Part shown: piece by piece, positions 1 to 64,000 of the stretch | How positions within the stretch are numbered: position 1 is the stretch's first letter | Layout: each line of letters opens with the position of its first letter | Source: Candidatus Bathyarchaeota archaeon | GTDB lineage: Archaea; Thermoproteota; Bathyarchaeia; Bathyarchaeales; Bathycorpusculaceae | DNA length: 64,000 bases | Reading direction: 5' to 3' | Assembly: GCA_963770935.1 (NCBI GenBank) | Contig: CAVYRJ010000004.1 | Span: forward strand, 101,745 to 165,744 | Program-made: the position numbers and the translations under genes | The notes under the pieces: generated by a model | The model's input: the letters and a program-made list of their open reading frames with translations, nothing else | What the model was told of the DNA's origin: nothing | The model's database searches: none

Positions 1-182
1 ATGTTGGTGTTATCTGGATTTTGCTGCACTGTCCCATTAGTTAAAATTGGAGGTGTTAAAAAGGCAGATCTGCTATGCGAAGTGAAGGGTATAATACCAG
101 TGCTAATTATAGCAACTGTTGCTATGATCGCTACAAGTTTCCACTTGTATGTAAAAGGAATTAGATACTCCTCCCTTCTCAT
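1..182 (-). CDS. 5' part of a putative secreted/membrane-anchored protein (runs off the window edge)
   Basis: Own translation from ATG at 182: MRREEYLIPFTYKWKLVAIIATVAIISTGIIPFTSHSRSAFLTPPILTNGTVQQNPDNTN..., open to the edge, with a hydrophobic signal-like segment; same strand as the upstream beta-helix gene. Confidence 0.5.
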   Translation of the reverse strand, partial: MRREEYLIPFTYKWKLVAIIATVAIISTGIIPFTSHSRSAFLTPPILTNGTVQQNPDNTN

Positions 183-486
183 TATTAATTAAAAGGTTTG
201 TGACTTTTAAAGATGAACTAATCTGATGCCTTATTGAACACTAAGGTATCCGCATCTAATTTTAAGCAGGCATTTAAATAAAAAGTAGTCAAGTCATTTA
301 TTCGATGCTAAGCAATCGATTTTTACTAATAAATATTAAAGCTTCTCAAAATCAAGAATGTAGTTTAATCGAAACATCAACTAATTCAAATTGTATATCA
401 TCAATTTGTTTGATGTTTAGACACAGGCTTATCTTGTACGTATTGAATTGAAAATTAAGTGTTGATCCTTTGACTTAAGGATTTTC

Positions 487-2223
487 TTACGACAAGTTTA
501 GGGTTGCAGTCCACATGACATATTGGGGAGTCTCAACTTCAGCTCCATTGCTATAAAACATCACAACATAAAATCGAGTGGTCTCAATTTGGTAAGCCCA
601 AGCATCAATAACACGTCCATTTCCTGTCACTGAAACATGAACGACAGGTCCCTGCGGAAAAGTGACACCGAAATCTATCCAACTGCTACTGGTAGTTAAG
701 GTCGTTTTGGAAATCTGCATTATTCGACCTGTATTGCCAGTCCCAACATAGTTAATTTTCACTACCCCAGCCGGGTTGATATTTCCATTTACTTCACAGC
801 CTTCTTCCGTCGCGATTATCGTTACGGTAGCAGGAGCTCCGCTGAAATAATTATTAGTAAAGATAGTGCTAGTGGGTAGTGTTAAGGTAGTGTCGCCGCA
901 AACGGCAAATTTGTTATCTCTGAATATGTTTCCCCAAGGTTTAGTTTCGGGCGATAGTTCTGTTCTAAACTCGATGAATGGCGCTGTTGTGTTGAGTAGC
1001 CAGGGTTCAAAGTAGCATTTAGAAAAGGTGTTGCCTTCAGGTACTAGTCCTGGGTTAGTTGTGATGAGTTGCACTTGTCCGTTGCAGTTGTTTTCAATTT
1101 CTGCGCCTTCAAAGATTTCATTTGAAGCTGAGCCCTCGATTAGAACTCCCCATTGTAGGTTTGTGACTATTGAGCCGCCATAGAATGTGTTGTGTGCAAC
1201 GGTGTTATCGCCTGGATTACGTTTTATGTGAACGCCAATGTTATTGTCGTGGCTCATCAGACTGTAAAAATTGTTGAAAATGGTAGCTCCTGAGGCGGAG
1301 GATTTGATGTATACTCCCGCGTTATAGTTTTGGATAGCCAGGTTATAGCTTACAAATCTTGAGGTACTGCTTAATGTTAAACCGTTATTCGCGTATCCAG
1401 TACCAATTAGCTGCAAGTTGCTGATCTCTTGGTGATAACTTTCGATTGTATTAGCAACGGTTATGCCGTGTGTAAATTGTAGGATTGTTCCTAGCCCTTC
1501 GCCAATGAGTCTAATGTTTCTGTAAGAAAGGTTAAGGGATGTGCCGATATAGGTGCCATTTTTCACAAAAACAATTCCATCTCCTTCTGCGCAAGCTGAG
1601 GAGAATACATAACTAGCATCCGTTGAATTGAAAGCTATGCTACCGTCAGTGCCGTTCTTTGCATAATAGTTATTTTCACTTTTGTAGATCAAGTAGCTGT
1701 AGGGTTGCTGCGGGTTGGTTAGGGATGTTGTGTTGCCCCAACTATTAATCAATGCCTTAATGCTTCCGTCCCAATTGGACTTGTAGGCCATTGTAGTATA
1801 AGCATCGATAATTTGTTGAACTGTCATTTTTAACTGGGTGTTTTCCCATTTTCCTGAGACTGAGTTATAATGCAAGATGTCCCCGTTGGATACGCATGCG
1901 AATGTTACATCAGTCAATTTAGCCAATGTAGATGTGGGTTGGGAGCAATTAGCATTTTGCCATCTTTCGGCTGTAGCATTCCAGATGAGCAATTGCCCAT
2001 TTTTAAGGCCTAACAATTCAACATCTGCTAGGTTTGCAATTGTGTTGTTGCTGGTTATGTAATTGGCAGGTGTGCTTTGTGCAATAGGATCCGCAGGAAG
2101 GTTGGATTGTGACTCGATCAGGAAAATGTTTCCTTGAGCATCAACAAGTAATGCAAAAGATAGAGCGCATAAGAAAAAAATAATTATGAATCGTTTAAAG
2201 TAAAAGTTTCTTTTTTCTTTCAA
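487..2223 (-). CDS. Secreted right-handed beta-helix (pectate lyase/tailspike-like) protein
   Basis: 578 aa; N-terminal signal; two LxDV...NGxxLxxNxxxxxWxN repeats; VFVKNGTY...IRLIGEGLGTIL beta-helix cap followed by Asn/Gly-rich repeats. Confidence 0.7.
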   Translation of the reverse strand: MKEKRNFYFKRFIIIFFLCALSFALLVDAQGNIFLIESQSNLPADPIAQSTPANYITSNNTIANLADVELLGLKNGQLLIWNATAERWQNANCSQPTSTLAKLTDVTFACVSNGDILHYNSVSGKWENTQLKMTVQQIIDAYTTMAYKSNWDGSIKALINSWGNTTSLTNPQQPYSYLIYKSENNYYAKNGTDGSIAFNSTDASYVFSSACAEGDGIVFVKNGTYIGTSLNLSYRNIRLIGEGLGTILQFTHGITVANTIESYHQEISNLQLIGTGYANNGLTLSSTSRFVSYNLAIQNYNAGVYIKSSASGATIFNNFYSLMSHDNNIGVHIKRNPGDNTVAHNTFYGGSIVTNLQWGVLIEGSASNEIFEGAEIENNCNGQVQLITTNPGLVPEGNTFSKCYFEPWLLNTTAPFIEFRTELSPETKPWGNIFRDNKFAVCGDTTLTLPTSTIFTNNYFSGAPATVTIIATEEGCEVNGNINPAGVVKINYVGTGNTGRIMQISKTTLTTSSSWIDFGVTFPQGPVVHVSVTGNGRVIDAWAYQIETTRFYVVMFYSNGAEVETPQYVMWTATLNLS

Positions 2224-2829
2224 TTTGGCGCCTTCTTGTAATATAGCAAATCCTGATAGTACTGATTATTAAGACTTATTTATCAATAATCAATAGTTAA
2301 GGTGTAGGCTGCCAGGGGTATGTATGTGATAATCCAACTGGCAGTCCCAGAAGAAAAATTGGTCATTCTCACCATTCTTAGCCAGCATAGGTGGAGAAAA
2401 AAATTGAATCACCTTGAGCCCAACTCTATTTAAGGAATTATTATTATTCTACGTAAGCAGATGTAAAGAAAACCAATTTACAACTGCTTGATACAAGCTT
2501 CCAAGGAAGTTTAGAGAAAGATACGCCAGAAGCGTTAAAAATACCGCTCCAGTAGCTTGCATCTTCTACTATCACAAAAAAATAATACCTCATTTCTGAC
2601 TGTTTAACACCCTTAACCGAAAACCAAAAACAGAAATAAGCCACCCAGCCACGTCTGACAATAAATACCACAGTCGAAAACCGATCCAAAACCAATAGTA
2701 AAGTTGAACACAAAACATTCAACTTACACACAAACACAACATACTTCTCTTTTACTAAACCAAAAGTGATAAACGACACTTAATCAACATCAATTAACTT
2801 AAAACAATACATTAGATTGGGAAACGAAG

Positions 2830-4407
2830 ATGTCTAAGGCTACAGAGATGGCAAGGGTTTCAGCGAAAGGCGGCTTTCACCTACTCTGGGGTCTAGTACT
2901 ATCCACATTGATATCGGCTGTTGGAACAATAATTATCGCTAGACTTCTGGGACCAGATAACATGGGTTTATACGCAATTGCTCTTGCAGCACCTAACTTA
3001 ATTGCTACATTCCGAGATTGGGGGGTAACTACAGCTATGATAAAGTATTCTGCTGAACATAATAACGAAAATGATGTGGCAAAAGTCAGAAGCGTTTTTG
3101 TTTCTGGAATAGCCTTCGAAATAATTGTCGGTTCGGCTCTTTCCGTGTTGTCTCTGATTCTTTCAGGTTTTCTAGCTGGATTCTATGGGCGCCCAGCTAT
3201 TGTTCAGTTAATCCAGATTGCTTCACTTTCGATTTTAACTGCTGCCTTGGTTAACGCAGCAACTTCAGCTTTCACAGGTCTAGAAAAAATGCATTTGAAC
3301 AGTATAATGTTAATTGTTCAATCAATAGTGAAGACCGGTATGATTCTTTTGCTTGTAGTTTTGGGTTTAGGTACGCTTGGCGCTGTTGTTGGTTTTTCAG
3401 TTGGGGTGATAGTTGCTGGGGTTACTGGGGTGTTGCTTGTTTATGCAATGTATCAATCATTGCCTAAGCCAACTAATGGAAAATTAGAGTTTACAAAAAC
3501 AACAAAGACCATGCTCAAGTATGGGTTGCCATTATCAATAGGGGCTATTTTGGCTGGGTTTCTTACCCAATTCTATAGCACTGTCACGTTTATTTTCGTT
3601 ACTGACAATTCATTAATTGGCAATCACTCAGTGGCTACCAACTTCGTTGTTCTAATCACATTCTTTGCTACCCCAGTGACAACCATGTTGTTTCCTGCCT
3701 TTTCAAAGTTGGATGCCAATAAAGACAGGGAGGTTCTCAAAAACGTTTTTCAATATTCAGTAAAATATGCTGCTCTTATTGTTGTACCAGTTACAGCGAT
3801 GGTAATGGCTTTAGCACAACCTGCTATTGGAACCATTTTCGATGATAAGTATGTCCAAGCACCACTTTACCTTGCATTGTTATCGGTGACTTACCTTTTG
3901 TCTGCTTTTGGCAGCTTAAGCACTGGTAACCTAATAAACGGTCAAGGATACACTAAATATAACCTAAAATTAACACTACTCACTGTAACAATTGGTTTTC
4001 CATTAAGTTTTATCTTAATTTCTCAGTTCGGCATAATTGGCTTAATAGTTACATCGATAATTGTTGGGCTTCCAAGTTTCTTTTTGAGCCTTCGTTTTAT
4101 TAAAAAGAATTTTGGTGTTTCTTTAGATTGGGTTTCTTCTGCTAAAATTTTATTCTCTTCAGGGGCGGCAGCAATTTTAACTTATCTTGCAATTATTTGG
4201 ATGCCGTTTAGCAATCCAATTCTATTAATCTTGGGTGTGTTAATTTTCGCGATTTCTTTTCTACTTTTAGCAGTGATAACCCGAACTATAAACAAGACTG
4301 ATTTAGGTAACATTCATGAAATTGTTAATGCATTAGGGCCTCTTCGAAAACCATTGTTTATTGTGCTTAATTTAATCGAGAGGTTAATTGATACTTTTCA
4401 GAAATAA
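2830..4407 (+). CDS. Oligosaccharide flippase (Wzx/RfbX, MATE-like)
   Basis: 525-aa polytopic membrane protein, IIARLLGPDNMGLY motif, next to rfb genes. Confidence 0.88.
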   Translation: MSKATEMARVSAKGGFHLLWGLVLSTLISAVGTIIIARLLGPDNMGLYAIALAAPNLIATFRDWGVTTAMIKYSAEHNNENDVAKVRSVFVSGIAFEIIVGSALSVLSLILSGFLAGFYGRPAIVQLIQIASLSILTAALVNAATSAFTGLEKMHLNSIMLIVQSIVKTGMILLLVVLGLGTLGAVVGFSVGVIVAGVTGVLLVYAMYQSLPKPTNGKLEFTKTTKTMLKYGLPLSIGAILAGFLTQFYSTVTFIFVTDNSLIGNHSVATNFVVLITFFATPVTTMLFPAFSKLDANKDREVLKNVFQYSVKYAALIVVPVTAMVMALAQPAIGTIFDDKYVQAPLYLALLSVTYLLSAFGSLSTGNLINGQGYTKYNLKLTLLTVTIGFPLSFILISQFGIIGLIVTSIIVGLPSFFLSLRFIKKNFGVSLDWVSSAKILFSSGAAAILTYLAIIWMPFSNPILLILGVLIFAISFLLLAVITRTINKTDLGNIHEIVNALGPLRKPLFIVLNLIERLIDTFQK

Positions 4408-4465
4408 TTGAGTCCTTAAAAAAAGGACATTTAGATTGATCTTTTTTAGGAAAAGAGAAATGGGT

Positions 4466-4672
4466 TCACTGTGAAATTTCGATTAAGTATTGGTTTGATC
4501 CAAAGTACTCTCCGGTGTGGTGGCTTAATTTTCTGTATTTGCCGCAGTAGTTTCCCCCGGTATGTGTGCATGTATAGCTTGCGTTTGAATACAGGCTACA
4601 TGAACGAGAGAATTTGCATTTTGCTTTTCGATAAATCAAAGAAGACATTAACATGTCTCTAGATTTTTTCAT
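4466..4672 (-). CDS. Small Cys-rich hypothetical protein
   Basis: 68 aa with four spaced Cys (CKFSRSC...C...YCGKY); fills the gap between flippase and rfbA. Confidence 0.5.
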   Translation of the reverse strand: MKKSRDMLMSSLIYRKAKCKFSRSCSLYSNASYTCTHTGGNYCGKYRKLSHHTGEYFGSNQYLIEISQ

Positions 4673-4839
4673 ATTTTCTCGCCTATTCTTAGTAGATGAG
4701 GGCTCGATACTTTATTATTAGATTATTTGTTAATAGTATTATGTGGTTGTAACTGCACAACAACAACCGATTGGTGAAATATTGTTTAATAAGTTAAGGG
4801 CAAATCATACTATAACAAAGGCATTAGAGAGGGATTGAT

Positions 4840-5898
4840 TTGAAAGCTCTTGTTCTCAGCGGCGGAAAAGGCACCCGGCTCAGACCTTTAACTTTTACCT
4901 GCGCAAAACAACTTATTCCTGTAGCCAACAAACCCATTTTAGGTTACGTTCTTGACCAAGTCGCGGCAACCAACATAAAAAAAGTAGGCATAATCACGGC
5001 ACCGGAGACCGGTCAATTTGTTGAAGATTACGTTAAGGATGGTTCAAGCTGGAACCTTAATGTTTGTTATATTCCTCAAGAACCGCTCGGTTTGGCACAT
5101 GCAGTTAAGACAGCTAGGCGTTTTTTGCGTCAAGATTCTTTTATTATGTGTTTAGGCGATAACGTGACAGGTCAAGGCTTGGAATCGTTTGTCAAGAAAT
5201 TTAATAATGGGCACCTTGACGCGCTTATTATTCTCAAAGAGGTTGAGAATCCCTCAGCCTTTGGCATTGCGCAGTTGGATGACAAAGGCAATATAGTGAG
5301 GCTTGCGGAAAAGCCTAAGACACCGATGGGCAATTTAGCAATTATCGGAACTTACCTGTTCTCCAAAAAAGTCCATGAGGCTATAGAACGAATCAAGCCA
5401 TCTTGGCGTGGCGAACTAGAAATTACCGACGCCATCCAAGAAATGATTAATATGGGCTTCTCTGTAAAAGCTGAAATATTAGATTCTTGGTGGCTTGACA
5501 CAGGCAAAAAAGACGACATCTTATCCGCCAACGCCAAAATACTCGATGAGTACATTGAGTTGGACGTGAAAGGAACTGTAACCAACAGTACAATTGATGG
5601 TCGGGTTAAAGTCGCGCCTGACGCAAAAATAATAAATAGCACTATCAGGGGACCGTGCATCATTGGAAAGAACACTTATATTGAAAACTCGTTTATCGGA
5701 CCTTACTCAAGCATCGGCGACAACTCTAAAATTATTTGCTCAAACATCCAGTACTGTGTTATACAGGACAGTGTAACCATTAAAGACATCGAACGCCTTG
5801 AAGACAGTTTAATCGGCAAAAACGCTAAGGTAAACCGTAACGAAAGGAACCGAACCATAAAGCTACATGTGGGCGATTACTCAGAAATAGAAGTTTGA
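4840..5898 (+). CDS. rfbA: Glucose-1-phosphate thymidylyltransferase, long form
   Basis: GGKGTRLRPLT, KQLIPVANKP, RGELEITDA motifs; C-terminal left-handed beta-helix. Confidence 0.93.
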   Translation: MKALVLSGGKGTRLRPLTFTCAKQLIPVANKPILGYVLDQVAATNIKKVGIITAPETGQFVEDYVKDGSSWNLNVCYIPQEPLGLAHAVKTARRFLRQDSFIMCLGDNVTGQGLESFVKKFNNGHLDALIILKEVENPSAFGIAQLDDKGNIVRLAEKPKTPMGNLAIIGTYLFSKKVHEAIERIKPSWRGELEITDAIQEMINMGFSVKAEILDSWWLDTGKKDDILSANAKILDEYIELDVKGTVTNSTIDGRVKVAPDAKIINSTIRGPCIIGKNTYIENSFIGPYSSIGDNSKIICSNIQYCVIQDSVTIKDIERLEDSLIGKNAKVNRNERNRTIKLHVGDYSEIEV

Positions 5899-5966
5899 CG
5901 GCCGAAAATAGGAACCATTATAAAGTTTTTTAAACGATATGTCTGAATGTAAACAAGGAATCGCTT

Positions 5967-6470
5967 ATGTTACAAGGGATAAAAATTAGGCCAATACGTC
6001 GTTTTCCCGACGAGAGAGGCTTCTTCTCAGAAGTTATGCGTAAGGATTGGAAGGACCTTTTCGGAGAAGACACAGTTGCTCAAGCAAACTTGTCATTTAC
6101 ATATCCTGATGTTGTTCGTGCTTGGCACAGACACGTAAAGGGGCAAACCGATTACTTTTTGGCACTTAGAGGCATGATTAAAATTTGCGCTTTCAACGAT
6201 GAGACACAGGAAGTTAATGAGGTTATTTCAAGCGGCTTTGATTTGCAGGTTGTTCGGATGCCCGGGAATTACTGGCATGGCTTTAAAGCGCTCGGAAATG
6301 AACCCGCTATGCTGCTGTATTTCACCACTAACCTGTATGATCCTGAGAACCCTGACGAGGAGCGTCGACCTTGGAATGACCCAACACTTATTCCAAAAAT
6401 CGTTAATGGCAATAAGAATGATACGCGTATTGGTAAACCTTGGGATTGGAATTTTCCCCCCCACAAGTGA
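5967..6470 (+). CDS. rfbC: dTDP-4-dehydrorhamnose 3,5-epimerase
   Basis: DERGFFSE, VRAWHRH, WHGFKAL cupin motifs. Confidence 0.9.
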   Translation: MLQGIKIRPIRRFPDERGFFSEVMRKDWKDLFGEDTVAQANLSFTYPDVVRAWHRHVKGQTDYFLALRGMIKICAFNDETQEVNEVISSGFDLQVVRMPGNYWHGFKALGNEPAMLLYFTTNLYDPENPDEERRPWNDPTLIPKIVNGNKNDTRIGKPWDWNFPPHK

Positions 6471-6476
6471 TGAAAT

Positions 6477-7484
6477 ATGAAACTGTTAGTTACTGGTGGT
6501 TTAGGATTTATCGGAAGCAACTTCTGCAGGCTAATGCTTGCTAAACACCCTGACTATGAATTGATAAATGTAGACAAAATTGGCATAGGAGCTAACCCGT
6601 CGAATTTGCATGATATCGAGAATGATAAGCGGTACACTTTCATTAAGGGCGATATTTGTAACCCGCTACTCATGAACCGTTTGGTTCATCAAGTGGATGC
6701 GGTTGTGAATATTGCGGCGGAAACGCATGTTGACCGAAGCATCTCTGACCCTAATGTGTTCCTGCAGAACAACACTGTTGGCACCTTCACGATTTTGGAA
6801 GCCATCCGAAAGCATAATCATAAAGCTAGGCTTTTGCAAGTCTCTACAGACGAGGTTTACGGTGAAGCCCTCGAAGGCTCATTTACGGAAAACACCTCGC
6901 CTAAACCTTCTAATCCTTACTCAGCTGCCAAAGCCGCCGCCGACATGTTCGTGCTGTCTTACCACAGAACTTATGGTTTAAACGTATCAATAACCCGGTG
7001 CACCAACAATTTCGGACCCTACCAGCTTCCTGAAAAATTAATTCCCAAAACAGTCATCCGCGCTTTAAGGGACCTACCAATTCCAATTTATGGTAAAGGT
7101 ACAAACATTCGCGACTGGATATACGTTCAAGACCATTGTGAAGCTCTAAACACAGTGCTTGAAAAGGGCAAACCGGGAGAAATCTATAATGTTTCTGCAG
7201 GAAACGAGATTGCAAACATTGAAATCGTTAAGAAAATTATCTGCTTGCTGAATAAACCAGAGAGCCTGATCACCTACGTTGAAGACCGACCCGGCCATGA
7301 CACACGCTACAGTTTAGATTCTGCAAAAACCAGAAATGAACTGGGTTGGAAGCCAAAGTTCAGCTTTGAGAAGTCTATAGAGTCGACAGTTAAATGGTAT
7401 CTTGACAACGAGCACTGGTGGACACCGTTTGCAACCGAAGTTATTTTGCATCCGACACCATGGAAATTCGGTGGCATTCATTGA
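6477..7484 (+). CDS. rfbB: dTDP-glucose 4,6-dehydratase
   Basis: GGLGFIGS, AAETHVDRS, STDEVYG, YSAAK, DRPGHD motifs. Confidence 0.95.
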   Translation: MKLLVTGGLGFIGSNFCRLMLAKHPDYELINVDKIGIGANPSNLHDIENDKRYTFIKGDICNPLLMNRLVHQVDAVVNIAAETHVDRSISDPNVFLQNNTVGTFTILEAIRKHNHKARLLQVSTDEVYGEALEGSFTENTSPKPSNPYSAAKAAADMFVLSYHRTYGLNVSITRCTNNFGPYQLPEKLIPKTVIRALRDLPIPIYGKGTNIRDWIYVQDHCEALNTVLEKGKPGEIYNVSAGNEIANIEIVKKIICLLNKPESLITYVEDRPGHDTRYSLDSAKTRNELGWKPKFSFEKSIESTVKWYLDNEHWWTPFATEVILHPTPWKFGGIH

Positions 7485-8392
7485 GGCTTCTAATTACAGG
7501 TGCAAGTGGTCTTTACGGTTCAAGACTAGCTCAGCTGGCGCTTGCGAAGAACTTTGAAGTCTATTCATCGGATATTCAGAGCTTAACAGTTTACGGCACC
7601 TTCGTTAAGTTAGATATTTCTGAGAGAGCACAGGTTGTAGAAGCCTTCAAAAACATAAAGCCTGATGTGGTAGTTCACGCTGCAAGCTTAACCGATGTAG
7701 ACAAATGCGAACTGAACAAAGCGCTCGCCTGGAAAGTCAACGTCGACGGCACCAAAAATATAGTTGAATCAACAGAAAAAACGGGTTCTTTTCTAATCTA
7801 CATATCCACTGATTACGTATTTAGCGGCGAGAAAGGTTGCTACGTGGAATCTGATGCATGTGACCCGGCAAACTATTACGGGTTAACCAAGCTTTTAGCC
7901 GAAGAAATCGTCCAAACCCAAGCCGAATACTTCATAGCGCGTCCCAGCGTCATCTATGGTTCTACTCCTGCAGCAGGAAAAGTTAACTTCGCCCTATGGC
8001 TCATCGAAACCCTCCGAAAACGTGAACGTGTAAAAATTATTACTGACCAATGGAACACCCCTACACTCAACACTAATTTAGCTGAAATGACCTTGGAAGT
8101 TATTGAGCGTAGGTTAACCGGAACCTATCACTTGAGTGGTGCCACACGTGTTAGCCGAGTTGAATTTGCTGAGCAAATCGCTGATGAGTTTGGCTTGGAT
8201 AAGGGCTTGATTGATTCTGTTTCGTCTTCAGATTTTACTTGGCCAGCTAGACGTCCAATGGATTCGTCACTTGATACCTCTAAAGCAAAGAAGACTTTAA
8301 AGAATAAGCCGCTCGAGATGGGTGAAGCGGTGGAAAGGTTGAGGGTTGAGCTCTCAGGAAAAGGTGCTCAACATAGCAAAACTGTTATTTAA
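7481..8392 (+). CDS. rfbD: dTDP-4-dehydrorhamnose reductase
   Basis: TGASGLYG, STDYVFSG, YGLTK, ARRP motifs; TTG start at 7481 overlapping the rfbB stop. Confidence 0.92.
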   Translation: MRLLITGASGLYGSRLAQLALAKNFEVYSSDIQSLTVYGTFVKLDISERAQVVEAFKNIKPDVVVHAASLTDVDKCELNKALAWKVNVDGTKNIVESTEKTGSFLIYISTDYVFSGEKGCYVESDACDPANYYGLTKLLAEEIVQTQAEYFIARPSVIYGSTPAAGKVNFALWLIETLRKRERVKIITDQWNTPTLNTNLAEMTLEVIERRLTGTYHLSGATRVSRVEFAEQIADEFGLDKGLIDSVSSSDFTWPARRPMDSSLDTSKAKKTLKNKPLEMGEAVERLRVELSGKGAQHSKTVI

Positions 8393-8421
8393 TTGAACTT
8401 AACCCTTGACATGTTTGGTAA

Positions 8422-8787
8422 TTGATGAAACAACAAACCAATATTAAGCAAATTGCGCGGCAACGCATTCAAATTCTCTTCGAGCAAGCCAAAAAGATTG
8501 CCAAATCGAACCCTAAATTAGCAACACAATATGTTTTGTCGGCAAGAAAGATTGCCATGGCCGCTAGAATTAGGTTGCCTGCTGAATTCAGGCGTGAAAC
8601 CTGCAAAGAATGTAATGCCTTGTTTGTGCATGGTGTCAATTGCCGTGTTAGGGTAAAGCAGAAAAGGGAGCCTCACGTTTTAGTAACATGTTTAAACTGC
8701 GGCAACCAGACTCGTATGCTGTTAAGAGAGAAAAAGGAGCACAGAGAACTTGAGCAAGATAACTACTCGAATGAAGCGCCACGTTAG
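8422..8787 (+). CDS. rnp4: RNase P protein component 4 (Rpp21)
   Basis: IARQRIQILF N-terminus; CKEC...CLNCG zinc ribbon; conserved position before yhbY. Confidence 0.9.
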   Translation: MMKQQTNIKQIARQRIQILFEQAKKIAKSNPKLATQYVLSARKIAMAARIRLPAEFRRETCKECNALFVHGVNCRVRVKQKREPHVLVTCLNCGNQTRMLLREKKEHRELEQDNYSNEAPR

Positions 8788-9052
8788 GCACGTTTTGAAA
8801 GATGAGAACCCGACGATTTGGGTTGGCAAAGACGGTTTGACGCCGCAGTTGGCTAGTGAAATTGAGAAGCAACTTCAAAGAAACAAGATGGTTAAGGTCA
8901 GAATTTTGCCAGCTGCAATGCAGGGAGAAGTTTCGGCTCAGGTTATTGCGGCTAACGCTGCTGAGCAAACTAACGCTGCACTGGTTGAAGTCCGCGGTCA
9001 CGTGTTCATTCTATTCCGAAAACGAAGAACGGAAGAACCAGAGCAGCCATAA
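8750..9052 (+). CDS. YhbY/CRM-domain RNA-binding protein
   Basis: PTIWVGKDG...VKVRI...RGHVFILFR. Confidence 0.88.
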   Translation: MSKITTRMKRHVRHVLKDENPTIWVGKDGLTPQLASEIEKQLQRNKMVKVRILPAAMQGEVSAQVIAANAAEQTNAALVEVRGHVFILFRKRRTEEPEQP

Positions 9053-9339
9053 ACAAGGTAGAGTTATTCTCTGTTAACGGGCTTTGGTGTTGCGATTAGG
9101 AACTAGTATGTGCTCAGTTTGTTGCACTTGCCTAAAGACAATGAGTATGCCGGCAGACCTTTATGGGTGTAAGCGTCGCGCTCACTCACGTAAGAAATCA
9201 AGCGAAATCCAACTATTGAACCTAAACATAAGTGGCTTATAGAAAAAAGGGACTGCAAAAGTATGCTTGGTTGTTCAGAGAATATTTATATTAGGCTTCA
9301 TTGTTTAACTGCAAGGAAAAACCAAAGGATAAGAGCAAC

Positions 9340-9804
9340 TTGACGACTCCTCATGACGTTCCAGCTTCAAAATTTATCGATAGATTAGCAAAGTATCTTA
9401 GGGAAAACGTTGATGAAGTTCAGCCTCTTCCATGGGCAACTTTCGCTAAAACAGGCATGCATGTTGAGAAGCAGCCTCAGAACCCTAACTGGTGGTACAC
9501 CAGAAGCGCATCAGTTCTACGCAAAGTATACATTTATGGTCCAATCGGACTCGAAAAATTACGTTCTGAATATGGCGGCAGAAAGAACAGAGGCAGCAAA
9601 CCTGACCGCGTGAAAAAAGCTGGTGGAAGCGGCATCCGCAAAGCACTACAACAGCTTGAAACAGCGGGTTTAATCCAGATTACAAAGCCTAAAGGAAGAA
9701 CCATGACTCCTAAAGGACGAAAGCTTCTCCAAGAGGTTGCTGGAGACTTATCGAAAGAAATAGTTAAAACTGTCCCTGAGCTCAAGAAGTATCAAGGCGA
9801 ATAG
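9340..9804 (+). CDS. rps19e: 30S ribosomal protein S19e
   Basis: WWYTRSASVLRKVY, IRKALQQLE; likely TTG start at 9340. Confidence 0.95.
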   Translation: MTTPHDVPASKFIDRLAKYLRENVDEVQPLPWATFAKTGMHVEKQPQNPNWWYTRSASVLRKVYIYGPIGLEKLRSEYGGRKNRGSKPDRVKKAGGSGIRKALQQLETAGLIQITKPKGRTMTPKGRKLLQEVAGDLSKEIVKTVPELKKYQGE

Positions 9805-10139
9805 TGACAATGTCCGATGACGAGCTTGACCAAATCCGCAAACGAAAACTTTTGTCGATGCAACATCGCATGAGTGATGAGCAAAGGCAAGCTCAAGCAG
9901 AACAGCAGATGGAAGATCAAAAACAGGCGTTGCTCAGCAAGATATTGGCGCCTGAAGCTCGGCAAAGGCTAAATAACCTGAAAATGGTTAGGAAAGAGTT
10001 TGCTGAGAATATCGAGATGCAGCTGATTGAGATGGCGCAAACTGGAAAGTTGCCCATTCCACTGTCAGATGCACAGCTCAAACAGATCCTAGTTCAGCTT
10101 CAATCACGGAAGCGAGAGACAAAAATCAGAAGGATATAG
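9804..10139 (+). CDS. PDCD5-like dsDNA-binding protein
   Basis: DDELDQIRKRKL, LAPEARQRLNNL; conserved position after rps19e. Confidence 0.9.
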   Translation: MTMSDDELDQIRKRKLLSMQHRMSDEQRQAQAEQQMEDQKQALLSKILAPEARQRLNNLKMVRKEFAENIEMQLIEMAQTGKLPIPLSDAQLKQILVQLQSRKRETKIRRI

Positions 10140-10141
10140 AA

Positions 10142-10300
10142 ATGGCAAGAGTTAAACCAATAGGAAAAAAACTCAGATTAGCCAAAGCTGGCAAAGAATC
10201 ACAGTCTGTTCCAACATGGGTAATCGCCAGAACTGATGGTAAAGTTAGGAATAATCCTAAGCAGAGACGCAACTGGAGAACAAGAAAAATAAAGGCATAG
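10142..10300 (+). CDS. rpl39e: 50S ribosomal protein L39e (missing from the ORF track)
   Basis: Own translation MARVKPIGKKLRLAKAGKESQSVPTWVIARTDGKVRNNPKQRRNWRTRKIKA*. Confidence 0.93.
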   Translation: MARVKPIGKKLRLAKAGKESQSVPTWVIARTDGKVRNNPKQRRNWRTRKIKA

Positions 10301-10315
10301 GAGAATTAGATCGCA

Positions 10316-10775
10316 ATGGCCCAAGAAACTAAAGTTAAGCAAGCACCAAAAGACGAAGAAACAGAAGAATTGGCTAATTTACCAGAAGAACTTGAAACTG
10401 AGGAAGGCGTCAAAGAGCAAGCGCCAGAAGAAGCCGTAGCAGGAAGCTAAGCCTAAGAAAAAGAAGAAAGACGAAGAAATCGTTGAAGAAAGATTCTACA
10501 CCATACCATTGTCAAAAGCCTTGGTTAGACCACCAAAAAAACGTGCTCCACGTGCTATGCAACTCATCAAAATTTTTGTCACCAAACACATGAAGCTTAC
10601 AATGAAGGTTTCTGAAGAAGAGGAAGAAGAAGAGTTGCCTCAACTAGTCATCAGCAAAGAAGTTAACGAGAAAGTTTGGGACAGAGGAATCGAGAAACCT
10701 CCACGCAAAATCAAGACTCGTGTAACCAAGGATAAAGACGGCAACGTAACTGTCTACTTAGCAGAAACACAATAA
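10316..10775 (+). CDS. rpl31e: 50S ribosomal protein L31e with acidic N-terminal extension; apparent frameshift near 10441
   Basis: ERFYTIPLSKA...KRAPRA...VWDRGIEKPPRKI; upstream ATG 10316 is in a different frame. Confidence 0.85.
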
Positions 10776-10951
10776 CTGTTTCTTTATTTTGTTTTTATTT
10801 CATTTAACACTAACTGAGAATACCCTTTCTTATTCGCAAGTGTTGCAGAATTGAGCAATATTTTTTAAAACTTAAGGAGATACCGCAATCTAAAAAAAGG
10901 AGTATCGCATGAAACTTTCCGCTAAAGAACATTCACAGGAGAAATTAATTC

Positions 10952-11635
10952 TTGACCGTTTACTTATCAAGCATCGTTGGAAGCGCAAGCATAGGCGTTT
11001 ACTCACTTGCAACTGAGAACATAGTTATGGTTCCGCGGATGGTGCCGCTACAGAAAGCGCAAGAATTCGCGGACTGGCTAAAAGTGAAGCTTGCCTACAC
11101 ATCCATCAGCGGCTCAGTGTTGGTTGGTGCATTGGTATGCGCAAACTCCAACGGCATGATGGTTTCAAACGCCATTAGAGAAGAAGAATTAACGGCGATA
11201 AAAACGGTTTTCGAAGGAAACATCACCGTAATGGAAACCAAAAAAACCGCTTACGGCAACCTGGTTTTAGCCAGCGATAAAGGTGCAGTGGTTGACCCAA
11301 GATTCAAAGAAACTGAAATCAAAAAAATCTCCCAAGCTTTAGGCGTGGAAGCGGTGCCAACAGAAATCGCGGGTTTACCATACGTCGGCTCTTTAGCTGT
11401 AGCAACAAACAAAGGCGTCTTAGCACACCCAATGCTTAAGGATGAGGAACGAAAAATCTTGGAAAACGTCTTCAAAGTTCCCGTTGACGTGGGCACAATA
11501 AACTGTGGAGTTCCATATGTTGGCACAGGTTTACTTGCGAATAGTCATGCTGCTGTTGCTGGTTCTATGACAACTGGACCCGAGATGTTTATAATTGGGA
11601 ATGCACTGGATGTTGTGCAGGAAGAAGAAAAATGA
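10952..11635 (+). CDS. eif6: Translation initiation factor 6
   Basis: SIGVY, NSNG, GTINCGVPYVGTG, TTGPE motifs. Confidence 0.93.
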   Translation: MTVYLSSIVGSASIGVYSLATENIVMVPRMVPLQKAQEFADWLKVKLAYTSISGSVLVGALVCANSNGMMVSNAIREEELTAIKTVFEGNITVMETKKTAYGNLVLASDKGAVVDPRFKETEIKKISQALGVEAVPTEIAGLPYVGSLAVATNKGVLAHPMLKDEERKILENVFKVPVDVGTINCGVPYVGTGLLANSHAAVAGSMTTGPEMFIIGNALDVVQEEEK

Positions 11636-11859
11636 AAGCTTTCAAAGTAACTGGCCAAATAAACAAGCCAAGACTATCAACTCCATTCGTTAGAGAACTC
11701 GTAGCTGACAAAAGCGAACATGCTGTTGAGAAGGTTTACGCTGAAATAGGCAGCAGACACCGCGTAAAACGCTACCACATCAAAATCATAAGTTCAGAAG
11801 AAATTTCTGTTGACCAAATTGAGAACCCCATCTTAAAGAAAATTGTAAGTGGGGAATAA
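11632..11859 (+). CDS. rpl18a: 50S ribosomal protein L18a/LX
   Basis: AVEKVYAEIGSRHRVKR motif; operon position. Confidence 0.9.
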   Translation: MKAFKVTGQINKPRLSTPFVRELVADKSEHAVEKVYAEIGSRHRVKRYHIKIISSEEISVDQIENPILKKIVSGE

Positions 11860-11862
11860 TTC

Positions 11863-12300
11863 TTGGCACAAAGAGCTCAAGCTGAAGAGGAACTTCGCAG
11901 ACTCAGCATGGAAATGCGTTATCTAGAACAAACTGCAGAAGCTCTGCAACAGCGCATAAGCATGGTGAATGCAGCATTAACCGACATAAACTATGCTAAC
12001 ATGACACTTGATGGCATTGAGAAAGAAAAAGAAAACTCTGAAATGCTTGTTCCAATCGGCGGAAGCTCTTACGTTAAAGTGAAACTTGCAGACCCAAACA
12101 AAGTAATCATAGGCTTGGGTTCAGGTGTATCAGTCGAGAAAACCCTTCCAGAAGCAAAAGCCACCCTCAAAGAACGCCTAGATGAGCTGGAGAAAACTAT
12201 GCATTCAGCCCAACAGCAATTCAGTCAAGTGGCTGAACGGATAAACTCTGGCAGAAGCAGACTCGAAAATCTGCTTTCGACAAGAGAAGGGAAACAGTAG
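11863..12300 (+). CDS. pfdA: Prefoldin alpha subunit
   Basis: Coiled coils flanking LVPIGGSSYV...IIGLGSGVSVEK. Confidence 0.93.
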   Translation: MAQRAQAEEELRRLSMEMRYLEQTAEALQQRISMVNAALTDINYANMTLDGIEKEKENSEMLVPIGGSSYVKVKLADPNKVIIGLGSGVSVEKTLPEAKATLKERLDELEKTMHSAQQQFSQVAERINSGRSRLENLLSTREGKQ

Positions 12301-12304
12301 CTCG

Positions 12305-13210
12305 ATGTTTGAGAAGCTTAAATCAGGTTTTAAAGGCTTAGTAAACAAAGTAACAACAACTGAACTTAAAGCAGAAAACCTATCTCCTATTTTATCAGAT
12401 TTTAAAATGAGTCTTGCCGAAAACGATGTGGCTTTTCCAGTTGCAGACAAAATCTGCGATGAACTCGAATTGCGTTTAGCGGGTGTTCAGGTTAAACGCT
12501 TAGAAGACCGAAAAAAAATTGTTGAAGACAACCTACGGCATGTCCTCTTAGATGTCATGTTAACTAAACAAAGAATTGACCTGCTTAAAATGGCAGATGA
12601 GAAACGCAAAAAGAAGGAACCCTTTTCTTTGATGTTTGTAGGCATCAACGGCACAGGAAAAACCACAACAATCGCGAAGGTTGCGCAGTTTCTGAGGGAC
12701 AAAAGCTTCTCAGTGTTGCTTGCTGCCGCTGACACTTACCGTGCTGGCTCGATTGAGCAGTTGGAGGAGCATGGTAAGCGTTTGGGTATGCGTGTGATTA
12801 AGAGTATTTATGGCGGTGACCCAGCAGCTGTCGCTTATGACGCTGTTAGTCACGCAAAAGCCCATGGAATCAACATTGTTTTGATTGATACTGCTGGTAG
12901 AATGCAGACTAACCAGAACCTGATGAATGAGCTGGTTAAAGTGAAGCGTGTTGTGCGTCCTGACTTAACAGTTTTCGTGGTGGATTCGCTAATTGGAAAC
13001 GATGCAGTTATGCAGGCGGAAGAGTTCAACAAGGCAATTGGCATTGACGCAACGATCCTAACCAAAGTGGATGCTGACGTGAAAGGCGGTTCAGCACTAA
13101 GCGTAACATACGTGACGCAAAAACCGATTTTGTTTATTGGTGTGGGGCAAACCTACAAGGATTTGGAACTGTTTAACCCAGAAAAATTCGTCAATATGGT
13201 CCTAAGATAA
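12305..13210 (+). CDS. ftsY: SRP receptor FtsY
   Basis: GINGTGKTTT, DTYRAGS, DTAGR, TKVDAD, IGVGQ motifs. Confidence 0.96.
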   Translation: MFEKLKSGFKGLVNKVTTTELKAENLSPILSDFKMSLAENDVAFPVADKICDELELRLAGVQVKRLEDRKKIVEDNLRHVLLDVMLTKQRIDLLKMADEKRKKKEPFSLMFVGINGTGKTTTIAKVAQFLRDKSFSVLLAAADTYRAGSIEQLEEHGKRLGMRVIKSIYGGDPAAVAYDAVSHAKAHGINIVLIDTAGRMQTNQNLMNELVKVKRVVRPDLTVFVVDSLIGNDAVMQAEEFNKAIGIDATILTKVDADVKGGSALSVTYVTQKPILFIGVGQTYKDLELFNPEKFVNMVLR

Positions 13211-13213
13211 ACG

Positions 13214-13572
13214 TTAAGGTTCTTCTATTTCAGCTAGTTCGAAGCTTATTTTACTCGGGTAAATCCGGTATGCCTTGATGAAATCTTCGATGGCTTGGTC
13301 GATGTCCAATGTGCCAAAAAAATTGACGAATTCTTTATCGATTCCATCAAGGTTCTTTGACGTGTAAACTTTTAGTTGCGCCAAGAACTCTTTTTCAGGT
13401 TGCAGTTCTTCCATGGTAATGTTTTTGGGAAATCAATAGTGACGAACAGGTTAGTCAAGATGTCTAGTGCTGCTGCTTTGCGGACTTTTTCGTTTTTTGT
13501 TTTTATGACGATTAGTCTTTGTTCGATTTTCCGGTAATTCCAATTAATGTCTTGATTTAATGATGCTGACAA
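13214..13572 (-). CDS. Hypothetical protein split by an apparent frameshift near 13410
   Basis: Two overlapping 66-aa ORFs on the same strand that read as one gene. Confidence 0.45.
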
Positions 13573-13614
13573 AGTAAATCCCTAAAAAATAGAGTGTAAC
13601 CAGACTATTTTATG

Positions 13615-13920
13615 TTACTTTTTTAGTTCAACCACTAACAGGTCAAGCGTTGTTTGCCCAATGTTTTCGGCTTCATGCGACTGAGCTTTAAGAAACATTG
13701 TGTCACCAGCTACAAGGTCAAAAATATCGGTTTTGCTCTGCGAAGTCAACTTCATCTTGCCACCCTCAAGCACATAAACAACATGATCAGGATGACTATG
13801 CATCACGGCTTTGTCGCCAGGATGGAAAGTTACAGTAAGTACACGTACACGTTCATTTTCCATCTTGAACTTGTAAACGTTGCTTGCTACATCTAACGGA
13901 TTAAGCAGATTTTCACTCAT
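13615..13920 (-). CDS. Cupin-domain protein
   Basis: HSHPDHVVYVLEGG...SHEAEN cupin metal motifs. Confidence 0.85.
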   Translation of the reverse strand: MSENLLNPLDVASNVYKFKMENERVRVLTVTFHPGDKAVMHSHPDHVVYVLEGGKMKLTSQSKTDIFDLVAGDTMFLKAQSHEAENIGQTTLDLLVVELKK

Positions 13921-14018
13921 TAGAACAATTCACCAATTGACTGTGAGATTTAAAACAATTAAGCCTGTGTGGTTACACCTTAACAGTCACAAGTAATCTG
14001 GTGCCCGGACTGATGTTT

Positions 14019-14231
14019 TTAGGTAGTTTCCTTGTTCCGTTTTGAAGGGTCACGCAGGTTTTGGATTGGCGAGTCATCGGTGTAGCCTTGTGCGGCTTGG
14101 GTTTTCTGTTTGTACTTCTGCTCCGCCATTTTCGCTTTGCCTTCTTTGCTGCTTAACTCAACGCTGTTCTCAAGCTTCCATATTGTTTTGCCAATTCGGC
14201 GTTGACCTTTAGTGACTGTGCATCTTCCCAT
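14019..14231 (-). CDS. Small basic hypothetical protein
   Basis: 70-aa ORF with ATG and an AT-rich upstream region. Confidence 0.45.
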   Translation of the reverse strand: MGRCTVTKGQRRIGKTIWKLENSVELSSKEGKAKMAEQKYKQKTQAAQGYTDDSPIQNLRDPSKRNKETT

Positions 14232-14304
14232 TTTTGCTCACTGATACTTAAACGTTAAAGTTAAAAAACCCTTCCAACTTACTAGTAATTGGTCGTGTTA
14301 TTTT

Positions 14305-14721
14305 TTGAAAAAACTTGAATTAACCACAATAACCCAAAAAGTTATCATCCCAAAAGTCTCCCCAAAACAAGTCTACGAAGCCTACGTGGACCCAAAAAAA
14401 CACAGCGAATTCACAGAAAGCAAAGCTACAGGCAAACCAGTAGTTGGAGGCAAATTCACCGCTTGGGATAAATACATCTCAGGCAAATTCGTAGAACTTG
14501 AAGAAGGGAAACGAGTAGTTCAAGAATGGACATCGACGGATTTTCCTGAAGGTTACCCTCCATCTAAGCTGGAGTTGACTTTTCGTGAAGTGCCTAAAGG
14601 AACAGAAATCACCATGGTGCACTCCAACGTTCCAAAGGAGATTGCGGATGACGCAGCTGATGGTTGGACGGAGTTCTACTGGGAGCCAATGAAGAAATAT
14701 TTCAAAAAAGAGAAGAATTAG
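14305..14721 (+). CDS. SRPBCC/AHSA1 (START-like) domain protein
   Basis: SPKQVYEAY...VVQEW...GWTEFYW. Confidence 0.85.
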   Translation: MKKLELTTITQKVIIPKVSPKQVYEAYVDPKKHSEFTESKATGKPVVGGKFTAWDKYISGKFVELEEGKRVVQEWTSTDFPEGYPPSKLELTFREVPKGTEITMVHSNVPKEIADDAADGWTEFYWEPMKKYFKKEKN

Positions 14722-14732
14722 TGCAAAACCAA

Positions 14733-16227
14733 TTATTTTGAGGTGCTGGTTTTGAATTTTCTGTTATCTTTTTTGCAGAGCTCTCTGACAAGATTGCGAC
14801 CCATCAGGCACACAGTGTTTAATCCGATTGTGCCTCCAGCCCACTGTCCCACCATGTAGAAATTCTTCAGACCAGGAAGCGTTTTGCTGACCCCGTTTTT
14901 GCGAACTATTGCATCGTACTCTTTTGGGGCACCCCACGCTTGGTAACCATGGTAAGAACCCGTCCAATGCTCAACCGAAATAGGTGTAACAACGTCGATG
15001 GCTTCGATCTTATTTTTGAACGTGGGAAAACGTTTCTCCAGCTTTTCAGCTAGTAAATCTGCCACTTTTTGTTTTTCTAAACTATACTTTTCGGGGTTAG
15101 TTGACAGTTCTTTCCAGTAGTCATAGTTGGAATCAAAAACAACTTTAACCACAGTTTTGCCTTCAGGCGCAAGTGTAGGGTCAAAACCAAAAACTTCCAC
15201 ATCAAGTCTATCTCTTTCTCTGTTTTCCACTGTAAATGGCTTATCTTGGAAGAGAACGAGGGCATGTGGTTCCTTGGAGAGGTCAAGTGTCTACTCCATA
15301 CCAAACTTCTAACCCGAAAGCCTGAGTTTTAGGAACGGCGTTGTAGTAGGATTGAATAAGGTCATTAACGTATTTTCCGTCCAGCATACTAAATATGGTC
15401 GAGCGACCGTCGGCTGCTGAAACAATCACTTCAGCAGAATGCTGGGAACCATCCTCTAATTGAACGCCCACAGCTTTTCCTTTTTCAACAAGGATTTTAA
15501 CGACTTTAGAGCGGTATGCTATTTCGCCGCCGAGTTCAAGATATCTTTTCTCCATGTTCTTTGAAATAGCCATTGACCCGCCAATTGGCCATCCGCCATC
15601 ACCGTTGTTTAAGGTAGCTAAGAAAATCAAAGAAAGTACCACTGGAACCTCTGGAATATCATATTGTATTGTTGCAAATGCTTTGCGTAGAAAGGGGTCA
15701 CTGAATTTTTCAGCGTAATCTTTTAGGGTTATCTTGCTGTATTTCATTAGGGCTCCAAGTAGCGGGATCATCTTTAGTTTGGTGCCTATTCCTCCTGAAA
15801 GCGCTGAGAAAAGGTCGTAGCCGCTGAATCGATGGGCCTGCTTGATGTATTCTCCTATCAATTTTTTATCTTGTGGAGCAAGTTCCTCCATGTGTTTTTT
15901 GAGTTCGTTAAGGTTGGTGTGAACTGTAAAGACTTTGCCGCTTGGGTCTTCGACTTGAACAAATTCCTTAAAACTGTAGGTCTTCAATCCCCTAAGTGCA
16001 CCGAGTTCTTGCCACATATTATTGTTCACAGAATTTGGAGTAACGCCAAAAACGTTGTGAACTGCATAGTCGAAAGTGTAGCCTTTGCGTTTCCATGAGA
16101 CGCATACTCCGCCAGGTTTTTCTTGCATTTCAAAAATCTTGGTTTTGTAACCGTTCATTTGAGCGTAGGTGCCTGTGGCTAAACCTGCAAGACCTGCTCC
16201 TATTATTATCATGGATTTGGAAGACAT
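14733..16227 (-). CDS. Phytoene dehydrogenase-like FAD oxidoreductase; apparent frameshift near 15285
   Basis: IIIGAGLAGL...PGG N-terminus and LKNFYMVGQW C-terminus in adjacent frames. Confidence 0.8.
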
Positions 16228-16314
16228 TCTTTATCGTGCCAATGTGAAATGTGGTTTTTGACGTTAAATTCTTTTCGCAGAATCAAGTAAGGGGGGATTC
16301 TTTAGGTGAATAAA

Positions 16315-16542
16315 TTACTTTTTTCTGGGCGTTTCTTTGATGGTTCCTGTGATGGTTTGTACGGTTTCCTCGCATACTTCTGGTTTCCAAGTGCAAATGC
16401 CTTCAATTATTTCATCTAGATAATGCGCTAGCTCCTCACTCTTTACTTGTTTAGCGCAGTCCACCCTATAGACTATTTCATCTTTTTTTCGGCTTACTAT
16501 AATTGAAACCAGAACTTTTTCATCCATGGCACTCAGACTCAA
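16315..16542 (-). CDS. Hypothetical protein
   Basis: 75-aa ORF with globular composition. Confidence 0.45.
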   Translation of the reverse strand: MSLSAMDEKVLVSIIVSRKKDEIVYRVDCAKQVKSEELAHYLDEIIEGICTWKPEVCEETVQTITGTIKETPRKK

Positions 16543-17075
16543 TTCTATTATCTGTGCAATTTAAATTTGAAGCTTCTTACCCCAGTTTGCAGGAAAGCTA
16601 TAGCCTATTGAAGTATTCAAAAGGCGCATACCAGAAAATCGTAATTGGTTTTTTGCATTCGGGATTCTGGCATTTATGTTGTTTTTTGACGATGTTTTTG
16701 TGGTAAGCTCTTTGGCATTGGTTTTGCGAAAGAAAATGCTATGTGAAGTCGGTCTGGCGGCTTAATCTCGAGGATTTCATAGCAAAAGGGGCATTCAACA
16801 ATGGCCATAAAGATACCCTCCAATTATCATATAGGCTGTTTGCTCTAAAAAAAGTTGCCGTGCAATTTGAAAAACTAAAACTTTAATTAGATAACCTGCC
16901 AGAAACAAAAATCTGCAGGTGACAATAGTGAGCAAGGTCAATGCAAGCGCTCTTATTTTTCTATTTGAAGTCATTATTTGCAATCAAAAAGTGATTGTGA
17001 ATGGATTATTTCGCCTTTACCAACTGCAAAGTCGTTAATATATATTGCTTCCTCGGCACATGAATCCTTGTAGGG

Positions 17076-17429
17076 TCAAACGGTTGGACTTAATTTGACC
17101 ATTATTTCTTGATTGTCAACTTTTACCAAATATTTAGGTAAGTCCTCAATATCTGGGCGGTCAAGAGGTTCGACAGGAGGAGAAACAACTTTGCCTGTGG
17201 TTACGTCAAACCTTGCCTTATGATTTGGGCACGTAACTATATTGTTTTCTAAAACTCCTTCGGAAAGGTCACCTCCAAAATGAGTGCATTCACTGCCAAC
17301 AGCATAATATTTTCCATTGACGTTGACGATGAGAATTTCTTTTCCGTACATTGTAACTTTTTTCATTTTGCCCAATGCGATCTCTGACTTGTCAACTGCA
17401 CGAAAATACACTGATTCCATTAAAACCAA
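17076..17429 (-). CDS. Rieske [2Fe-2S] ferredoxin
   Basis: CTH...CPNH Rieske motifs. Confidence 0.92.
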   Translation of the reverse strand: MVLMESVYFRAVDKSEIALGKMKKVTMYGKEILIVNVNGKYYAVGSECTHFGGDLSEGVLENNIVTCPNHKARFDVTTGKVVSPPVEPLDRPDIEDLPKYLVKVDNQEIMVKLSPTV

Positions 17430-17704
17430 CCCTTCAACTATAGCTTAACTAAAATTTCATCAAATAAAAAGGTTCAAAGAGGACTAAGACAACTATCCAA
17501 ACCTAAGGACCGCGAACTTTTTTTCCTGACAAAAAAGGGTGGGAGTTTTTCAAGATAGACACAATTATCTCAAGTTATTGGTGTGATTTTACTACGATTA
17601 ACCGTTTTGTTCACATCAAAATGAATGTAGCATCGAAGAGAAGCTCAAAAAGTGCCTATTTTCAATTTAAAGTATTTACCTTACACCCCTAATACTACGG
17701 ATGT

Positions 17705-18052
17705 TTGGTAGTCAAATTGGAAAGAGCAAAACTAACAGCTAAAGCACTTAATGAGCTAACTGAAAGCTATGCGGAAGCCTGCATTGCGCTAAAATCCACT
17801 GCCAAAGAGATGGCTAAAACAAAGAAGCTGTGGCGTGAAGGCAATAAGTCGAATCTTATTAGGATCGGAATGGCCTGTATTATGTTCCCTGATCCTTCGC
17901 CAATAAGTGAGATAGTTGGTGCGGGTTTCCTGGTAGCGGGGGCGGTCCAGAAAGGAATCCAAAAACGAACGCTCTATGTAGGCGACATTAAAAAGAATCT
18001 TGAAAGCACTCTTAGAGAACTTGGCGCTACACAAGGGAACATACATCTGTAA
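17705..18052 (+). CDS. Hypothetical protein
   Basis: 115 aa, helical, with a central hydrophobic FPDPSPISEIVGAG segment. Confidence 0.55.
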   Translation: MVVKLERAKLTAKALNELTESYAEACIALKSTAKEMAKTKKLWREGNKSNLIRIGMACIMFPDPSPISEIVGAGFLVAGAVQKGIQKRTLYVGDIKKNLESTLRELGATQGNIHL

Positions 18053-18167
18053 AAGAACTAAACTAAAAAAATTTCCGGGTTACATTTCTGTTTTTAGTTC
18101 CGCAATTCCAGTTTGTTTTTGCCTATGACGATTCATTAACAAAAAAAAGAAAGAATATTTCTTGCAA

Positions 18168-18950
18168 TTACGATTTTTGTCTTTTTTTTAGCAGGATCAT
18201 TGCTACGGCTGTGACTGCAATCGCTACGGCTATTATGATTGCACCTGCCTGAGTTAGGGTAACTATGGTGTGGTTTGGGGTCTGTTTTGCTGATATACCA
18301 ACTAAAGCCCAGACTATGACTAACGCATAAGGGATGTCTTTTCTTAATGCCAAACTCAGAATTGTAATTAGCAATGCGACGGCAACTACGATTATTGCCC
18401 AGGTTGTTGGGTCTATGCCCGCGCCATCCCAGCCTACATTGACAAGGGTTGCTGAAATGTTAGCTATTGTGGCGATGGTTATCCATCCTAAATAGACGCT
18501 GAATGGCAAATGAACGGCGAGTTTTTCTTTAATTGATGTTTTTGTTTTTCCTATGTCTACGCGCTGGTAAATTGCAATTAGTGAAGCTAATAGAATTAGC
18601 ATTAAGCCAACTGAAAGGGGTAGTTGTTCGTATTGCCATGCAAAAAGCCATGCAATGTTAGCTATACAGCTTAAAATGAAAAAGAAGCTAATTTGTTTCT
18701 GGAAGGGGCGATCTTTATTTTTTGGTAGGGCTTGGTAGACTGTAAATATTCCCAGTAAAAGGTAGATGACTCCCCAGATAGAGAAGACATAGCCTGCTGG
18801 AGTGATCAGCGTTGGGTTTACATCTGAAACTTGAGCGGTAAGTTTACCGCCTATCATAGTGGTGCTGCCTGCTAAACTATTAATGATGACAGTCGCGATA
18901 AAGGCAACCAAGTTTAGGTATCTGAAATAGTTAGACTGAATGGGTTGCAT
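18168..18950 (-). CDS. TspO/MBR-like tryptophan-rich membrane protein
   Basis: ITPAGYVFSIWGVIY, PFSVYLGWITIATIAN; start set at ATG 18950. Confidence 0.82.
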   Translation of the reverse strand: MQPIQSNYFRYLNLVAFIATVIINSLAGSTTMIGGKLTAQVSDVNPTLITPAGYVFSIWGVIYLLLGIFTVYQALPKNKDRPFQKQISFFFILSCIANIAWLFAWQYEQLPLSVGLMLILLASLIAIYQRVDIGKTKTSIKEKLAVHLPFSVYLGWITIATIANISATLVNVGWDGAGIDPTTWAIIVVAVALLITILSLALRKDIPYALVIVWALVGISAKQTPNHTIVTLTQAGAIIIAVAIAVTAVAMILLKKRQKS

Positions 18951-19349
18951 AATTTTCTCCCTGTTCTTGTTGTCATTTGTGGTATTTAAAATATTCAACG
19001 ATGACTTCTGTATTTTTGTAATAATAAAGCAAGCTTGCGTCTTTAGCTCAAAGAGCATACTATAGGCTTATTTATTATGCCTGGTTTGTTTTGGTTTTCT
19101 AGTTTTCTCCTTTGGTTATCCTCCTCCTTGGAAGCAGACAAACTCGTTTACTTTTGAAAATGGGAGGTGTATGTTGTCATGGGATTAAGTGAGAGTTCAA
19201 GCTGCCATAGTTGATGTAAGTGCCCGATTGGGTGCCTTTGTAACTGCTGCCGCAACTGAAGCAGGGTATGAATACGTTTGCACAATGGACAATGTGACGC
19301 TTTTCAGAAAACGAAAGTAATTTCCAAAGTATATTGGTTTATGCCAATA

Positions 19350-19422
19350 AGCTGGGGATGGGAGTTGAACCCATATATAGCAGCTCTGCAGGCTACCGCC
19401 TGAACCGTTCGGCCACCCCAGC
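19350..19422 (-). tRNA. tRNA-Cys(GCA)
   Basis: GCTGGGG/CCCCAGC acceptor stem, GTAGC-CT-GCA-GA-GCTGC anticodon arm, ATGGG-TTCAACT-CCCAT T arm, U discriminator, no encoded CCA. Confidence 0.93.
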
Positions 19423-19501
19423 ACGGGATTCTAAGGTTGTGACTGACATAAATATATTGTTGGCTCAGCCTGTTTTTTGTGCCATCTGCCAAAACGCTTG
19501 C

Positions 19502-19864
19502 TTATTTTTTGAAGGCTAAACCCGAAAAAACAGCAACTTGCTTGCTTTGACTACAGACTGTGACATTGTATAATCCCATTGTTTTGCCGTCTGAAACCCG
19601 AGTTGCTTCCGCTGTCAATGTGTCGCCTTCCACTGAGGGCTTAAGAAAGTTTATGCTCACCTGAACTGCCACTGCAACATTGTCGCCGAAGTTGCATGCT
19701 TGTGCAAAAGCGTAGTCCGCTAAAGAAAAGATTGCGCCGCCATGTGTAAATCCCAAGGCATTTGTGTGGAGCTTTTCAATTTTCATTGTTACTTTGGCGT
19801 ACCCATCTTTTGCATCAAGTACCTTGATCCCTAAGGCTTCTGCAAAGTGATCTGTGCCTTTCAT
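19502..19864 (-). CDS. paaI: PaaI-family hotdog thioesterase
   Basis: N..GFTHGGAIFSLAD motif; cluster with paaK. Confidence 0.88.
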   Translation of the reverse strand: MKGTDHFAEALGIKVLDAKDGYAKVTMKIEKLHTNALGFTHGGAIFSLADYAFAQACNFGDNVAVAVQVSINFLKPSVEGDTLTAEATRVSDGKTMGLYNVTVCSQSKQVAVFSGLAFKK

Positions 19865-20925
19865 TTTATCTTTACCTTTTTGGGTTTTTCCTCGCTCATC
19901 AAGTAGTTATAGATTTTGCGGAACAGTGAAATCAAGCCTTTCGGAGCGAAAATCACGATAACTATGAGGATTAAGCCTATTATTAGGAGACTTAGGGGTG
20001 GTCCAACGTTGCTTACGCTGGGGAAGTATGACCCAAGTGCTCCATTTAAAGAATCAACTACGCTTGGTAAGGTCGAGATCTGCTGGATTGAAACGAAAAA
20101 TATTGATCCGATGATTGGTCCTGCGACTGTTCCTAAGCCTCCAATGACTGACATTATTAGAGGCAGAAATGAGTTTGCTGGTGAAAAAACTGAGTTGTCG
20201 ATGAGTCTGATAAAGTAGGCGTTTAAGCCTCCTGCTATTCCGGCGAAGAATGTGCTGATAACAAACGCTATCAACTTGTATTTTGCGGTGTTTATTCCAA
20301 TCATTTTTGCTTCGGCTTCATTTCCATGGATAGCTCTGAACGCCAACCCCATTCTGGATTTCATTATGAAAAACATAACCGATATCGATGTCAAGGCAAA
20401 GAGGACAACCAGAACGTAGAATGGGTAGCCTTTAGTTACAAGAGTTGTCGTTGCATAACCGTCTATTCCTTGAGTGATTGAGTTAAATTGGCTTGATAGT
20501 GTTGCGGCTATGACTGAAAAACCAAACGTTACCATGGCCAAGTACCATGCCTTCAATCTTGTGCAGGCTAAACCTATCAGTAGCCCAACTCCTGCTGAAA
20601 GTAATCCGCCTAGCAAAAGTGCTAATATTAAAATAGCGACGGATAAGCCGCCAACTGGCATCTGGGTCGTGCCCAGAAAGCTAACTGTTGCTTTTGATAT
20701 TGAGCCACCTATGATGGCCGCAGCGAAGCCGCCGATGCCTAAGAAGACAGCATGTCCCAAGGAACCTTGCCCCGAATTAGCTAAGAAATTCCAGCTTGCA
20801 GCGTAGATGGCAAAAATAGTGATCAAAGTCATAACTGTAAGGAAAAAATTATCTTGGACAAGTAACGGAACGAACGCTAGAATAACAAAGAAGACAATAA
20901 TGAATAAGAAACCCTTGGAATGCAA
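19861..20925 (-). CDS. livM: Branched-chain amino acid ABC permease LivM
   Basis: GQGSLGHA, YLAMVT, GLAFRAI...GIN, GGLGT motifs. Confidence 0.9.
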   Translation of the reverse strand: MHSKGFLFIIVFFVILAFVPLLVQDNFFLTVMTLITIFAIYAASWNFLANSGQGSLGHAVFLGIGGFAAAIIGGSISKATVSFLGTTQMPVGGLSVAILILALLLGGLLSAGVGLLIGLACTRLKAWYLAMVTFGFSVIAATLSSQFNSITQGIDGYATTTLVTKGYPFYVLVVLFALTSISVMFFIMKSRMGLAFRAIHGNEAEAKMIGINTAKYKLIAFVISTFFAGIAGGLNAYFIRLIDNSVFSPANSFLPLIMSVIGGLGTVAGPIIGSIFFVSIQQISTLPSVVDSLNGALGSYFPSVSNVGPPLSLLIIGLILIVIVIFAPKGLISLFRKIYNYLMSEEKPKKVKIK

Positions 20926-20957
20926 TAATGTGACTTAGCGATTGTTTTAGTTGCATT

Positions 20958-21836
20958 CTATTCCCCCTTTTCCCCGAATATTCCGTTGGGTCGAATTATG
21001 AGCACAACTATGAGTAAGGCAAAGGCAACAGCGCTTCCCCAGGTGCCACCCAAAAACAGCGTCGCCATTTGTTCTGTTATGCCGTATAGTAATCCGCCGA
21101 TGATGGCGCCCTTTATGCTTCCTAGGCCGCCCATTATTATGATGGCGAAAGCTATGATTGTAGGCAAAGCTCCAACCTGATAATCGAAGGGATAAATTAT
21201 GCCGTACAATCCTCCTGCGACCGCTGCCAAGGCTGCTCCGATGGCGAAGGTGATCATGTAGACTTTTTGGACGTTTATGCCCATCAGCATGGCTGTTGTG
21301 TTTCTTTGGCTGGTTGCTCGCATTGCTAAGCCGATTTTCGTTTTCCATAGAAGCAGACCAAAAATTACCAGTGCAGCAACAACAACGAAGACGGCAATGA
21401 CGCGGTCATACGTTATAGATAAGCCTGGCAAGCCAACACTCATGCCGTAGAAGGGGCTCACCACCTGCTTTGAGTTGGCTCCCCAAATTAACATTGCAAC
21501 GTTTTCAAAAATGTAGATCAAACCTAAGCTAACGAAAATTTCGTTAAGTTTGTCTGTGCCCAGAACCTTGCGGAATGTGAACCTTTCAACCACAACACCT
21601 AATAGGGCAACAACAAACATTGAAACAAGGATGGCAATGTATGCGTTTAATCCTAATGAAACAGATATAGTCCAGGTTAAGAAAGCACTTATCATGAGCA
21701 GTTGACCGTGGGCAAAATTGACGAGTTTCATGACGCCGAAGATTATGTTTAATCCTGTTGCCAAAAGGATGTATACGCAGCCTATGGCGACACCCCAAAC
21801 TAACGTTAAGATGATTGTTGGTGCCGTTATGTCCAT
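20958..21836 (-). CDS. livH: Branched-chain amino acid ABC permease LivH
   Basis: GLNIIFGVMKLVNFAHG, GGLGS, RPNGIFG motifs. Confidence 0.92.
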   Translation of the reverse strand: MDITAPTIILTLVWGVAIGCVYILLATGLNIIFGVMKLVNFAHGQLLMISAFLTWTISVSLGLNAYIAILVSMFVVALLGVVVERFTFRKVLGTDKLNEIFVSLGLIYIFENVAMLIWGANSKQVVSPFYGMSVGLPGLSITYDRVIAVFVVVAALVIFGLLLWKTKIGLAMRATSQRNTTAMLMGINVQKVYMITFAIGAALAAVAGGLYGIIYPFDYQVGALPTIIAFAIIIMGGLGSIKGAIIGGLLYGITEQMATLFLGGTWGSAVAFALLIVVLIIRPNGIFGEKGE

Positions 21837-21941
21837 GGTTTAACATATCCCTTCTTTGGTTTAGCGATTGAAATAACTTCTCATGTTAACTATTTAAAAC
21901 ATGCGAGAAATAAAAGAAAAGGAAGGTTAGATTGTTTTTGT

Positions 21942-23317
21942 TTACTGTCCAGCTTGATATCCTGTTGGCAATACGAAGTTTGCTTGTTTTAGGTTGGTGC
22001 TGCCTGGTGGTGACCAAACTATTTGTGATGTTAGATGGATTAGATGATGCATCCCATTTCAGTTGCTCAATGAAGGTTACGGGGTCGATTTCATGGTAGT
22101 TGACGCCTGTGCTGAACTGTATTTTACCAGTCTTTGTCTGGATAAGCATCTGGTCGATATTTGTGTTCTCGATTGCTGTGCGAACTGCTGCTTTGTCAAC
22201 TGTTCCAGCTCTTTCGATTGCATCTTTAGCGATGTAGAATGCATCGTATGTGTCGGCACCCATCATTCCCGGCATAACATGTGGATAAGCTTTGTCGAAA
22301 GCCTTAGCATAGTTTTCTACAACTGTCGAGTATGAAGGCGTCATGAAGGGGTTGAGTTTCGACTCAAGAAGTTGTCCGTCACCTACGCTTCCCAGCAGGT
22401 CGTAGAAGGCTTCGTCTTGGTTGTTTTCAACTGCAATATAGACAGTCTTTAAGCCAACGTCGTCCCATCCTTGTTTTATTATGAGTGGTGTCTTGTCGGG
22501 GTTGTCAGCGATGAATACTGCGTCTGGATGTGCTGCGGCGACTGCTGTTAAGTCAGTTTGGTAGTTTGTGGTTGCAGGGTCATAAGCTCTGTCTGCAACG
22601 ATGCTGATTGGAAGGCTTTCGTTCTGTATCCAGAATTTAGTTGCCTGTGCAACTCCTGTTCCGAAAGCGTCGTTTCGGTAGAGTAGTGCAAGACTGAAGT
22701 TTCGGTCTGCGGCAACCATGGGTTTCATTTCGCTTGCAAAGAAGTCAACGACTGTTTTGCTGTAGTGATATGTTGTTGTGCAGTAGTGGAAGATGTAGCT
22801 CATGCCTTCTGCGTCAGCGATGCTGTTTGGTCCGTTTGGTCCAAAGCCGCCGTAGTTGCCTTGTGGTCCTCTTCTTGTTACAAGTTGGTTTGAGGCTCCG
22901 GCGATGATGTATGGCACTCTGTTTTCGATTGCTACGATTTCGTTTGCAAGTGTGCCTGCACTGCCGTATCCGCCGATCAACATGTCGACGTTGTCTGTTT
23001 CTACTGCTCGGGTAACTGGAGTTACTGCGTTTGCTGGGGCATCATTGTTTGTGTCAGCGATGACAATGGTAAGGTTTACTTTGGTGTTCCAACTTGAAAC
23101 GTAGACGCCGCCTGCATCGTTGATTTCTTGGACGGCTAGTCGAGCGGCACGTTCCATGTCTTGTCCAATTGGCGACCCTGATATCGGTGCGACTAATCCT
23201 ATCTTTATGTCTCTTGCGTCAGGTGATGCTGTTTGGGGTTAATTGCGTGGCTATAGCTGCTACTGCTGCAACAGCAATTATTACAACGACTAAAATAGCT
23301 AGTATTTTCTTTTGCAT
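21942..23317 (-). CDS. LivK/LivJ-type ABC substrate-binding protein; apparent frameshifts near 23200 and 22035
   Basis: MQKKILAILVVV anchor at 23317; core ORF 21886-23157 (QEINDAGG, IGGYGS, YDAFY); natural C-terminus QIVW...LPTGYQAGQ* in another frame ends at 21942. Confidence 0.8.
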
Positions 23318-23370
23318 TTTACTTTCCTCTTGTTTTTTCTTTGCTATATCACAAGGATTCGTTAATAAAA

Positions 23371-23959
23371 TTAACTCTTTAACACGGTTTCTCTGCCTAA
23401 CTGGAAAGCTTTCAGATTCAAATTGATGTATTTTTCTTTAAGCCTTCCCGCTATAGCGTGCTCAAAAGACTCTACTTTAACGGGAATCTCTGGAAGCGCC
23501 GATAATGCCCCCAGAAGAATCGTGTTAACAACCAGCATGTTGCCTAATTTCTCAGCGATGCCAACGCCGTCAACTTCATGAACCGATGCTTTAGCCCTTA
23601 GCATAAGCCATCAACTCTTCAATCTTTTTGGGCTTCGCGCCTGTAACCATGCAGTTTGGCGGAATGTACTTCATGTTCACGATTACAGTACCGTTTTTCT
23701 TTAGCATTGGCAAGGCTCGGGCGGTTTCCAAAATCTCAAAACCCACGATGGCGTCGGCTTTTCCTGTTTCAATGAGCGGCGACTCAACTTTGCTGCCAAT
23801 CCTCGTGTATGCAACTATGGAGCCTCCACGTTGAGCCATCCCGTGAATCTCAGCTTTCGCCACATCAAACCCATCCAGCATTGCGGCTTCACAGTAAATG
23901 TCGCTTAAAACTACCACTCCTTGACCTCCAACACCGCTGAATACTATGTCGAGATTCAT
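23371..23959 (-). CDS. iorB: Indolepyruvate:ferredoxin oxidoreductase beta subunit; apparent frameshift near 23600
   Basis: GVGGQG, EIHGMAQRGGS, NTILLGAL, NLKAF motifs; AGGAGG upstream of ATG 23959. Confidence 0.88.
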
Positions 23960-26150
23960 CTTTTCTTTCCTCCTTATGGCTTCAAAGGGGCATACAGCTT
24001 CGCATACCCCGCACCCATAACAGAGTGTTGCGTCTATTTCGGCATGTTCACTTTTTAGGCTGATGGCTGGGCAACCGAAGGCTTTTACGCAGACTCCGCA
24101 GGCGTTGCATTCTTCTTTGACTTCTCGAGGCTTGCCGCGTTCAATTAGAAGAGGACATGGTCGCTGGGAAATGATTACGGAAGGACCCTGATATTCTAAT
24201 GTCTCTCTTACGGCGGCGGTTGCGGCTTTGATATCGAAGGGGTCGATGACTTCGATTTTTTCTATGCCGACTCCTTTTGCGATATCTTTGATTCTTATGA
24301 CTTTTGCGTCGGTGCCCATGGCGGTTTTTCCTGAGCCTGGAGTGGGTTGGTGCCCCGTCATTGCAACAACGCTGTTATCCATGATGATTACGCACACGTT
24401 AGCTTTGTTGTATACAATGTTTAGCAGCCCCGGCATGCCTGCATGGAAAAAAGTTGAATCGCCGATGACCGCAAATACTTTTTCTTTAACTCCAGCATGA
24501 ATCATTCCTGCAGCTTGAGAAATTCCCGCCGCCCATGCAAAGGCAAGATTGAACGGCGCTAACAGGCGGCAAAACTCCCAGTGTATAGCACCCGATGTCG
24601 CCTGTGACGATTTTGTCATTGGATCTGCCAGTCAAAGTCAAAGCGCTTTCAGGGCATGCTGGGATACATTTTGGGTTGCCACCACAGGTGTCGCAGATTA
24701 TTGCTTTGTGGCTGGTTGGATGAAGCGTTATGGCGCCGTATTTGCAGGCTTCGATGCACCAGTCGCAGCCTTTGCATTTTGATTCATCGATGACTATTGC
24801 TCCAGTTTCCTTGGTTTGAGTAATGGCGTTTTCAGGGCAGGCGTGGATGCAGGGCGCGTCAATGCAGCCTTTGCAGGTTACCGCTGTGTTTAGGATTTGT
24901 CCAATTCTTACTGAGCGAATCCGTGATTTGAGAGGATTGAAGACTTTTTCTTTCTCAAAAGAGCAAGCGTACTCGCAAATGTCACAGCCCACACATTTTT
25001 CGTTGTCGCATTCAACATGCTGGTTGGTCATGTTTAGGGCATAGTAGAATGCTCGGTGGGGGCATCCAGGGCAGAGGGCTGGTGGTCGAGGAGGCAAATC
25101 TATGGACTCTTGCCTTTCAGCTTTAGATGTTAATCCCAAATTGGCAAAGGCTTGTCGAACGTTGTCGGGCGTGAATTCGCCGATTTCTTCTAAACCCAAC
25201 TGGCTTTTACCCAAAACCTCAAGGTTTAGCCGCTGAAGGTTTTCTTCGATGTAAGGTCTTAATTCCTCGATAACTATGAGCTTCTTAACCTTGGATGCGA
25301 ATGCCTTTACAATTTCCACTGGAAAAGGATGAACAAAACCCAACTTTAGCCACGAAAACTTGTTCGTATCCAAAACTGATCGAGCGTAGTAGTAGCCAAC
25401 TCCGCTTCCCACAATGCCGATTTCGCTTCCATTATCCTCAGCCACATTAAACTTTGAATCGTTAGCAAGCCGTTTTGCTTCCGCCAACCTGCCCTCCAGA
25501 ACACGGTGCTGCCTAATAGCATTGGATGGAACCATCACCCATTTTGAGCTGTCTTTATCGAATTCGGCTTTCCGCTTAATTTTCTGAAAATTGCCAAGTT
25601 TTACTCTGGCTTTTCCATGCGCAACTCTTGTGGTTAGACGCACAATGACGGGCAGATGGAGTTTTTCGCTGATTTCAAAAGCTTCTTTTGCCATGTCGTG
25701 GGCTTCTTGTGGGCTGCCTGCATCCAGCAACGGCAGTTTTGAGTGGACTGCAAAGAAGCGGGTGTCTTGTTCGTTTTGGCTGCTATGCAATGCGGGGTCG
25801 TCACAGACCGCTATTACCATGCCGCCTTCAACGCCAGTGTAAGCCAAGGTCATAGCTGCGTCTGCGGCAACGTTCAAGCCAACATGCTTCATAGAAACAA
25901 TCGAGCGTACCCCAGCCATAGAAGCGCCAGAAGCAACTTCGGTAGCTACAATCTCGTTTATGCTCCACTCTGCGTAGATGCCGAATTCTTTAGAGACTTC
26001 AGCTATAGTTTCCAAGATTTCAGTGGCAGGTGTCCCGGGATATGAAGCGGCAACTCTTACGGTGGCTTCCACTGCCCCGCGTGCAACTGCCTCATCACCG
26101 TTAAGCAAGGCAAAGGTGCCCGGCTTATCTGCTGCAATCTTGGAAGTCAT
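23956..26150 (-). CDS. iorA: Indolepyruvate:ferredoxin oxidoreductase alpha subunit with inserted polyferredoxin; apparent frameshift near 24530
   Basis: GDEAVARG, YPGTP, MKHVGLNVA, SSQNEQD, LCPGCPHR, GDIGCY, IGDSTFFH, MTGHQP, C-terminal 2x[4Fe-4S]; 3' end approximate. Confidence 0.88.
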
Positions 26151-26161
26151 AAATTTGTCCT

Positions 26162-27481
26162 TTACATTTTGCCCTTACGCAAATCCAACACTCTTTTTGC
26201 TTTGCCCTCTGTTCTTGGGAGTTCGCCTGGCTTTACAATTTCCACGTCAGCTGATATACCAGTTACTATGTGGATTCTCTTTTGAATATCATTTATCAAT
26301 GCATTTTTGTCTATCTGTGGGTTTTTGGCGGCTTGGTCTGACAATTCAACTTTAACAACGAAAGTGTCTAAGGCACCTGGTCTATCGAGAACTATCAGGT
26401 ATTGGGTGGCGAGTTCTGAGAAGCACATAACAGCATACTCGATTTGAGATGGAAACACGTTTACTCCACGAATAATCAGCATGTCATCTGATCTTCCTGT
26501 TACCCTTTCCATTCTTGAATGGGTTCTTCCGCATGCACATTTCTCTACGTTGATTGTGGAGATGTCTCTTGTTCTGTAGCGCAACATGGGTAAACCTGTT
26601 TTGGTGAGAGCAGTAAAAACTAATTCGCCTTCTTCTCCAGCAGGCAACACTTCGCCCGTGTCTGGATCAATTGTTTCTACGATAAAGTGGTCTTCCCAAA
26701 TATGTAAACCCTTATGCTCAGAGCATTCGATGGAGACTCCAGGACCGCAAAGTTCAGTTAACCCGTAAACGTCGAAGGCTTCTATTCCCATTTCTTTTTC
26801 GATTCGTTCTCGGATTTTATGTGACCATGGTTCAGCGCCGAACATTCCGAGTCGAAGTTTAAGGTCCTTTTGTGGAACTACTCCTTCTTGAGCCATAGTT
26901 TCAGCGAGATAAACTGCGAAGCTGGGTGTGCATGCTAAGATTGTGACGTCTAAGTCTCTCATGAGTTTTATTTGACGTTGGGTCATACCGCCGCTTGCGG
27001 GTACAATTTTTGCTCCCAGTTTTTGGGCACCATAATGGAACCCTAAGCCTCCTGTGAACAAGCCGTAGCCGTAGGCGATGTGGATGACGTCTTGGCGTCT
27101 TCCTCCTGTGGTATAGATGGAGCGTGCCATAAGTTCTTGCCACATGTCCATGTCGCTTTTGGTGTAGGCGCCAATTATTGGGTTTCCTGTCGTTCCGCTG
27201 GAAGCATGAATCTCTACAATTTCGTCTGATTTTGCAGCAACCATGCCGAAAGGATAATTGTCACGTAAATCGCTCTTTACGGTGAAGGGAATCTTTTGTA
27301 AATCATTTAGGGACTGAATATCCTGGGGTTTGAGGCCGATGTTGTCAAATTTTTTCTTATAGAAGCTGCTGTGTTCATAGCAGTGTTTGACTTGTTCTTT
27401 GAGTTTTTGGAGTTGGAGCTTTTTTATTTCTTGTGTGGGCATTGTTTCTATTTTTTCGTTCCAGTATTTGCCATCCGCCAA
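26162..27481 (-). CDS. paaK: Phenylacetate-CoA ligase
   Basis: HASSGTTG, YGLFTGGLGFHYG, YGLTE, YRTRD, GRSDDM, PRTEGKAKR. Confidence 0.93.
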   Translation of the reverse strand: MADGKYWNEKIETMPTQEIKKLQLQKLKEQVKHCYEHSSFYKKKFDNIGLKPQDIQSLNDLQKIPFTVKSDLRDNYPFGMVAAKSDEIVEIHASSGTTGNPIIGAYTKSDMDMWQELMARSIYTTGGRRQDVIHIAYGYGLFTGGLGFHYGAQKLGAKIVPASGGMTQRQIKLMRDLDVTILACTPSFAVYLAETMAQEGVVPQKDLKLRLGMFGAEPWSHKIRERIEKEMGIEAFDVYGLTELCGPGVSIECSEHKGLHIWEDHFIVETIDPDTGEVLPAGEEGELVFTALTKTGLPMLRYRTRDISTINVEKCACGRTHSRMERVTGRSDDMLIIRGVNVFPSQIEYAVMCFSELATQYLIVLDRPGALDTFVVKVELSDQAAKNPQIDKNALINDIQKRIHIVTGISADVEIVKPGELPRTEGKAKRVLDLRKGKM

Positions 27482-27498
27482 GTTTTTTCCCTCTTAAG

Positions 27499-28204
27499 CT
27501 AAAGGCCTAGATACACTTCTTTTATATGACTATTAGATAAAAGTTCCCTACTCTTTCCTTCCAAGACTATCTTGCCTTCCTCGAGAACGTAGCCTCTATC
27601 TGCAACGTGTTAAGCTTTCGTGGATATTTTGTTCTACTAAAAGAACCGTTACACCTTCCTCGTTGATTGTACGCACGGTGTCCAGGACTTTTTCCACAAT
27701 TATAGGCGCTAAACCCAGGGAAGGTTCATCTAGGATTAGCAGTTGGGGATTTGACATTAGGCTTCTGCAGATAACAAGCATTTGCTGCTCGCCACCGCTT
27801 AGTGTCTGAGCTAATGCTTTCTCTTTCTTCTTGAGTACTGGAAAAATATCAAAAGCTTTCTCTTTAGTTTCCTTAATCTTCACCTTGTCCTTTATGGTGT
27901 AGGCGCCTAGCATGAGATTATCTTCGACAGTCATGCGTGGAAAGATTTCTCTGCCCTCAGGAATCATCGATAAGCCTTTCTTGACAATCTCGTAGGTTGA
28001 GAGTTTCTCTATGTATTCGCTTTTAAACTTGATTGAGCCCGTTTTTGGATGCAGAAAACCCATGATTGTTTTTACAAGGGTGGTTTTTCCGGCGCCGTTG
28101 GGTCCGATGATGCTGACTATTTCTTTTTCTTCTACCTTAAAGTTTACGTCTCGAAGTATTTGCACCATACCGTACGCTGCGGATAAATTCTCGACTTCAA
28201 GCAT
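27499..28204 (-). CDS. livF: ABC ATP-binding protein LivF; apparent frameshift near 27610
   Basis: GPNGAGKT, LSGGEQQM, LDEPSLGLAP; tail ADRGYVLEEG...YLGL* in another frame ends at 27499. Confidence 0.88.
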
Positions 28205-28944
28205 TACTCTTCCTCACCAAACGTGAATCGCTTGCCCAAGTAAACCTTTACCACATTTTCGTTACAAACAACCTCTTTGGGGGTTCCTTCGCAGATTTTT
28301 TCGCCATGATGTAGAACAATTACGTGGTCACATAACCCCATGATTACCCGCATAACATGCTCCACGATAAGCACTGTAATTCCTTGCTTGTTGATGAGTT
28401 TTATGAGTTCTATGGCTTCGTCACATTCCTTGGGTGTTAAACCCGTTAGTAATTCATCAAGACAAAGCAGTTTTGGACTAGTTGCCAACGCTTTCGCAAG
28501 CTGTATTCGACGCAACTCAACGACGTTTAGGTTTTTTGCTGGCACATTAAACTTTTCTTTTCCCAAACCCACAAACCCCAAAAGCTCTTGCGCCCTCGCC
28601 AAACCATCGATTTTGCCTGAAGATTTTTTATCATTAAACATTATGCTGGTTAACACGTTTTCTTGGGCTGTCATTTCTGGGAAAGACTGGACTGTTTGGG
28701 CTGTTTTTGTGATTCCTTTAGCGCAGATTTTGTAGGGCGGAAAATTAGAAATATCTTCATTAAAAAAGAGGATTTGTCCTGAGTCAGGTTTGTAGACGCC
28801 ACTGATGAGGTTTAGAAGCGTGGATTTGCCTGAACCGTTGGGTCCAACAAGCCCAGCTATCTCACCGTCGTTTACGGTGAAGTCGACGTTTTTTAATGCT
28901 TGAAGTCCTCCAAACTGCTTGGAGATTGCGATGCACTTTAACAA
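28204..28944 (-). CDS. livG: ABC ATP-binding protein LivG
   Basis: FGGLQAL, GPNGSGKST, LDE, VEH, YLG motifs. Confidence 0.9.
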   Translation of the reverse strand: MLKCIAISKQFGGLQALKNVDFTVNDGEIAGLVGPNGSGKSTLLNLISGVYKPDSGQILFFNEDISNFPPYKICAKGITKTAQTVQSFPEMTAQENVLTSIMFNDKKSSGKIDGLARAQELLGFVGLGKEKFNVPAKNLNVVELRRIQLAKALATSPKLLCLDELLTGLTPKECDEAIELIKLINKQGITVLIVEHVMRVIMGLCDHVIVLHHGEKICEGTPKEVVCNENVVKVYLGKRFTFGEEE

Positions 28945-29074
28945 ACTTGCTTTCTCCGAATAGCAAGGAATTATTCATGTGCAAATATAAAGGTTGGTAG
29001 AAAACGATATTTTCCTAAAAAGTTTGGTTAAAGTTAAATATCAACTAAAACTATTAAATTGTAGGTGTAACTGT

Positions 29075-29521
29075 TTGCCTATAACGCAAGTAAGCGTCTT
29101 TCTCGATAATCATCCAGGTTCTCTTTTTGAAACAATGTCGCAGCTTGACAAAAACAAAATCAAAGTTTTCGCATTATCGATTGCAGATGCGGGCGAGTTT
29201 GGCTTAGTTAGGCTAATAACTGAGGAACCCGAGAAAGCCACGCGGCTCTTGGAGGATGCAGAGTTTAACCTAGCAAAGTCAAAGAAAAACACTGAAGTAA
29301 CTGCTACATTCATTTCTGAGGAAAATACTCTCTCCAAGATTACCAAAATTTTAGGCGACGGCGGCATAAACATAGAATACGCTTACTCATCAGCTGTGCA
29401 TGTGGATGGTAAGGTGGCGTTAATTTTGCGACCTAGTAATGTTGAGCAGGCAGAGCAGATGTTAACGGATAACGGTGTTGCTGTTCTCTCGCTTGGTGAA
29501 ATCAAGAAGTACTTCCAGTAA
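29075..29521 (+). CDS. Tandem ACT-domain protein
   Basis: QVSVFLDNHPG...GINIEYAY; commonly associated with paaK; TTG start 29075. Confidence 0.85.
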   Translation: MPITQVSVFLDNHPGSLFETMSQLDKNKIKVFALSIADAGEFGLVRLITEEPEKATRLLEDAEFNLAKSKKNTEVTATFISEENTLSKITKILGDGGINIEYAYSSAVHVDGKVALILRPSNVEQAEQMLTDNGVAVLSLGEIKKYFQ

Positions 29522-29656
29522 CTCGACTGCTTATTACGCTGGAATCTTTAAACTCTAGTTTTAACTCCTAGAATACAGTTTCATCAAAGAATACGAATTA
29601 TTGAACAATAAACTTTAATTTATCCCGTTGCACGACCCTAACGCAGAGGTTAAAGA

Positions 29657-32461
29657 ATGGTCACCACAAACCTTGATAAGATTTTCAATCCTCAAAATGT
29701 AGCAATCATTGGAGCCAGCGATGTTGAAGGCTCAGTTGGATACGCTATAGTTAAAAATTTTACCAAGATGGGCTACACTGGCAAAGTTTACTTTGTTAAC
29801 ATTCGCAAGAATGAGATTTTAGGCATTAAGACTTACCCAACGGTCGACCAGATTCCTGAACCTATTGATTTAGCCATAATTGCCACGCCGGCAAAGACTG
29901 TTCCTGATGTTATGGAAGAATGTGGCAAAGCACAGGTAAAAGGAGTAATTATTGTTTCTGCAGGCTTCAAAGAGACAGGTCCAGCTGGAAAAGCCTTAGA
30001 AGAAAAGATTCTTGAAGCGTCAAAGAAATATGGCATCCGAGTTATCGGTCCAAACTGCATCGGCATAATCCGCCCCCGAAACAACTTAAATGCAACTTTC
30101 CTGGACAAAATGCCCAAACCAGGCAACGTAGCTTTCCTCTCTCAAAGCGGCGCTTTAGGCTCGGCAATCCTTGATTGGGCGCTCCACGAAAACATCGGCT
30201 TCTCCAACTTCGTTTCCGTCGGTTCTATGCTTGATGTGGACTTTGGCGATTTAATCGACTACTTTGGTTCTGACCCAAAAACAAAAAGTATCCTAATGTA
30301 CATCGAAGGGATAACTGAAGCCCGCAAATTCATGAGTGCTGCGAGGCACTTTGCAAGAACAAAACCCATCATCGTCGTTAAATCAGGCAAATTTTCCGAA
30401 AGTGCAAAAGCTGCTGCTTCCCACACTGGTTCCCTATCAGGGGAGGATGCCATCTATGATGCCGCATTCAAGCGTGCAGGTGTAGTTCGTGTTAATGAAA
30501 TAGCTGACCTCTTTAATGCAGCTGAGGTTTTAGGGACCCAACCCTTGCCTAAAGGCCCAAGACTTGCAATAATAACTAACGCAGGCGGACCTGGCGTTAT
30601 GGCAACTGACTCATTAATTGCTCAAGGCGGAAAATTGGCAAAGTTAAACCAAAAAACTCTCGATTCACTTAACGCTATTCTGCCACCCTTCTGGAGTCAC
30701 GGTAACCCAATTGACGTTTTAGGCGATGCCCGTTCTGAACGTTACAAAGCAGCGGTTGAAGCATGTCTAAACGACGAGAATATCGACGGGATATTGATTG
30801 TTTTTACCCAGCAGGCAGTTTCAGAATCGGTTGAAATAGCTAAAAACATAGTTGAACTTGTACGCAGCAAATCTTACCAGAACAAGACAATCCTGACTTC
30901 GTTTATGGGCTATGGCGCTGTTCAAGAAGCCAACAGTATCCTTAACGCTAACAACATTCCAACTTACACAACACCAGAGCAAGCCATTAGAACCTACATG
31001 TACATGTACAATTACCAACGTAACATCGGTCTCCTCTATGAAACCCCTGAAGAACTGCCCGTAGATTCCGCGCCACCAAAGCGCCCAATCATGGCGTTGA
31101 TAAGGAACGCCGCGTTTGAAGGCCGCGAAATCTTAACTGAGGATGAAGCCAAAAAAATACTCAAATACTATAATTTTCCAGTGGTGAAAACAGCTGCAGC
31201 CAACACTGTTGAGGAGGCAATTGCTTTTTCTCAGGACATGGGCTTCCCTGTTGTGCTAAAGATTCTGTCACCTCAAATTATCCATAAAAGCGACGCAGGC
31301 GGAGTTATATTAAACGTTAACTCGCCACAGGAAGTCCGCGAAGCCTTCGAAGTTCTAATTCAAAGGGCAACCGCCTACAACCCCAATGCCCAAATAATCG
31401 GTGTCACCGTTCAGCCGATGGTTGAGAAGAAAGGTCAGGAAATCATAATCGGAGGAAAAACCGATCCTGTGTTTGGTCCCGTAATACTCTTCGGGATGGG
31501 TGGAGTCGGTGTGGAGCTCTTCAAGGATTACTCAATTGGGCTTCCACCACTAAACACGACACTTATCCACCGCATGATGGAAGAAACCAAAGTCTATCGT
31601 TTATTGAAAGGTTGGCGTAACGCGCCGTCAGTGGATCTTAAAAAACTCGATGAAACCGTGTTAATGTTCTCCCAGTTGTTGGTTGATTTTCCACAGATAA
31701 AGGAAATTGACATAAATCCACTGTTAATCAACGAGAAAGATGCTTGCATCCTTGATGCACGAATAGTTATTGACAAAGATAAGGTCTGCAAGAAATTTGA
31801 ACCCCACGAGCACATGGTAATTAGTCCTTACCCCAAAAAATACGAGATACTATGGTTACTCAAGAATGGGCAAGAAGTGCTGCTGCGCCCCATAAAGCCT
31901 GAAGATGAACCGATGTGGCTAGAGATGTTCCAGAGTTTCTCCGAGGAATCTATCCGTTATAGGTTCTTCCAGATGCTAAAAGATACACCACATGAAGTTC
32001 GTGTCCGTTACTGCAATGTTGACTACGACCGCGAAATCGCAATCGTTGCAGAAATAGTCGAAGATGGCAAAAGAAAAATCCTTGGCGTTAGCCGCTTCAG
32101 TATTGAACCCGACGAAAAGAGCGGTGAAATGGCTTTCATCGTTAGCGATTACTGGCAAGGATTAGGTTTAGGCACCAAAATGGTTGATTACACACTTGAC
32201 ATTGCCAAGGAAAAAGGTATCGATAGCGTCTATGCAATAATGTTGCAGGACAACTACCGCGCCTTGAGCCTGACCAAGAAGATGGGTTTCAAAATTGACT
32301 ACTTAAGCGACGGCACAGTGAAAGCAACTCTTAATTTGAAAGAAGAAGACTTGGATCTTCGTTGTGAACAGCCAAAGGCTTCTTCATTGATGACAACAAA
32401 AGAGCAACCGGTAGTTCAAGTCAAAGAAGCGGAAAAGCGTCCGGAAATAACCTCTGCCTAA
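29657..32461 (+). CDS. ADP-forming acyl-CoA ligase (alpha+beta) fused to a C-terminal GNAT (Pat-type)
   Basis: IIGAS, GPNC, SQSGA, ASHTGS, NPID, HKSDAGGV, DINP, then LLRPIKPED...QGLGLG GNAT domain. Confidence 0.9.
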   Translation: MVTTNLDKIFNPQNVAIIGASDVEGSVGYAIVKNFTKMGYTGKVYFVNIRKNEILGIKTYPTVDQIPEPIDLAIIATPAKTVPDVMEECGKAQVKGVIIVSAGFKETGPAGKALEEKILEASKKYGIRVIGPNCIGIIRPRNNLNATFLDKMPKPGNVAFLSQSGALGSAILDWALHENIGFSNFVSVGSMLDVDFGDLIDYFGSDPKTKSILMYIEGITEARKFMSAARHFARTKPIIVVKSGKFSESAKAAASHTGSLSGEDAIYDAAFKRAGVVRVNEIADLFNAAEVLGTQPLPKGPRLAIITNAGGPGVMATDSLIAQGGKLAKLNQKTLDSLNAILPPFWSHGNPIDVLGDARSERYKAAVEACLNDENIDGILIVFTQQAVSESVEIAKNIVELVRSKSYQNKTILTSFMGYGAVQEANSILNANNIPTYTTPEQAIRTYMYMYNYQRNIGLLYETPEELPVDSAPPKRPIMALIRNAAFEGREILTEDEAKKILKYYNFPVVKTAAANTVEEAIAFSQDMGFPVVLKILSPQIIHKSDAGGVILNVNSPQEVREAFEVLIQRATAYNPNAQIIGVTVQPMVEKKGQEIIIGGKTDPVFGPVILFGMGGVGVELFKDYSIGLPPLNTTLIHRMMEETKVYRLLKGWRNAPSVDLKKLDETVLMFSQLLVDFPQIKEIDINPLLINEKDACILDARIVIDKDKVCKKFEPHEHMVISPYPKKYEILWLLKNGQEVLLRPIKPEDEPMWLEMFQSFSEESIRYRFFQMLKDTPHEVRVRYCNVDYDREIAIVAEIVEDGKRKILGVSRFSIEPDEKSGEMAFIVSDYWQGLGLGTKMVDYTLDIAKEKGIDSVYAIMLQDNYRALSLTKKMGFKIDYLSDGTVKATLNLKEEDLDLRCEQPKASSLMTTKEQPVVQVKEAEKRPEITSA

Positions 32462-32702
32462 AGTAATCTTTCTTTCTTTTTATGTAAAGAAAATAATAGT
32501 AAAATATTGTTATATTTGTAGAAAATAGGGTTTTAGGTAATCTGCCCCGCCAACTAATTGACTTTTCAGTGATTAATTTTTGCTCTCGTTGATTTTTTCG
32601 GTTTTCGGGGTAATTTATCTTGAATTATCTCCTCTAGACTTTTATATCACCAATTTAGTAGTGCCCTGAGGAAAATTAGACTCATAATTCCCTGGAGGGC
32701 TA

Positions 32703-33194
32703 ATGGTGTCTGACACAGATAATCGACGGTTATTGCTTGAAAAAGTTCTCAAAGAACACAATTATCAAGAAAATGCTCTTCTAGAAATACTGCATCGTGC
32801 CCAAGATATCTATGGGTACCTGGACAAAGATTTGCTGATGGATATTTCTGGTTCGCTGAATATTCCTCCAAGTCACGTCTACGGAGTTGCGACTTTCTAC
32901 AGCTACTTTAAACTTAGAAAACCCGGCGAACACGTCGTAACAGGATGCTTAGGCACTGCCTGCTATGTCAAAGGTGTAGAGCAAATTATGCAGGCTGTTG
33001 AAGAAGAATTCAACATAAAACGGGGCGGATCCACACCAGACGGAAAGCTGTCGCTACTCGTAACCCGCTGTATTGGCGCTTGTGCAATGGCGCCTACAAT
33101 AGTTGTTGATGACGAGGTTATTGGCAAAGCCACAAAAGAATTAGTAATCGCCAAAATTAAAAGCGTTCTTGGAGGCGTTAAAGTTGAAGCTTGA
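32703..33194 (+). CDS. hoxE: Bidirectional hydrogenase diaphorase subunit HoxE (NuoE-like)
   Basis: GVATFY, CLGTACYVKG, CIGAC [2Fe-2S] motifs. Confidence 0.88.
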   Translation: MVSDTDNRRLLLEKVLKEHNYQENALLEILHRAQDIYGYLDKDLLMDISGSLNIPPSHVYGVATFYSYFKLRKPGEHVVTGCLGTACYVKGVEQIMQAVEEEFNIKRGGSTPDGKLSLLVTRCIGACAMAPTIVVDDEVIGKATKELVIAKIKSVLGGVKVEA

Positions 33195-34827
33195 TGACCT
33201 TCAAAGAGTAGCTGAGCAAGAAGTAGATTTTCAAAGAGCGTACAAATACCGAATCAATGTATGTTGCTCAAGCGGCTGTGTTCCCTTCGGCGCCTTTAAA
33301 GTTCTAAAAGCTTTTGAAGATGCCGTTAAAGAATTCGGTGTTGAAAAAGAATGTAAGGTTGCACGTACAGGATGCATTGGAACATGCTCAGTCGGTCCCG
33401 CTGTGCTAATTGAACCTGGAGACTACCTATACCAAAGCGTTACTCCTGAAAAAGTTCGTGAAATAGTTAGGGACCACATAGTTTTAGGTTTACCAGTCAA
33501 AGAAATGCTCTACCAAAACCAAGCCTACTTCCAAAAACAACACAGACTCGTTTTAAGAAACGCTGGCAAAATCGACCCCTCAAGAATTCAAGATTACATA
33601 TCAGCAGGCGGTTACTCAGCAATCGCAAAATGCCTAGCAACAATGACTCCGCAAGGCGTAATCTATGAAGTTAGAACAAGCGGTCTTAGAGGTCGAGGAG
33701 GCGCAGGTTTTTCAACAGGGCAAAAATGGGCACTCGTTGCAAGAGCGCAAAACTCCCCCAAGTACATAGTTGCCAACTTAGATGAGGGAGATCCAGGGGT
33801 GTTTGCTAATAGAACCTTAGCGGAAGCTGACCCACACGCCATTATTGAAGGCATGCTTATTGCCGCCTACGCTGTCGGCGCAGCAAAAGGCTACATCTAC
33901 ATCCGGTCCGAGTATCCGTTGGCCATCCAAACACTGCAGAAAGCCATAGCTCAAGCAAAATCAATGTCTCTGCTCGGCGACAATATTCTTGAAATGGGCT
34001 TCAAATTTGACCTTGAACTACGCTTTGGCGCAGGCGCATTCGTGGCTGGCGAAGAAACCGCTATTCTAGCCTCCGTTGAAGGTAGAAGAGCCATGCCTCG
34101 TCCACGTCCACCTTACCCCGCAAACTCGGGCTTATGGAAGAAACCAACACTTATCCAAAACGTAGAAACCTTAGCAAATATACCCCTGATTGTGCAAAAC
34201 GGCGGCCTATGGTTTTCGAAGCTGGGCACACCAAAATGCACTGGAACAAAATGTTTCTCATTAACTGGGCAAATTAATAATCCAGGGTTAATCGAAGTGC
34301 CCATGGGAATAACATTGCGAGAAGTAGTCTTTGACATTGGCGGAGGAGTTCCAGACGGGAAGAAATTCAAAGCCATCCTCGTAGGTGGTCCTTCAGGCGG
34401 CTGTCTCCCTGACACCCTGCTTGAACTACCAATTGACTATGACTCTTTAACAAAAGTTGGCGCTATCATGGGTTCAGGTGGCATAGTAGTTCTCGATGAC
34501 AAATCATGTATGGTTGATACAGCAAAATTCTTCACTGAATTCTGCGTGGAGGAATCCTGCGGAAAATGTACTCCGTGCAGGGCGGGGCTTGCACGAGTTA
34601 AAGAAATATTCGATGGCATTACACAGGGCATTGGTAAAATGGAAGATATTTCGACTTTGGAGAAATCTGGAGTTTTCATAAGAGATGCGAGTCTTTGTGG
34701 TCTGGGACAAACAGCACCCAACCCTGTTCTAACGACTCTGCGGTACTTCAAAGGAGAATACTTGCAACATATTGTTGAGAAAAAATGCGAAGCTGGCAAA
34801 TGCTTCAAGAAAGAAAAGGAGGCTTAA
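33184..34827 (+). CDS. hoxF: HoxF (NuoF-like FMN/NADH subunit with N-terminal thioredoxin-like [2Fe-2S])
   Basis: GLRGRGGAGF, DEGDPG, GAGAFVAGEETA, ESCGKCTPCR, SLCGLG. Confidence 0.88.
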   Translation: MKLDDLQRVAEQEVDFQRAYKYRINVCCSSGCVPFGAFKVLKAFEDAVKEFGVEKECKVARTGCIGTCSVGPAVLIEPGDYLYQSVTPEKVREIVRDHIVLGLPVKEMLYQNQAYFQKQHRLVLRNAGKIDPSRIQDYISAGGYSAIAKCLATMTPQGVIYEVRTSGLRGRGGAGFSTGQKWALVARAQNSPKYIVANLDEGDPGVFANRTLAEADPHAIIEGMLIAAYAVGAAKGYIYIRSEYPLAIQTLQKAIAQAKSMSLLGDNILEMGFKFDLELRFGAGAFVAGEETAILASVEGRRAMPRPRPPYPANSGLWKKPTLIQNVETLANIPLIVQNGGLWFSKLGTPKCTGTKCFSLTGQINNPGLIEVPMGITLREVVFDIGGGVPDGKKFKAILVGGPSGGCLPDTLLELPIDYDSLTKVGAIMGSGGIVVLDDKSCMVDTAKFFTEFCVEESCGKCTPCRAGLARVKEIFDGITQGIGKMEDISTLEKSGVFIRDASLCGLGQTAPNPVLTTLRYFKGEYLQHIVEKKCEAGKCFKKEKEA

Positions 34828-34830
34828 ACT

Positions 34831-35538
34831 TTGAGTGTTGGAACTGTTAAAATAAAAATAGATGGTGTTGAGGTTAACGTTCCCGAAAACACAATGATAT
34901 TGAAAGCTGCAAAAGATAATGGTATAGTTATTCCCACACTCTGCAACCTTGAAGGCTTAACAAGTTACGGCGGATGCCGACTATGTCTCGTTGAGATTAG
35001 CGGTTCACCAAAACTTTTCCCTGCATGCATCACCCCCGTGAGTAACGGAATGGAAGTTACGACCAATTCAGATAGAATCAAAGAATACCGTAAAATGGTT
35101 GTTCAAATGCTTCTCGCTGAGCGAACTCACATTTGCTCTGTGTGCGTAGCCGACGACCACTGCGAACTGCAAGCTATGGCAAATCAACTTGGCGTAGACC
35201 ACGTCATGCTTGAACGCAACTGGAGCCACGACGAAATTGATTCAACCCACGATTTCTTAGTTATCGACCGTAACAGGTGCATTTTGTGCACTAGGTGCTT
35301 ACGTGTGTGTGACCAAATCGAAGGCGTTCACACCCTTGACCTAAAACTCCGTGGCAAAGACTCGCAAGTTATAATGGACTTAGATGAGCACTGGGGCAAC
35401 TCTTGCTCATGTACTTCCTGTCGAAAATGCGCCAAAGTTTGCCCAGTGGGCGCAATATACATTGAAGGCGAACCCATCGAACATACCAAGAAAAAGGACA
35501 TTGCTGAATTTATCCTTGCAAGGAGGAACCGCAAATGA
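34831..35538 (+). CDS. hoxU: HoxU (NuoG N-terminal-like Fe-S subunit)
   Basis: IPTLC, CRLCLVE, HICSVC, CILCTRC, CTSCRKCAKVCP. Confidence 0.9.
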   Translation: MSVGTVKIKIDGVEVNVPENTMILKAAKDNGIVIPTLCNLEGLTSYGGCRLCLVEISGSPKLFPACITPVSNGMEVTTNSDRIKEYRKMVVQMLLAERTHICSVCVADDHCELQAMANQLGVDHVMLERNWSHDEIDSTHDFLVIDRNRCILCTRCLRVCDQIEGVHTLDLKLRGKDSQVIMDLDEHWGNSCSCTSCRKCAKVCPVGAIYIEGEPIEHTKKKDIAEFILARRNRK

Positions 35539-36077
35539 CCGAGAACTCAAAAGTACGTGTCGCAACAGTTTGGCTTAGCGGGTGTTCAGGCTGTCATATG
35601 TCTTTTCTCGACTTGGACGAACGACTCATTGATTTAGCTAAGAGGATAACCGTGGTTTACAGCCCCATAGCTGACGTGAAGGAGTTCCCAGAAAATGTCG
35701 ATGTTACCCTTATTGAGGGTGCTGTTGCAAATGAGGAACAGTTAGAGATGCTAAAGAAAGTGCGGGCTCGGACAAAAATTTTGATTTCTCTTGGAGATTG
35801 CGCTGTTGATGGCAACGTTACGGCTCTGCGGAATTCTTGGCGTCACAGTGACCAAGCGGTCTTAGAAAGAGCGTATAAAGATCCAGATGACCTCAAAGCT
35901 GCAATTCCCAATGCTGTTCCAAAACTGCTTGTTAATGCTCGTCCACTTCATGAAATTGTTAAAGTTGACTTTTATATTCCTGGGTGTCCTCCGCACGCCG
36001 ACCTCATAAACTATGTGTTAACCGAGTTGTTGGCTGGTAGAACACCTGTGATGGAGGGAAGATCAAAATATGGTTAA
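35535..36077 (+). CDS. hoxY: [NiFe]-hydrogenase small subunit HoxY
   Basis: GCSGCHMS, GDCA, PGCPP; short single-cluster type. Confidence 0.9.
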   Translation: MTENSKVRVATVWLSGCSGCHMSFLDLDERLIDLAKRITVVYSPIADVKEFPENVDVTLIEGAVANEEQLEMLKKVRARTKILISLGDCAVDGNVTALRNSWRHSDQAVLERAYKDPDDLKAAIPNAVPKLLVNARPLHEIVKVDFYIPGCPPHADLINYVLTELLAGRTPVMEGRSKYG

Positions 36078-37512
36078 AGCACAAAATGAAAAAACAATTA
36101 CGATAAGTCCTATAACCCGCATCGAAGGGCACGCTCAAGTAAATATATTGCTAAACGAAGATGACACTGTAAAAGAAGCCATTTTTAAAGTAGTTGACTT
36201 CCGAGGCTTTGAAAAGTTCACTGAAGGCAGACCCTTCTATGAAATGCCCAGTATAACTAGTCGTGCTTGCGGCATCTGTCCAGTCAGCCATCTGCTTGCA
36301 AGCGCCAAAGCCTGTGACGCCATCGTAGGCGTAAATCCGCCTAAAACTGCCATAATGCTTCGACGTCTCATGCACATGGGTCAACTAATCCAGTCACACG
36401 CTCTGAACTTCTTCCACCTGTCCTCTCCAGACTTGCTGTTAGGTTTTGATTCTGACCCAGCGCAAAGAAACATCTTTGGTTTAATCGAGAAACAGCCTGA
36501 ACTAGCCCTGCGCGGCATTAAACTCCGCAAGTTTGGACAAGAAATAATCGAGAAAGTTGCTGGCAAAAAAATCCACTCTAACGACTGGATACTGCCTGGC
36601 GGAGCAAAATGGCCCCTAACCCAAGAAAGAGCTGACTACCTCCGCGGCAGCCTGCCCGAAGCATTAAACAGCACACAAGAAACGCTTGAAATGTACAAGA
36701 AAATGCTCGTTGGGCTCGAAGAAGAAGTTGAAAACTTCGGCAACTTCCCCTCCTACTACATGGGCTTAGTGACCCCTGACGGCGGGTTAGAACACTACGA
36801 CGGAAAAATCCGCATAATAGACCAACACGGTCATGTAGCCGCGGAATGCATTGATCCCACAAAGTACCGTGACTTTATCGGTGAAGCAGTTGAACCCTGG
36901 TCTTTCATGAAGTTTCCCTACTTCAAAGCCATCGGTTATCCAGACGGCGCATACCGTGTAGGACCTTTAGCAAGGCTAAATGTAGCATCCCACTGTGGTA
37001 CACCTCTGGCAGATGAGGAACTAAAACAATTCAAAAAACTGGGAAAGAACGGTGTGGTCCAAAGCACATTCCAATATCATTATGCACGATTAATTGAGTT
37101 ACTTTTCTGCGTTGAAACTGCCAAGAACCTTCTCGAAAATCCAGATATACTCTCCGAACACGTCACGTCCAAAGCATTCGTTAACAACTACGAAGGCGTT
37201 GGCGTCGCTGAAGCACCAAGAGGCACATTAATTCACCACTACAAAGTTGACCCTCAGGGTATGATTACATGGAACAACATGGTAATAGCAACTGAACACA
37301 ACAACATAGCCTACAACATGGCAATAACGCAAGTAGCAAAAAAATATGTCAAAGCCAAACAACTCCAAGAAGGGATGCTAAACCGCGTTGAAGCTGTCAT
37401 CCGCGCTTTTGACCCATGCTTAAGCTGTGCAACCCATGCAGTCGGCAGCATGCCGCTTCATGTGAAACTCATCGATGCAAACGGCAAACTGTTAGACCAA
37501 AAAAACAGGTAG
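36070..37512 (+). CDS. hoxH: [NiFe]-hydrogenase large subunit HoxH (group 3d-like)
   Basis: TRIEGH, L1 [15 protein letters not shown]2 DPCLSCATH plus a cleavable C-terminal tail. Confidence 0.92.
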
Positions 37513-37513
37513 A

Positions 37514-37534
37514 CTTTTTTCTTTTTTATTTTTT
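37514..37534 (+). terminator. Oligo-T archaeal terminator after hoxH
   Basis: T-rich tract immediately after the stop codon. Confidence 0.5.
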
Positions 37535-37585
37535 GATTCAGGATAGTTTTAAATTTTCAGGCAACCACCTATACTTAGTGGAAAC

Positions 37586-37954
37586 TTGAGAAAGCTCATA
37601 TGTGCTTTAAAAATCATGCTAATTATTAGTGTAGTGATATCTTTTGGGTGTGCGCAGTTTTCTACAGCAGCTATCTCTACAATTCAGCAAGAAACCGCAG
37701 ATACTCTCATACCAACACCAAGTCCGGTTCCCACAGAAATCCCTACCACTTCTCCCCTGCCCACACCCATCCCAACACCCAAAATTGTGCCAGGATCACC
37801 TTTGTCTCTAGGCGGCGTAGCATTTGCTGAAACACTATCTCAATTTGATATTCTGGAACTTGCCAAACTAGTACTGGTTGGGTTGGGAATAATGTGGGTA
37901 ATAGTAATCTTTGTTTATGTTGTCAAAGAAACGGAAAGTAAGAGGCAAAAATAG
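37586..37954 (+). CDS. Membrane-anchored Pro/Thr-rich hypothetical protein
   Basis: Signal segment, PTPSP linker, C-terminal TM and basic tail. Confidence 0.65.
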   Translation: MRKLICALKIMLIISVVISFGCAQFSTAAISTIQQETADTLIPTPSPVPTEIPTTSPLPTPIPTPKIVPGSPLSLGGVAFAETLSQFDILELAKLVLVGLGIMWVIVIFVYVVKETESKRQK

Positions 37955-38099
37955 AATGAGGGAAGCGATATTGCTTAATTCTCTGTTGAACTATTTATGT
38001 TCTTAAACAGCTGTCAAAGCCATTTACATTAACATATGGCAATTTAAAAGGAAATCAGAAATATAAAAAAAGAAAAGAAAGGGAAATTGTTTTTTGTGT

Positions 38100-40543
38100 T
38101 TATGGTCTTTTTCTAAGTAGCAATAATGCTAGTATTGCGCCGACTATGATGATTGCGACGATTATGCCTGCGACTGCTGGAACAAAGTACATTTCAGTTG
38201 CAGTTTGAGGTGCTGGAGTTGTTGGTGGTTGGGTTGGTGCTGGGTCTGAAACGGTGAACGCACTAACTGCATGGGATGGCCAGTAAGATTCAGAGCCTGC
38301 GAAAGATGCTATTACTTTGTATGCGCCTGCTATGTCAGGAGTCCAACTAATGCTGTAGAATCCGTCTTCATCAGTGGTTGTTGAACCAATGTTTCTGTAG
38401 TTGCCGTTTCCGTCTATCACATCGATGCTTACTGGAACTCCTGTAGTGTTGGTTGGTTTAGTTTGTTGCTGGTAAATATATGCCATCCATTCTGTCATGC
38501 TCGCGTCTGAGACTGCGGGAACACCATCGGGGAATCGGCTTGCTTGTTCTAGTGCCTTAGTGCCTGGTGAAATGTCTGTGACTGTACCTTTTATTGTGAT
38601 ACGCGTAGGCTTTGTGACTTCTACATCAGGTGCTGAAACTGTAATAGCGCTTGGACCTTTATTGAAGCAATAGATACGGTTGTCATAATGATTGTATGCG
38701 GTAAGAGATCCATCTGCTATGACTGGGGTTTGTAGCCATCCTTGTGAGCGCCATATCTCTTCTCCGGTAGTAGCGTTAATGCAGACTAGTTTTGCTCCAC
38801 GTGTAAGTGGGTGGCTTGGGCTGTGTTCACCAGTGCTAGCGTAGATTTTTCCGTCTGCTGCAACATGTAAACCGCCTCCAAATGGCCAAGTGCCGTAGGG
38901 TGTTTCATAGCCTGCGTCGCCAATGTAGTAGTTCCAGTCGTTATTTCCTGTTTCCATATCGTAGCAGTGTATCATACCGTCGTATGCTACTGTGTATAAT
39001 TTGCCATATGCGATTACTGGGCTTGATGCTCCTAGACCCACAACGCTTGAGGTGTACATACCCCATCCGACAGTGTACGGGTCAGTTACCCAGAGTTGTG
39101 CTCCGGTTTTTGCGTCATAGCCGTATGATTGCATAGTTTCTTGTTTGAACCATGCAAATTTGCCGTCGACTTCACCTGAGAAGAAGTAGTTGTATGTTTC
39201 TGTGCTTGAGACGTTGAAGTTGAATAGTTGTGCGCCGTCTTTGGTGCTGTAGCCAGTGACTCCTATTACGTTGGTGGCTGCTTGTGCGGCTGCAACTATG
39301 GTGTTTTTACCCATTGTTGCAATGCCTTGGCTGCCGGGGACATCTGGCACGCTTACGTTCCACATGATTCCGCGTTTCCAGTCTGCGGACGAGGCCAGCG
39401 GTTGGTCGCCAGTACCATTCTGGAGTTGCGCCTGTGTAGTAGCTCTGTATACATTTGGTTGCGTTCCACAAAGTTAGTTGATTTTGAGCTCCGTTAAGTA
39501 CGTAGAATAACATGTTGCCTTGTTCATCGAATGCGACTCTGCCGGTTGTGGCGTTGACAATTTGTAGGATTTCTGTTCCAGTGAAGGGATCATACATTCT
39601 GCAGGTTGTGCCTATGCTCCAGAGGTATGGGAATGCTCCGTGTTGGTTTGGTGAATCGAATTCTAGGACTTGACCCAAAGTGATTGTTGTGCCGTTTTGG
39701 AACCAAATCTGTTCTCCAGTATCTAAGTCACGACATACGAGGCCTAAGTTAGAGGATCCACCGAGGCGTTGGTTGTAGTAGAGTCTTCCGTTTAGAATGA
39801 CTGGGGGTGTCCATTTGTTTTCGTATGAAGCACCGCTATAGTATCCGACGTCACCTAGTTCTCCACCGATTAATCCGCCCATGTCCTTCTCTGTTGACCA
39901 TAGGACGTGTGCAGTGTTTGGGGCTGAACCAACTGGGAGCCAGTTAGATCCACCTGCAAAGGTGTTGCCGAAGAGTATGGGTACTCCATACCAGTTGTTT
40001 GAGATGGTATACCAGTCTCTGTTTTGTGCATTAATTGGTCGTGTCCAGTATTCTTTTGGAAGAGGTGTTTGAGGTACGCCAGATATAGGGTTCTTGTTGG
40101 ACGGTTAATGTGACGTTGGGGGATTTACTGCCTAAGATGGTAAAGTTGCCTATTACTTCTCCTGCATAGGTAAATTGTAGAATGTAGTCGCCGACTTCGG
40201 TTGGTGTGTAAGAGACGTATTGTGAAGCTACTGGGTCTGAGTTCATAGTTCTAGTTTCTACGTCCCCATTTGGGCTTGTGATAGTGAGTGTGTAGCCTCT
40301 CCATATTGCGGTAGGCTGACCTGAGTATGCTGTGCGTGCTGGGAGAAGATCAACCCACATGGTGATTTGGACTGTTTGTCCCACTCCGACTGGGTTGGGA
40401 GCAACTGCCAAGAACGCGTAGGTTGGATAGTCCACTGCTTTGGCTGATGGAATTGCAATAAAAAGCATTGATATCGATAGAATTGCAACGATTAAAATAC
40501 TAACTGTTTTGTTTCTTACATTTTTCATTACCTTTTTCTCCAT
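38100..40543 (-). CDS. PQQ-like beta-propeller cell-surface protein; apparent frameshifts near 40075 and 39380
   Basis: Three consecutive ORFs colinear with the intact paralog at 45202-47736 (PNPVGVGQ, NGRLYY, EHS, FAGSESYWPS, TM+RKRP). Confidence 0.82.
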
Positions 40544-41007
40544 TTATTTTCTTACAAAAATACGTTAATACACCATTTAAGGGTTACGTTACCAATCGAA
40601 CGTAATCTTCCCACTCCAGAATCAGCGACTTCACAAACCACTAAAAATCATCTAAATCAAAAAATCAAACAACTTCTGGTCCACATGACTGGGTACCTAT
40701 CATTGTTCATGGTGGCACATCTGTAGATGACAAATTGTCAATGTCCTGTAGCTTTTCAGCGATGCATTCATGCTTTGTTGCTACTTTAATCCTTGAATAT
40801 GTTTTTTCTTCCAGTAAAAATGTCTTCTTAACATTTAGGGTAGCCATAAAGCTAATGTTTTTACCCTTCAGGTGGTTGGAAAACAATATGTATCAACTCT
40901 TGGTGATCTTTACGAAAATGTCAACATGGGTTCAACCATCCGAAAAATTGTTCTCCGGCGTTTGAAACTCTTATATACGGCTGTTGATAGTTTCTCTGTT
41001 GAGTGTC

Positions 41008-41316
41008 ATGGCTGAAGTTTGTTCAACATGCGGACTACCAAAGGACCTATGCGTTTGTGGAGAAATAGAAAAGGAACAGCAACGTATTCGCATACGTCTT
41101 GAAACCCGAAAATTCGGCAAAGCAACCACGATCATCGACGGCATGGATGACAAAAACTCTAATTTAACAAGCATTGCTCAAAAACTCAAAACATACTGCG
41201 CATGCGGCGGAACCAGCAAAAACGGGCAAATTATGCTTCAAGGCGATCACCGCGACAGAGTACGTGATTTACTCGTAAAAATGGGTTATCCACAAGAAAA
41301 CATTGAACTACAGTAA
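41008..41316 (+). CDS. Translation initiation factor SUI1/aIF1, copy 1
   Basis: [36 protein letters not shown]. Confidence 0.93.
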   Translation: MAEVCSTCGLPKDLCVCGEIEKEQQRIRIRLETRKFGKATTIIDGMDDKNSNLTSIAQKLKTYCACGGTSKNGQIMLQGDHRDRVRDLLVKMGYPQENIELQ

Positions 41317-41352
41317 CCCTTCATAGTCCCAAAGTAAGGTGAAACCTTCCTG

Positions 41353-41574
41353 ATGAAAAAAACAGATGGCATACGCGACGTCTTCAGAAACGTCAAGCAC
41401 CGCAAACCAACCCAAATCTACTGCCCCAGATGTGCCAGCCCCAAAATCGCACTGTCAGATAGCCTCGCAGTTTGGTTAACTCCTAAACAGTATTATTGTG
41501 AAGAATGCGGGTATCTCGGGATAATCGTTATGGAACTCGAGAAGGAAGAGCCAGAAGAAGAAAATAAGAAATAA
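41353..41574 (+). CDS. Small zinc-ribbon protein, copy 1
   Basis: CPRC...CEECGY. Confidence 0.8.
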   Translation: MKKTDGIRDVFRNVKHRKPTQIYCPRCASPKIALSDSLAVWLTPKQYYCEECGYLGIIVMELEKEEPEEENKK

Positions 41575-41587
41575 AAAGAAAGGGTGC

Positions 41588-42529
41588 CTAATCAGGCAAC
41601 TCTAGATTTAATTGTTTTTTGAGGGTTTTGTAGCGGTTGCGTACAGTTACTTCAGTTACGCCTGCAGCTTCAGCGATGTCTTTTTGTGTTTTCTTTTCGT
41701 TGTTTTGCAAGCATGCGATGTAGAGGGCAGCAGCGGCTAAACCCATCGGGTCTTTTCCTGCTGCAGCGCGCCTTCGTCTTGCTTCTCTTAGAATTTGGAT
41801 GGCTGCGCCTTGAGTTTTTCCTGAGATTCCTGTTTTTTCTGCAATTTTTGACACATATGTTAGTGGGTCAGCAATGGGCATGCGAACATCAAGTTCTCGC
41901 AACAGAAGCCTGTAGCATCTTGCAACATCCTTTTTGTCAACAAGGCTTGCTTCAGCTATTTCCCGCAGAGTTCTTGGGGTTCCGCTTCCACGGCAGGCAG
42001 CATACAACGCGGCTGCAGCGATGGCAGCGATGGATCGTCCTCGGACTAAGCCTTTGTCGAGTGCTTTTCGGTAGACGACAGCGGCTTTTTCCTTGATTGG
42101 TGGTGGAATGTAGACTTTGTCTGATAAGCGGTCAAGTTCAGCCATGGCTTGGGCAAGGTTTCGGTCGATGGATGAGTGGACTCTGCTTCGTATTTGCCAT
42201 TTCCTAAGACGCCACATCTGCAATCTTGTGGATAGGGGCAGTTTTCTTCCAAACGCATCGCGGTCCACTTGGCTGATGGCTGTGGATAAGCCTTTGTCAT
42301 GGACAGAATAAGAAGTGGGAACTCCAACTCGGCTTCTTGATGCTTTCTCTTCTTGTGTGAATGCGCGCCATTCTGGTCCTTTATCCATCATTTGCTCGTA
42401 TACGACCAGTCCGCAATCGCCGCAAACGGTCTCTCCAGTATCGTAATCGTGAACTAGATTCTCGCTACCACACTCTGGGCACTTGTCAACCAAGCGCTGT
42501 GATGTTCTAGGGGTTTCTTTCTTACTCAA
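41588..42529 (-). CDS. tfb: Transcription initiation factor IIB, copy 1
   Basis: CPECG zinc ribbon, GPEWRAF B-reader, two cyclin repeats, VTVRNRYK. Confidence 0.96.
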   Translation of the reverse strand: MSKKETPRTSQRLVDKCPECGSENLVHDYDTGETVCGDCGLVVYEQMMDKGPEWRAFTQEEKASRSRVGVPTSYSVHDKGLSTAISQVDRDAFGRKLPLSTRLQMWRLRKWQIRSRVHSSIDRNLAQAMAELDRLSDKVYIPPPIKEKAAVVYRKALDKGLVRGRSIAAIAAAALYAACRGSGTPRTLREIAEASLVDKKDVARCYRLLLRELDVRMPIADPLTYVSKIAEKTGISGKTQGAAIQILREARRRRAAAGKDPMGLAAAALYIACLQNNEKKTQKDIAEAAGVTEVTVRNRYKTLKKQLNLELPD

Positions 42530-42973
42530 TCTATTCTACCTCACTTTCAATATGCGTAGAACCGTCACCATAGGCCATTTTGGCTAGAAAATAGTACATT
42601 CGGCCCGCGCAAACTAAGCTGATGAACGGTTTTGATATTTAAGCTTTGTGGTTTATTAAACATATTGGACATAATGGTTTCGAATTGCACAACATGCTGA
42701 AAGTTGCACTATGGAAAATCACATAAAAAAGTGTAAAAAAATGCTAAACCGCGCACAGAAAAACGTGAGCTTGCTTAATAAGTTTCAATGCGAAAAAATA
42801 AAAAAACAATAACCTATTAATTTTGAAAAATACCGTGAGAACGCTTATTAAGAAAAAAGCCACCCTTTAAACCTCTAACAATAAATAAAACAAGTGTTAC
42901 TTGAAACCGTGCAGCCCGGTGGTGTATTTGAAACTCTTATATACGGCTGTTGATAATTTCTCTGTTGAGTGTC

Positions 42974-43283
42974 ATGGCTGAAGTTTGTTCAACATGCGGA
43001 CTACCAAAGGACCTATGCGTTTGTGGAGAAATAGAAAAGGAACAGCAACGTATTCGCATACGTCTTGAAACCCGAAAATTCGGCAAAGCAACCACGATCA
43101 TCGACGGCATGGATGACAAAAATTCTAATTTAACAAGCATTGCTCAAAAACTCAAAACATACTGCGCATGCGGCGGAACTCAGCAAAAACGGGCAAATTA
43201 TGCTTCAAGGCGATCACCGCGACAGAGTACGTGATTTGCTCGTAAAAATGGGTTATCCACAAGAAAACATTGAATTACAGTAA
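42974..43283 (+). CDS. SUI1/aIF1, copy 2 (one extra base near 43179 shifts the frame)
   Basis: Near-identical to copy 1; GGAACTCAGC versus GGAACCAGC. Confidence 0.85.
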
Positions 43284-43317
43284 CCCTTCATAGTCCCAAG
43301 TAAGGTGTAACTTCCTG

Positions 43318-43539
43318 ATGAAAAAAACAGATGGCATACGCGATGTCTTCAAAAACGTTAAGCACCGCAAACCAACCCAAATCTACTGCCCCAGATGTGC
43401 TAGCCCCAAAATCGCGCTGTCAGATAGCCTTGCAGTTTGGTTAACTCCTAAACAGTATTATTGTGAAGAATGCGGGTATCTCGGGATAATTGTTATGGAA
43501 CTCGAGAAGGAAGAGCCTGAAGAAGAAAATAAGAAATAG
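43318..43539 (+). CDS. Small zinc-ribbon protein, copy 2
   Basis: One amino-acid difference from copy 1. Confidence 0.8.
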   Translation: MKKTDGIRDVFKNVKHRKPTQIYCPRCASPKIALSDSLAVWLTPKQYYCEECGYLGIIVMELEKEEPEEENKK

Positions 43540-43552
43540 AAAGAAAGGGTGC

Positions 43553-44494
43553 CTAATCAGGCAATTCTAGATTTAATTGTTTTTTGAGTGTTTTGTAGCG
43601 GTTTCGTACAGTTACTTCAGTTACGCCTGCAGCTTCAGCGATGTCTTTTTGTGTTTTCTTTTCGTTGTTTTGCAGGCATGCGATGTAGAGGGCAGCAGCG
43701 GCTAAACCCATCGGGTCTTTTCCTGCAGCAGCACGCTTTCGTCTTGCTTCACGAAGAATTTGGATGGCTGCACCTTGAGTTTTTCCTGAGATTCCTGTTT
43801 TTTCCGCGATTTTTGACACATATGTTAGAGGGTCAGCGATGGGCATGTGAACATCAAGTTCTCGCAACAGAAGCCTGTAGCATCTTGCAACATCCTTTTT
43901 GTCAACAAGGCTTGCTTCGGCGATTTCTCGTAGAGTTCGTGGGGTTCCGCTTCCACGGCAGGCAGCATACAACGCGGCTGCAGCGATGGCGGCGATGGAT
44001 CGTCCTCGGACTAAGCCTTTGTCGAGTGCTTTTCGGTAGACGACAGCGGCTTTTTCCTTGATTGGTGGTGGAATGTAGACTTTGTCTGATAAGCGGTCAA
44101 GTTCAGCCATGGCTTGAGCAAGGTTTCGGTCGATGGATGAGTGGACTCTGCTTCGTATTTGCCATTTCCTAAGACGCCACATCTGCAATCTTGTGGATAG
44201 GGGAAGTTTTCTTCCAAATGCATCGCGGTCCACTTGGCTGATGGCTGTGGATAAGCCTTTGTCATGAACAGAATAAGAAGTGGGAACTCCAACTCGGCTT
44301 CTAGATGCTTTCTCTTCTTGAGTGAAAGCGCGCCATTCTGGTCCTTTATCCATCATTTGCTCGTATACGACCAGTCCGCAATCGCCGCAAACGGTCTCTC
44401 CAGTGTCGTAATCGTGAACTAGATTCTCGCTACCACACTCTGGGCACTTGTCAACCAAACGCTGTGATGTTTTAGGGGTTTCTTTTTTACTCAA
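43553..44494 (-). CDS. tfb: Transcription initiation factor IIB, copy 2
   Basis: Three amino-acid differences from copy 1 (R/K, R/H, R/K). Confidence 0.95.
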   Translation of the reverse strand: MSKKETPKTSQRLVDKCPECGSENLVHDYDTGETVCGDCGLVVYEQMMDKGPEWRAFTQEEKASRSRVGVPTSYSVHDKGLSTAISQVDRDAFGRKLPLSTRLQMWRLRKWQIRSRVHSSIDRNLAQAMAELDRLSDKVYIPPPIKEKAAVVYRKALDKGLVRGRSIAAIAAAALYAACRGSGTPRTLREIAEASLVDKKDVARCYRLLLRELDVHMPIADPLTYVSKIAEKTGISGKTQGAAIQILREARRKRAAAGKDPMGLAAAALYIACLQNNEKKTQKDIAEAAGVTEVTVRNRYKTLKKQLNLELPD

Positions 44495-44876
44495 TCTCTT
44501 CTACCTCAATTTTGATATGCGTAGAACCGTCACCATAGGCCATTTGGCTAGAAAATAGTACATTCGGCCCGCGCAAACTAAGCTGATGAACAGTTTTGAT
44601 ATTTAAGCTTTGTGGTTTATTAAACATATTGCACATAATGGTTTCGAATTGCACAACAAGCTGAAAGTTGCACTATGGAAAATGACATAAAAAAGTGTAA
44701 AAAAATGCTAAACCGCGCACAGAAAAACGTGCGCTTGCTTAATAAATATCAATTCTAAACATAAAGAAACATTAACCCTATTAATTTTAAAATACACGGT
44801 GAGAACGCTTATTAAGAAAAAAGCCACCCTTTAAACCTCTAACAATAAATAAAACAAGTGTTACTTGAAACCGTGC

Positions 44877-44952
44877 AGCCCGGTGGTGTAGTGGTCAAGC
44901 ATAGAGGGCTTTGGACCCTCCGACGAGAGTTCGAATCTCTCCCGGGCTACCA
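44877..44952 (+). tRNA. tRNA-Gln(TTG)
   Basis: AGCCCGG/CCGGGCT acceptor stem, GAGGG-CT-TTG-GA-CCCTC anticodon arm, GAGAG-TTCGAAT-CTCTC T arm, encoded CCA. Confidence 0.96.
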
Positions 44953-45201
44953 CGAGCTCTCACAGCTTTTCTGAGGAGAAAATAATTAAAACATTCTGGA
45001 AAATAGGCGCTTGACTTAATCATTAGTGCTTTGCGTTTGGCTTTTCAAATGACCAGAACTATTGTGTTCATTGCAGCTAACGTTGACTCAGTTGAATTTT
45101 TTTGAAAGTGTTAGGCTTGATTTTGTCAGTGGGTGCACTACAAACAAATGCTTAAGTCCGTTTTTAGGCGATCTATGAGCCACAGAATTGGAGAAAAGAA
45201 A

Positions 45202-47736
45202 ATGTCGAAAAATAAAATCACAACAATGATTATGATATCTATGATGCTAACAATTGCTTTTCCACTTTTTGCCCTTCCAACTGCTAATGCACATGACCCT
45301 CAATGGATTATTCCAACTTACACCTACCTCACTGCTACACCAAACCCTGTCGGCATCGGTCAAAGTGTGTCGCTTGTTTTCTGGCTTGACAAATATCCGC
45401 CAACCGCAGCCGGTGTTGGCGGGGATAGAGTTAACTTCACAGTGACAGTTATGGCGCCTAATGGAGACAAGAAAACCTTAGGGACATACGTTGCTGATCC
45501 GGTGGCAAGTGCTAACACTGCGTTCACTCCTGATCAAGCAGGCACATATGTTTTTGAAGCTATTTTCCCCGGACTTGTGCTGACTGGATACAATCCCGTA
45601 ACAGGAATTCCAGGCACCCTAACTAACGCTTACGTAAATGACAAGTACCTGCCAAGCAATTCAACAGCAACAATTACTGTGCAAGAACAAGCAATACCTG
45701 ATCCTCCAACCTATCCGCTCCCAACAGAGTATTGGATGCGCCCCATAGAAGGACAAAACACACAATGGTACCAAATTTCCTCAAACTGGCTTGCTGGAGC
45801 CCAAATTGTTCAGAAGGTTCAAGCATACGGCATAGCACCCAATAGCGCTCACGTTATGTGGGCAAAGAGCATTAGAGATGGCGGTGTAGTTGGCGGCGGT
45901 CTTACTGGAGAAAACGGTATGACTTTCTACGATGGAACACAATACGAAAACACAATGCAGAACCCAGTTGTAATGAACGGTCGACTATACTACACTCTAC
46001 CAAAAGGCAGCACATCTGGAGACGGAGGATACGTCTGTGTTGATTTGTTTACTGGAGAAACCCTGTGGACTAACACTTTGCTTGGAACCACTGGAGTTGC
46101 AGCGCCAACATTCGGGCAGCTTTACTGGTATGATTCAATGAATCAGCATGGAGTTATCCCCAACGGCTACTTATGGACAAACAACTTTGCTAGTGCATAT
46201 GACTCACTTACAGGCGGCTGGCTATTTAATTTAACAGGCGTTCCTTCAGGCACCGAAGTTTATACTGAAAAAGGCGAAATTGTACGTTACGTACTTAATA
46301 CTGCAGGAAAATCGTTGGGTTTATGGAACAACACTTGTGAGCAGCAAGGATTGCATGGAGCATTAGGAAACGGGAGTAGCGCTTACCAATGGAGACCTGT
46401 CGGTAAATCAGTCAACATGACCAACGCCTACTCATGGAGTATTTCGCTATCATGGTTGCCCGCAGGGGCAGCAATAGCTGGTGTAATCCATGATGATGTG
46501 TTACTCGGTAGAAACGGCTCGTTGCCTGCACTTGGTGTCTCTGAACCATACACGATGTGGGCGGTAAGTCTAAAGCCGGAATCAAGGGGTCAACTTTTAT
46601 GGATGAAGAACTATAATCCACCCGAAGGAAACCTCACTCGAAGCTTCAGATTTATCGATCCGGTGAACCGTGTATTTGTGTTCTGGGACAAGGAAACTAT
46701 CGCTTATTCCTGCTATGACCTTGATACTGGAGACTTCTTATGGACAACCCCATCTGAAAATGCATGGAATCTATACGCTGGAGGAGGAGGTTCTATCTGG
46801 ACACAAACAACGGCTTACGGAAAGCTCTATTCGACAGGCTACTCGGGCATTGTTTACTGCTATGACACTAGAAATGGAAGCCTATTATGGAGCTACTCCA
46901 CAGCTGCCCAAGCAGGCTACGCAACACCTTATGGCGGTTACCCATTAGGTATCGCTGGAGTCGCCGATGAAAAGATCTACCTCCATGTCAATGAACACTC
47001 TTCTGGAGCACCATATTGGAAAGGCGCAGAACTGATATGTCTTAATGCGGAAACAGGCGAAAAAATATGGAGCATTGCACACCACGGCGCTTCAGGCTAT
47101 GTACCGTGGGGATACGCTATTGCAGACGGCTACTTGATAGCACCTAACTTATTTGACATGCGAATATACGCATTCGGCAAAGGTCCAAGCGCTACCACAG
47201 TGACAGCTTCACCGAAAGTATCAACCTATGGAAACAACGTTCTGATTGAAGGCACGGTAATCGATACGGCTGCAGGCACCGAGCAAGGCGAACAAGCGGC
47301 ACGTTTCCCAGCAGGTGTTCCCGCTGTTTCAGACGATAGCATGAGTGCTTGGATGGAGTATGTGTACATGCAAAAGCCTAAGCCTACAAATGCAACTGGT
47401 GTTCTGCTGTCAATTGACGTTATCGATGGCAACGGAAACTACCGAAACATTGGCACTACAACTAGTGACGCGGAAGGCTTCTACAGTCTTGAATGGACAC
47501 CCGATATTGCAGGTAAATACACTGTTATCGCTACTTTCGCTGGCTCTGAATCTTATTGGCCATCAGACGCAGAAACTGCTTTCACTGTTTCGGAACCTGC
47601 ACCAACTCAAACACCAACCATAGAACACGTATCTGTCGCTGACCAGTACTTGGTACCGGGAATAATCGTTATTGTCGTTGCGATCGCAATAGTTGGTGCT
47701 ATACTAGCACTTCTGTTACTTAGGAAACGACCATAA
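45202..47736 (+). CDS. PQQ-like beta-propeller cell-surface protein
   Basis: Signal peptide, Ig-like ends, repeated D..TG..LW propeller motifs, PTQTP linker, TM+RKRP. Confidence 0.85.
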   Translation: MSKNKITTMIMISMMLTIAFPLFALPTANAHDPQWIIPTYTYLTATPNPVGIGQSVSLVFWLDKYPPTAAGVGGDRVNFTVTVMAPNGDKKTLGTYVADPVASANTAFTPDQAGTYVFEAIFPGLVLTGYNPVTGIPGTLTNAYVNDKYLPSNSTATITVQEQAIPDPPTYPLPTEYWMRPIEGQNTQWYQISSNWLAGAQIVQKVQAYGIAPNSAHVMWAKSIRDGGVVGGGLTGENGMTFYDGTQYENTMQNPVVMNGRLYYTLPKGSTSGDGGYVCVDLFTGETLWTNTLLGTTGVAAPTFGQLYWYDSMNQHGVIPNGYLWTNNFASAYDSLTGGWLFNLTGVPSGTEVYTEKGEIVRYVLNTAGKSLGLWNNTCEQQGLHGALGNGSSAYQWRPVGKSVNMTNAYSWSISLSWLPAGAAIAGVIHDDVLLGRNGSLPALGVSEPYTMWAVSLKPESRGQLLWMKNYNPPEGNLTRSFRFIDPVNRVFVFWDKETIAYSCYDLDTGDFLWTTPSENAWNLYAGGGGSIWTQTTAYGKLYSTGYSGIVYCYDTRNGSLLWSYSTAAQAGYATPYGGYPLGIAGVADEKIYLHVNEHSSGAPYWKGAELICLNAETGEKIWSIAHHGASGYVPWGYAIADGYLIAPNLFDMRIYAFGKGPSATTVTASPKVSTYGNNVLIEGTVIDTAAGTEQGEQAARFPAGVPAVSDDSMSAWMEYVYMQKPKPTNATGVLLSIDVIDGNGNYRNIGTTTSDAEGFYSLEWTPDIAGKYTVIATFAGSESYWPSDAETAFTVSEPAPTQTPTIEHVSVADQYLVPGIIVIVVAIAIVGAILALLLLRKRP

Positions 47737-48123
47737 AAACGTCCAATCAAATAACAATTTCCCCTTTTTTAGTCAATCAACAATCAAATAATGGCAATAA
47801 AGAGGATGGGTCGAGGCTGAGAAGGCTCTGGATAATATGTGCAACCAAAGAAGCTATGGTCTTGGAGATTTGTCTTCCTTTTTCTCCTATATTTTGTTCC
47901 AGAGCCTCAGCAAACTCTGAATAGCAAAAACTCAGCCTTGGAAAATCCTGGTTATGGACGAGTCAAAGTAAAGTACTCAGAGTTCTAGTCTCCGCAAAAC
48001 TCAAAAGAGTTTGTATTTTCGAAGAGTTTTCATTTTCTTATGCTCACGCTACGTGAGCGCGGTTTATTAGTTCTAACTATAAACTTGGGTTTGCTTTGAA
48101 TAACTTGATTTAGGGGCTAATTC

Positions 48124-48951
48124 ATGATTAATGAAGATTCATACACTCAAGCTTTGATGAAGCTAGGGCTTACATTTTTGCAATCAAAAATATATCTAAC
48201 CCTTGCTAGAGTCGAGAAAGCAGATGTAAAAATAATTGCCAAGTACTCTAACGTTGCTCGTCCAGATGTGTATAGGGTAATTTCAGCTCTTGAAAAAATA
48301 GGGCTGGTGCTGAAAATAATTGATAATCCTACCAAGTATGAAGCTATCCCCCTAAAAGAAGGCTACTCCATCCTGCTCGAAAAACGAGACAGAAAACATC
48401 AGGAACTGAAAAATGAAATATGCAAACTATTTAAGAATGCGCCCAAGGTAAAGGCAGCGCTGTCAGAGGATGAGCAATTTGTTCTAATATCCTCAAAAAC
48501 ACTCTTCCAAAAAAAGTGCTTAATTGAGGATAACAAGGTTCAAACCAACATAGATGTCATAGGTGATCAGATTGCGGGGGCTTGGTTTTACAGACATAAT
48601 CAGGTTTTTCGGGAAGCACTAAATAGAGGCGTAAGAATTCGAATTGTTACAGGAAAAAATGATTATGAACAAATGGTCAAAATAAAGGGTATGTTTTCTG
48701 ACAAGCCGTTGGCATTTGATATTAGATATGTAGATTCGACTCCTGTTAATGCAGTATTGTATGATGGGAAAAAAGGTTGGCTTTGTATTCATCCCCCCTG
48801 CGAAAATACGTTTCCTATTCCTGTTCTATTTTCAGGTAACCCGCAGTTTATAGAGTTGCTGACAATTTACTTTGAAAAAATGTGGAATGATGCACAATAC
48901 CTATTCGTGCATGCAAAGAAACAGAGTCATGAACCAATAGTCATACATTAG
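48124..48951 (+). CDS. TrmB-family transcriptional regulator
   Basis: LGLT..QSKIYL, RPDVYRVISALEKIGLV HTH, ALNRGVRIRIV and FEKMW PLD-like effector domain. Confidence 0.85.
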   Translation: MINEDSYTQALMKLGLTFLQSKIYLTLARVEKADVKIIAKYSNVARPDVYRVISALEKIGLVLKIIDNPTKYEAIPLKEGYSILLEKRDRKHQELKNEICKLFKNAPKVKAALSEDEQFVLISSKTLFQKKCLIEDNKVQTNIDVIGDQIAGAWFYRHNQVFREALNRGVRIRIVTGKNDYEQMVKIKGMFSDKPLAFDIRYVDSTPVNAVLYDGKKGWLCIHPPCENTFPIPVLFSGNPQFIELLTIYFEKMWNDAQYLFVHAKKQSHEPIVIH

Positions 48952-49634
48952 TTTTTGTGATCAACCCTGAATGAAAAAACCATGTGGCAAAAACTTAGAG
49001 AGTATATGATCATATAGCAAAAAAGATAGCTGCTGAGTTATTGTTCCATTTAGGGCCTGTTGAACGTACTCTTTCAACGCTGATATTGCCTATGTTAGGT
49101 GCTTGAAAATTACAAGTTAGATTCTTGGCAGTACTTCAGAACCGCTTGTTCTTCAACCAAGTTTAGATTTAGCCTTCTAGCCGACTTGGGAACAAAGGAT
49201 AAAGGGAAAAAACTAATTGCTCAAAGATAAGCTTCGTGTGAATTACTACTTGACGCGGCTCTTCTGGGCTTCATTTTTTGGGGTTGAATCTATGTTTTTG
49301 GCATTTAGCTACTGCAAATGTCTTTTGAAATATGTTTTTTGTTTGTCAAGAAAATTTGCCTTGTAAATCTTGTCAAAAAAGGTTTTACACATGACTCATC
49401 AAACAGTATAGCAGGAATCTGATAGGGAAGTGGGTAACATGGCAATCAACCACTATGTAATAACTCATAGACTTCTTATAAGAATACAAAAGCACGGATG
49501 CGTTTTCTGCCCAATATGTCACAACCCAATCGTTGAAGGACAACGAGTAGCTACCAGAAAAAGGACAACCGTTAGACATGAAGAGTGCTATGAGCGGTCT
49601 CATGTTTAAGAATAAAACTGCCTGAGCTGACCTG

Positions 49635-50931
49635 ATGTTAGTACAACAATTTGAATCCACCAAGAAAGAGACAGACACTACTTTTATCTATCCTCAATAT
49701 GACAAGAACTGCATCCTAAAAATACCAAACACCGTACTTCATTTGCTTGGCGCAGAAAATAATAAAACCGGTCCGCCCCTTGAAAACGCATTAAACTCGG
49801 TTTGTGGTGAAGGAATAAACAAAGTTGTTCTTCTAGTCATTGACGGATTCGGATTCAACCAGTTCCTAAATTATCATCAAGAAAACCAATTCTTAACCAG
49901 CCTCACCGACAAAGGCGAAGTGTATCCCTTAACAAGTGTCTTTCCGTCTCAAACAACAAATGCCTTAACAACTCTGAACACAGGTTTAACCCCGCAGGAA
50001 CATGGATTGTTTGAGTACTTCATCTACCTGAAAGATATTGGTTTGGTAAACTCGCTTAATTTTGAATGCATAGATTCCAAGCGTCCAAAATAAACTAAGA
50101 TACGAAGGATTTGACCTAAGTGCTCTTCTTTCAAAAGGTAAAACCATTCACAGCACATTAAAAGAACAGGGAATCAGCAGCTTCGCACATATCCAAGCTT
50201 CGAATGCCTCTAGCGCCTGTTCAAAACTAATTTTTCAGGGAAGCAAAATAGTACCCGCCGTTAAGCCATCTGATTCAATTGTTGGATTAAGAAAAAACCT
50301 GGAAGACAACAAAGGCAAGTGCGCATATTTTTTTGTGCATATAGATACTCTTGACACGATTTCCCATCAATATGGACCGGAAAGCTATGAGTATTATGCA
50401 GAATTATCATTGATTACTTATTTACTTAAAAGGGAATTAGTGGAGAAAATCGATCATAAAACTGCTAAAGAAACTCTTCTTCTAGTGACCGCTGATCATG
50501 GCGGTGTGAAGGTTGATCCAAAACAAACAACGTATCTTAATTGTTTCCCCAAAGCAATATTGAATTTGCAAGTTGGACGGAATCGAAAACCAATTTTGCC
50601 CATAGGTAGCCACAGGGAAGTTTTTCTACATATCAAGGATGAGAAGCTTGCTGAGACAAAGCAATATTTAACGCAAAAAATTGGTGACAAAGCCCAAATC
50701 ATTGAAACTAAAGAAGCAGCTAAAAAGGGTTTGTTTGGATTGGGTTTTGCAGGCAGTGAGTTTCTTGAAAGAACAGGCAACTTGTTGATTTTGCCCTATG
50801 GAAACCATACAGTGTGGTTTGAGGATTCGGATTGCAGAAAATCTAGTTTTCTGGGTCAACATGGAGGATTAAATGAGCAGGAAATGCTTGTTCCATTTGC
50901 AGTAGCTAATCTTTGCGGTTTAAAAGAATAG
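49635..50931 (+). CDS. Alkaline phosphatase/nucleotide pyrophosphatase-family protein; apparent frameshift(s) near 50090
   Basis: LVIDGFG, SVFPSQT, DTISHQYG, TADHG, GQHGG across two ORFs. Confidence 0.82.
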
Positions 50932-51047
50932 ATATCGATTCTGTAAATAAATTGCAGCCCGCTTTGCCTAAAATTTTTTGGATATATTGCGAATTAAGAA
51001 ATATTGCTTATAGATTCTGATATTTTACTTTTCTTTGGCGATGACCA

Positions 51048-51305
51048 ATGCTGAAACGTAGCCGAGTAACCATCACAATAGATATCTTAGAAGCGACCTT
51101 GACGCCTCAGAAAAAAATGAAGATAATGTACCAGGCAAATCTGAATTACGTCCGTTTTAACCGATATCTCTCTGACTTTCTGAGCAAAGGTTTCATCGAG
51201 GCCTTAAAGGATGCTGACGGTTATGGTTGCTACCGCATTACTTCAAGGGGCAAAGCTTTGCTGGTGTTGCTTAGGAAAGTAAATGACCTTGGATATTCCA
51301 TTTAG
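51048..51305 (+). CDS. Archaeal winged-helix regulator (HTH_45-like)
   Basis: KRSR..I..DIL, IMYQANLN, YRITSRG. Confidence 0.85.
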   Translation: MLKRSRVTITIDILEATLTPQKKMKIMYQANLNYVRFNRYLSDFLSKGFIEALKDADGYGCYRITSRGKALLVLLRKVNDLGYSI

Positions 51306-51841
51306 TAAAATTTTTTTGAGATTTTAGAAAATAGATTTTATTATTTGGTTTGTTTTGAAATGATGCAATTGTGCAAAATGCGGTTGTGTCATCATCACCA
51401 TCATCATCTTCTTGTAATGCCCTGCAGATGGTTTGCTCGTTTAATTTTAGTTTTTTCTGTTTTTGTTTTGAGTTGTGTTGGTTTAATTTTAGTAGTTTTT
51501 TTGATGTTTTTTGGGTAGTTTGTGTTTTTACTTTTTTCAATTTGTTTTGTTATTTTGATTTGTTTTTGATTTGAAATTTTAAAAATGATTCATTTCGATT
51601 TTGTAAATTGTTCTATAATTGTGGTGTTTTTGTGTGTACCTGAGGGCTCTACTTGTTGCCCTTCATACTTTATAACTTTAGACCGCTTTGTTCTTGAGTA
51701 CCTAAGAAAACGTTTCGAGAATTGTCCACTCCGGTCACGGCGGGATTAGCTAGTGGTAACACGTGCAAAACTGGCCAATGGATTTTAGGTCATTAATTTT
51801 GAAAAAGACTGCGTTTTCTCTTTTTAAACGTTGAAGGGGTC

Positions 51842-52201
51842 ATGTTGTCTTTGAAAGATAGAAAAACGGTCAACAAGAATCGCAGCAGTTTAGATATTGT
51901 GCGGGAAGTTCTTTCCATCGCTATAGTTAAAGTTTGCAAAACTAGAATCATGTATGGAGCCAATCTGAGTTTTCATCAACTCGAAAAGTACCTGCGAGCT
52001 CTTCTGGGAAACTCTCTTTTGTCATTCGACGGCGATTCTGGTTACTTGACTACTGCATCAGGAAAAGAGTTTCTTGCGCTCTATGAAGATTATCTAAAGC
52101 GATCTACTCATCTGGGCAAGGAAGTCGAAAGGAATATCAAAGACAAAGAGCACCTAGAAAACATGTGTGGATTTGGAAAAGACAAATCCAGTAACAACTA
52201 A
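51842..52201 (+). CDS. Archaeal winged-helix regulator (HTH_45-like)
   Basis: NRSSLDIV, KTRIMYGANLS, TASGKEFL. Confidence 0.85.
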   Translation: MLSLKDRKTVNKNRSSLDIVREVLSIAIVKVCKTRIMYGANLSFHQLEKYLRALLGNSLLSFDGDSGYLTTASGKEFLALYEDYLKRSTHLGKEVERNIKDKEHLENMCGFGKDKSSNN

Positions 52202-52248
52202 TTGTTAGTTACTTTTTACGTAAAATAATGAATTAGGTGTGTTAAGAA

Positions 52249-52479
52249 ATGAAAATCCCAAAAAGGGTTAAGGTTAGGTGTGAGTGTGGCGAGGAACTTT
52301 TGCTATTGCCCGATTTGAAGGAAATGGGTAGCGCCATAGAAGACCATGTGGATATGCATCTTCAAGGTTTGAAAGCTCCCAGTTGCACACCTGCAGAAGC
52401 TGAACGTCTAAAAAATATGTTAATTGCTCAGATCATAACTATCGCAAGCCAACCTGAAGACGAAGAAACCATTAGATAG
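52249..52479 (+). CDS. Small putative Zn-binding hypothetical protein
   Basis: CECG...HVDMH motif; GGTG ribosome-binding site upstream. Confidence 0.65.
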   Translation: MKIPKRVKVRCECGEELLLLPDLKEMGSAIEDHVDMHLQGLKAPSCTPAEAERLKNMLIAQIITIASQPEDEETIR

Positions 52480-52857
52480 AAACCAAGAGATCTTTTTTGG
52501 CCTCGATATAATACGATTTTTTGAATATGCAATTATATCCTTTTGTAATGTTGCTTGGTTAATTAGAAATGATTGAGGAGAAAAGGAGGCTATTTCAACG
52601 CTTTTTTCGAGGATTAGGGGGCTTTTTAAGGAAGTTGGTAAGAACTCTTTAATACAAGTTGCACTGAAAATAGCATTAGCGTTCTCGAGGAAGGCGAATT
52701 GTCTTAACGTTTAGCTTATCCGTTTTTCCTTGTTTCTGTCCGCTTCTGTCAGGAAGGGATTTCTTAGATTTGAGTCTAAAATTTTGTTTTGGTTTTTGGG
52801 GGCTTAGCCTCTTTTTTTGCATTAGTGATTTTTATTCGGGCGTTTTGTGTTAGCGGC

Positions 52858-52971
52858 TTATTGCCCTAGCCAATATATGATCCAGCCTGCTATGAAGACT
52901 GCCAGAAACAAGGGTAAGAGCGAAACTAATGCAAGCTTGCTGCGTTTTTTTCTACAGGTTGCATTTATCAT
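52858..52971 (-). CDS. Short single-TM protein, truncated paralog of 61664-61891
   Basis: RKKRSKL + TM + FIAGW..Y..GQ shared with the 75-aa ORF; stops right after GQ. Confidence 0.6.
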   Translation of the reverse strand: MINATCRKKRSKLALVSLLPLFLAVFIAGWIIYWLGQ

Positions 52972-53168
52972 TTCAGCACCTGTATTATGCTCTTGCGGAA
53001 CTCTTAATATATAAGGTTTTGTAATTGTCGGCGCACCAATCAACCACCAAAAAAATAGTTATGCAAATTTGTTAGCCAATTATTGGTTGTTGCGGAATTG
53101 TGGTAGCAAGTTGAGATTGCAAAGGTTGATATATCATCGAAGTTACTAAAAGAATTAATCTCGAAAAG

Positions 53169-53894
53169 TTGACGCAGATAAAAGAGTTTGAAAGCGTGGT
53201 TAAAAAAGAAAAGCAAAATGCCCCTTCGACGCAAGTTCTAATTGCAGCTATAAACGAGGAAGAAGGCATCGGCCACACCATATCCGAGTTAAACAAAACC
53301 CTTGGGAATCCAAAGATTTTGGTTGTTGACGGCAGAAGCAAAGATAAAACCGTTGAAGTGGCCAAGGAATTGGGCGCCCAAGTTGTTGTGCAGGATGGTT
53401 TAGGCAAAGGTGACGCGTTAGCTTCAGCAATCAAGGTTGCAGATTTTACAGCAGATTATGTTGTTATCACCGACGCAGATTACACCTATCCCGCAGAGTA
53501 TATTCCTGAGATGATTCGGGTTTTAGAGGAGAATCCTGACATTGGCATGGTTTGCGGCAACCGCTTCAGCGGCTACTTAAACTTGAAAGGGTTAAACGGC
53601 TTTTTTTATTTGGGAAATCGCGTTATAGCTTTTACTCACAACTTTCTAAACGGAGTCGCCTTAACTGACCCCTTGACAGGGTTGCGTTTAGTGCGTGCGA
53701 GCATTCTTAAAGACTGGAAGGTGAAGTCCAAAGGTTTTGATGTTGAGGTGGAGCTTAATCATCGTGTCGAGCGTGAAGGCTTTGGCATTGCGGAGGTTCC
53801 AATTCAGTATCGTGAACGGTTAGGCGAGAAGAAGCTTGGGTTTAGGCATAGTGTTGAAATTTTTAGGCGCATAATGTCAGAAGCAACGTACTAA
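53169..53894 (+). CDS. Family 2 glycosyltransferase (DPM1-like), copy 1
   Basis: NEEEGI, VVDGRSKDKT, GKG, DADYTY, GNR, GFDVEVE, EVPIQYRER. Confidence 0.9.
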   Translation: MTQIKEFESVVKKEKQNAPSTQVLIAAINEEEGIGHTISELNKTLGNPKILVVDGRSKDKTVEVAKELGAQVVVQDGLGKGDALASAIKVADFTADYVVITDADYTYPAEYIPEMIRVLEENPDIGMVCGNRFSGYLNLKGLNGFFYLGNRVIAFTHNFLNGVALTDPLTGLRLVRASILKDWKVKSKGFDVEVELNHRVEREGFGIAEVPIQYRERLGEKKLGFRHSVEIFRRIMSEATY

Positions 53895-54117
53895 CTTTTG
53901 CTTGCGTGATTTGGCATTTATCATTTCAGCACCTGTATTATGCTCTTGCGGAACTCTTAATATATAAGGTTTTGTAATTGTCGGCGCAACAATCAGCCAC
54001 CAAAAAAATAGGTAGCAATTTTTTAGCTAATTATTGGTTGTAGCGGAATTGTGGTTACAAGTTGAGATTGCAAAGGTTGATATATCATAAAAGTATCTAA
54101 AGAACTAATCTCGAAAG

Positions 54118-54844
54118 TTGAGCAGCTAAAAGAGTTTGAAAGCGTGGTTAAAAAAGAAAAGCAAAATGCCCCTTCGACGCAAGTTCTAATTGCAGCTATA
54201 AACGAGGAAGAAGGCATCGGCCACACCATATCCGAGTTAAACAAAACCTTTGAGGAATCCAAAGATTTTGGTTGTTGACGGCAGAAGCAAAGATAAAACC
54301 GTTGAAGTAGCCAAGGAATTGGGCGCCCAAGTTGTTGTACAGGATGGATTAGGCAAAGGTGACGCGTTAGCTTCAGCAATCAAGCGTTGCAGATTTTACA
54401 GCAGATTATGTTGTTATCACCGACGCAGATTACACATATCCCGCAGAGTATATTCCCGAAATGATTCGGGTTTTAGAGGAGAATCCTGACATTGGCATGG
54501 TTTGCGGCAACCGCTTCAGCGGCTACTTAAACTTGAAAGGGTTAAACGGCTTTTTTTATTTGGGAAATCGCGTTATAGCTTTTACTCACAACTTTCTAAA
54601 CGGAGTCGCCTTAACTGACCCCTTGACAGGGTTGCGTTTAGTGCGTGCGAGCATTCTTAAAGACTGGAAAGTGAAGTCCAAAGGTTTTGATGTTGAGGTG
54701 GAGCTTAATCATCGTGTCGAGCGTGAAGGCTTTGGCATTGCGGAGGTTCCAATTCAGTATCGTGAACGGTTAGGCGAGAAGAAGCTTGGGTTTAGGCATA
54801 GTGTTGAAATTTTTAGGCGCATAATGTCAGAAGCAACGTACTAG
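54118..54844 (+). pseudogene. GT2 copy 2 with two apparent frameshifts
   Basis: Near-identical to copy 1 but split into ORFs 54250-54489 and 54461-54844. Confidence 0.75.
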
Positions 54845-54932
54845 CTTTTGCTTATGTGATTTGTGGGTAGGCGGTTGTTAATCTTGGTAAAGTTCATATT
54901 TCCCACGGTGGGAATTTCTTTGGTGGGAAAAA

Positions 54933-55166
54933 ATGGCCGCTGAAGAAGTAACTGTTGACAAGAAAGGGCGTGTACAAATTCCCAAAGCAATCCGAGATAA
55001 AGTCGGATTACGCGTTGGCGGAAAAGCTCGCCTAAAAATAGAAAAAGAAAATATAATTATCATGCCCCCAATTTCACCTGAAGAATTCATTAGAGAAATG
55101 GAAGGCTGCATCAAGGAAGGCGCCCCCGACCTTGATCCGCTGAAGCTTAAGAAAATGTGGGAATAG
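54933..55166 (+). CDS. AbrB/MazE/SpoVT-type antitoxin (orphan)
   Basis: VDKKGRVQIPKAIR..GL..G; only a 3' scrap of a PIN gene follows. Confidence 0.85.
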   Translation: MAAEEVTVDKKGRVQIPKAIRDKVGLRVGGKARLKIEKENIIIMPPISPEEFIREMEGCIKEGAPDLDPLKLKKMWE

Positions 55167-55360
55167 GGTGTGCTTGAGCAAAAAGTCTTTACTTTGCGAA
55201 ATATAATCTCTTATTTTGACAAGATCAAGCAGTTAATACGTCAAACACTTACTTGAAATTTACACAATAAAAGAAATAGATGCCAGGTTAACTTGGTTTG
55301 ATAAGTTGATTTAGAATAACTTATTATCTTAAGTGTCCTTATCGGTACTGGTGAGTTGCT

Positions 55361-55570
55361 ATGGCTGAAACAGTTTCAATTCCTCGTCCGCTATTAAAAG
55401 AGCTCTACGAACATTTTGACCGAATAGAAGAGATTCTAGCTACGCTCGAAGAGCTTTCAGATAAAAAAGGGCTAAAGAGAATTAAAAGAAGTCTTGAAGA
55501 ATACAAGAATAAAGAATGCGTTACGCTCTCAAGTTCTGATAAAATCAGAGAAGCCCTCCTGAAGGACTAG
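55361..55570 (+). CDS. Putative antitoxin
   Basis: 69-aa acidic helical ORF (ATLEELSD) directly upstream of a RelE-like fragment. Confidence 0.7.
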   Translation: MAETVSIPRPLLKELYEHFDRIEEILATLEELSDKKGLKRIKRSLEEYKNKECVTLSSSDKIREALLKD

Positions 55571-55572
55571 GT

Positions 55573-55707
55573 TTGCAATACAAGTCGATTTTCACTAAGA
55601 GTTTCAAAAAGGAATTTTGCAAACTTCCAAAAGGCATCCGAGAAATTATTCTTAAGAGTTTGGAAAAAACAATAGTGAATCTAAGACTTAAGGGCGATTG
55701 GCATTGA
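55573..55707 (+). pseudogene. Truncated RelE/ParE-like toxin
   Basis: Own translation MQYKSIFTKSFKKEFCKLPKGIREIILKSLEKTIVNLRLKGDWH*: RelE N-terminus without the C-terminal strands. Confidence 0.65.
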
Positions 55708-55798
55708 CTGTTTCTGGTTTGGCGCCGGTTCAAGTTGTCTCTATGGTTAGATGCAATAATCATTAAATAGGAAACAAGCCAATAGAGTTTGAGAAGAC

Positions 55799-55993
55799 AT
55801 GACAATTGAAGTTGAGCTAAAGGAAATAAAAAGTCTGCTCTCAGAGTTAAAACAGAAAATGGATGTTCTGCTTGAAGAAAAAGAAACTTCAACAATGATG
55901 GGCCTATCCGACAAATCGCTTAAGGACTTCTTTGCAAAAGAACCTGACATTTACACAATTAAAGATATAAAAGCCAAGGTTAACTGCGTTTGA
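55799..55993 (+). CDS. Putative antitoxin of the MazF/PemK pair
   Basis: 64 aa, overlaps the toxin start (TTGA). Confidence 0.75.
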   Translation: MTIEVELKEIKSLLSELKQKMDVLLEEKETSTMMGLSDKSLKDFFAKEPDIYTIKDIKAKVNCV

Positions 55994-56316
55994 AGGGAAA
56001 AATAGTCCTTATACCTTTTCCGTTCACAGACCTAACAGCAACCAAACTAAGGCCTGCACTTGTTCTTTATGAAGGAGAAAAAGATGTCGTAGTAGCCTTC
56101 ATTTCCTCCAGAACGGACAAACCAAAACCCGTCGACATCGCCATCAACGAAAAAAACGCAGAATTCAAACAAACAGGACTCAAACTAACCTCAACCATAA
56201 AACTCGACAAGGTCGCAACAATATCAAAAGATCTCATTATAGGCGAAATCGGTGAAATAGGACCTAAACTCAAAAAAGAAGTAAACCGCAAAATCACGGA
56301 AATCTACAATTTGTAA
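55990..56316 (+). CDS. MazF/PemK-family toxin
   Basis: GKIVLIPFPFTD..KLRPALV, TGL..S.IKLDK. Confidence 0.9.
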   Translation: MKGKIVLIPFPFTDLTATKLRPALVLYEGEKDVVVAFISSRTDKPKPVDIAINEKNAEFKQTGLKLTSTIKLDKVATISKDLIIGEIGEIGPKLKKEVNRKITEIYNL

Positions 56317-56451
56317 GGTACGCTTTTTCTTTTGAGACAAAGCCTTCAAATCGTTTTAAGATTAGATTTCCTTTTTTCTGGATGCTTGGAAAGTTTAAAG
56401 ATTTCCGGATTGTATTTGTTGCATAAGAATTAAGGGCGATTTGCATTAACT

Positions 56452-56652
56452 GTGACAGTTAACAACGCTGAAGTAAAGTTGGTTCTTGAAAAATTAGGCA
56501 GTGTCCAACTTGAACTTTTGAGGCTTAGAGCATTGCTTCTACCTGAAGAAGAGTTATCTGGGGAAGAAAAAGAGAGACTTGATGTAGCTCGAAAAGAAAC
56601 TGCAAAAGGCCAAAAAATAAGCCTTGATGTCTTACTTAAAGAACGGTGTTGA
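56452..56652 (+). CDS. Orphan antitoxin, paralog of 60225-60431
   Basis: Protein and about 75 bp of upstream DNA match 60150-60431; no RelE follows. Confidence 0.75.
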   Translation: MTVNNAEVKLVLEKLGSVQLELLRLRALLLPEEELSGEEKERLDVARKETAKGQKISLDVLLKERC

Positions 56653-56956
56653 CTTAATTCCTTCAAGGGTTAAGCGGATTAATTTCCTCGTGGATTCGGC
56701 TCAAGCGAAGTTGCTTTAAGAGTATCTCTCATGCAAAACCTGGGTTAGTTAACTATGACCGAAGGAAATAGCGATAGAAGAGAGGGAAATTCGCAAGGAA
56801 TTTTGCGATGGTATAAGAGTTTTTATCAAGACAACGACTACGCAAAAAACCTTGACCAAACAGTTATCAGAATGCGTGAGCTGGAACTTTGCTGATGGCT
56901 TGTTTGGGGCTTGGGTTTTGAAGGTTTAAATTTTATGTTTAATAATTGTTTATGTT

Positions 56957-57226
56957 GTGTTTGATGTGTCTTTATCCAGTGTTGTCGATGAGTTTCCTTT
57001 GTTTAGGGAAAGGGAGTCGAAAGAGCGTTTTTTGTTGGTTTTGGGTCTTCTTGCTTCTCGAACTGTTACTTTAGGTAAGGCCGCTGAGGTTTTAGGTATG
57101 TCTCATGTAGAGTTTTCGGCGGTGCTTAGGAGTATAGGTTTTAAGTTTAGTTATTTGGATGATGAAGAGTTGACCAAAGAAGTGGTTGCAGGCAAAGATT
57201 TGTTGAAGAAGAAGCGGTGTAGTTGA
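56957..57226 (+). CDS. UPF0175-family antitoxin-like HTH protein (orphan)
   Basis: VTLGKAAEVLGMS..EF...L motif. Confidence 0.8.
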   Translation: MFDVSLSSVVDEFPLFRERESKERFLLVLGLLASRTVTLGKAAEVLGMSHVEFSAVLRSIGFKFSYLDDEELTKEVVAGKDLLKKKRCS

Positions 57227-57415
57227 AGGCTGCGTTGGGGAAATTCGTTGGGAATAGCACTTCCGAAAGCACTAGTTGACCAAGAAGGGCTCAAAGAAGG
57301 CGAAGAAGTAGAGGTAACTGTGAGAAAAACATCTGATATAAGTTGCCTAAGAGGCAAATATCTGTTCAAAAACTTGCAGCATGAGAAAGACGAAATGAAA
57401 CACGGTTGGCAATGA
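57227..57415 (+). pseudogene. 5'-truncated AbrB/MazE antitoxin
   Basis: Own translation RLRWGNSLGIALPKALVDQEGLKEGEEVEVTVRK...GWQ*; WGNS motif, no start codon. Confidence 0.7.
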
Positions 57416-57495
57416 TTTGATCGTTGAAGCTTTGTCTTGGTTTTATCACTATTTTTATATCTGCCTATTCATCTTAACATGTTGGCGAATAATTT

Positions 57496-57720
57496 ATGCG
57501 TGATTTCGATGTAGTTCTTTTGGAAGATGAAACTGGAGGTTACGTGGCTATAGTGCCTGCTTTGCCTGGATGTCATACGCAGGGTGACACGTTGGCTAGT
57601 GTTTTGGAAAACGCTAAAGAAGCCATAGATCTTTATTTGGAAACCTTGACTGCTTCGGAAAAGAAAGATTTGTTGAAGGGAAAAGTTGTGGGCATACAAA
57701 AAGTGAAAGTTCTTGCCTAA
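57496..57720 (+). CDS. hicB: HicB-family antitoxin
   Basis: GGYVAIVPALPGCHTQGDT...NAKEAI. Confidence 0.92.
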   Translation: MRDFDVVLLEDETGGYVAIVPALPGCHTQGDTLASVLENAKEAIDLYLETLTASEKKDLLKGKVVGIQKVKVLA

Positions 57721-57946
57721 AATTCCGCCTGTTGATTCTAATCAATTAATTAAAATATTGAGTCATAAAGGTTTTAATGTTATCCGTCAAAAAGGTTCAC
57801 ATGTTATTCTGATAGATAACGCGAAAAGTCGAATAGTTATACCTATACATCCAGGAAAAGACCTCAAGCCAGGATTAGTTAGGGCAATACTTAGAGAAGC
57901 TGGAATAAGTCGAGAAGAATTCCTCAAGCTATTGAAAGAAAAATAG
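57713..57946 (+). CDS. hicA: HicA-family toxin
   Basis: GF...RQKGSH, IPIHPGKDL.PG...IL..AG. Confidence 0.92.
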   Translation: MPKIPPVDSNQLIKILSHKGFNVIRQKGSHVILIDNAKSRIVIPIHPGKDLKPGLVRAILREAGISREEFLKLLKEK

Positions 57947-58356
57947 ACTATAAAGTTATTTTAGAAACATTTGTACTTACTGTGGTTTTCATAAAAAGTT
58001 TGCTCGAGGGTACTTATTGATGAAGCTTGGATTACAAACTTGTCTTTGTGGCAGCTGCTTTAATTGGCTGATTAACTATTGCTTCTCCAGCCTCCGCTGG
58101 TGCCATTTATAGATAACATCCTACAAATAAGCGATGTAACCTTAAGGCAGAAAAACCTGCATGTGAAGACGCGTAATCTCAGAAGCTACGTATTAAGCAA
58201 GGTTTAGTTTATTTGTGTTTGTTCTTCTTGAGAAATTATGATGGTTTTAAGTGGGAGTCTTATGGGTGGCTCTGAGTTTGGTTTTTGTCGTTTTTTGGCT
58301 TTTTTGGCAATAAACTTATATTTGTTATTTATGTGATGGTTTGTCGGTGGTTTGGG

Positions 58357-58608
58357 TTGTCTGTTGAGGTTGGCAAGTATGGCCGCATCGTTTTACCTAA
58401 GCGGTTGCGTCAAAAATATAGTATGCATGAAGGCATCAGACTAATTATTACAGAGTATATGGGGCGAATCTGTCTAATCCCTGTTGAAACCTACAAAAAA
58501 CCTGCCGAAGCATTATACGGCTCCATAAGCCCCCGCTCCCCTATCGATGAGCCAAAACAGTTAGCAAGAGAATACATACGGAAAAAACTCGTTGAGGACT
58601 ATCAGTGA
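58357..58608 (+). CDS. AbrB-type VapB antitoxin
   Basis: VGKYGRIVLPKRLR; TTG start 58357; GTGA overlap with the toxin. Confidence 0.82.
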   Translation: MSVEVGKYGRIVLPKRLRQKYSMHEGIRLIITEYMGRICLIPVETYKKPAEALYGSISPRSPIDEPKQLAREYIRKKLVEDYQ

Positions 58609-59006
58609 AGCGCTTCGTAGATACGAATGTGTTCATCTACACCATTATTGCGCATCCGCGTTTTGGGAAAATAGCAAAGCAAATTCTTGAGCGTATTGAA
58701 GAAGGCGAAGATGCCCTAACTTCCACAGTAGTGTTGTGCGAAGTAGCTTGGGTGCTGGAAGCTATGGGCAGGCAAGGAGACATTAGGTCTACACTTGAAA
58801 AGATAATGTCTTTTCGAACTCTTGAGGTTGTGGATTTCAATGAGGATGATTTACTCATAGGCGCCAACAACATGTCTACGGAGCAAGTTGACTTCAATGA
58901 CGGAGTCAACCTTGCTTTGATTATGCGCCTTGGTATATCAGAAGTATACTCAAACGACCAGAAACACCTAGGCAAACTTGACTTCTTGAAATTGATATTC
59001 GAGTAA
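58605..59006 (+). CDS. PIN-domain VapC toxin
   Basis: FVDTNVF, E, DFND, YSND acidic residues. Confidence 0.9.
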   Translation: MKRFVDTNVFIYTIIAHPRFGKIAKQILERIEEGEDALTSTVVLCEVAWVLEAMGRQGDIRSTLEKIMSFRTLEVVDFNEDDLLIGANNMSTEQVDFNDGVNLALIMRLGISEVYSNDQKHLGKLDFLKLIFE

Positions 59007-59353
59007 TTGTGGCATAGATACAGATTAATATCCTTAAAATAAACAAAATAACTTTAAAGGCAGAAAAATCCGTATGAAGACGCATAATGTCTGAAGCAAC
59101 GTACTGACTTTTGCTTGCGTGATTTGTGGGTAGGTGGTTGTTGACCTTGGTAAAGCGTATATTTCCCTTGGTTGAAGAAAAAGTCAAGCAAGTTGAGCTT
59201 ATGAAAACAATAAAGCAGATGGAGTCAAGAGCCGAAAAAAGAATCACAACGGCCGACTCAAATCTTCTAGTAAGAGAGGATCGAGAACGATAAAAGTAAT
59301 ACTTGACTCTAACATATTAGTACTTTTATTAGGTACTACTTTATGATATTACT

Positions 59354-59596
59354 GTGGTTTTAAAGTTGGAAAGTGAAGTTGTAGTAACAAGGAAGGGGCA
59401 AACGACAATTCCAGTTAAACTTCGGCTAAAATACAAGATTGAAGAAGGAACAAAACTTCAAGTCGTAGATACAAATAACGGCATTCTTTTCAAACCGAAA
59501 TTATCAACAATGGATCTTGCAGGTTCAGGCGCCAAATACGCGTCAGTCGAGGAAATGAAAAAGCTCCTTGACAAGTTAAGGGATGAAGATGTCTAA
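59354..59596 (+). CDS. AbrB-type VapB antitoxin
   Basis: VTRKGQTTIP..LR.KY.I.EG. Confidence 0.88.
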   Translation: MVLKLESEVVVTRKGQTTIPVKLRLKYKIEEGTKLQVVDTNNGILFKPKLSTMDLAGSGAKYASVEEMKKLLDKLRDEDV

Positions 59597-59975
59597 AGCA
59601 GTTTATGACACTAGATTTTTTGTGGAAAATTATTACTCGCCAGACCCAATAATTATAGAAAAACTAAAAGAATCTTTGAGAAAAACCAAAGAACGATATA
59701 TTTCTGCTATAGTGATTCATGAAGTGTATCAGCTAACTCTAAGAAAAGAAGGCCGAGAAACTGCAATACTCCGTACAACACTTCTAGAGCAAGATTTTCG
59801 AGTTGTAAATGTTGATGCTGATATAGCAAAATTATCGGCTGAAATTAGACTAAACCATAAAATGTCGATGGCAGACAGCATAATAGCGGCCACAGCGATA
59901 TCGCTAAAAGCAATATGTATCTCGGATGACTTACATTTTAAGGCTGTTAGTGAAATTAAAACTCAATGGATTTAG
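59589..59975 (+). CDS. PIN-domain VapC toxin
   Basis: VYDT, HEV, MADSIIAATA, SDD.HF. Confidence 0.9.
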   Translation: MSKAVYDTRFFVENYYSPDPIIIEKLKESLRKTKERYISAIVIHEVYQLTLRKEGRETAILRTTLLEQDFRVVNVDADIAKLSAEIRLNHKMSMADSIIAATAISLKAICISDDLHFKAVSEIKTQWI

Positions 59976-60224
59976 CCAAAACTAGAAAATTTATAGATTT
60001 CTGGATTGTTGGTGCTATTCACAGATCAACATCCTAAAAATAAAACCATGTAACCTTAAAGGCAAAATCCCGCATGTGGGAGACGCGTAATGTCAGAAGC
60101 TACGGTCTAAGCAAGGTTTAGTTCGCAAGTTTGATAGGTTAATTTGCCAATTTTTTGGATGTTTGGAGAAACTTTAAAGATTTCAATATTGTATTTGTTG
60201 TATAAGAATTAAGGGTGATTTGCA

Positions 60225-60431
60225 TTGACTGTGACAGTTGACAACGCTGAAGTGAAGTTGGTTCTTGAAAAACTAGACAGTGTCCAGCTTGAACTTTTGA
60301 GGCTTAGAGCATTACTTCTACCTGAAGAAGAGGTATCGGAAGAAGAAAAAAAGAAACTTGATTTTGCTCGAAAAGAAATTGCAGAAGGCCAAAAAATAAG
60401 CCTTGACGCCTTACTTAAAGAACTGTGTTGA
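60225..60431 (+). CDS. Antitoxin of the RelE pair
   Basis: 68-aa acidic ORF 7 bp upstream of RelE. Confidence 0.8.
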   Translation: MTVTVDNAEVKLVLEKLDSVQLELLRLRALLLPEEEVSEEEKKKLDFARKEIAEGQKISLDALLKELC

Positions 60432-60438
60432 TTAGGGC

Positions 60439-60702
60439 TTGTTTGAGATTTTTCTATCGCAGAAAGCGAGAAAAGCCATAAAAAAGCTCCCTGAGCATTA
60501 TAGACGAAAAGTCATCGAGCTTCTCCTGATTTTGCGTGAAAATCCTGTTCCAGCGGAATACTACGATATAAAGAAACTTAAAGGCTGCACCGACACATAC
60601 AGAGCAAGAATCGGGGATATACGAGTAGTTTATGAAATCGTCTGGAATCAACGAATTGTCAATGTGCTGTTAATTGAACCAAGAGAAACAGCCTACTCTT
60701 GA
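60439..60702 (+). CDS. RelE/ParE-family toxin
   Basis: A.K.IKKLP, KKLKG, YRARIGDIRVVY. Confidence 0.92.
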   Translation: MFEIFLSQKARKAIKKLPEHYRRKVIELLLILRENPVPAEYYDIKKLKGCTDTYRARIGDIRVVYEIVWNQRIVNVLLIEPRETAYS

Positions 60703-60986
60703 AATCTAATGAAAACTTGCTTATTGCTTCTCCAGCCTTTGCTGAAGCTATTCACAGATAAACATCCTACAAATAACGGATGTAACCTTAAGGCAGAAAA
60801 ATCTGCTGTGGAGACGTGTAATGTCAGAAGCTGCGGTCTAAGCAGAGGTTTAGTTTGCTAGTATTTGTTGTTCTTGGGGAATCATGGTGAATTCGACTTT
60901 ATCTTGTTTTTTTGGTGTTGTCTTTTGCGTTATCGATCATTTAGTATAAATATGGGTTATACTTAGGTATAACTTGGGGTAAGACT

Positions 60987-61232
60987 TTGATTGACCAGGA
61001 AATGAAAGTTGGTCCAAAAGGCCAAGTAGTCATACCGCGAACGATGCGAAAAGCGCTCAAAATAGAACCAGGATCCAAAGTATTATTCACACTACAAGAC
61101 GACAAATTAACCCTGCAAAAACCCTGTTTTGATGGGGTAGCTGCTTTCAAAAAAATAGCCGAGCAAATAAAGTCAAATGAGAAAATAAATCCTCACGAAT
61201 ACGAAGAAGAACTTGAACAGAGAAATCCCTAA
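60987..61232 (+). CDS. AbrB-type VapB antitoxin
   Basis: VGPKGQVVIP..RKAL.I.PG; TAATG overlap with the toxin. Confidence 0.88.
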   Translation: MIDQEMKVGPKGQVVIPRTMRKALKIEPGSKVLFTLQDDKLTLQKPCFDGVAAFKKIAEQIKSNEKINPHEYEEELEQRNP

Positions 61233-61627
61233 TGCTTTACCTTGACGCAAACGTTTTCATCTACGCAGCCATAAACACCCAAGAAATTGGCGAAAAAGCA
61301 AGGACTTTGCTCTTAAAAATCCAGCAAGGAGACCAAAAAGCAGCTACCTCAGCATTAACGTTTGACGAAGTATTTTGGTCAATAAAGAAACGTAAACCAG
61401 AACTCGCCTCAGAAACATCTTACGCCCTCTTAAACTTCCCCAATCTTGAAATCATACCCGCTGACAGAAAATTGGCCTTGTCGGCTTTAAAATTAATCAA
61501 TGAATACAATTTAGCGCCAAGAGACGCCCTCCATGCCGCTACAGCGATAGCTTCAAAAGCAGATTTTGTAGTCTCAACGGACGCTCATTTTGACAAGATC
61601 AAAGAGTTAACACGTCAGTCAATCTAA
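61232..61627 (+). CDS. PIN-domain VapC toxin
   Basis: YLDANVF, DEV, PRDALHAATA, STD.HFD. Confidence 0.92.
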   Translation: MLYLDANVFIYAAINTQEIGEKARTLLLKIQQGDQKAATSALTFDEVFWSIKKRKPELASETSYALLNFPNLEIIPADRKLALSALKLINEYNLAPRDALHAATAIASKADFVVSTDAHFDKIKELTRQSI

Positions 61628-61663
61628 AACGCATAATGTCTGAAGCTACGGTCTAGGCAAAGT

Positions 61664-61891
61664 TTAGTTCGCAAGTATTTGTTGTTCTTGAGGAATCATG
61701 CCCAATTCGACTCCGTCATGTTGCTGTGTTGGTGTTTTGTTGGTTGGTTTTTGGGGTTGTTTTGTGTTTTGATGCCATGCTTGTCCTATACAGTAAAGGC
61801 TCCAGCCGGCTATGAAGATTAATGGCAATATAGGTGCTAAAAGGAGAACTGTGAGTTTGCTGCGTTTTTTTCTACTGGTTGATTTTGTCAA
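61664..61891 (-). CDS. Small single-TM hypothetical protein whose 3' end forms the repeat right arm
   Basis: RKKRSKL + TM + Q/K/P/T tail ending IPQEQQILAN*. Confidence 0.7.
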   Translation of the reverse strand: MTKSTSRKKRSKLTVLLLAPILPLIFIAGWSLYCIGQAWHQNTKQPQKPTNKTPTQQHDGVELGMIPQEQQILAN

Positions 61892-62313
61892 ATCAATGCC
61901 TGCTCCAATCTTGCAACTTAATTTTTAACATATAACCTTTATGAATTGTCAATACACATAATGCAATCGTCGAACACCTGAACAGAAAAACAAATGACGA
62001 ACACCGCTCTAATTTTTAAGCGCATAATGTCAGAGGCAAACATTCTTAGAGTAAGTTTTTGATAATAAATTATCTATAGAAACTTGAGCTTTTGGTTTAG
62101 ATATATTACGGTTTTTTGAATACACATTATAAGCTTTGTTAAGACTTGCAAGTTGAGAATAAAAGAAGAAGAGACAGAGGTTTCAAGTTGACTTTGCCAC
62201 AGGGAAAAAACCAGGTTGTCTTGCTTCTTATTTTTAATTGTTGTGTTTGGTCTAAACTGTTTCACGATTCTACTTGCTTAAAAAAAGGAATAACTCTTGT
62301 AAGGTGTTGAAAC

Positions 62314-62958
62314 TTGGTTTTGAAATCTAGTAAAATTCTCGCCATTGGGGCACACCCTGATGATATTGAACTAGGTTGTGGTGGTACTGTTAGCGCTGCT
62401 TGTGCGGCAGGTGCAAATGTTGTCGCGGTCTTTTTAACCAAAGGCGAGCAAAGTGGAAACCCTGACTCTAGACGCCAAGAAAGCGTGGATGCTTTGAATC
62501 TTCTTGGGGTAACGAACATATATTTTGGGGATTTTTCAGATGCTGATATTCCGAATTCTCGCCAAGTAATCGATTTTCTAGAATCTTTCTGCAAGAACGG
62601 AGAAATCGAAACAGTCTTAACGCACACAATAAACGATTCACATCAAGACCACCGACAAGTAGGCTGGCTTTCATTGTCCGCGTTTAGAAATGTTCCGCGA
62701 ATATTAGCATATGAAACCCCAAGGGTAACACCAAACTTCTCGCCAACCTACTTTGTTGACATATCTAACTTCGTAGAAGGAAAATGGGCAGCATTAAAAT
62801 GCCACCTGTCGCAAAAAACAAAAAGATATCTTGCTTACGAGTCGATGATTAATTTGGCCTCATTTAGAGGTAGCCAAGTTAATGTTCGTGCAGCTGAAGC
62901 CTTTGAAGTGATACGATATTTGGAAAAAAACCAAATCGTTCCACATGTGATTAAATAA
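62314..62958 (+). CDS. PIG-L/LmbE-family deacetylase
   Basis: AHPDDIELGCGG, HQDH, H.SQ, AEAF. Confidence 0.92.
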   Translation: MVLKSSKILAIGAHPDDIELGCGGTVSAACAAGANVVAVFLTKGEQSGNPDSRRQESVDALNLLGVTNIYFGDFSDADIPNSRQVIDFLESFCKNGEIETVLTHTINDSHQDHRQVGWLSLSAFRNVPRILAYETPRVTPNFSPTYFVDISNFVEGKWAALKCHLSQKTKRYLAYESMINLASFRGSQVNVRAAEAFEVIRYLEKNQIVPHVIK

Positions 62959-62959
62959 T

Positions 62960-63633
62960 ATGATTGTGGCTGGGCATCAACCTAATTATTTGCCTTGGTT
63001 AGGTTTTTTTGACAAAATTCGTCGTTGTGACCTCTTTATTATTGAAGATAATGTTCAGTATGAGCAGCAGGGTTTTACGAATAGGAACAGGATAAAGACG
63101 CCTGATGGTGCTAAATGGTTGACGGTGCCTATTGAGCATGTTGGGGGTCGTATGTTGATTAATGAGGTAAAGATTTCTAAGAAAGCTGAACCTGATTGGG
63201 CTAAACGCCATTGGCATAGCTTAAAGCACCATTATAGTAGAGCTCCGTTTTGGAAAGCGTATTGTGGTTTTTTCGAGCAAACTTACGCCAAAGAATGGAC
63301 CATGCTCTTTGATCTTAATTTATATTTGATAAGAGGCATTATGCGTATTTTTAACATCGAGACGCCTCTTATATGGCATCTTCTTTGGGTGTTTTTGAGG
63401 GAAAAAGCGAAGCAGTTCTTGCTAAAAGCAAAAAAGTTGGAGCTGATACGCTTCTCTGTGGGAGGGGAGCGAAGGAATGTATTGATCTGAAGAGGTTTGA
63501 AGATGAAGGAATCAAAGTGGTCTTTCAAGATTTTCACTATCCAAAGTACCCGCAGCTTTACGGCGGGTTCGTAGATGAACTTTCGGTTGTCGACTATTTA
63601 TTTTGTAATGGAAATCAATTTACCGTAAACTAA
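62960..63633 (+). CDS. WbqC-family protein; apparent frameshift near 63370
   Basis: HQPNYLPWLGFF, NRNRIK, WLTVP; tail YPQLYGGF...LSVVD in the next frame. Confidence 0.85.
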
Positions 63634-63657
63634 TTCCTGACCTTGGAGGTTTTCTTT

Positions 63658-64000
63658 ATGGAAAAAACTAGACGAGTGTTCTCTGCGTCTCCATTCTTCG
63701 ATGAGCGAAGCGTCGAATTAATCTTGAGTGAAATCGGCCAAACCCTGAAAAGTGGGGTTCTGACTGATGGTCCACGCGTTCAGGAATTTGAGCGGCAATT
63801 CGCAGATTATGTTCACACCAAGCATGCAATTGCTGTGAGTTCAGGAACAGCTGCGCTGGAAATAATGCTTAGGTTTTTTAATATCGAGAATAGAGAAGTC
63901 ATTGTTCCAACAAACACTTTCGTTGCTACACCCACCTCTGTTTTGTTCTCAGGGGGCAAACCGGTTTTTGGAGATATGAAGGCGGAGACTCTCTGCGTTG
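63658..64000 (+). CDS. DegT/DnrJ/EryC1/StrS sugar aminotransferase (partial)
   Basis: Own translation ...GPRVQEFE...AVSSGTAAL...VIVPTNTFVAT...GGKPVF. Confidence 0.9.
   Translation, partial: MEKTRRVFSASPFFDERSVELILSEIGQTLKSGVLTDGPRVQEFERQFADYVHTKHAIAVSSGTAALEIMLRFFNIENREVIVPTNTFVATPTSVLFSGGKPVFGDMKAETLCV

Follow-up and report, generated by a model that had tools for sequence, protein, structure and literature searches.

How did five type II toxin-antitoxin (TA) cassettes come to be stacked, all co-oriented, between a glycosyltransferase gene (GT2) and a convergent small membrane-protein gene (TM-long), each cassette ending in a copy of the last 30 nt of GT2? Is this the work of a site-specific enzyme, or could worn gene ends themselves have provided the homology? 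We posit, with a probability of about one half, that the stack was built up by recombination, general or unequal, among junctions that consist of repeated gene ends. The features of the locus are listed in Table 1, in coordinates of the window (the whole 64-kb stretch of DNA that was analysed).

Table 1. Features of the TA array and its surroundings.
Feature	Position	Strand	Details
TM-short, a truncated paralogue of TM-long, transcribed divergently from GT2	52858..52960	-	
GT2 glycosyltransferase, intact, 241 aa	53169..53894	+	Pfam PF00535, E 2.8e-18
Second unit of 950-bp tandem duplication	53914..54866	+	first unit 52961-53913
22-nt core matches	53867, 54817, 58169, 59080, 60083, 60814, 61629, 62020	+	
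Core copy 1 (X-core with a truncated, 19-nt A)	53865..53894	+	
Core copy 2 (X-core-A)	54815..54844	+	duplicate of copy 1
Core copy 3 (Y-core-B)	58167..58196	+	
Core copy 4 (Y-core-A), hybrid	59078..59107	+	
Core copy 5 (Y-core-B)	60081..60110	+	
Core copy 6 (Y-core-B)	60812..60841	+	
Core copy 7 (VapC stop-core-B)	61627..61656	+	
X'-core relic	62011..62047	+	3 mismatches in 22-mer; repeat D5, 93% over 29 nt
Arm A	54845..54909	+	second copy 59108-59172, 84-85% identical (D3)
Arm Y, longest copy, DUF1616 pseudogene remnant (N-terminal and internal piece)	58020..58166	+	
Arm Y, shorter copies	59011-59077, 60010-60080, ~60709-60811	+	repeats D12, D13, D18
Cassette 1, composite	54845..58019	+	Pfam
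Cassette 1: orphan AbrB antitoxin	54933-55166		
Cassette 1: antitoxin and RelE fragment	55361-55707		
Cassette 1: antitoxin and MazF/PemK	55799-56316		
Cassette 1: orphan antitoxin	56452-56652		
Cassette 1: UPF0175	56957-57226		
Cassette 1: AbrB fragment	57248-57415		
Cassette 1: HicB-HicA	57496-57946		
Cassette 2	58197..59010	+	starts with ~54 nt of TM gene 3' end; Pfam, D6
Cassette 2: AbrB antitoxin; PIN/VapC toxin	58285-58608; 58605-59006		
Cassette 3	59108..60009	+	begins with arm A; Pfam
Cassette 3: fragment of antitoxin and PIN gene start	59126-59335		
Cassette 3: AbrB antitoxin; PIN/VapC toxin	59354-59596; 59583-59975		
Cassette 4	60111..60708	+	25 nt of TM gene 3' end
Cassette 4: antitoxin; ParE/RelE toxin	60225-60431; 60439-60702		toxin Pfam PF05016
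Cassette 5	60842..61626	+	~95 nt of TM gene 3' end, encoding MIPQEQQILAN and stop; no Y arm; Pfam
Cassette 5: AbrB antitoxin; PIN/VapC toxin	60987-61232; 61232-61627		
TM-long, membrane-protein gene (75 aa) that converges on the array	61664..61891	-	ORF

A repeated gene end

With up to three mismatches, the 22-nt core ACGCRTAATSTCWGARGCWRCG matches the window eight times, always on the + strand (shuffled controls average 0.01 matches, and 0 of 100 reach eight), and a search of the 1.98-Mb genome returns the identical eight copies, spanning 53867-62041, and none elsewhere. A preliminary description of this DNA had listed eight such sites; they are real, and its coordinates agree with ours to within 1 nt. 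The constant 21-bp segment that it described also exists, but extends further: the stretch common to all junctions measures 30 nt (AGR CGY RTA ATS TCW GAR GCW RCG KWY TRR) and corresponds to the last nine codons and stop of GT2, from its RR codons onward. Y-A, X-A and VapC-end-B junctions have only these 30 nt in common, at 25-28 of 30 positions. At 62020 stands all that is left of another, otherwise deleted GT2 copy: 39 nt of its tail, with about 9 nt of the X part ahead of the mismatched core.

Both X-A sites of the preliminary description are likewise present, but they are not independent, one having been copied by the 950-bp tandem duplication. Its repeats (families D1 and D7-D10) have a spacing of 948-953 and are 89-100% identical, and the second-unit GT2 is broken into three frames (ORFs 54144-54278, 54250-54489 and 54461-54844). 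The locus is prone to duplication: besides this 950-bp repeat, the TFB genes at 41588 and 43553 are near-identical, and one relative has a 5-kb tandem repeat (G012:C10). The genes bounding the array have counterparts elsewhere: GT2 orthologues in G029 and G012 are 81% identical, G012, G023, G118, G121, G133 and G136 all share the TM-short/GT2 pair, and orthologues of TM-long in G002, G016, G065, G133 and G136 are 57-79% identical. TM-short matches TM-long by tblastn at 48% identity over 48 aa; a Pfam search with TM-long returned no family, and homology of its region to the relatives stops at 61986.

Origin of the arms

The left arms X and Y, and the right arms A and B, are indeed unrelated classes, as first described (X versus Y, p 0.28-1.0; A versus B, p 0.26-0.86). 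X is the GT2 coding end, at 53867 and 54817; Y precedes the cores at 58169, 59080, 60083 and 60814 (pairwise identity 76-90% over 60 nt), whilst at 61629 it is a VapC stop codon that abuts the core. On the right, A follows 54817 and 59080 (84% identity over 70 nt) and is truncated after 53867, and B follows 58169, 60083, 60814 and 61629 (76-91% over 45 nt).

Sequence comparison identifies Y as what is left of a DUF1616 gene, joined to the final 30 nt of a second GT2 that has been lost. The DUF1616 protein of G124, whose gene is intact (Pfam PF07760, E 1.3e-14), matches 58030-58107 by tblastn at 81% over 26 aa, and Y matches G124:C1 by BLAST at 85% over 41 nt. In relatives a DUF1616 gene lies directly upstream of a second GT2 copy, the order in G118:C9 being GT2, S-protein, DUF1616, GT2 on one strand. 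The end of this second G118 paralogue (GCT ACA TAT TAA G) is of the core type found with Y, unlike that found with X, and is resembled by the right half of core copy 3 (GCT ACG TAT TAA G). Because the internal deletion joints are identical in all four Y copies, these stem from one progenitor.

Arm B, in turn, is the 3' end of TM-long: the copy at 60842 keeps the C-terminus of the protein, its last 11 codons showing three synonymous and no non-synonymous changes. Beginning at 'ggtaaag', the distal part of arm A is the sequence that precedes an AbrB-type antitoxin gene (AbrB1), and it also lies upstream of the AbrB1 orthologue in G065:C10; for the proximal 45 nt a source was sought and none was detectable (p 0.38-0.94). 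The arms form nested truncations around the core, with Y lengths of ~147, 103, 71, 67, 28 (in G133) and 0 nt, and 25, 54 or 95 nt of the TM-long end; this is the expected residue of a circle carrying a partial junction, or of unequal exchange. What look like attP arms are worn chromosomal genes, and X-core and Y-core can therefore represent the termini of two tandem paralogues rather than an att duplication. As a side observation, the array contains cast-off copies of two gene ends, those of GT2 and of the TM gene, and the Y remnant travels with the 30-nt core.

Mobile cassettes, empty sites and natural variants

Compared across species, the DNA of the TA modules is 90-96% identical and that of their flanks 70-77%: the modules have spread horizontally, and recently. 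Parts of cassette 1 show such identity to G012, G121 and G065, and an nhmmer search of its interior found no hidden junction copies. AbrB3/VapC3 is 91.6% identical to a pair at a different location in G133, where the fragment that opens cassette 3 also has an intact counterpart, and the antitoxin of cassette 4 is duplicated at 56389-56652 (90% identical, D2). Relatives carry the same modules at sites without core or Y, namely between two wHTH-cluster genes in G133, upstream of TM-short in G121 and behind the S-protein in G065. Between cassettes, VapC pairs are only 24-37% identical, so near-identical junctions flank unrelated TA pairs; simple duplication therefore cannot be their source, and a pool of single-cassette alleles must be assumed.

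The empty site predicted from the arm combinations (X-core-B, in which the 3' end of GT2 directly meets arm B and the convergent small TM gene) is present in three relatives, without any cassette, at G065:C10, G065:C98, G002:C4 and G136:C9 (the G136 alignment scores 54, and the best of 1000 shuffles 35). G133 holds a one-cassette form, X-core-cassette-Y-core-B-TM, of which a second copy is a fold-back artefact. Contigs from independent public metagenome runs (four runs from four studies) contain several of the junctions: X-core-A in runs X3 and X4, Y-core-B in X4, a variant of Y with core-A in X3, and VapC5-core in X2. Y-core occurs in only one other species among all genome contigs scanned, and is absent from the metagenome and viral collections scanned.

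Where, then, do the exchanges fall? The letters linked to the arms, AG[G/A] on the left and GC[A/T] on the right, flank 17 nt, and any exchange making Y-A from Y-B and X-A must lie there; core copy 4 combines the Y-linked AGA with the A-linked GCA ACG TAC. Y and the VapC end, unrelated as left arms, both join within ~2 nt of the core's left edge, and Y and B identities are uncoupled at single junctions (Y58169 is closest to Y60814, B60814 to B61629). A contig of run X2, differing over VapC5 at 8 of 377 nt (98% identity), continues from VapC5-core into an A-type arm in place of B, a recent exchange confined to the core. The original proposal that crossovers fall inside the core holds in so far as homology between unlike arms switches only at core edges, but does not cover a contig of run X4, in which Y(58169)-core and 54 nt of B lead directly into cassette 5, skipping 58245-60908: here the exchange lies in arm B, ~54 nt outside the core.

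How the array may have grown

We propose that the ancestral order was GT2_1, S-protein, DUF1616 and GT2_2, with the last GT2 convergent on TM-long. A single deletion would have joined what remained of DUF1616 (Y) to the final 30 nt of GT2_2 (the core), beside the TM end (B), to give Y-core-B, whilst the intact GT2_1 would still terminate in these 30 nt, as X-core. These direct repeats could act as portable homology, either as the core alone (30 nt) or as core with Y and B (100-250 nt, 76-91% identity). Unequal crossing-over between chromosome copies or strains, or Campbell-type insertion and excision of circles bearing a junction piece, would then add, remove and reorder TA cassettes, leaving X-A, Y-A, Y-B and VapC-end-B junctions whose arms are truncated to varied lengths, and a dedicated integrase would not be required. 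General recombination is favoured by the tracing of the arms to DUF1616, TM-long and the AbrB1 upstream region, the single Y progenitor and nested truncations, the cassette-free GT2/TM-long sites of relatives in a duplication-prone region, the X4 exchange point, and the TA modules at core-less sites, as well as by the lack of any tyrosine recombinase match (PF00589, PF16795) on the array's contig, C4.

Could an enzyme have done this instead? Perhaps, though we hold it only tentatively, a tyrosine (or other) recombinase acting in trans recognises the 30-nt GT2-end core, and the integrase-less cassettes move as cis-mobilisable elements or integron cassettes do, circles with Y-core-A or Y-core-B excising and integrating at any core by crossover within it. 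Every junction carries a direct repeat of the target gene's 3' end, arm classes switch solely at core edges with a 17-nt exchange bracket, and the uncoupled Y and B identities, the co-oriented cassettes, the contrast in identity between modules and flanks, and the empty and one-cassette sites all suit such accretion. Further, 30 nt is short for homologous recombination, and the X2 exchange, the joining of both Y and a VapC end to the left edge of the core, the breakpoints clustered there, the 39-nt relic at 62020 and the unrelated TA pairs between near-identical junctions weigh against general recombination. So does the base rate, arrays bounded by gene 3' ends usually being integrase products, at least in the available text of PMC5704250 and PMC6563490, the latter including archaeal elements that target 3'-distal parts of protein genes. 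The genome has tyrosine recombinase matches at 7 places on six other contigs, two recombinases lying at contig ends, and a recombinase gene could lie just beyond the end of contig and window, 2 kb past the array. However, none of the ORFs scanned in the window flanks is a recombinase, nor was one found in the stretch examined beyond the G133 array, and no core-like pattern was found beside the genome's recombinase genes. Moreover, the core is no more conserved than its arms, Y and B range from 0 to ~150 nt with no constant arm-type site, the X4 exchange lies in arm B, and the restriction of Y-core to one other species does not help. The attL/attR/attP logic of the preliminary description thus fits formally, but its enzymatic part is unproven, with no recombinase on the contig and both supposed attP arms being worn chromosomal genes.

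Quite improbable is repeated tandem duplication, within the lineage, of a unit of cassette, Y, core and TM end, followed by independent TA insertions that replaced the contents. Tandem duplications are evident in window and relatives, and unequal TM-end lengths would mark different duplication end points; yet the contents would have to have been replaced three or four times independently, each time with limits exactly at the TM end and Y, and the junctions are 76-91% identical around contents without recent similarity. Y-core-A would still need an exchange in the core, and the metagenome variants hint at the same cassettes and junctions in other orders. We give even less credence to an assembly artefact of a repeat-rich metagenome bin: the draft genome has 18 contigs, the array lies near a contig end and the second G133 copy is itself artefactual, but contigs from the four public runs reproduce the junctions. 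Finally, a classical integron or CALIN (a cluster of attC sites lacking an integrase) can be set aside as scarcely credible despite TA-rich, co-oriented cassettes, repeats of ~130 nt and a report from archaeal MAGs including Thermoproteota (PMC9668308, in the text available), since the repeats are gene remnants with no IntI nearby, and the seven Y-core-B/A stretches form no attC-like hairpin on either strand (z -0.76 to +0.60 versus shuffles), their sole dyad being a 6-bp AACCTT/AAGGTT pair ~60 nt apart.

Comparison with known systems

Which known systems does the array resemble? Islands of the ICESt1/ICESt3 type have fda as their target gene. Their tandem accretion and CIMEs, in so far as the accessible portion of PMC5704250 describes them, share with the array the attL/internal att/attR logic and integrase-less blocks, and the array's empty site likewise exists in relatives. 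In contrast, the array site has no known integrase, its internal arms are DUF1616 and TM gene remnants and not element DNA, its units are tiny (0.7-0.9 kb) and hold only TA pairs, and its host is an archaeon. Integrons and CALINs, which Ghaly et al. (2022, PMC9668308) report, in the part of the article at hand, from 75 archaeal MAGs of nine phyla, are alike in their small co-oriented cassettes, many of them TA, separated by ~130-nt repeats, with no integrase beside the array and cassette order varying between strains, but the array's repeats are without attC hairpin, R'/R'' core pair or IntI, the shared element being a 30-nt gene end.

Archaeal tyrosine-recombinase elements (2019, PMC6563490, as excerpted) also target the end of a protein gene that stays intact, with the stop codon at the junction; in Thaumarchaeota 14 of 68 use 3'-distal parts of protein genes, and arrays of such elements are mentioned, a further likeness. 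These elements, however, measure 5-100 kb and carry their own integrase, and the TA array has none. The tycheposon islands of Prochlorococcus, as outlined in bioRxiv 10.1101/2020.12.28.424599, are similarly fixed hot spots remodelled by excision and integration of small cargo, but differ in their tRNA gene targets, their own recombinases and their bacterial, planktonic hosts.

To conclude, the best explanation for these observations is that the array grew in the genome of a Bathyarchaeota-type archaeon, within a glycosylation gene cluster that had decayed and was rich in repeats; this locus would then stand as a gene-collecting hot spot made from worn gene ends.

The repeated gene end and its cassettes

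The segment common to all junctions of the array (five toxin-antitoxin (TA) cassettes between a GT2 glycosyltransferase gene and the convergent membrane-protein gene TM-long) is 30 nt long when the sites are printed with their flanks: AGR CGY RTA ATS TCW GAR GCW RCG KWY TRR. This core spans the final nine codons of the GT2 gene together with its stop, and the 3' end of that gene is thus found as direct repeats at eight places. A pattern search for 22 nt of the core recovered these eight copies in the window (shuffle mean 0.01) and none in the rest of the 1.98-Mb draft genome, whilst a junction profile (nhmmer) gave no extra degenerate junctions, whether in cassette 1 or in other parts of the genome. 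Seven copies differ from the GT2 end by 0-7 of 30 nt; the relic at 62020 differs at more than 7 and consists of the final 39 nt of a further GT2 copy that was deleted. As the copies at 53867 and 54817 are the two units of one 950-bp tandem duplication, with its joint 19 nt into arm A, we count them as one site. The repeats contain no tRNA or known RNA family, three Rfam matches lying far under their gathering scores. The genome is 91% complete. The window covers positions 101745-165744 of its contig C4 (G000:C4), which ends with it, 2 kb beyond the array.

Two letters of the core follow its flanks. AG[G/A] tracks the left arm, with G beside X (the GT2 body) and A beside Y, and GC[A/T] tracks the right arm, with A beside arm A and T beside arm B; an exchange joining unlike arms would therefore fall within the 17 nt between both letters. 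Such a hybrid is seen at 59080, where the left side of the core reads AGA and the right side GCA ACG TAC. Conservation of the core is no better than that of the arms, and its variable sites at codon positions 1, 2 and 3 (3, 2 and 6) are too few for us to claim selection from codon-position bias.

The five cassettes are co-oriented: all TA operons are on the + strand, and a single junction separates each cassette from the next. Cassette 1, a composite of 3.2 kb, combines an orphan AbrB, an antitoxin next to a RelE fragment, another next to MazF, a further orphan antitoxin, UPF0175 and HicB-HicA. Cassettes 2, 3 and 5 are AbrB-VapC pairs, and cassette 4 pairs an antitoxin with ParE. Where intact, such pairs would account for their retention. 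As in type II systems, small genes of recognised antitoxin and toxin families stand side by side, and the predicted set comprises three AbrB/MazE-type antitoxins with PIN toxins, HicB-HicA, an antitoxin with PemK/MazF, an antitoxin with ParE, and UPF0175. One antitoxin gene and its upstream region are duplicated between cassette 1, where the copy has lost its ParE partner, and a second place in the array, and a third fragment of its start is also present.

Features of the window and of related loci
Feature	Position	Strand	Remark
tRNAs	19350; 44877		only tRNAs of the window
TFIIB/TFB genes, two	41588-42529; 43553-44494	-	313 aa each; near-identical Pfam scores; 1965 bp apart
Type I phosphodiesterase gene	49635-50931		broken into two ORFs
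Weak likeness to core and B	52740-52775		left of TM-short, a truncated TM-long paralogue
GT2 gene (PF00535)	53169-53894		ends in the core
Core copies, eight	53867-62041	+	22-nt pattern
Antitoxin start, third fragment	55682-55711
Antitoxin gene with upstream region, duplicate	56389-56652; 60168-60431		264 nt, 90% identical
Arm Y, longest copy	58020-58166		DUF1616 remnant
TM-long	61664-61891	-	75 aa
WbqC-like gene	62960-63633		broken into two overlapping ORFs
S-protein gene end with 12-nt core identity	L090 (G124:C1) ~14018-14060
S-protein gene end with 12-nt core identity	L115 (G065:C10) ~2230-2260
Tandem repeat of whole block	L055 (G012:C10), local 4148-14761		5 kb
Inverted fold-back duplication	L058 (G133:C23), local 4584-15000		centred near local 9660

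Origins of the arms

Shuffle tests ruled out that Y is a diverged X or that A is a diverged B. Arm B is the 3' end of TM-long, and the partial copies behind 58169, 60083 and 60814 retain ~54, 25 and 95 nt of it, the longest still coding for the TM-long C-terminus with three synonymous changes. Arm Y is what is left of a DUF1616 gene. Against the intact 199-aa DUF1616 gene (PF07760) of a relative, G124, the longest copy aligns at the N-terminus and over one internal piece, and the same deletion joints occur in four of four Y copies. In relatives this gene is paired with one for a 167-aa S-protein, and contig G118:C9 has GT2, S-protein, DUF1616 and GT2 in this order on one strand, the second GT2 ending in the GCT...TAT TAA G form of the Y-linked core at 58169. 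Because of this gene order, this shared ending and the nature of Y, the Y-core unit is best read as the product of a deletion that joined DUF1616 to the final 30 nt of a second GT2 gene, which would since have been lost.

In its distal part, arm A is the antitoxin promoter region that precedes the AbrB1 gene, and G065:C10 has the same sequence in that place. No source was detected for the first 45 nt of the arm, and similarity of the proximal part to the region downstream of the G065 S-protein gene was not significant. We therefore find no attP-like internal junctions with arms owned by an element, as Y, B and distal A all come from DUF1616, the TM gene and the antitoxin promoter.

The S-protein gene, which immediately precedes DUF1616, has in its final codons a 12-nt run identical to the core and in the same frame (TGTCTGAAGCAA in G124), and in G065 TA genes come after this gene end. 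Possibly it is a second, related hot spot, or the identity is due to chance; no role for it could be shown in G124.

Empty and occupied sites in relatives

Of 120 genomes of the genus, 13 including our own (12 of 119 others) carry the core pattern, in one or two copies each, and at every locus inspected it is the end of a GT2 gene. The preliminary description had placed the crossovers inside the core and predicted an empty X-core-B site, and this arrangement exists: GT2 end, core, B and TM-long follow one another without insert in G065:C10, G065:C98, G002:C4 and G136:C9. The GT2 gene there is a remnant in G136 and perhaps in G002, and the G065 contigs start or stop inside it; left of TM-long in G016:C4 there is no GT2 remnant (p 0.58). 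These sites were detected by the junction profile, the strict core-B pattern being too strict (no match in species genomes).

Across the genus, all species genomes, JGI metagenome contigs and viral contigs, a Y-core junction was found in one other species, G133, with the layout GT2-core, a single cassette made up of a RelE fragment plus an antitoxin-PIN pair, 28 nt of Y, a diverged core, B and TM-long. Nine stretches matching the Y-core pattern in JGI contigs were all unrelated when inspected; of eight in species genomes, two belong to one G133 contig and the other six fail the junction profile. Viral contigs matched neither the core nor the A-arm pattern. A second, inverted G133 copy was left out of account: it belongs to a fold-back duplication at the end of the contig, whose second arm is indel-rich and for which long-read assembly is most likely to blame. 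The number of cassettes at this fixed hot spot between two convergent genes is zero in three species, one in a fourth and five here.

Between species, TA modules share 90-96% DNA identity vs 70-77% for flanking genes. G065:C10 carries the TA genes of cassette 1 (AbrB1 at 87% and the MazF antitoxin at 97%) beyond TM-long, where they follow the S-protein gene, and in G133, G121 and G012 modules occupy different, core-less places.

Variation in public metagenomes

We compared contigs from four public runs of four studies with 53700-62200 at >=88% likeness. Since at most 0.13 of the sampled words occurred in any one run, the contigs come from related populations, and array parts without contig cover are uninformative. 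The populations with these cassettes are those of wetland and sediment. X-core-A is reproduced in runs X3 and X4, and X3 also has a diverged Y ahead of core-A. In X2, the core that follows VapC5 (8 differences in 377 nt) has an A-type arm (TACTAACTTTTG...) behind it in place of B, whilst one X4 contig links Y(58169)-core to cassette 5 by way of 54 nt of B, skipping 58245-60908, with its exchange point within arm B. From these variants it follows that cassette order varies in nature, through exchanges both at the core and beside it.

The surrounding cluster

The whole region from 48000 to 64000 has a G+C of 0.35-0.42, below the 0.40-0.43 of the genome contigs, which fits an often-exchanged glycosylation island. 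The WbqC-like and phosphodiesterase genes of this cluster are split by frameshifts or sequencing errors, and the TFIIB/TFB pair looks like another recent tandem duplication. Left of TM-short, the weak likeness to core and B (TGTCAGGAAGG...TCTTAG...TTTGAG), spaced as expected for a TM-long-type gene end, is perhaps an older, eroded GT2/TM convergent junction. In G012:C10 a block of wHTH genes, TM-short, GT2 and AbrB-VapC pairs is repeated in tandem, and a further GT2 there is broken; throughout the genus the cluster tends to form repeats.

How the array could have arisen

Formally, the att-type logic of the preliminary description holds, as exchange between flanking cores that removes each cassette leaves the X-core-B of relatives. 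As for the agent, we put the probability at roughly one half that the array arose by general or unequal recombination on repeated junctions. A site-specific recombinase acting in trans is a serious contender, to which we give about one chance in three: the segment common to the junctions is short, two unrelated left arms join at the same core edge, the X2 variant places an A-type arm behind VapC5-core, and the base rate for arrays of this type, as PMC5704250 and PMC6563490 convey it, is in its favour. However, contig C4 carries no recombinase, the arms are chromosomal gene remnants with nested truncations, the core is no better conserved than they are, the X4 variant was exchanged in arm B, and core-less TA insertions lie nearby. 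No PF00589/PF16795 match falls on contig C4, in array or window; the genome's seven tyrosine-recombinase-like places are all on other contigs, with no core nearby. C10, C3, C18 and C11 carry tyrosine recombinases, and recombinase genes stand at the ends of C10 and C13. Such matches occur in 112 of 120 genomes of the genus, and among the 150 places listed, beyond which there are another 530 matches, none is on an array contig. In the same vein, and rather doubtfully, Bathyarchaeota-type archaea could own an integron-like capture platform without attC hairpins, in which a trans recombinase would use the 30-nt GT2 end as universal attachment site to excise, insert and reorder integrase-less TA cassettes travelling between species with a short Y-core tag.

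The array resembles integrase/CIME accretion in that the target-gene 3' end repeats at every junction and relatives keep the empty target, but differs in that its arms are not element-owned. Duplication followed by replacement is improbable as its origin, and an assembly artefact more so. Least credible is an integron: co-oriented cassettes, each closed by one junction, recall integrons and CALINs, but seven junction stretches of 136-141 nt show no attC-like fold on either strand (DNA folding, z -0.76 to +0.60 against 200 shuffles each) and therefore do not form an attC array of the type that PMC9668308 reports in Archaea, and contig C4 has no IntI next to the array by the PF00589/PF16795 models, which are general, not IntI-specific.

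Implications

Cassette-stacking at gene ends is known; we found no description of it for the present archaeal lineage in open-access text. TA genes accumulate in many archaeal genomes and their route of arrival is rarely visible, whilst this array lets the stacking be followed from one junction to the next. If worn gene ends and general recombination suffice, att-like cassette arrays can arise without a dedicated enzyme, which warns against calling integrase scars when repeats are the sole evidence. Should a recombinase act in trans, an uncultured archaeal lineage of global abundance would possess a cassette system that works without hairpins.

Follow-up and report, generated by a model that had tools for sequence, protein, structure and literature searches.

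Organisation of the locus

The window considered here is the whole 64,000-nucleotide stretch analysed, part of a metagenome-type assembly of 1,984,278 bases in 18 contigs (91% complete). An intact GT2 glycosyltransferase gene lies at 53169..53894 on the + strand (ORF and translation; Pfam PF00535, E 2.8e-18), and the segment 52961-53913 is followed by its tandem duplicate at 53914..54863 (+, 96.6% identical), within which a frameshifted GT2 copy (54122-54844, +) ends in the 21-bp core discussed below (54818-54838). The surroundings are rich in plain tandem duplications, with a GT2 unit of 950 bp and a TFB/aSUI1 unit of 1965 bp, and one GT2 unit is skipped in a metagenome contig, where 53138 is joined to 54103.

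Downstream, the + strand carries a series of small genes that would be classed as type II toxin-antitoxin (TA) modules, in that an antitoxin stands next to a toxin of known family with scores above or near the Pfam cut-offs. Pfam searches of 20 ORFs agree with the four toxin families named in the earlier note, giving three PIN toxins (58605-59006, 59583-59975 and 61232-61627), one ParE/RelE toxin (60439-60702), one PemK/MazF toxin (55990-56316) and one HicA toxin (57713-57946), all on the + strand with the antitoxin first, as also described there. Antitoxins of the AbrB/MazE, HicB and UPF0175 types are confirmed by Pfam.

That each interval between cores holds exactly one complete TA pair is true of the four intervals between 58170 and 61650 but not of 54839-58169, a core-free stretch with about seven TA modules, some of them remnants; the statement is therefore limited to those four. 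The interval 54839-58169, read on the + strand, begins with the upstream region of the next gene (the A arm, 54839-54932), an AbrB/MazE-type antitoxin (54933-55166; PF04014) and a 34-nt remnant of a VapC 3' end (55210-55243; 88% identical to 61584-61617), and this block, 54839..55243, recurs in a relative (G111, 88%) and in the metagenome locus L085. There follow, at 55361..55734, a 69-aa antitoxin, a truncated RelE-like ORF (55573-55707) and the 3' end remnant of p175, a 175-aa gene (55708-55734; LFLVWRRFK by tblastn), the whole being 94% identical in nucleotides to locus L113 of G120, where the toxin part is longer. A MazE-like gene with the MazF/PemK toxin (55799..56316; PF02452, E 3.5e-14) is succeeded by an orphan RelB-like antitoxin with its upstream region and another p175 3' remnant (56374..56822, the remnant at 56679-56822), and then by a UPF0175 antitoxin, an AbrB fragment and HicB-HicA (56957..57946; Pfam), the HicBA block being 83-85% identical in nucleotides to G109 and G026. 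The orphan RelB-like antitoxin and its upstream region are 89% identical to 60151-60431, and a third, 30-nt remnant of the RelB-like gene is also present.

The four later intervals hold, again on the + strand, VapB-VapC pair 2 (58345..59006; Pfam PIN), VapB-VapC pair 3 (59354..59975; Pfam), a RelB-like antitoxin and ParE/RelE toxin with their upstream region (60151..60702; PF05016) and the VapB-VapC pair 4 cassette (60935..61628; PIN, E 1.8e-21). Even here, the interval 59102-60083 has its TA pair but also a remnant of another module, made up of a small ORF and the first codons of a PIN gene (59173-59350, +). The homology of the pair 2 cassette with relatives spans 58274/58281 to 59013, at 84-89% nucleotide identity to G026 and G023, where an intact copy of the DUF1616 gene p199 lies some 150-240 nt downstream; the pair 4 cassette is 89.5% identical over 695 nt to G111 and there likewise stands upstream of an intact p199.

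The core and its origin

The core occurs eight times, always on the + strand, at 53868, 54818, 58170, 59081, 60084, 60815, 61630 and 62021, in a search that allowed up to three mismatches (0.01 matches expected; eight reached in none of 100 shuffles), and the spacings first given, 911, 1003, 731 and 815 bp, are correct. In positional order the copies carry 0, 0, 1, 0, 0, 2, 0 and 3 mismatches. Searched genome-wide, as had been proposed, a degenerate form of the core gives seven forward and no reverse matches, all at this locus, and its backwards control gives none in the whole assembly.

What recurs as the core is the GT2 3' end, and the idea of a dedicated recombination site is not supported. 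It comprises the last seven GT2 codons, after which come one further codon and the stop, and the copy at 53868-53888 is contained in the GT2 C-terminal RRIMSEATY plus stop (ORF and translation). Compared with GT2 RRIMSEAT, five of the eight codon changes in the seven copies with 0-2 mismatches are silent third-position changes and the other three are conservative (I>V twice, T>A). The in-frame stop is kept in seven of the eight copies; the eighth, at 62021, has three mismatches and has lost the stop. In other words, the repeat is its target gene's 3' end with frame and stop preserved, as is expected of an att-type site. Moreover, the GT2-derived piece begins about 24-27 nt before the stop, within a few bases, behind three different left neighbours, namely the p199 remnant of the mosaic described below, the stop codon of VapC4 (61627) and, in G111, a PIN remnant, with a fourth copy beginning at about -34 (62011).

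Across a set of 30 GT2 genes, the last 12 codons have a synonymous identity of 0.71 against 0.53, ranking second among 200 windows with a p of 0.002 that is overstated by related sequences. A 12-mer shared with a core copy is found at two of the 3074 ORF ends of the genome, about what the two GT2 copies contribute. The 12-mer TGTCTGAAGCAA of the core also occurs in G111 at the 3' end of p175, the gene end that borders the other insertion site.

The mosaic between the pairs

The repeat length of 21 bp applies to the core, but in four intergenic copies the repeat is a 125-280-nt mosaic, R, composed of p199 pieces (N-terminus and middle), the GT2 3' end and that of a convergent small membrane-protein gene. 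Copy 1 (58020..58296, +; tblastn E 2e-7 and alignments) has p199 aa 5-30 at 58030-58107 and the middle piece at 58114-58160 (both +), the GT2 3' end with core 58170-58190 (+) and the membrane-protein gene 3' remnant at 58207-58296 (- strand). Copy 2, within 59014..59350 (+), has the p199 middle piece (59021-59071), the core (59081-59101) and an A arm (59102-59167); copy 3 (60006..60130, +) has the p199 joint and middle piece, the core (60084-60104) and a short membrane-protein-gene arm; and copy 4 (60715..60930, +; tblastn) has p199 aa 19-30 and 137-157, the core (60815-60835) and the membrane-protein gene 3' remnant (60853-60930, - strand). After pair 4, the core 61630-61650 (+) begins 2 nt past the VapC stop, within 61630..61891, and an intact 75-aa small membrane-protein gene (61664-61891, - strand) converges on it; its ortholog in G115, 72% identical, is likewise faced by a GT2 3' remnant. 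The last GT2 3' remnant, including core 62021, lies at 62011..62041 (+). A 48-nt direct repeat, 60083-60130 against 61629-61676 (92% identical), brackets the two distal cassettes.

The deletion joints are identical in all four R, running from p199 aa ~30 to aa ~137 and from aa 157 to the GT2 end. The four are therefore copies of a single decayed piece of a surface-glycosylation cluster, with the DUF1616 gene first, then GT2 and then the convergent small membrane-protein gene. The copies are 77-83% alike, as against 92-99% for recent duplications, and their arm lengths vary, as illegitimate joints would give. Chromosomal arms flank their core on both sides, a feature not expected inside a simple att array, and the core within R (88% kept) is hardly better preserved than a p199-derived stretch (85%). 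A profile of the upstream arm matches only the four R places in the genome (E 1e-23 to 1e-16; next best 0.8), and the whole R is found in none of the 119 other genomes of the genus.

Related genomes and metagenome contigs

Among the 30 best p199 loci, p175 abuts p199 in 26 and TA modules lie upstream of p199 in four. The occupied pads hold HicBA (G109), VapBC2 (G023), HicBA with VapBC2 (G026) and a RelBE-like module with one further ORF (G120), and two further loci are occupied in G111 (AbrB and VapBC4) and G106 (NTase and HEPN). On nucleotide comparison, the TA modules of the window are evidently those of the relatives' landing pad between p175 and p199. Every TA module observed in the pad points the same way as p199, with about 11 in the genome of the window (G000) and nine more in six relatives. 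Four of the insertions are flanked by duplications of the flank, of 48 nt (87.5%, G109), ~90 nt (G111), ~140 nt (G120) and 213 nt (83%, G106); none of these four contains an identical core block, the mismatches being spread along them. In other genomes no core borders VapBC4, VapBC2 or HicBA, and an orphan copy of the GT2 3' end is present at one of 42 GT2 ends (31 relative loci). G102 has an 8.7-kb segment with a 77-nt direct repeat (86%) of the GT2 3' end on either side.

The earlier note had held that an unchanging gene order, with no variation bounded at the core, would speak against accretion; contigs from other metagenomes do break at the core, short ones showing forms without two cassettes or with another arm. 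In a contig of run X1, VapC4 and the core are followed by an A-type arm, an exchange exactly at the core. In contigs of X2 and X5 (two studies), the 1,569-1,575 nt between cores 60084 and 61630 are absent, and the core is diverged (19-27 other letters and a 2-nt deletion), being neither one of the two G000 cores nor a hybrid between them. Independent contigs also span 57969-58119 (downstream of HicA into R1, one difference), 58250-58400 (R1 into VapB2, no differences), 58640-59145 (VapC2 through R2 into the A arm) and 61274-61650 (VapC4 and core). Beyond short metagenome contigs, no donor allele carrying R turned up.

Integron and Xer/dif features

The statement that the site is neither a canonical attC nor a full dif is upheld by fold z-scores near those of shuffles, the lack of an Rfam family and the lack of an 11-spacer-11 dyad. 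For integrons the criterion was an IntI-type tyrosine recombinase with attI beside the array, and for attC imperfect palindromes folding single-stranded (R''-L''...L'-R'); attC sites are described as structure-specific in this sense (PMC9668308). Folding six copies, 141 nt each, as the bottom strand revealed no attC-like fold (z -1.19 to +1.49, 200 shuffles), and stems in one copy were absent from the others; a scan of 50000-64000 showed no attC-type family in Rfam, which may not hold an attC model. Tyrosine recombinases had been proposed for listing and assay, of which the listing gives five PF00589 matches in the genome and none on this contig (C4). Past the array the contig runs for another 2 kb. 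By Pfam, the units consist of TA genes alone, without a recombinase. An integron/attC array is not supported, given the missing fold and the missing PF00589 match on C4; that two or more sites lie within less than 4 kb of one another and separate short co-oriented ORFs is a likeness of pattern only. With dif taken as a 28-bp site of two ~11-bp inverted arms and a 6-8-bp spacer, the best dyads at the eight copies reach 6-8 of 11 and are equalled by 36 to 279 of 300 shuffles; a Xer/dif or pdif site is likewise not supported, with no 11-spacer-11 dyad at any of the eight.

Proposed growth of the array

The locus looks like a spot where recombination makes TA pairs pile up, rather than a new integron-like capture system. 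The explanation we favour, to which we give about an even chance, is that a TA islet has expanded by additive recombination, with duplication of its flank, and that addiction retains the resident modules. DNA from a relative with another TA allele at the same pad would recombine through the homologous downstream flank R, while the other end joined illegitimately, or else a circularised fragment would enter by single crossover; each event would therefore add a TA + R unit and leave the resident module in place. Losing an addictive pair already present would be counter-selected, and the non-addictive glycosylation genes between pairs would erode. The core would then recur because it is part of the duplicated flank, rather than as a dedicated capture site. 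Of the cassette-accretion locus first proposed, the co-oriented small TA units with a recurring sequence are supported, but the dedicated, undescribed site is not: the core is a gene end, R is a pseudogene mosaic with chromosomal sequence on both sides, flank duplications in relatives vary from 48 to 213 nt, the same cassettes occur without an edge core, only one of 42 relative GT2 ends has an orphan copy, and the contig has no tyrosine recombinase.

Additive growth is favoured by the identity of the core with GT2 codons and its mostly silent differences, the shared joints and paired chromosomal arms of R, the absence of whole R from the other genomes of the genus, the variable arm lengths, the flank duplications and landing pad of relatives, the upstream-arm profile that matches only here, the tandem duplications nearby, the lack of an attC-like fold or dyad, and the precedent of bacterial TA islets as described in PMC13617665. 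Against it stand the constant start of the GT2 piece, the X1 swap at the core, the raised synonymous identity of GT2 ends, the uniform TA orientation, unpredicted by random illegitimate entry, and the G102 segment between GT2-end repeats; moreover, we infer the recombination steps, and donor alleles with R did not turn up beyond the short metagenome contigs.

A possible, though rather unlikely, account is that site-specific recombination of the att type acts on the final ~27-30 nt of GT2. Small TA cassettes that lack an integrase and are mobilised in trans would integrate and accrete in tandem at the GT2 3' end, each bringing a replacement gene end, as do elements at tRNA genes and protein-gene 3' ends; this is the first cassette model with its site redefined as a gene-end att site. 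Such replacement ends would be expected to raise synonymous identity, and the account agrees with the frame and stop kept in seven of eight copies, the coincident left edge, the single orientation, the X1 arm swap, the X2 and X5 forms without the two distal cassettes, the 48-nt repeat that brackets them, the G102 insert and the p175 12-mer in G111. Thaumarchaeal elements found in protein-gene 3' parts, with arrays formed by site re-use, lend it a precedent (PMC6563490). It is opposed by the same chromosomal mosaic on both sides of the internal repeats, the array of TA genes only with no tyrosine recombinase on the contig, the lack of dyad symmetry in or around the core, the core's ordinary conservation within R, the diverged, non-hybrid core of the 'empty' X2/X5 forms, the cassettes without edge cores, the rarity of orphan copies and the variable duplications at the p175/p199 site.

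Generalised, the att-type account would mean that these archaea have a trans-acting, directional cassette-capture system whose site is a short gene-end sequence around TGTCWGAAGCAA, which is doubtful. Its sites would be GT2 gene 3' ends and also the p175 3' end in G111, with shorter matches in two remnant copies, and it would insert integrase-less TA cassettes, sometimes larger cargo (G102), rebuilding the target gene end. If so, the array in the window would be its most expanded product, and the genus-wide rise in GT2 3'-end synonymous identity the footprint of repeated end replacement.

It is improbable that no outside DNA was involved and that a long multi-TA + R unit was duplicated in tandem, with different deletions in each copy. 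The 0.95 and 1.97 kb duplications in the same window, the twofold RelB-like gene and upstream region with its further remnant, the variable arms and the other-module remnants inside units (59173-59350, 55210-55243) would fit, but R copies are less alike than recent duplications, an old array would be expected in relatives, where the whole R is absent, and close counterparts of the modules (83-94% in nucleotides) are spread over different species. An assembly artefact stringing together several strains' alleles is very improbable indeed: the assembly is of metagenome type, no run contains >13% of sampled words and the second GT2 copy is frameshifted, but R copies differ by ~20%, which rules out repeated passage through a single collapsed repeat, and independent contigs from other studies span four stretches of the array.

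Comparison with known systems

In Xer/dif and pdif systems, short recurring sites set off small modules, frequently TA pairs; the recombinase is encoded elsewhere, and pdif sites alternate in orientation. The array shares with Xer/dif and pdif the placing of small TA modules between short recurring sites, but its copies are all direct and without a dyad.

Cis-mobilisable elements of streptococci integrate at protein-gene 3' ends and accrete in tandem. In the thaumarchaeal survey, 14 of 68 integrated elements lie in 3'-distal parts of protein genes and arrays form by site re-use (PMC6563490). Common to such 3'-end integrative elements, as that survey describes archaeal iMGEs, and to the present locus are gene-end direct repeats that restore frame and stop, arrays from repeated use of a site, and an integrase that can be missing. 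Unlike those elements, the units of the window are under 1 kb and hold a TA pair only, with no integrase found, chromosomal sequence flanks the internal repeats on both sides and the extent of duplication varies.

Integron cassette arrays without integrase (CALINs), including the archaeal ones of PMC9668308, resemble the array in that units of less than a kilobase, often TA pairs, follow one another in a single orientation with no integrase in view, and in a recurring separator more alike inside the array than elsewhere; they differ in that attC folds, whereas here the separator is a mosaic of pseudogene pieces from neighbouring genes.

Bacterial TA systems, in the account of PMC13617665, cluster in small spots with repeated acquisition at one place and erosion, forming islets without mobility genes for which entry by homologous recombination at flanking genes has been proposed. 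The window has in common with these chromosomal islets the clustering, the repeated acquisition, the pseudogenised toxins and the lack of mobility genes. It differs from the islets described there in belonging to an archaeon, in being an ordered array punctuated by copies of an eroded flank, and in that flank duplications accompany the insertions in four occupied relatives.

The repeated core and its source

Eight copies of the 21-bp core, allowing up to three mismatches, were counted in the window (at 53868, 54818, 58170, 59081, 60084, 60815, 61630 and 62021, all on the + strand) against an expected 0.01, and none of 100 shuffles reached eight. A degenerate form of the core, searched against the whole assembly (1.98 Mb in 18 contigs, 91% complete, with the window as the final 64 kb of contig C4), gave seven matches, all of them at this locus, and none on the reverse strand or with a backwards control. 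The source of the core is coding sequence. A GT2 glycosyltransferase gene at 53169-53894, matched to PF00535 at E 2.8e-18, has the copy at 53868 as its 3′-terminal codons (RRIMSEAT, then Y and the stop), just as the frameshifted tandem duplicate of this gene has the copy at 54818; the two duplication units, 52961-53913 and 53914-54863, are 96.6% identical. The remaining six copies still encode the GT2-end peptide with changes I>V, T>A or R>K, the in-frame stop is retained in seven of the eight, and the W positions of the degenerate core are third codon positions. In other words, what the earlier note had read as a recombination-site-like repeat, punctuating an integron-like array of toxin–antitoxin (TA) cassettes, is a remnant of the GT2 gene end.

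Its view that the site is neither attC-like nor dif-like does stand. Single-strand folds of six copies have z values from −1.19 to +1.49, no better than shuffles, and the best 11-spacer-11 dyads pair 6-8 of 11 positions, a result equalled by shuffles in 36-279 of 300 trials. No Rfam family matched in 50000-64000, where sub-threshold hits (E up to 1; mir-310 and, twice, Termite-leu) were taken as chance. Tyrosine-recombinase matches number five in the genome and none on contig C4.

The GT2 family is multi-copy in the genus, with matches at E ≤1e-40 in 83 of 101 genomes, as many as 11 in a single genome and some of them in tandem. At one locus of a relative (L012, G012:C10) a unit of about 5 kb stands twice in tandem (5007-8311 and 10014-13313), holding a VapBC pair, a winged-helix regulator, a small Zn-ribbon-like protein, a small membrane protein and a GT2 gene; there is also an extra partial GT2 copy, and several of the GT2 copies contain stops. 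Another (L047, G106:C17, 8622-12787) has three GT2 paralogs in tandem, one every 1.7 kb, the first of which is immediately followed by a RelE-like pair. In the window itself, a 49-nt direct repeat (52495-52543 and 62090-62137, 80%) lies just beyond the two ends of the GT2-plus-TA region of about 9.5 kb, and may stem from an older duplication or mark the edges of a larger insert. Elsewhere in the window, a tandem duplication of about 1,965 bp (40961-42878 and 42927-44842, 92-99% identical) carries genes for an aSUI1-like translation factor, altered at the 3′ end of its second copy, and for TFB. From these two genes, identified by eye, the organism is called archaeal. A search for mcrA gave no match, its control query matching in two methanogens; in the amoA search the control matched nowhere.

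Composition of the longer repeat

The likeness among the copies at 58170, 59081, 60084 and 60815 extends well beyond 21 bp, taking in some 100 nt on the upstream side and 30-110 nt on the downstream side (identity 77-83%), and this longer unit is here termed R. Its make-up was identified by tblastn with relatives' proteins. Upstream lie pieces of p199, a 199-aa membrane protein assigned to DUF1616 by Pfam, namely its N-terminus (aa 5-30, at 58030-58107, E 2e-7) and aa 137-157 (at 59021-59071 and 60752-60811); the GT2 end comes after them, and the opposite strand carries the final 26-30 codons of the gene for a small membrane protein of 75 aa, which is present intact at 61664-61891. Two joints are common to all four copies: p199 aa ~30 is joined to aa ~137, and aa 157 to the GT2 end. 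The four are therefore copies of one deletion derivative and did not decay separately.

Searched against the genome, a profile of the upstream arm matches these four places only (the next match has E 0.8), and the whole of R was found in none of 119 other genomes of the genus. Within R, mean pairwise identity is 88% in the core window and 85% in the p199-derived window; the core is thus only marginally better kept, which does not speak for a site under constraint within R. A reading of the ~100-nt upstream arm as a decayed VapC 3′ end, for which a four-arm nucleotide profile missed the vapC ends, was dropped because tblastn showed pieces of the DUF1616 gene.

Toxin–antitoxin modules and their landing pad

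The toxins named in the earlier note are confirmed by Pfam (three PIN, ParE/RelE, PemK/MazF and HicA), as are antitoxins of the AbrB/MazE, HicB and UPF0175 types, and all TA genes lie on the + strand with the antitoxin first. The rule of a single pair to each interval is correct for four intervals, those of 58170-61650, but fails for 54839-58169, where 3.3 kb contain some seven modules or remnants and no core. Remnants of the 3′ end of p175, a 175-aa gene, stand at 55708-55734 and 56679-56822, and neither p175 nor p199 has an intact close copy in G000, the genome of the window.

Relatives have p175 followed by p199, often adjoining GT2, with the small membrane-protein gene converging on a GT2 end; GT2 3′ remnants of about 135 nt (G115) and 200 nt (G111) face this small gene. 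p175 abuts p199 in 26 of the best 30 p199 loci from 120 genomes, and the other four have TA modules upstream of p199. The occupants of this landing pad are HicBA in G109, VapBC2 in G023 (89-91% aa identity to the window pair at 58345-59006), HicBA with VapBC2 in G026 and, in G120, a RelBE-like module with 94% nucleotide identity to 55296-55681, after which come a p199 N-terminal remnant, a 117-aa ORF read as a fused second TA pair, and intact p199. Additional to these four are occupied loci in G111, with an AbrB gene and VapBC4 (89.5% identical over 695 nt to 60935-61628), and in G106, with a nucleotidyltransferase/HEPN pair. Four of the insertions are accompanied by flank duplications that reach from the 3′ end of p175 into the 5′ end of p199 (G109, 48 nt, 87.5%; G111, ~90 nt; G120, ~140 nt; G106, 213 nt, 83%), in which mismatches are scattered throughout with no identical core block in any of the four genomes. 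Overall, the pad is occupied by about eight TA families across seven genomes, all oriented as p199, with flank duplications or remnants beside the modules in five.

The limits of cassette homology are sharp (58274/58281-59013, 60935-61628 and 57441/57474-57949), and the edges of the same cassettes in those other genomes are without the core. HicBA and VapBC2 are separated by a 147-nt spacer in G026 and by R in G000. The HicBA insert of G109 and the nucleotidyltransferase/HEPN insert of G106 start with the same AT-rich sequence of about 45 nt after the left flank repeat, to which 56936-56963, ahead of the UPF0175 gene of the window, bears a weaker likeness; this start may be a shared promoter or the trace of one ancestral insertion.

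Proposed growth of the array

The anatomy, the source of each piece of the repeat, the landing pad, its flank duplications and the structural variants are all observed. As to mechanism, the best reading, held with middling confidence, is that the array has grown by additive recombination. Incoming DNA with another TA allele of the pad would recombine through the homologous downstream flank, while its other end would join illegitimately inside the 3′ part of the small membrane-protein gene; alternatively, a circularised fragment might enter by a single crossover. The product would be the resident TA pair, R and a short remnant, then the new pair, R and an intact small gene, and the observed order matches it, the intact small membrane-protein gene standing at the distal end only. 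Since replacement of an addictive resident pair would be selected against, additions would survive, and non-addictive genes between the pairs would erode. Homology-facilitated illegitimate recombination forms part of the background here, as do streptococcal cis-mobilisable elements for integrative elements at gene ends.

A second explanation, possible if rather unlikely, is that the GT2 end serves as an att-type site on which a recombinase acts in trans. Several features still point to something particular about this gene end, and the att-type reading would account for them. One is the coinciding start of the GT2-derived piece, which lies some 24-27 nt ahead of the stop whether the left neighbour is the p199 remnant (in R), the stop of VapC4 or, in G111, a PIN remnant; the piece at 62011 starts at about −34. 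The reading would also account for an arm swap at the core in metagenome run X1, where a contig has VapC4 and the core followed by an A-type arm (as at 54839-54932) and G000 has the other arm, and for the co-orientation of all modules. The raised synonymous identity of the final 12 GT2 codons (window 53856-53891) falls under it as well: among 30 intact genes it is 0.71 against 0.53 elsewhere, ranking 2 of 200 windows, with a Mann–Whitney p of 0.002 that is overstated, the sequences being related; candidate causes are gene conversion, inserts that replace the gene end, and an overlapping signal. Likewise, the 12-mer TGTCTGAAGCAA is common to the core and the p175 3′ end of G111 (L050, G111:C5), and p175 remnant copies in G109 (L100, G109:C54) and G026 (L121, G026:C63) have 10-mers in common with the core, the intact p175 end of G109 a 6-mer only. 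The peptides at the shared 12-mer (or 10 nt of it) are LSEAKPE at the p175 end and MSEAT in the core, and both gene ends border TA insertion points; in this genome only 2 of 3074 ORF ends share a 12-mer with a core copy, which is about the contribution of the two GT2 copies, and the likeness was noted post hoc.

The att-type site would further account for the orphan GT2-end repeat of G102. There (L105, G102:C1) a 77-nt direct repeat of the GT2 end (10699-10775 and 19436-19511, 86%) brackets 8.7 kb of unrelated genes, among them one for a Pro/Thr/Ser-rich protein of 547 aa and two large ORFs, of 491 and 417 aa, that by eye are FAD-dependent oxidoreductase-like. No recombinase-like ORF was seen in the segment, which may have inserted at this gene end long ago. 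The att-type reading matches the behaviour of integrated elements in archaea: among 68 of them, 14 use the 3′-distal portions of protein genes, and such elements can build up arrays (PMC6563490). What an att-type site leaves unexplained, however, is the shared two-sided mosaic of R, the missing dyad and recombinase, the variable flank duplications and the rarity of orphan cores, that of G102 being the only one among 42 GT2 ends at 31 loci of relatives.

Variants in other samples

Twenty-two public sequencing runs, with no RNA run among them, contain part of the stretch, each with at most 13% of sampled words; short contigs of four runs were aligned, and parts without contig cover are not evidence of absence. 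A 460-nt contig of run X2 passes from 60010-60086 through 27 other letters to 61662-62000, and a 171-nt contig of run X5 from 59983-60083 through 19 letters to 61653 onward. From these joints, X2 and X5 are without the RelBE and VapBC4 units, the breaks falling at cores 60084 and 61630. The joint letters are a diverged core with a 2-nt deletion and not a hybrid of the two G000 cores. Other joints lie away from cores (55161 to 56840, 61617 to 55707, and one GT2 duplication unit skipped). A history of duplication followed by differential deletion is improbable. Contigs of other samples independently confirm the array at 57969-58119, 58250-58400, 58640-59145 and 61274-61650, and an assembly artefact is very improbable indeed.

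A scan of metagenome contigs with the degenerate core gave 17 loci, none of them a second array; 16 are without similarity to the locus and were taken as chance, and the other (L085) carries GT2, the core, the A arm and the start of an AbrB gene.

Significance and comparison with known systems

The movement of chromosomal TA pairs in the absence of recognisable mobile elements is a long-standing question, for which the genus offers a compact and comparable case, G000 having expanded the process at the pad into an ordered array. Pad occupancy, flank remnants and the ordered array together make two mechanisms directly testable on defined junctions, namely additive recombination (homologous or illegitimate) with addiction as the filter, and an att site at a gene end. 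Were the former true, addiction could convert allele exchange into accumulation, and eroded flanks could produce integron-like repeat patterns, which is a warning in itself; were the latter true, the locus would be a new kind of archaeal cassette platform.

Islets and hot spots of TA genes are already known, as are TA cassettes carried by integrons. New are an archaeal TA array punctuated by eroded-flank copies and a TA pad common to about a fifth of the p199 loci examined, with flank duplications; a keyword search of the literature found no description of such an array, which does not prove that none exists. Archaeal integrons have attC sites that fold, together with IntI (PMC9668308), whereas the core in the window folds no better than shuffles, and the locus does not qualify as an archaeal integron in that sense. 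The additive reading agrees with the picture of bacterial chromosomes in PMC13617665, in which TA genes form small spots that acquire modules repeatedly in one place and erode, and homologous recombination at the flanks is the proposed route of entry.
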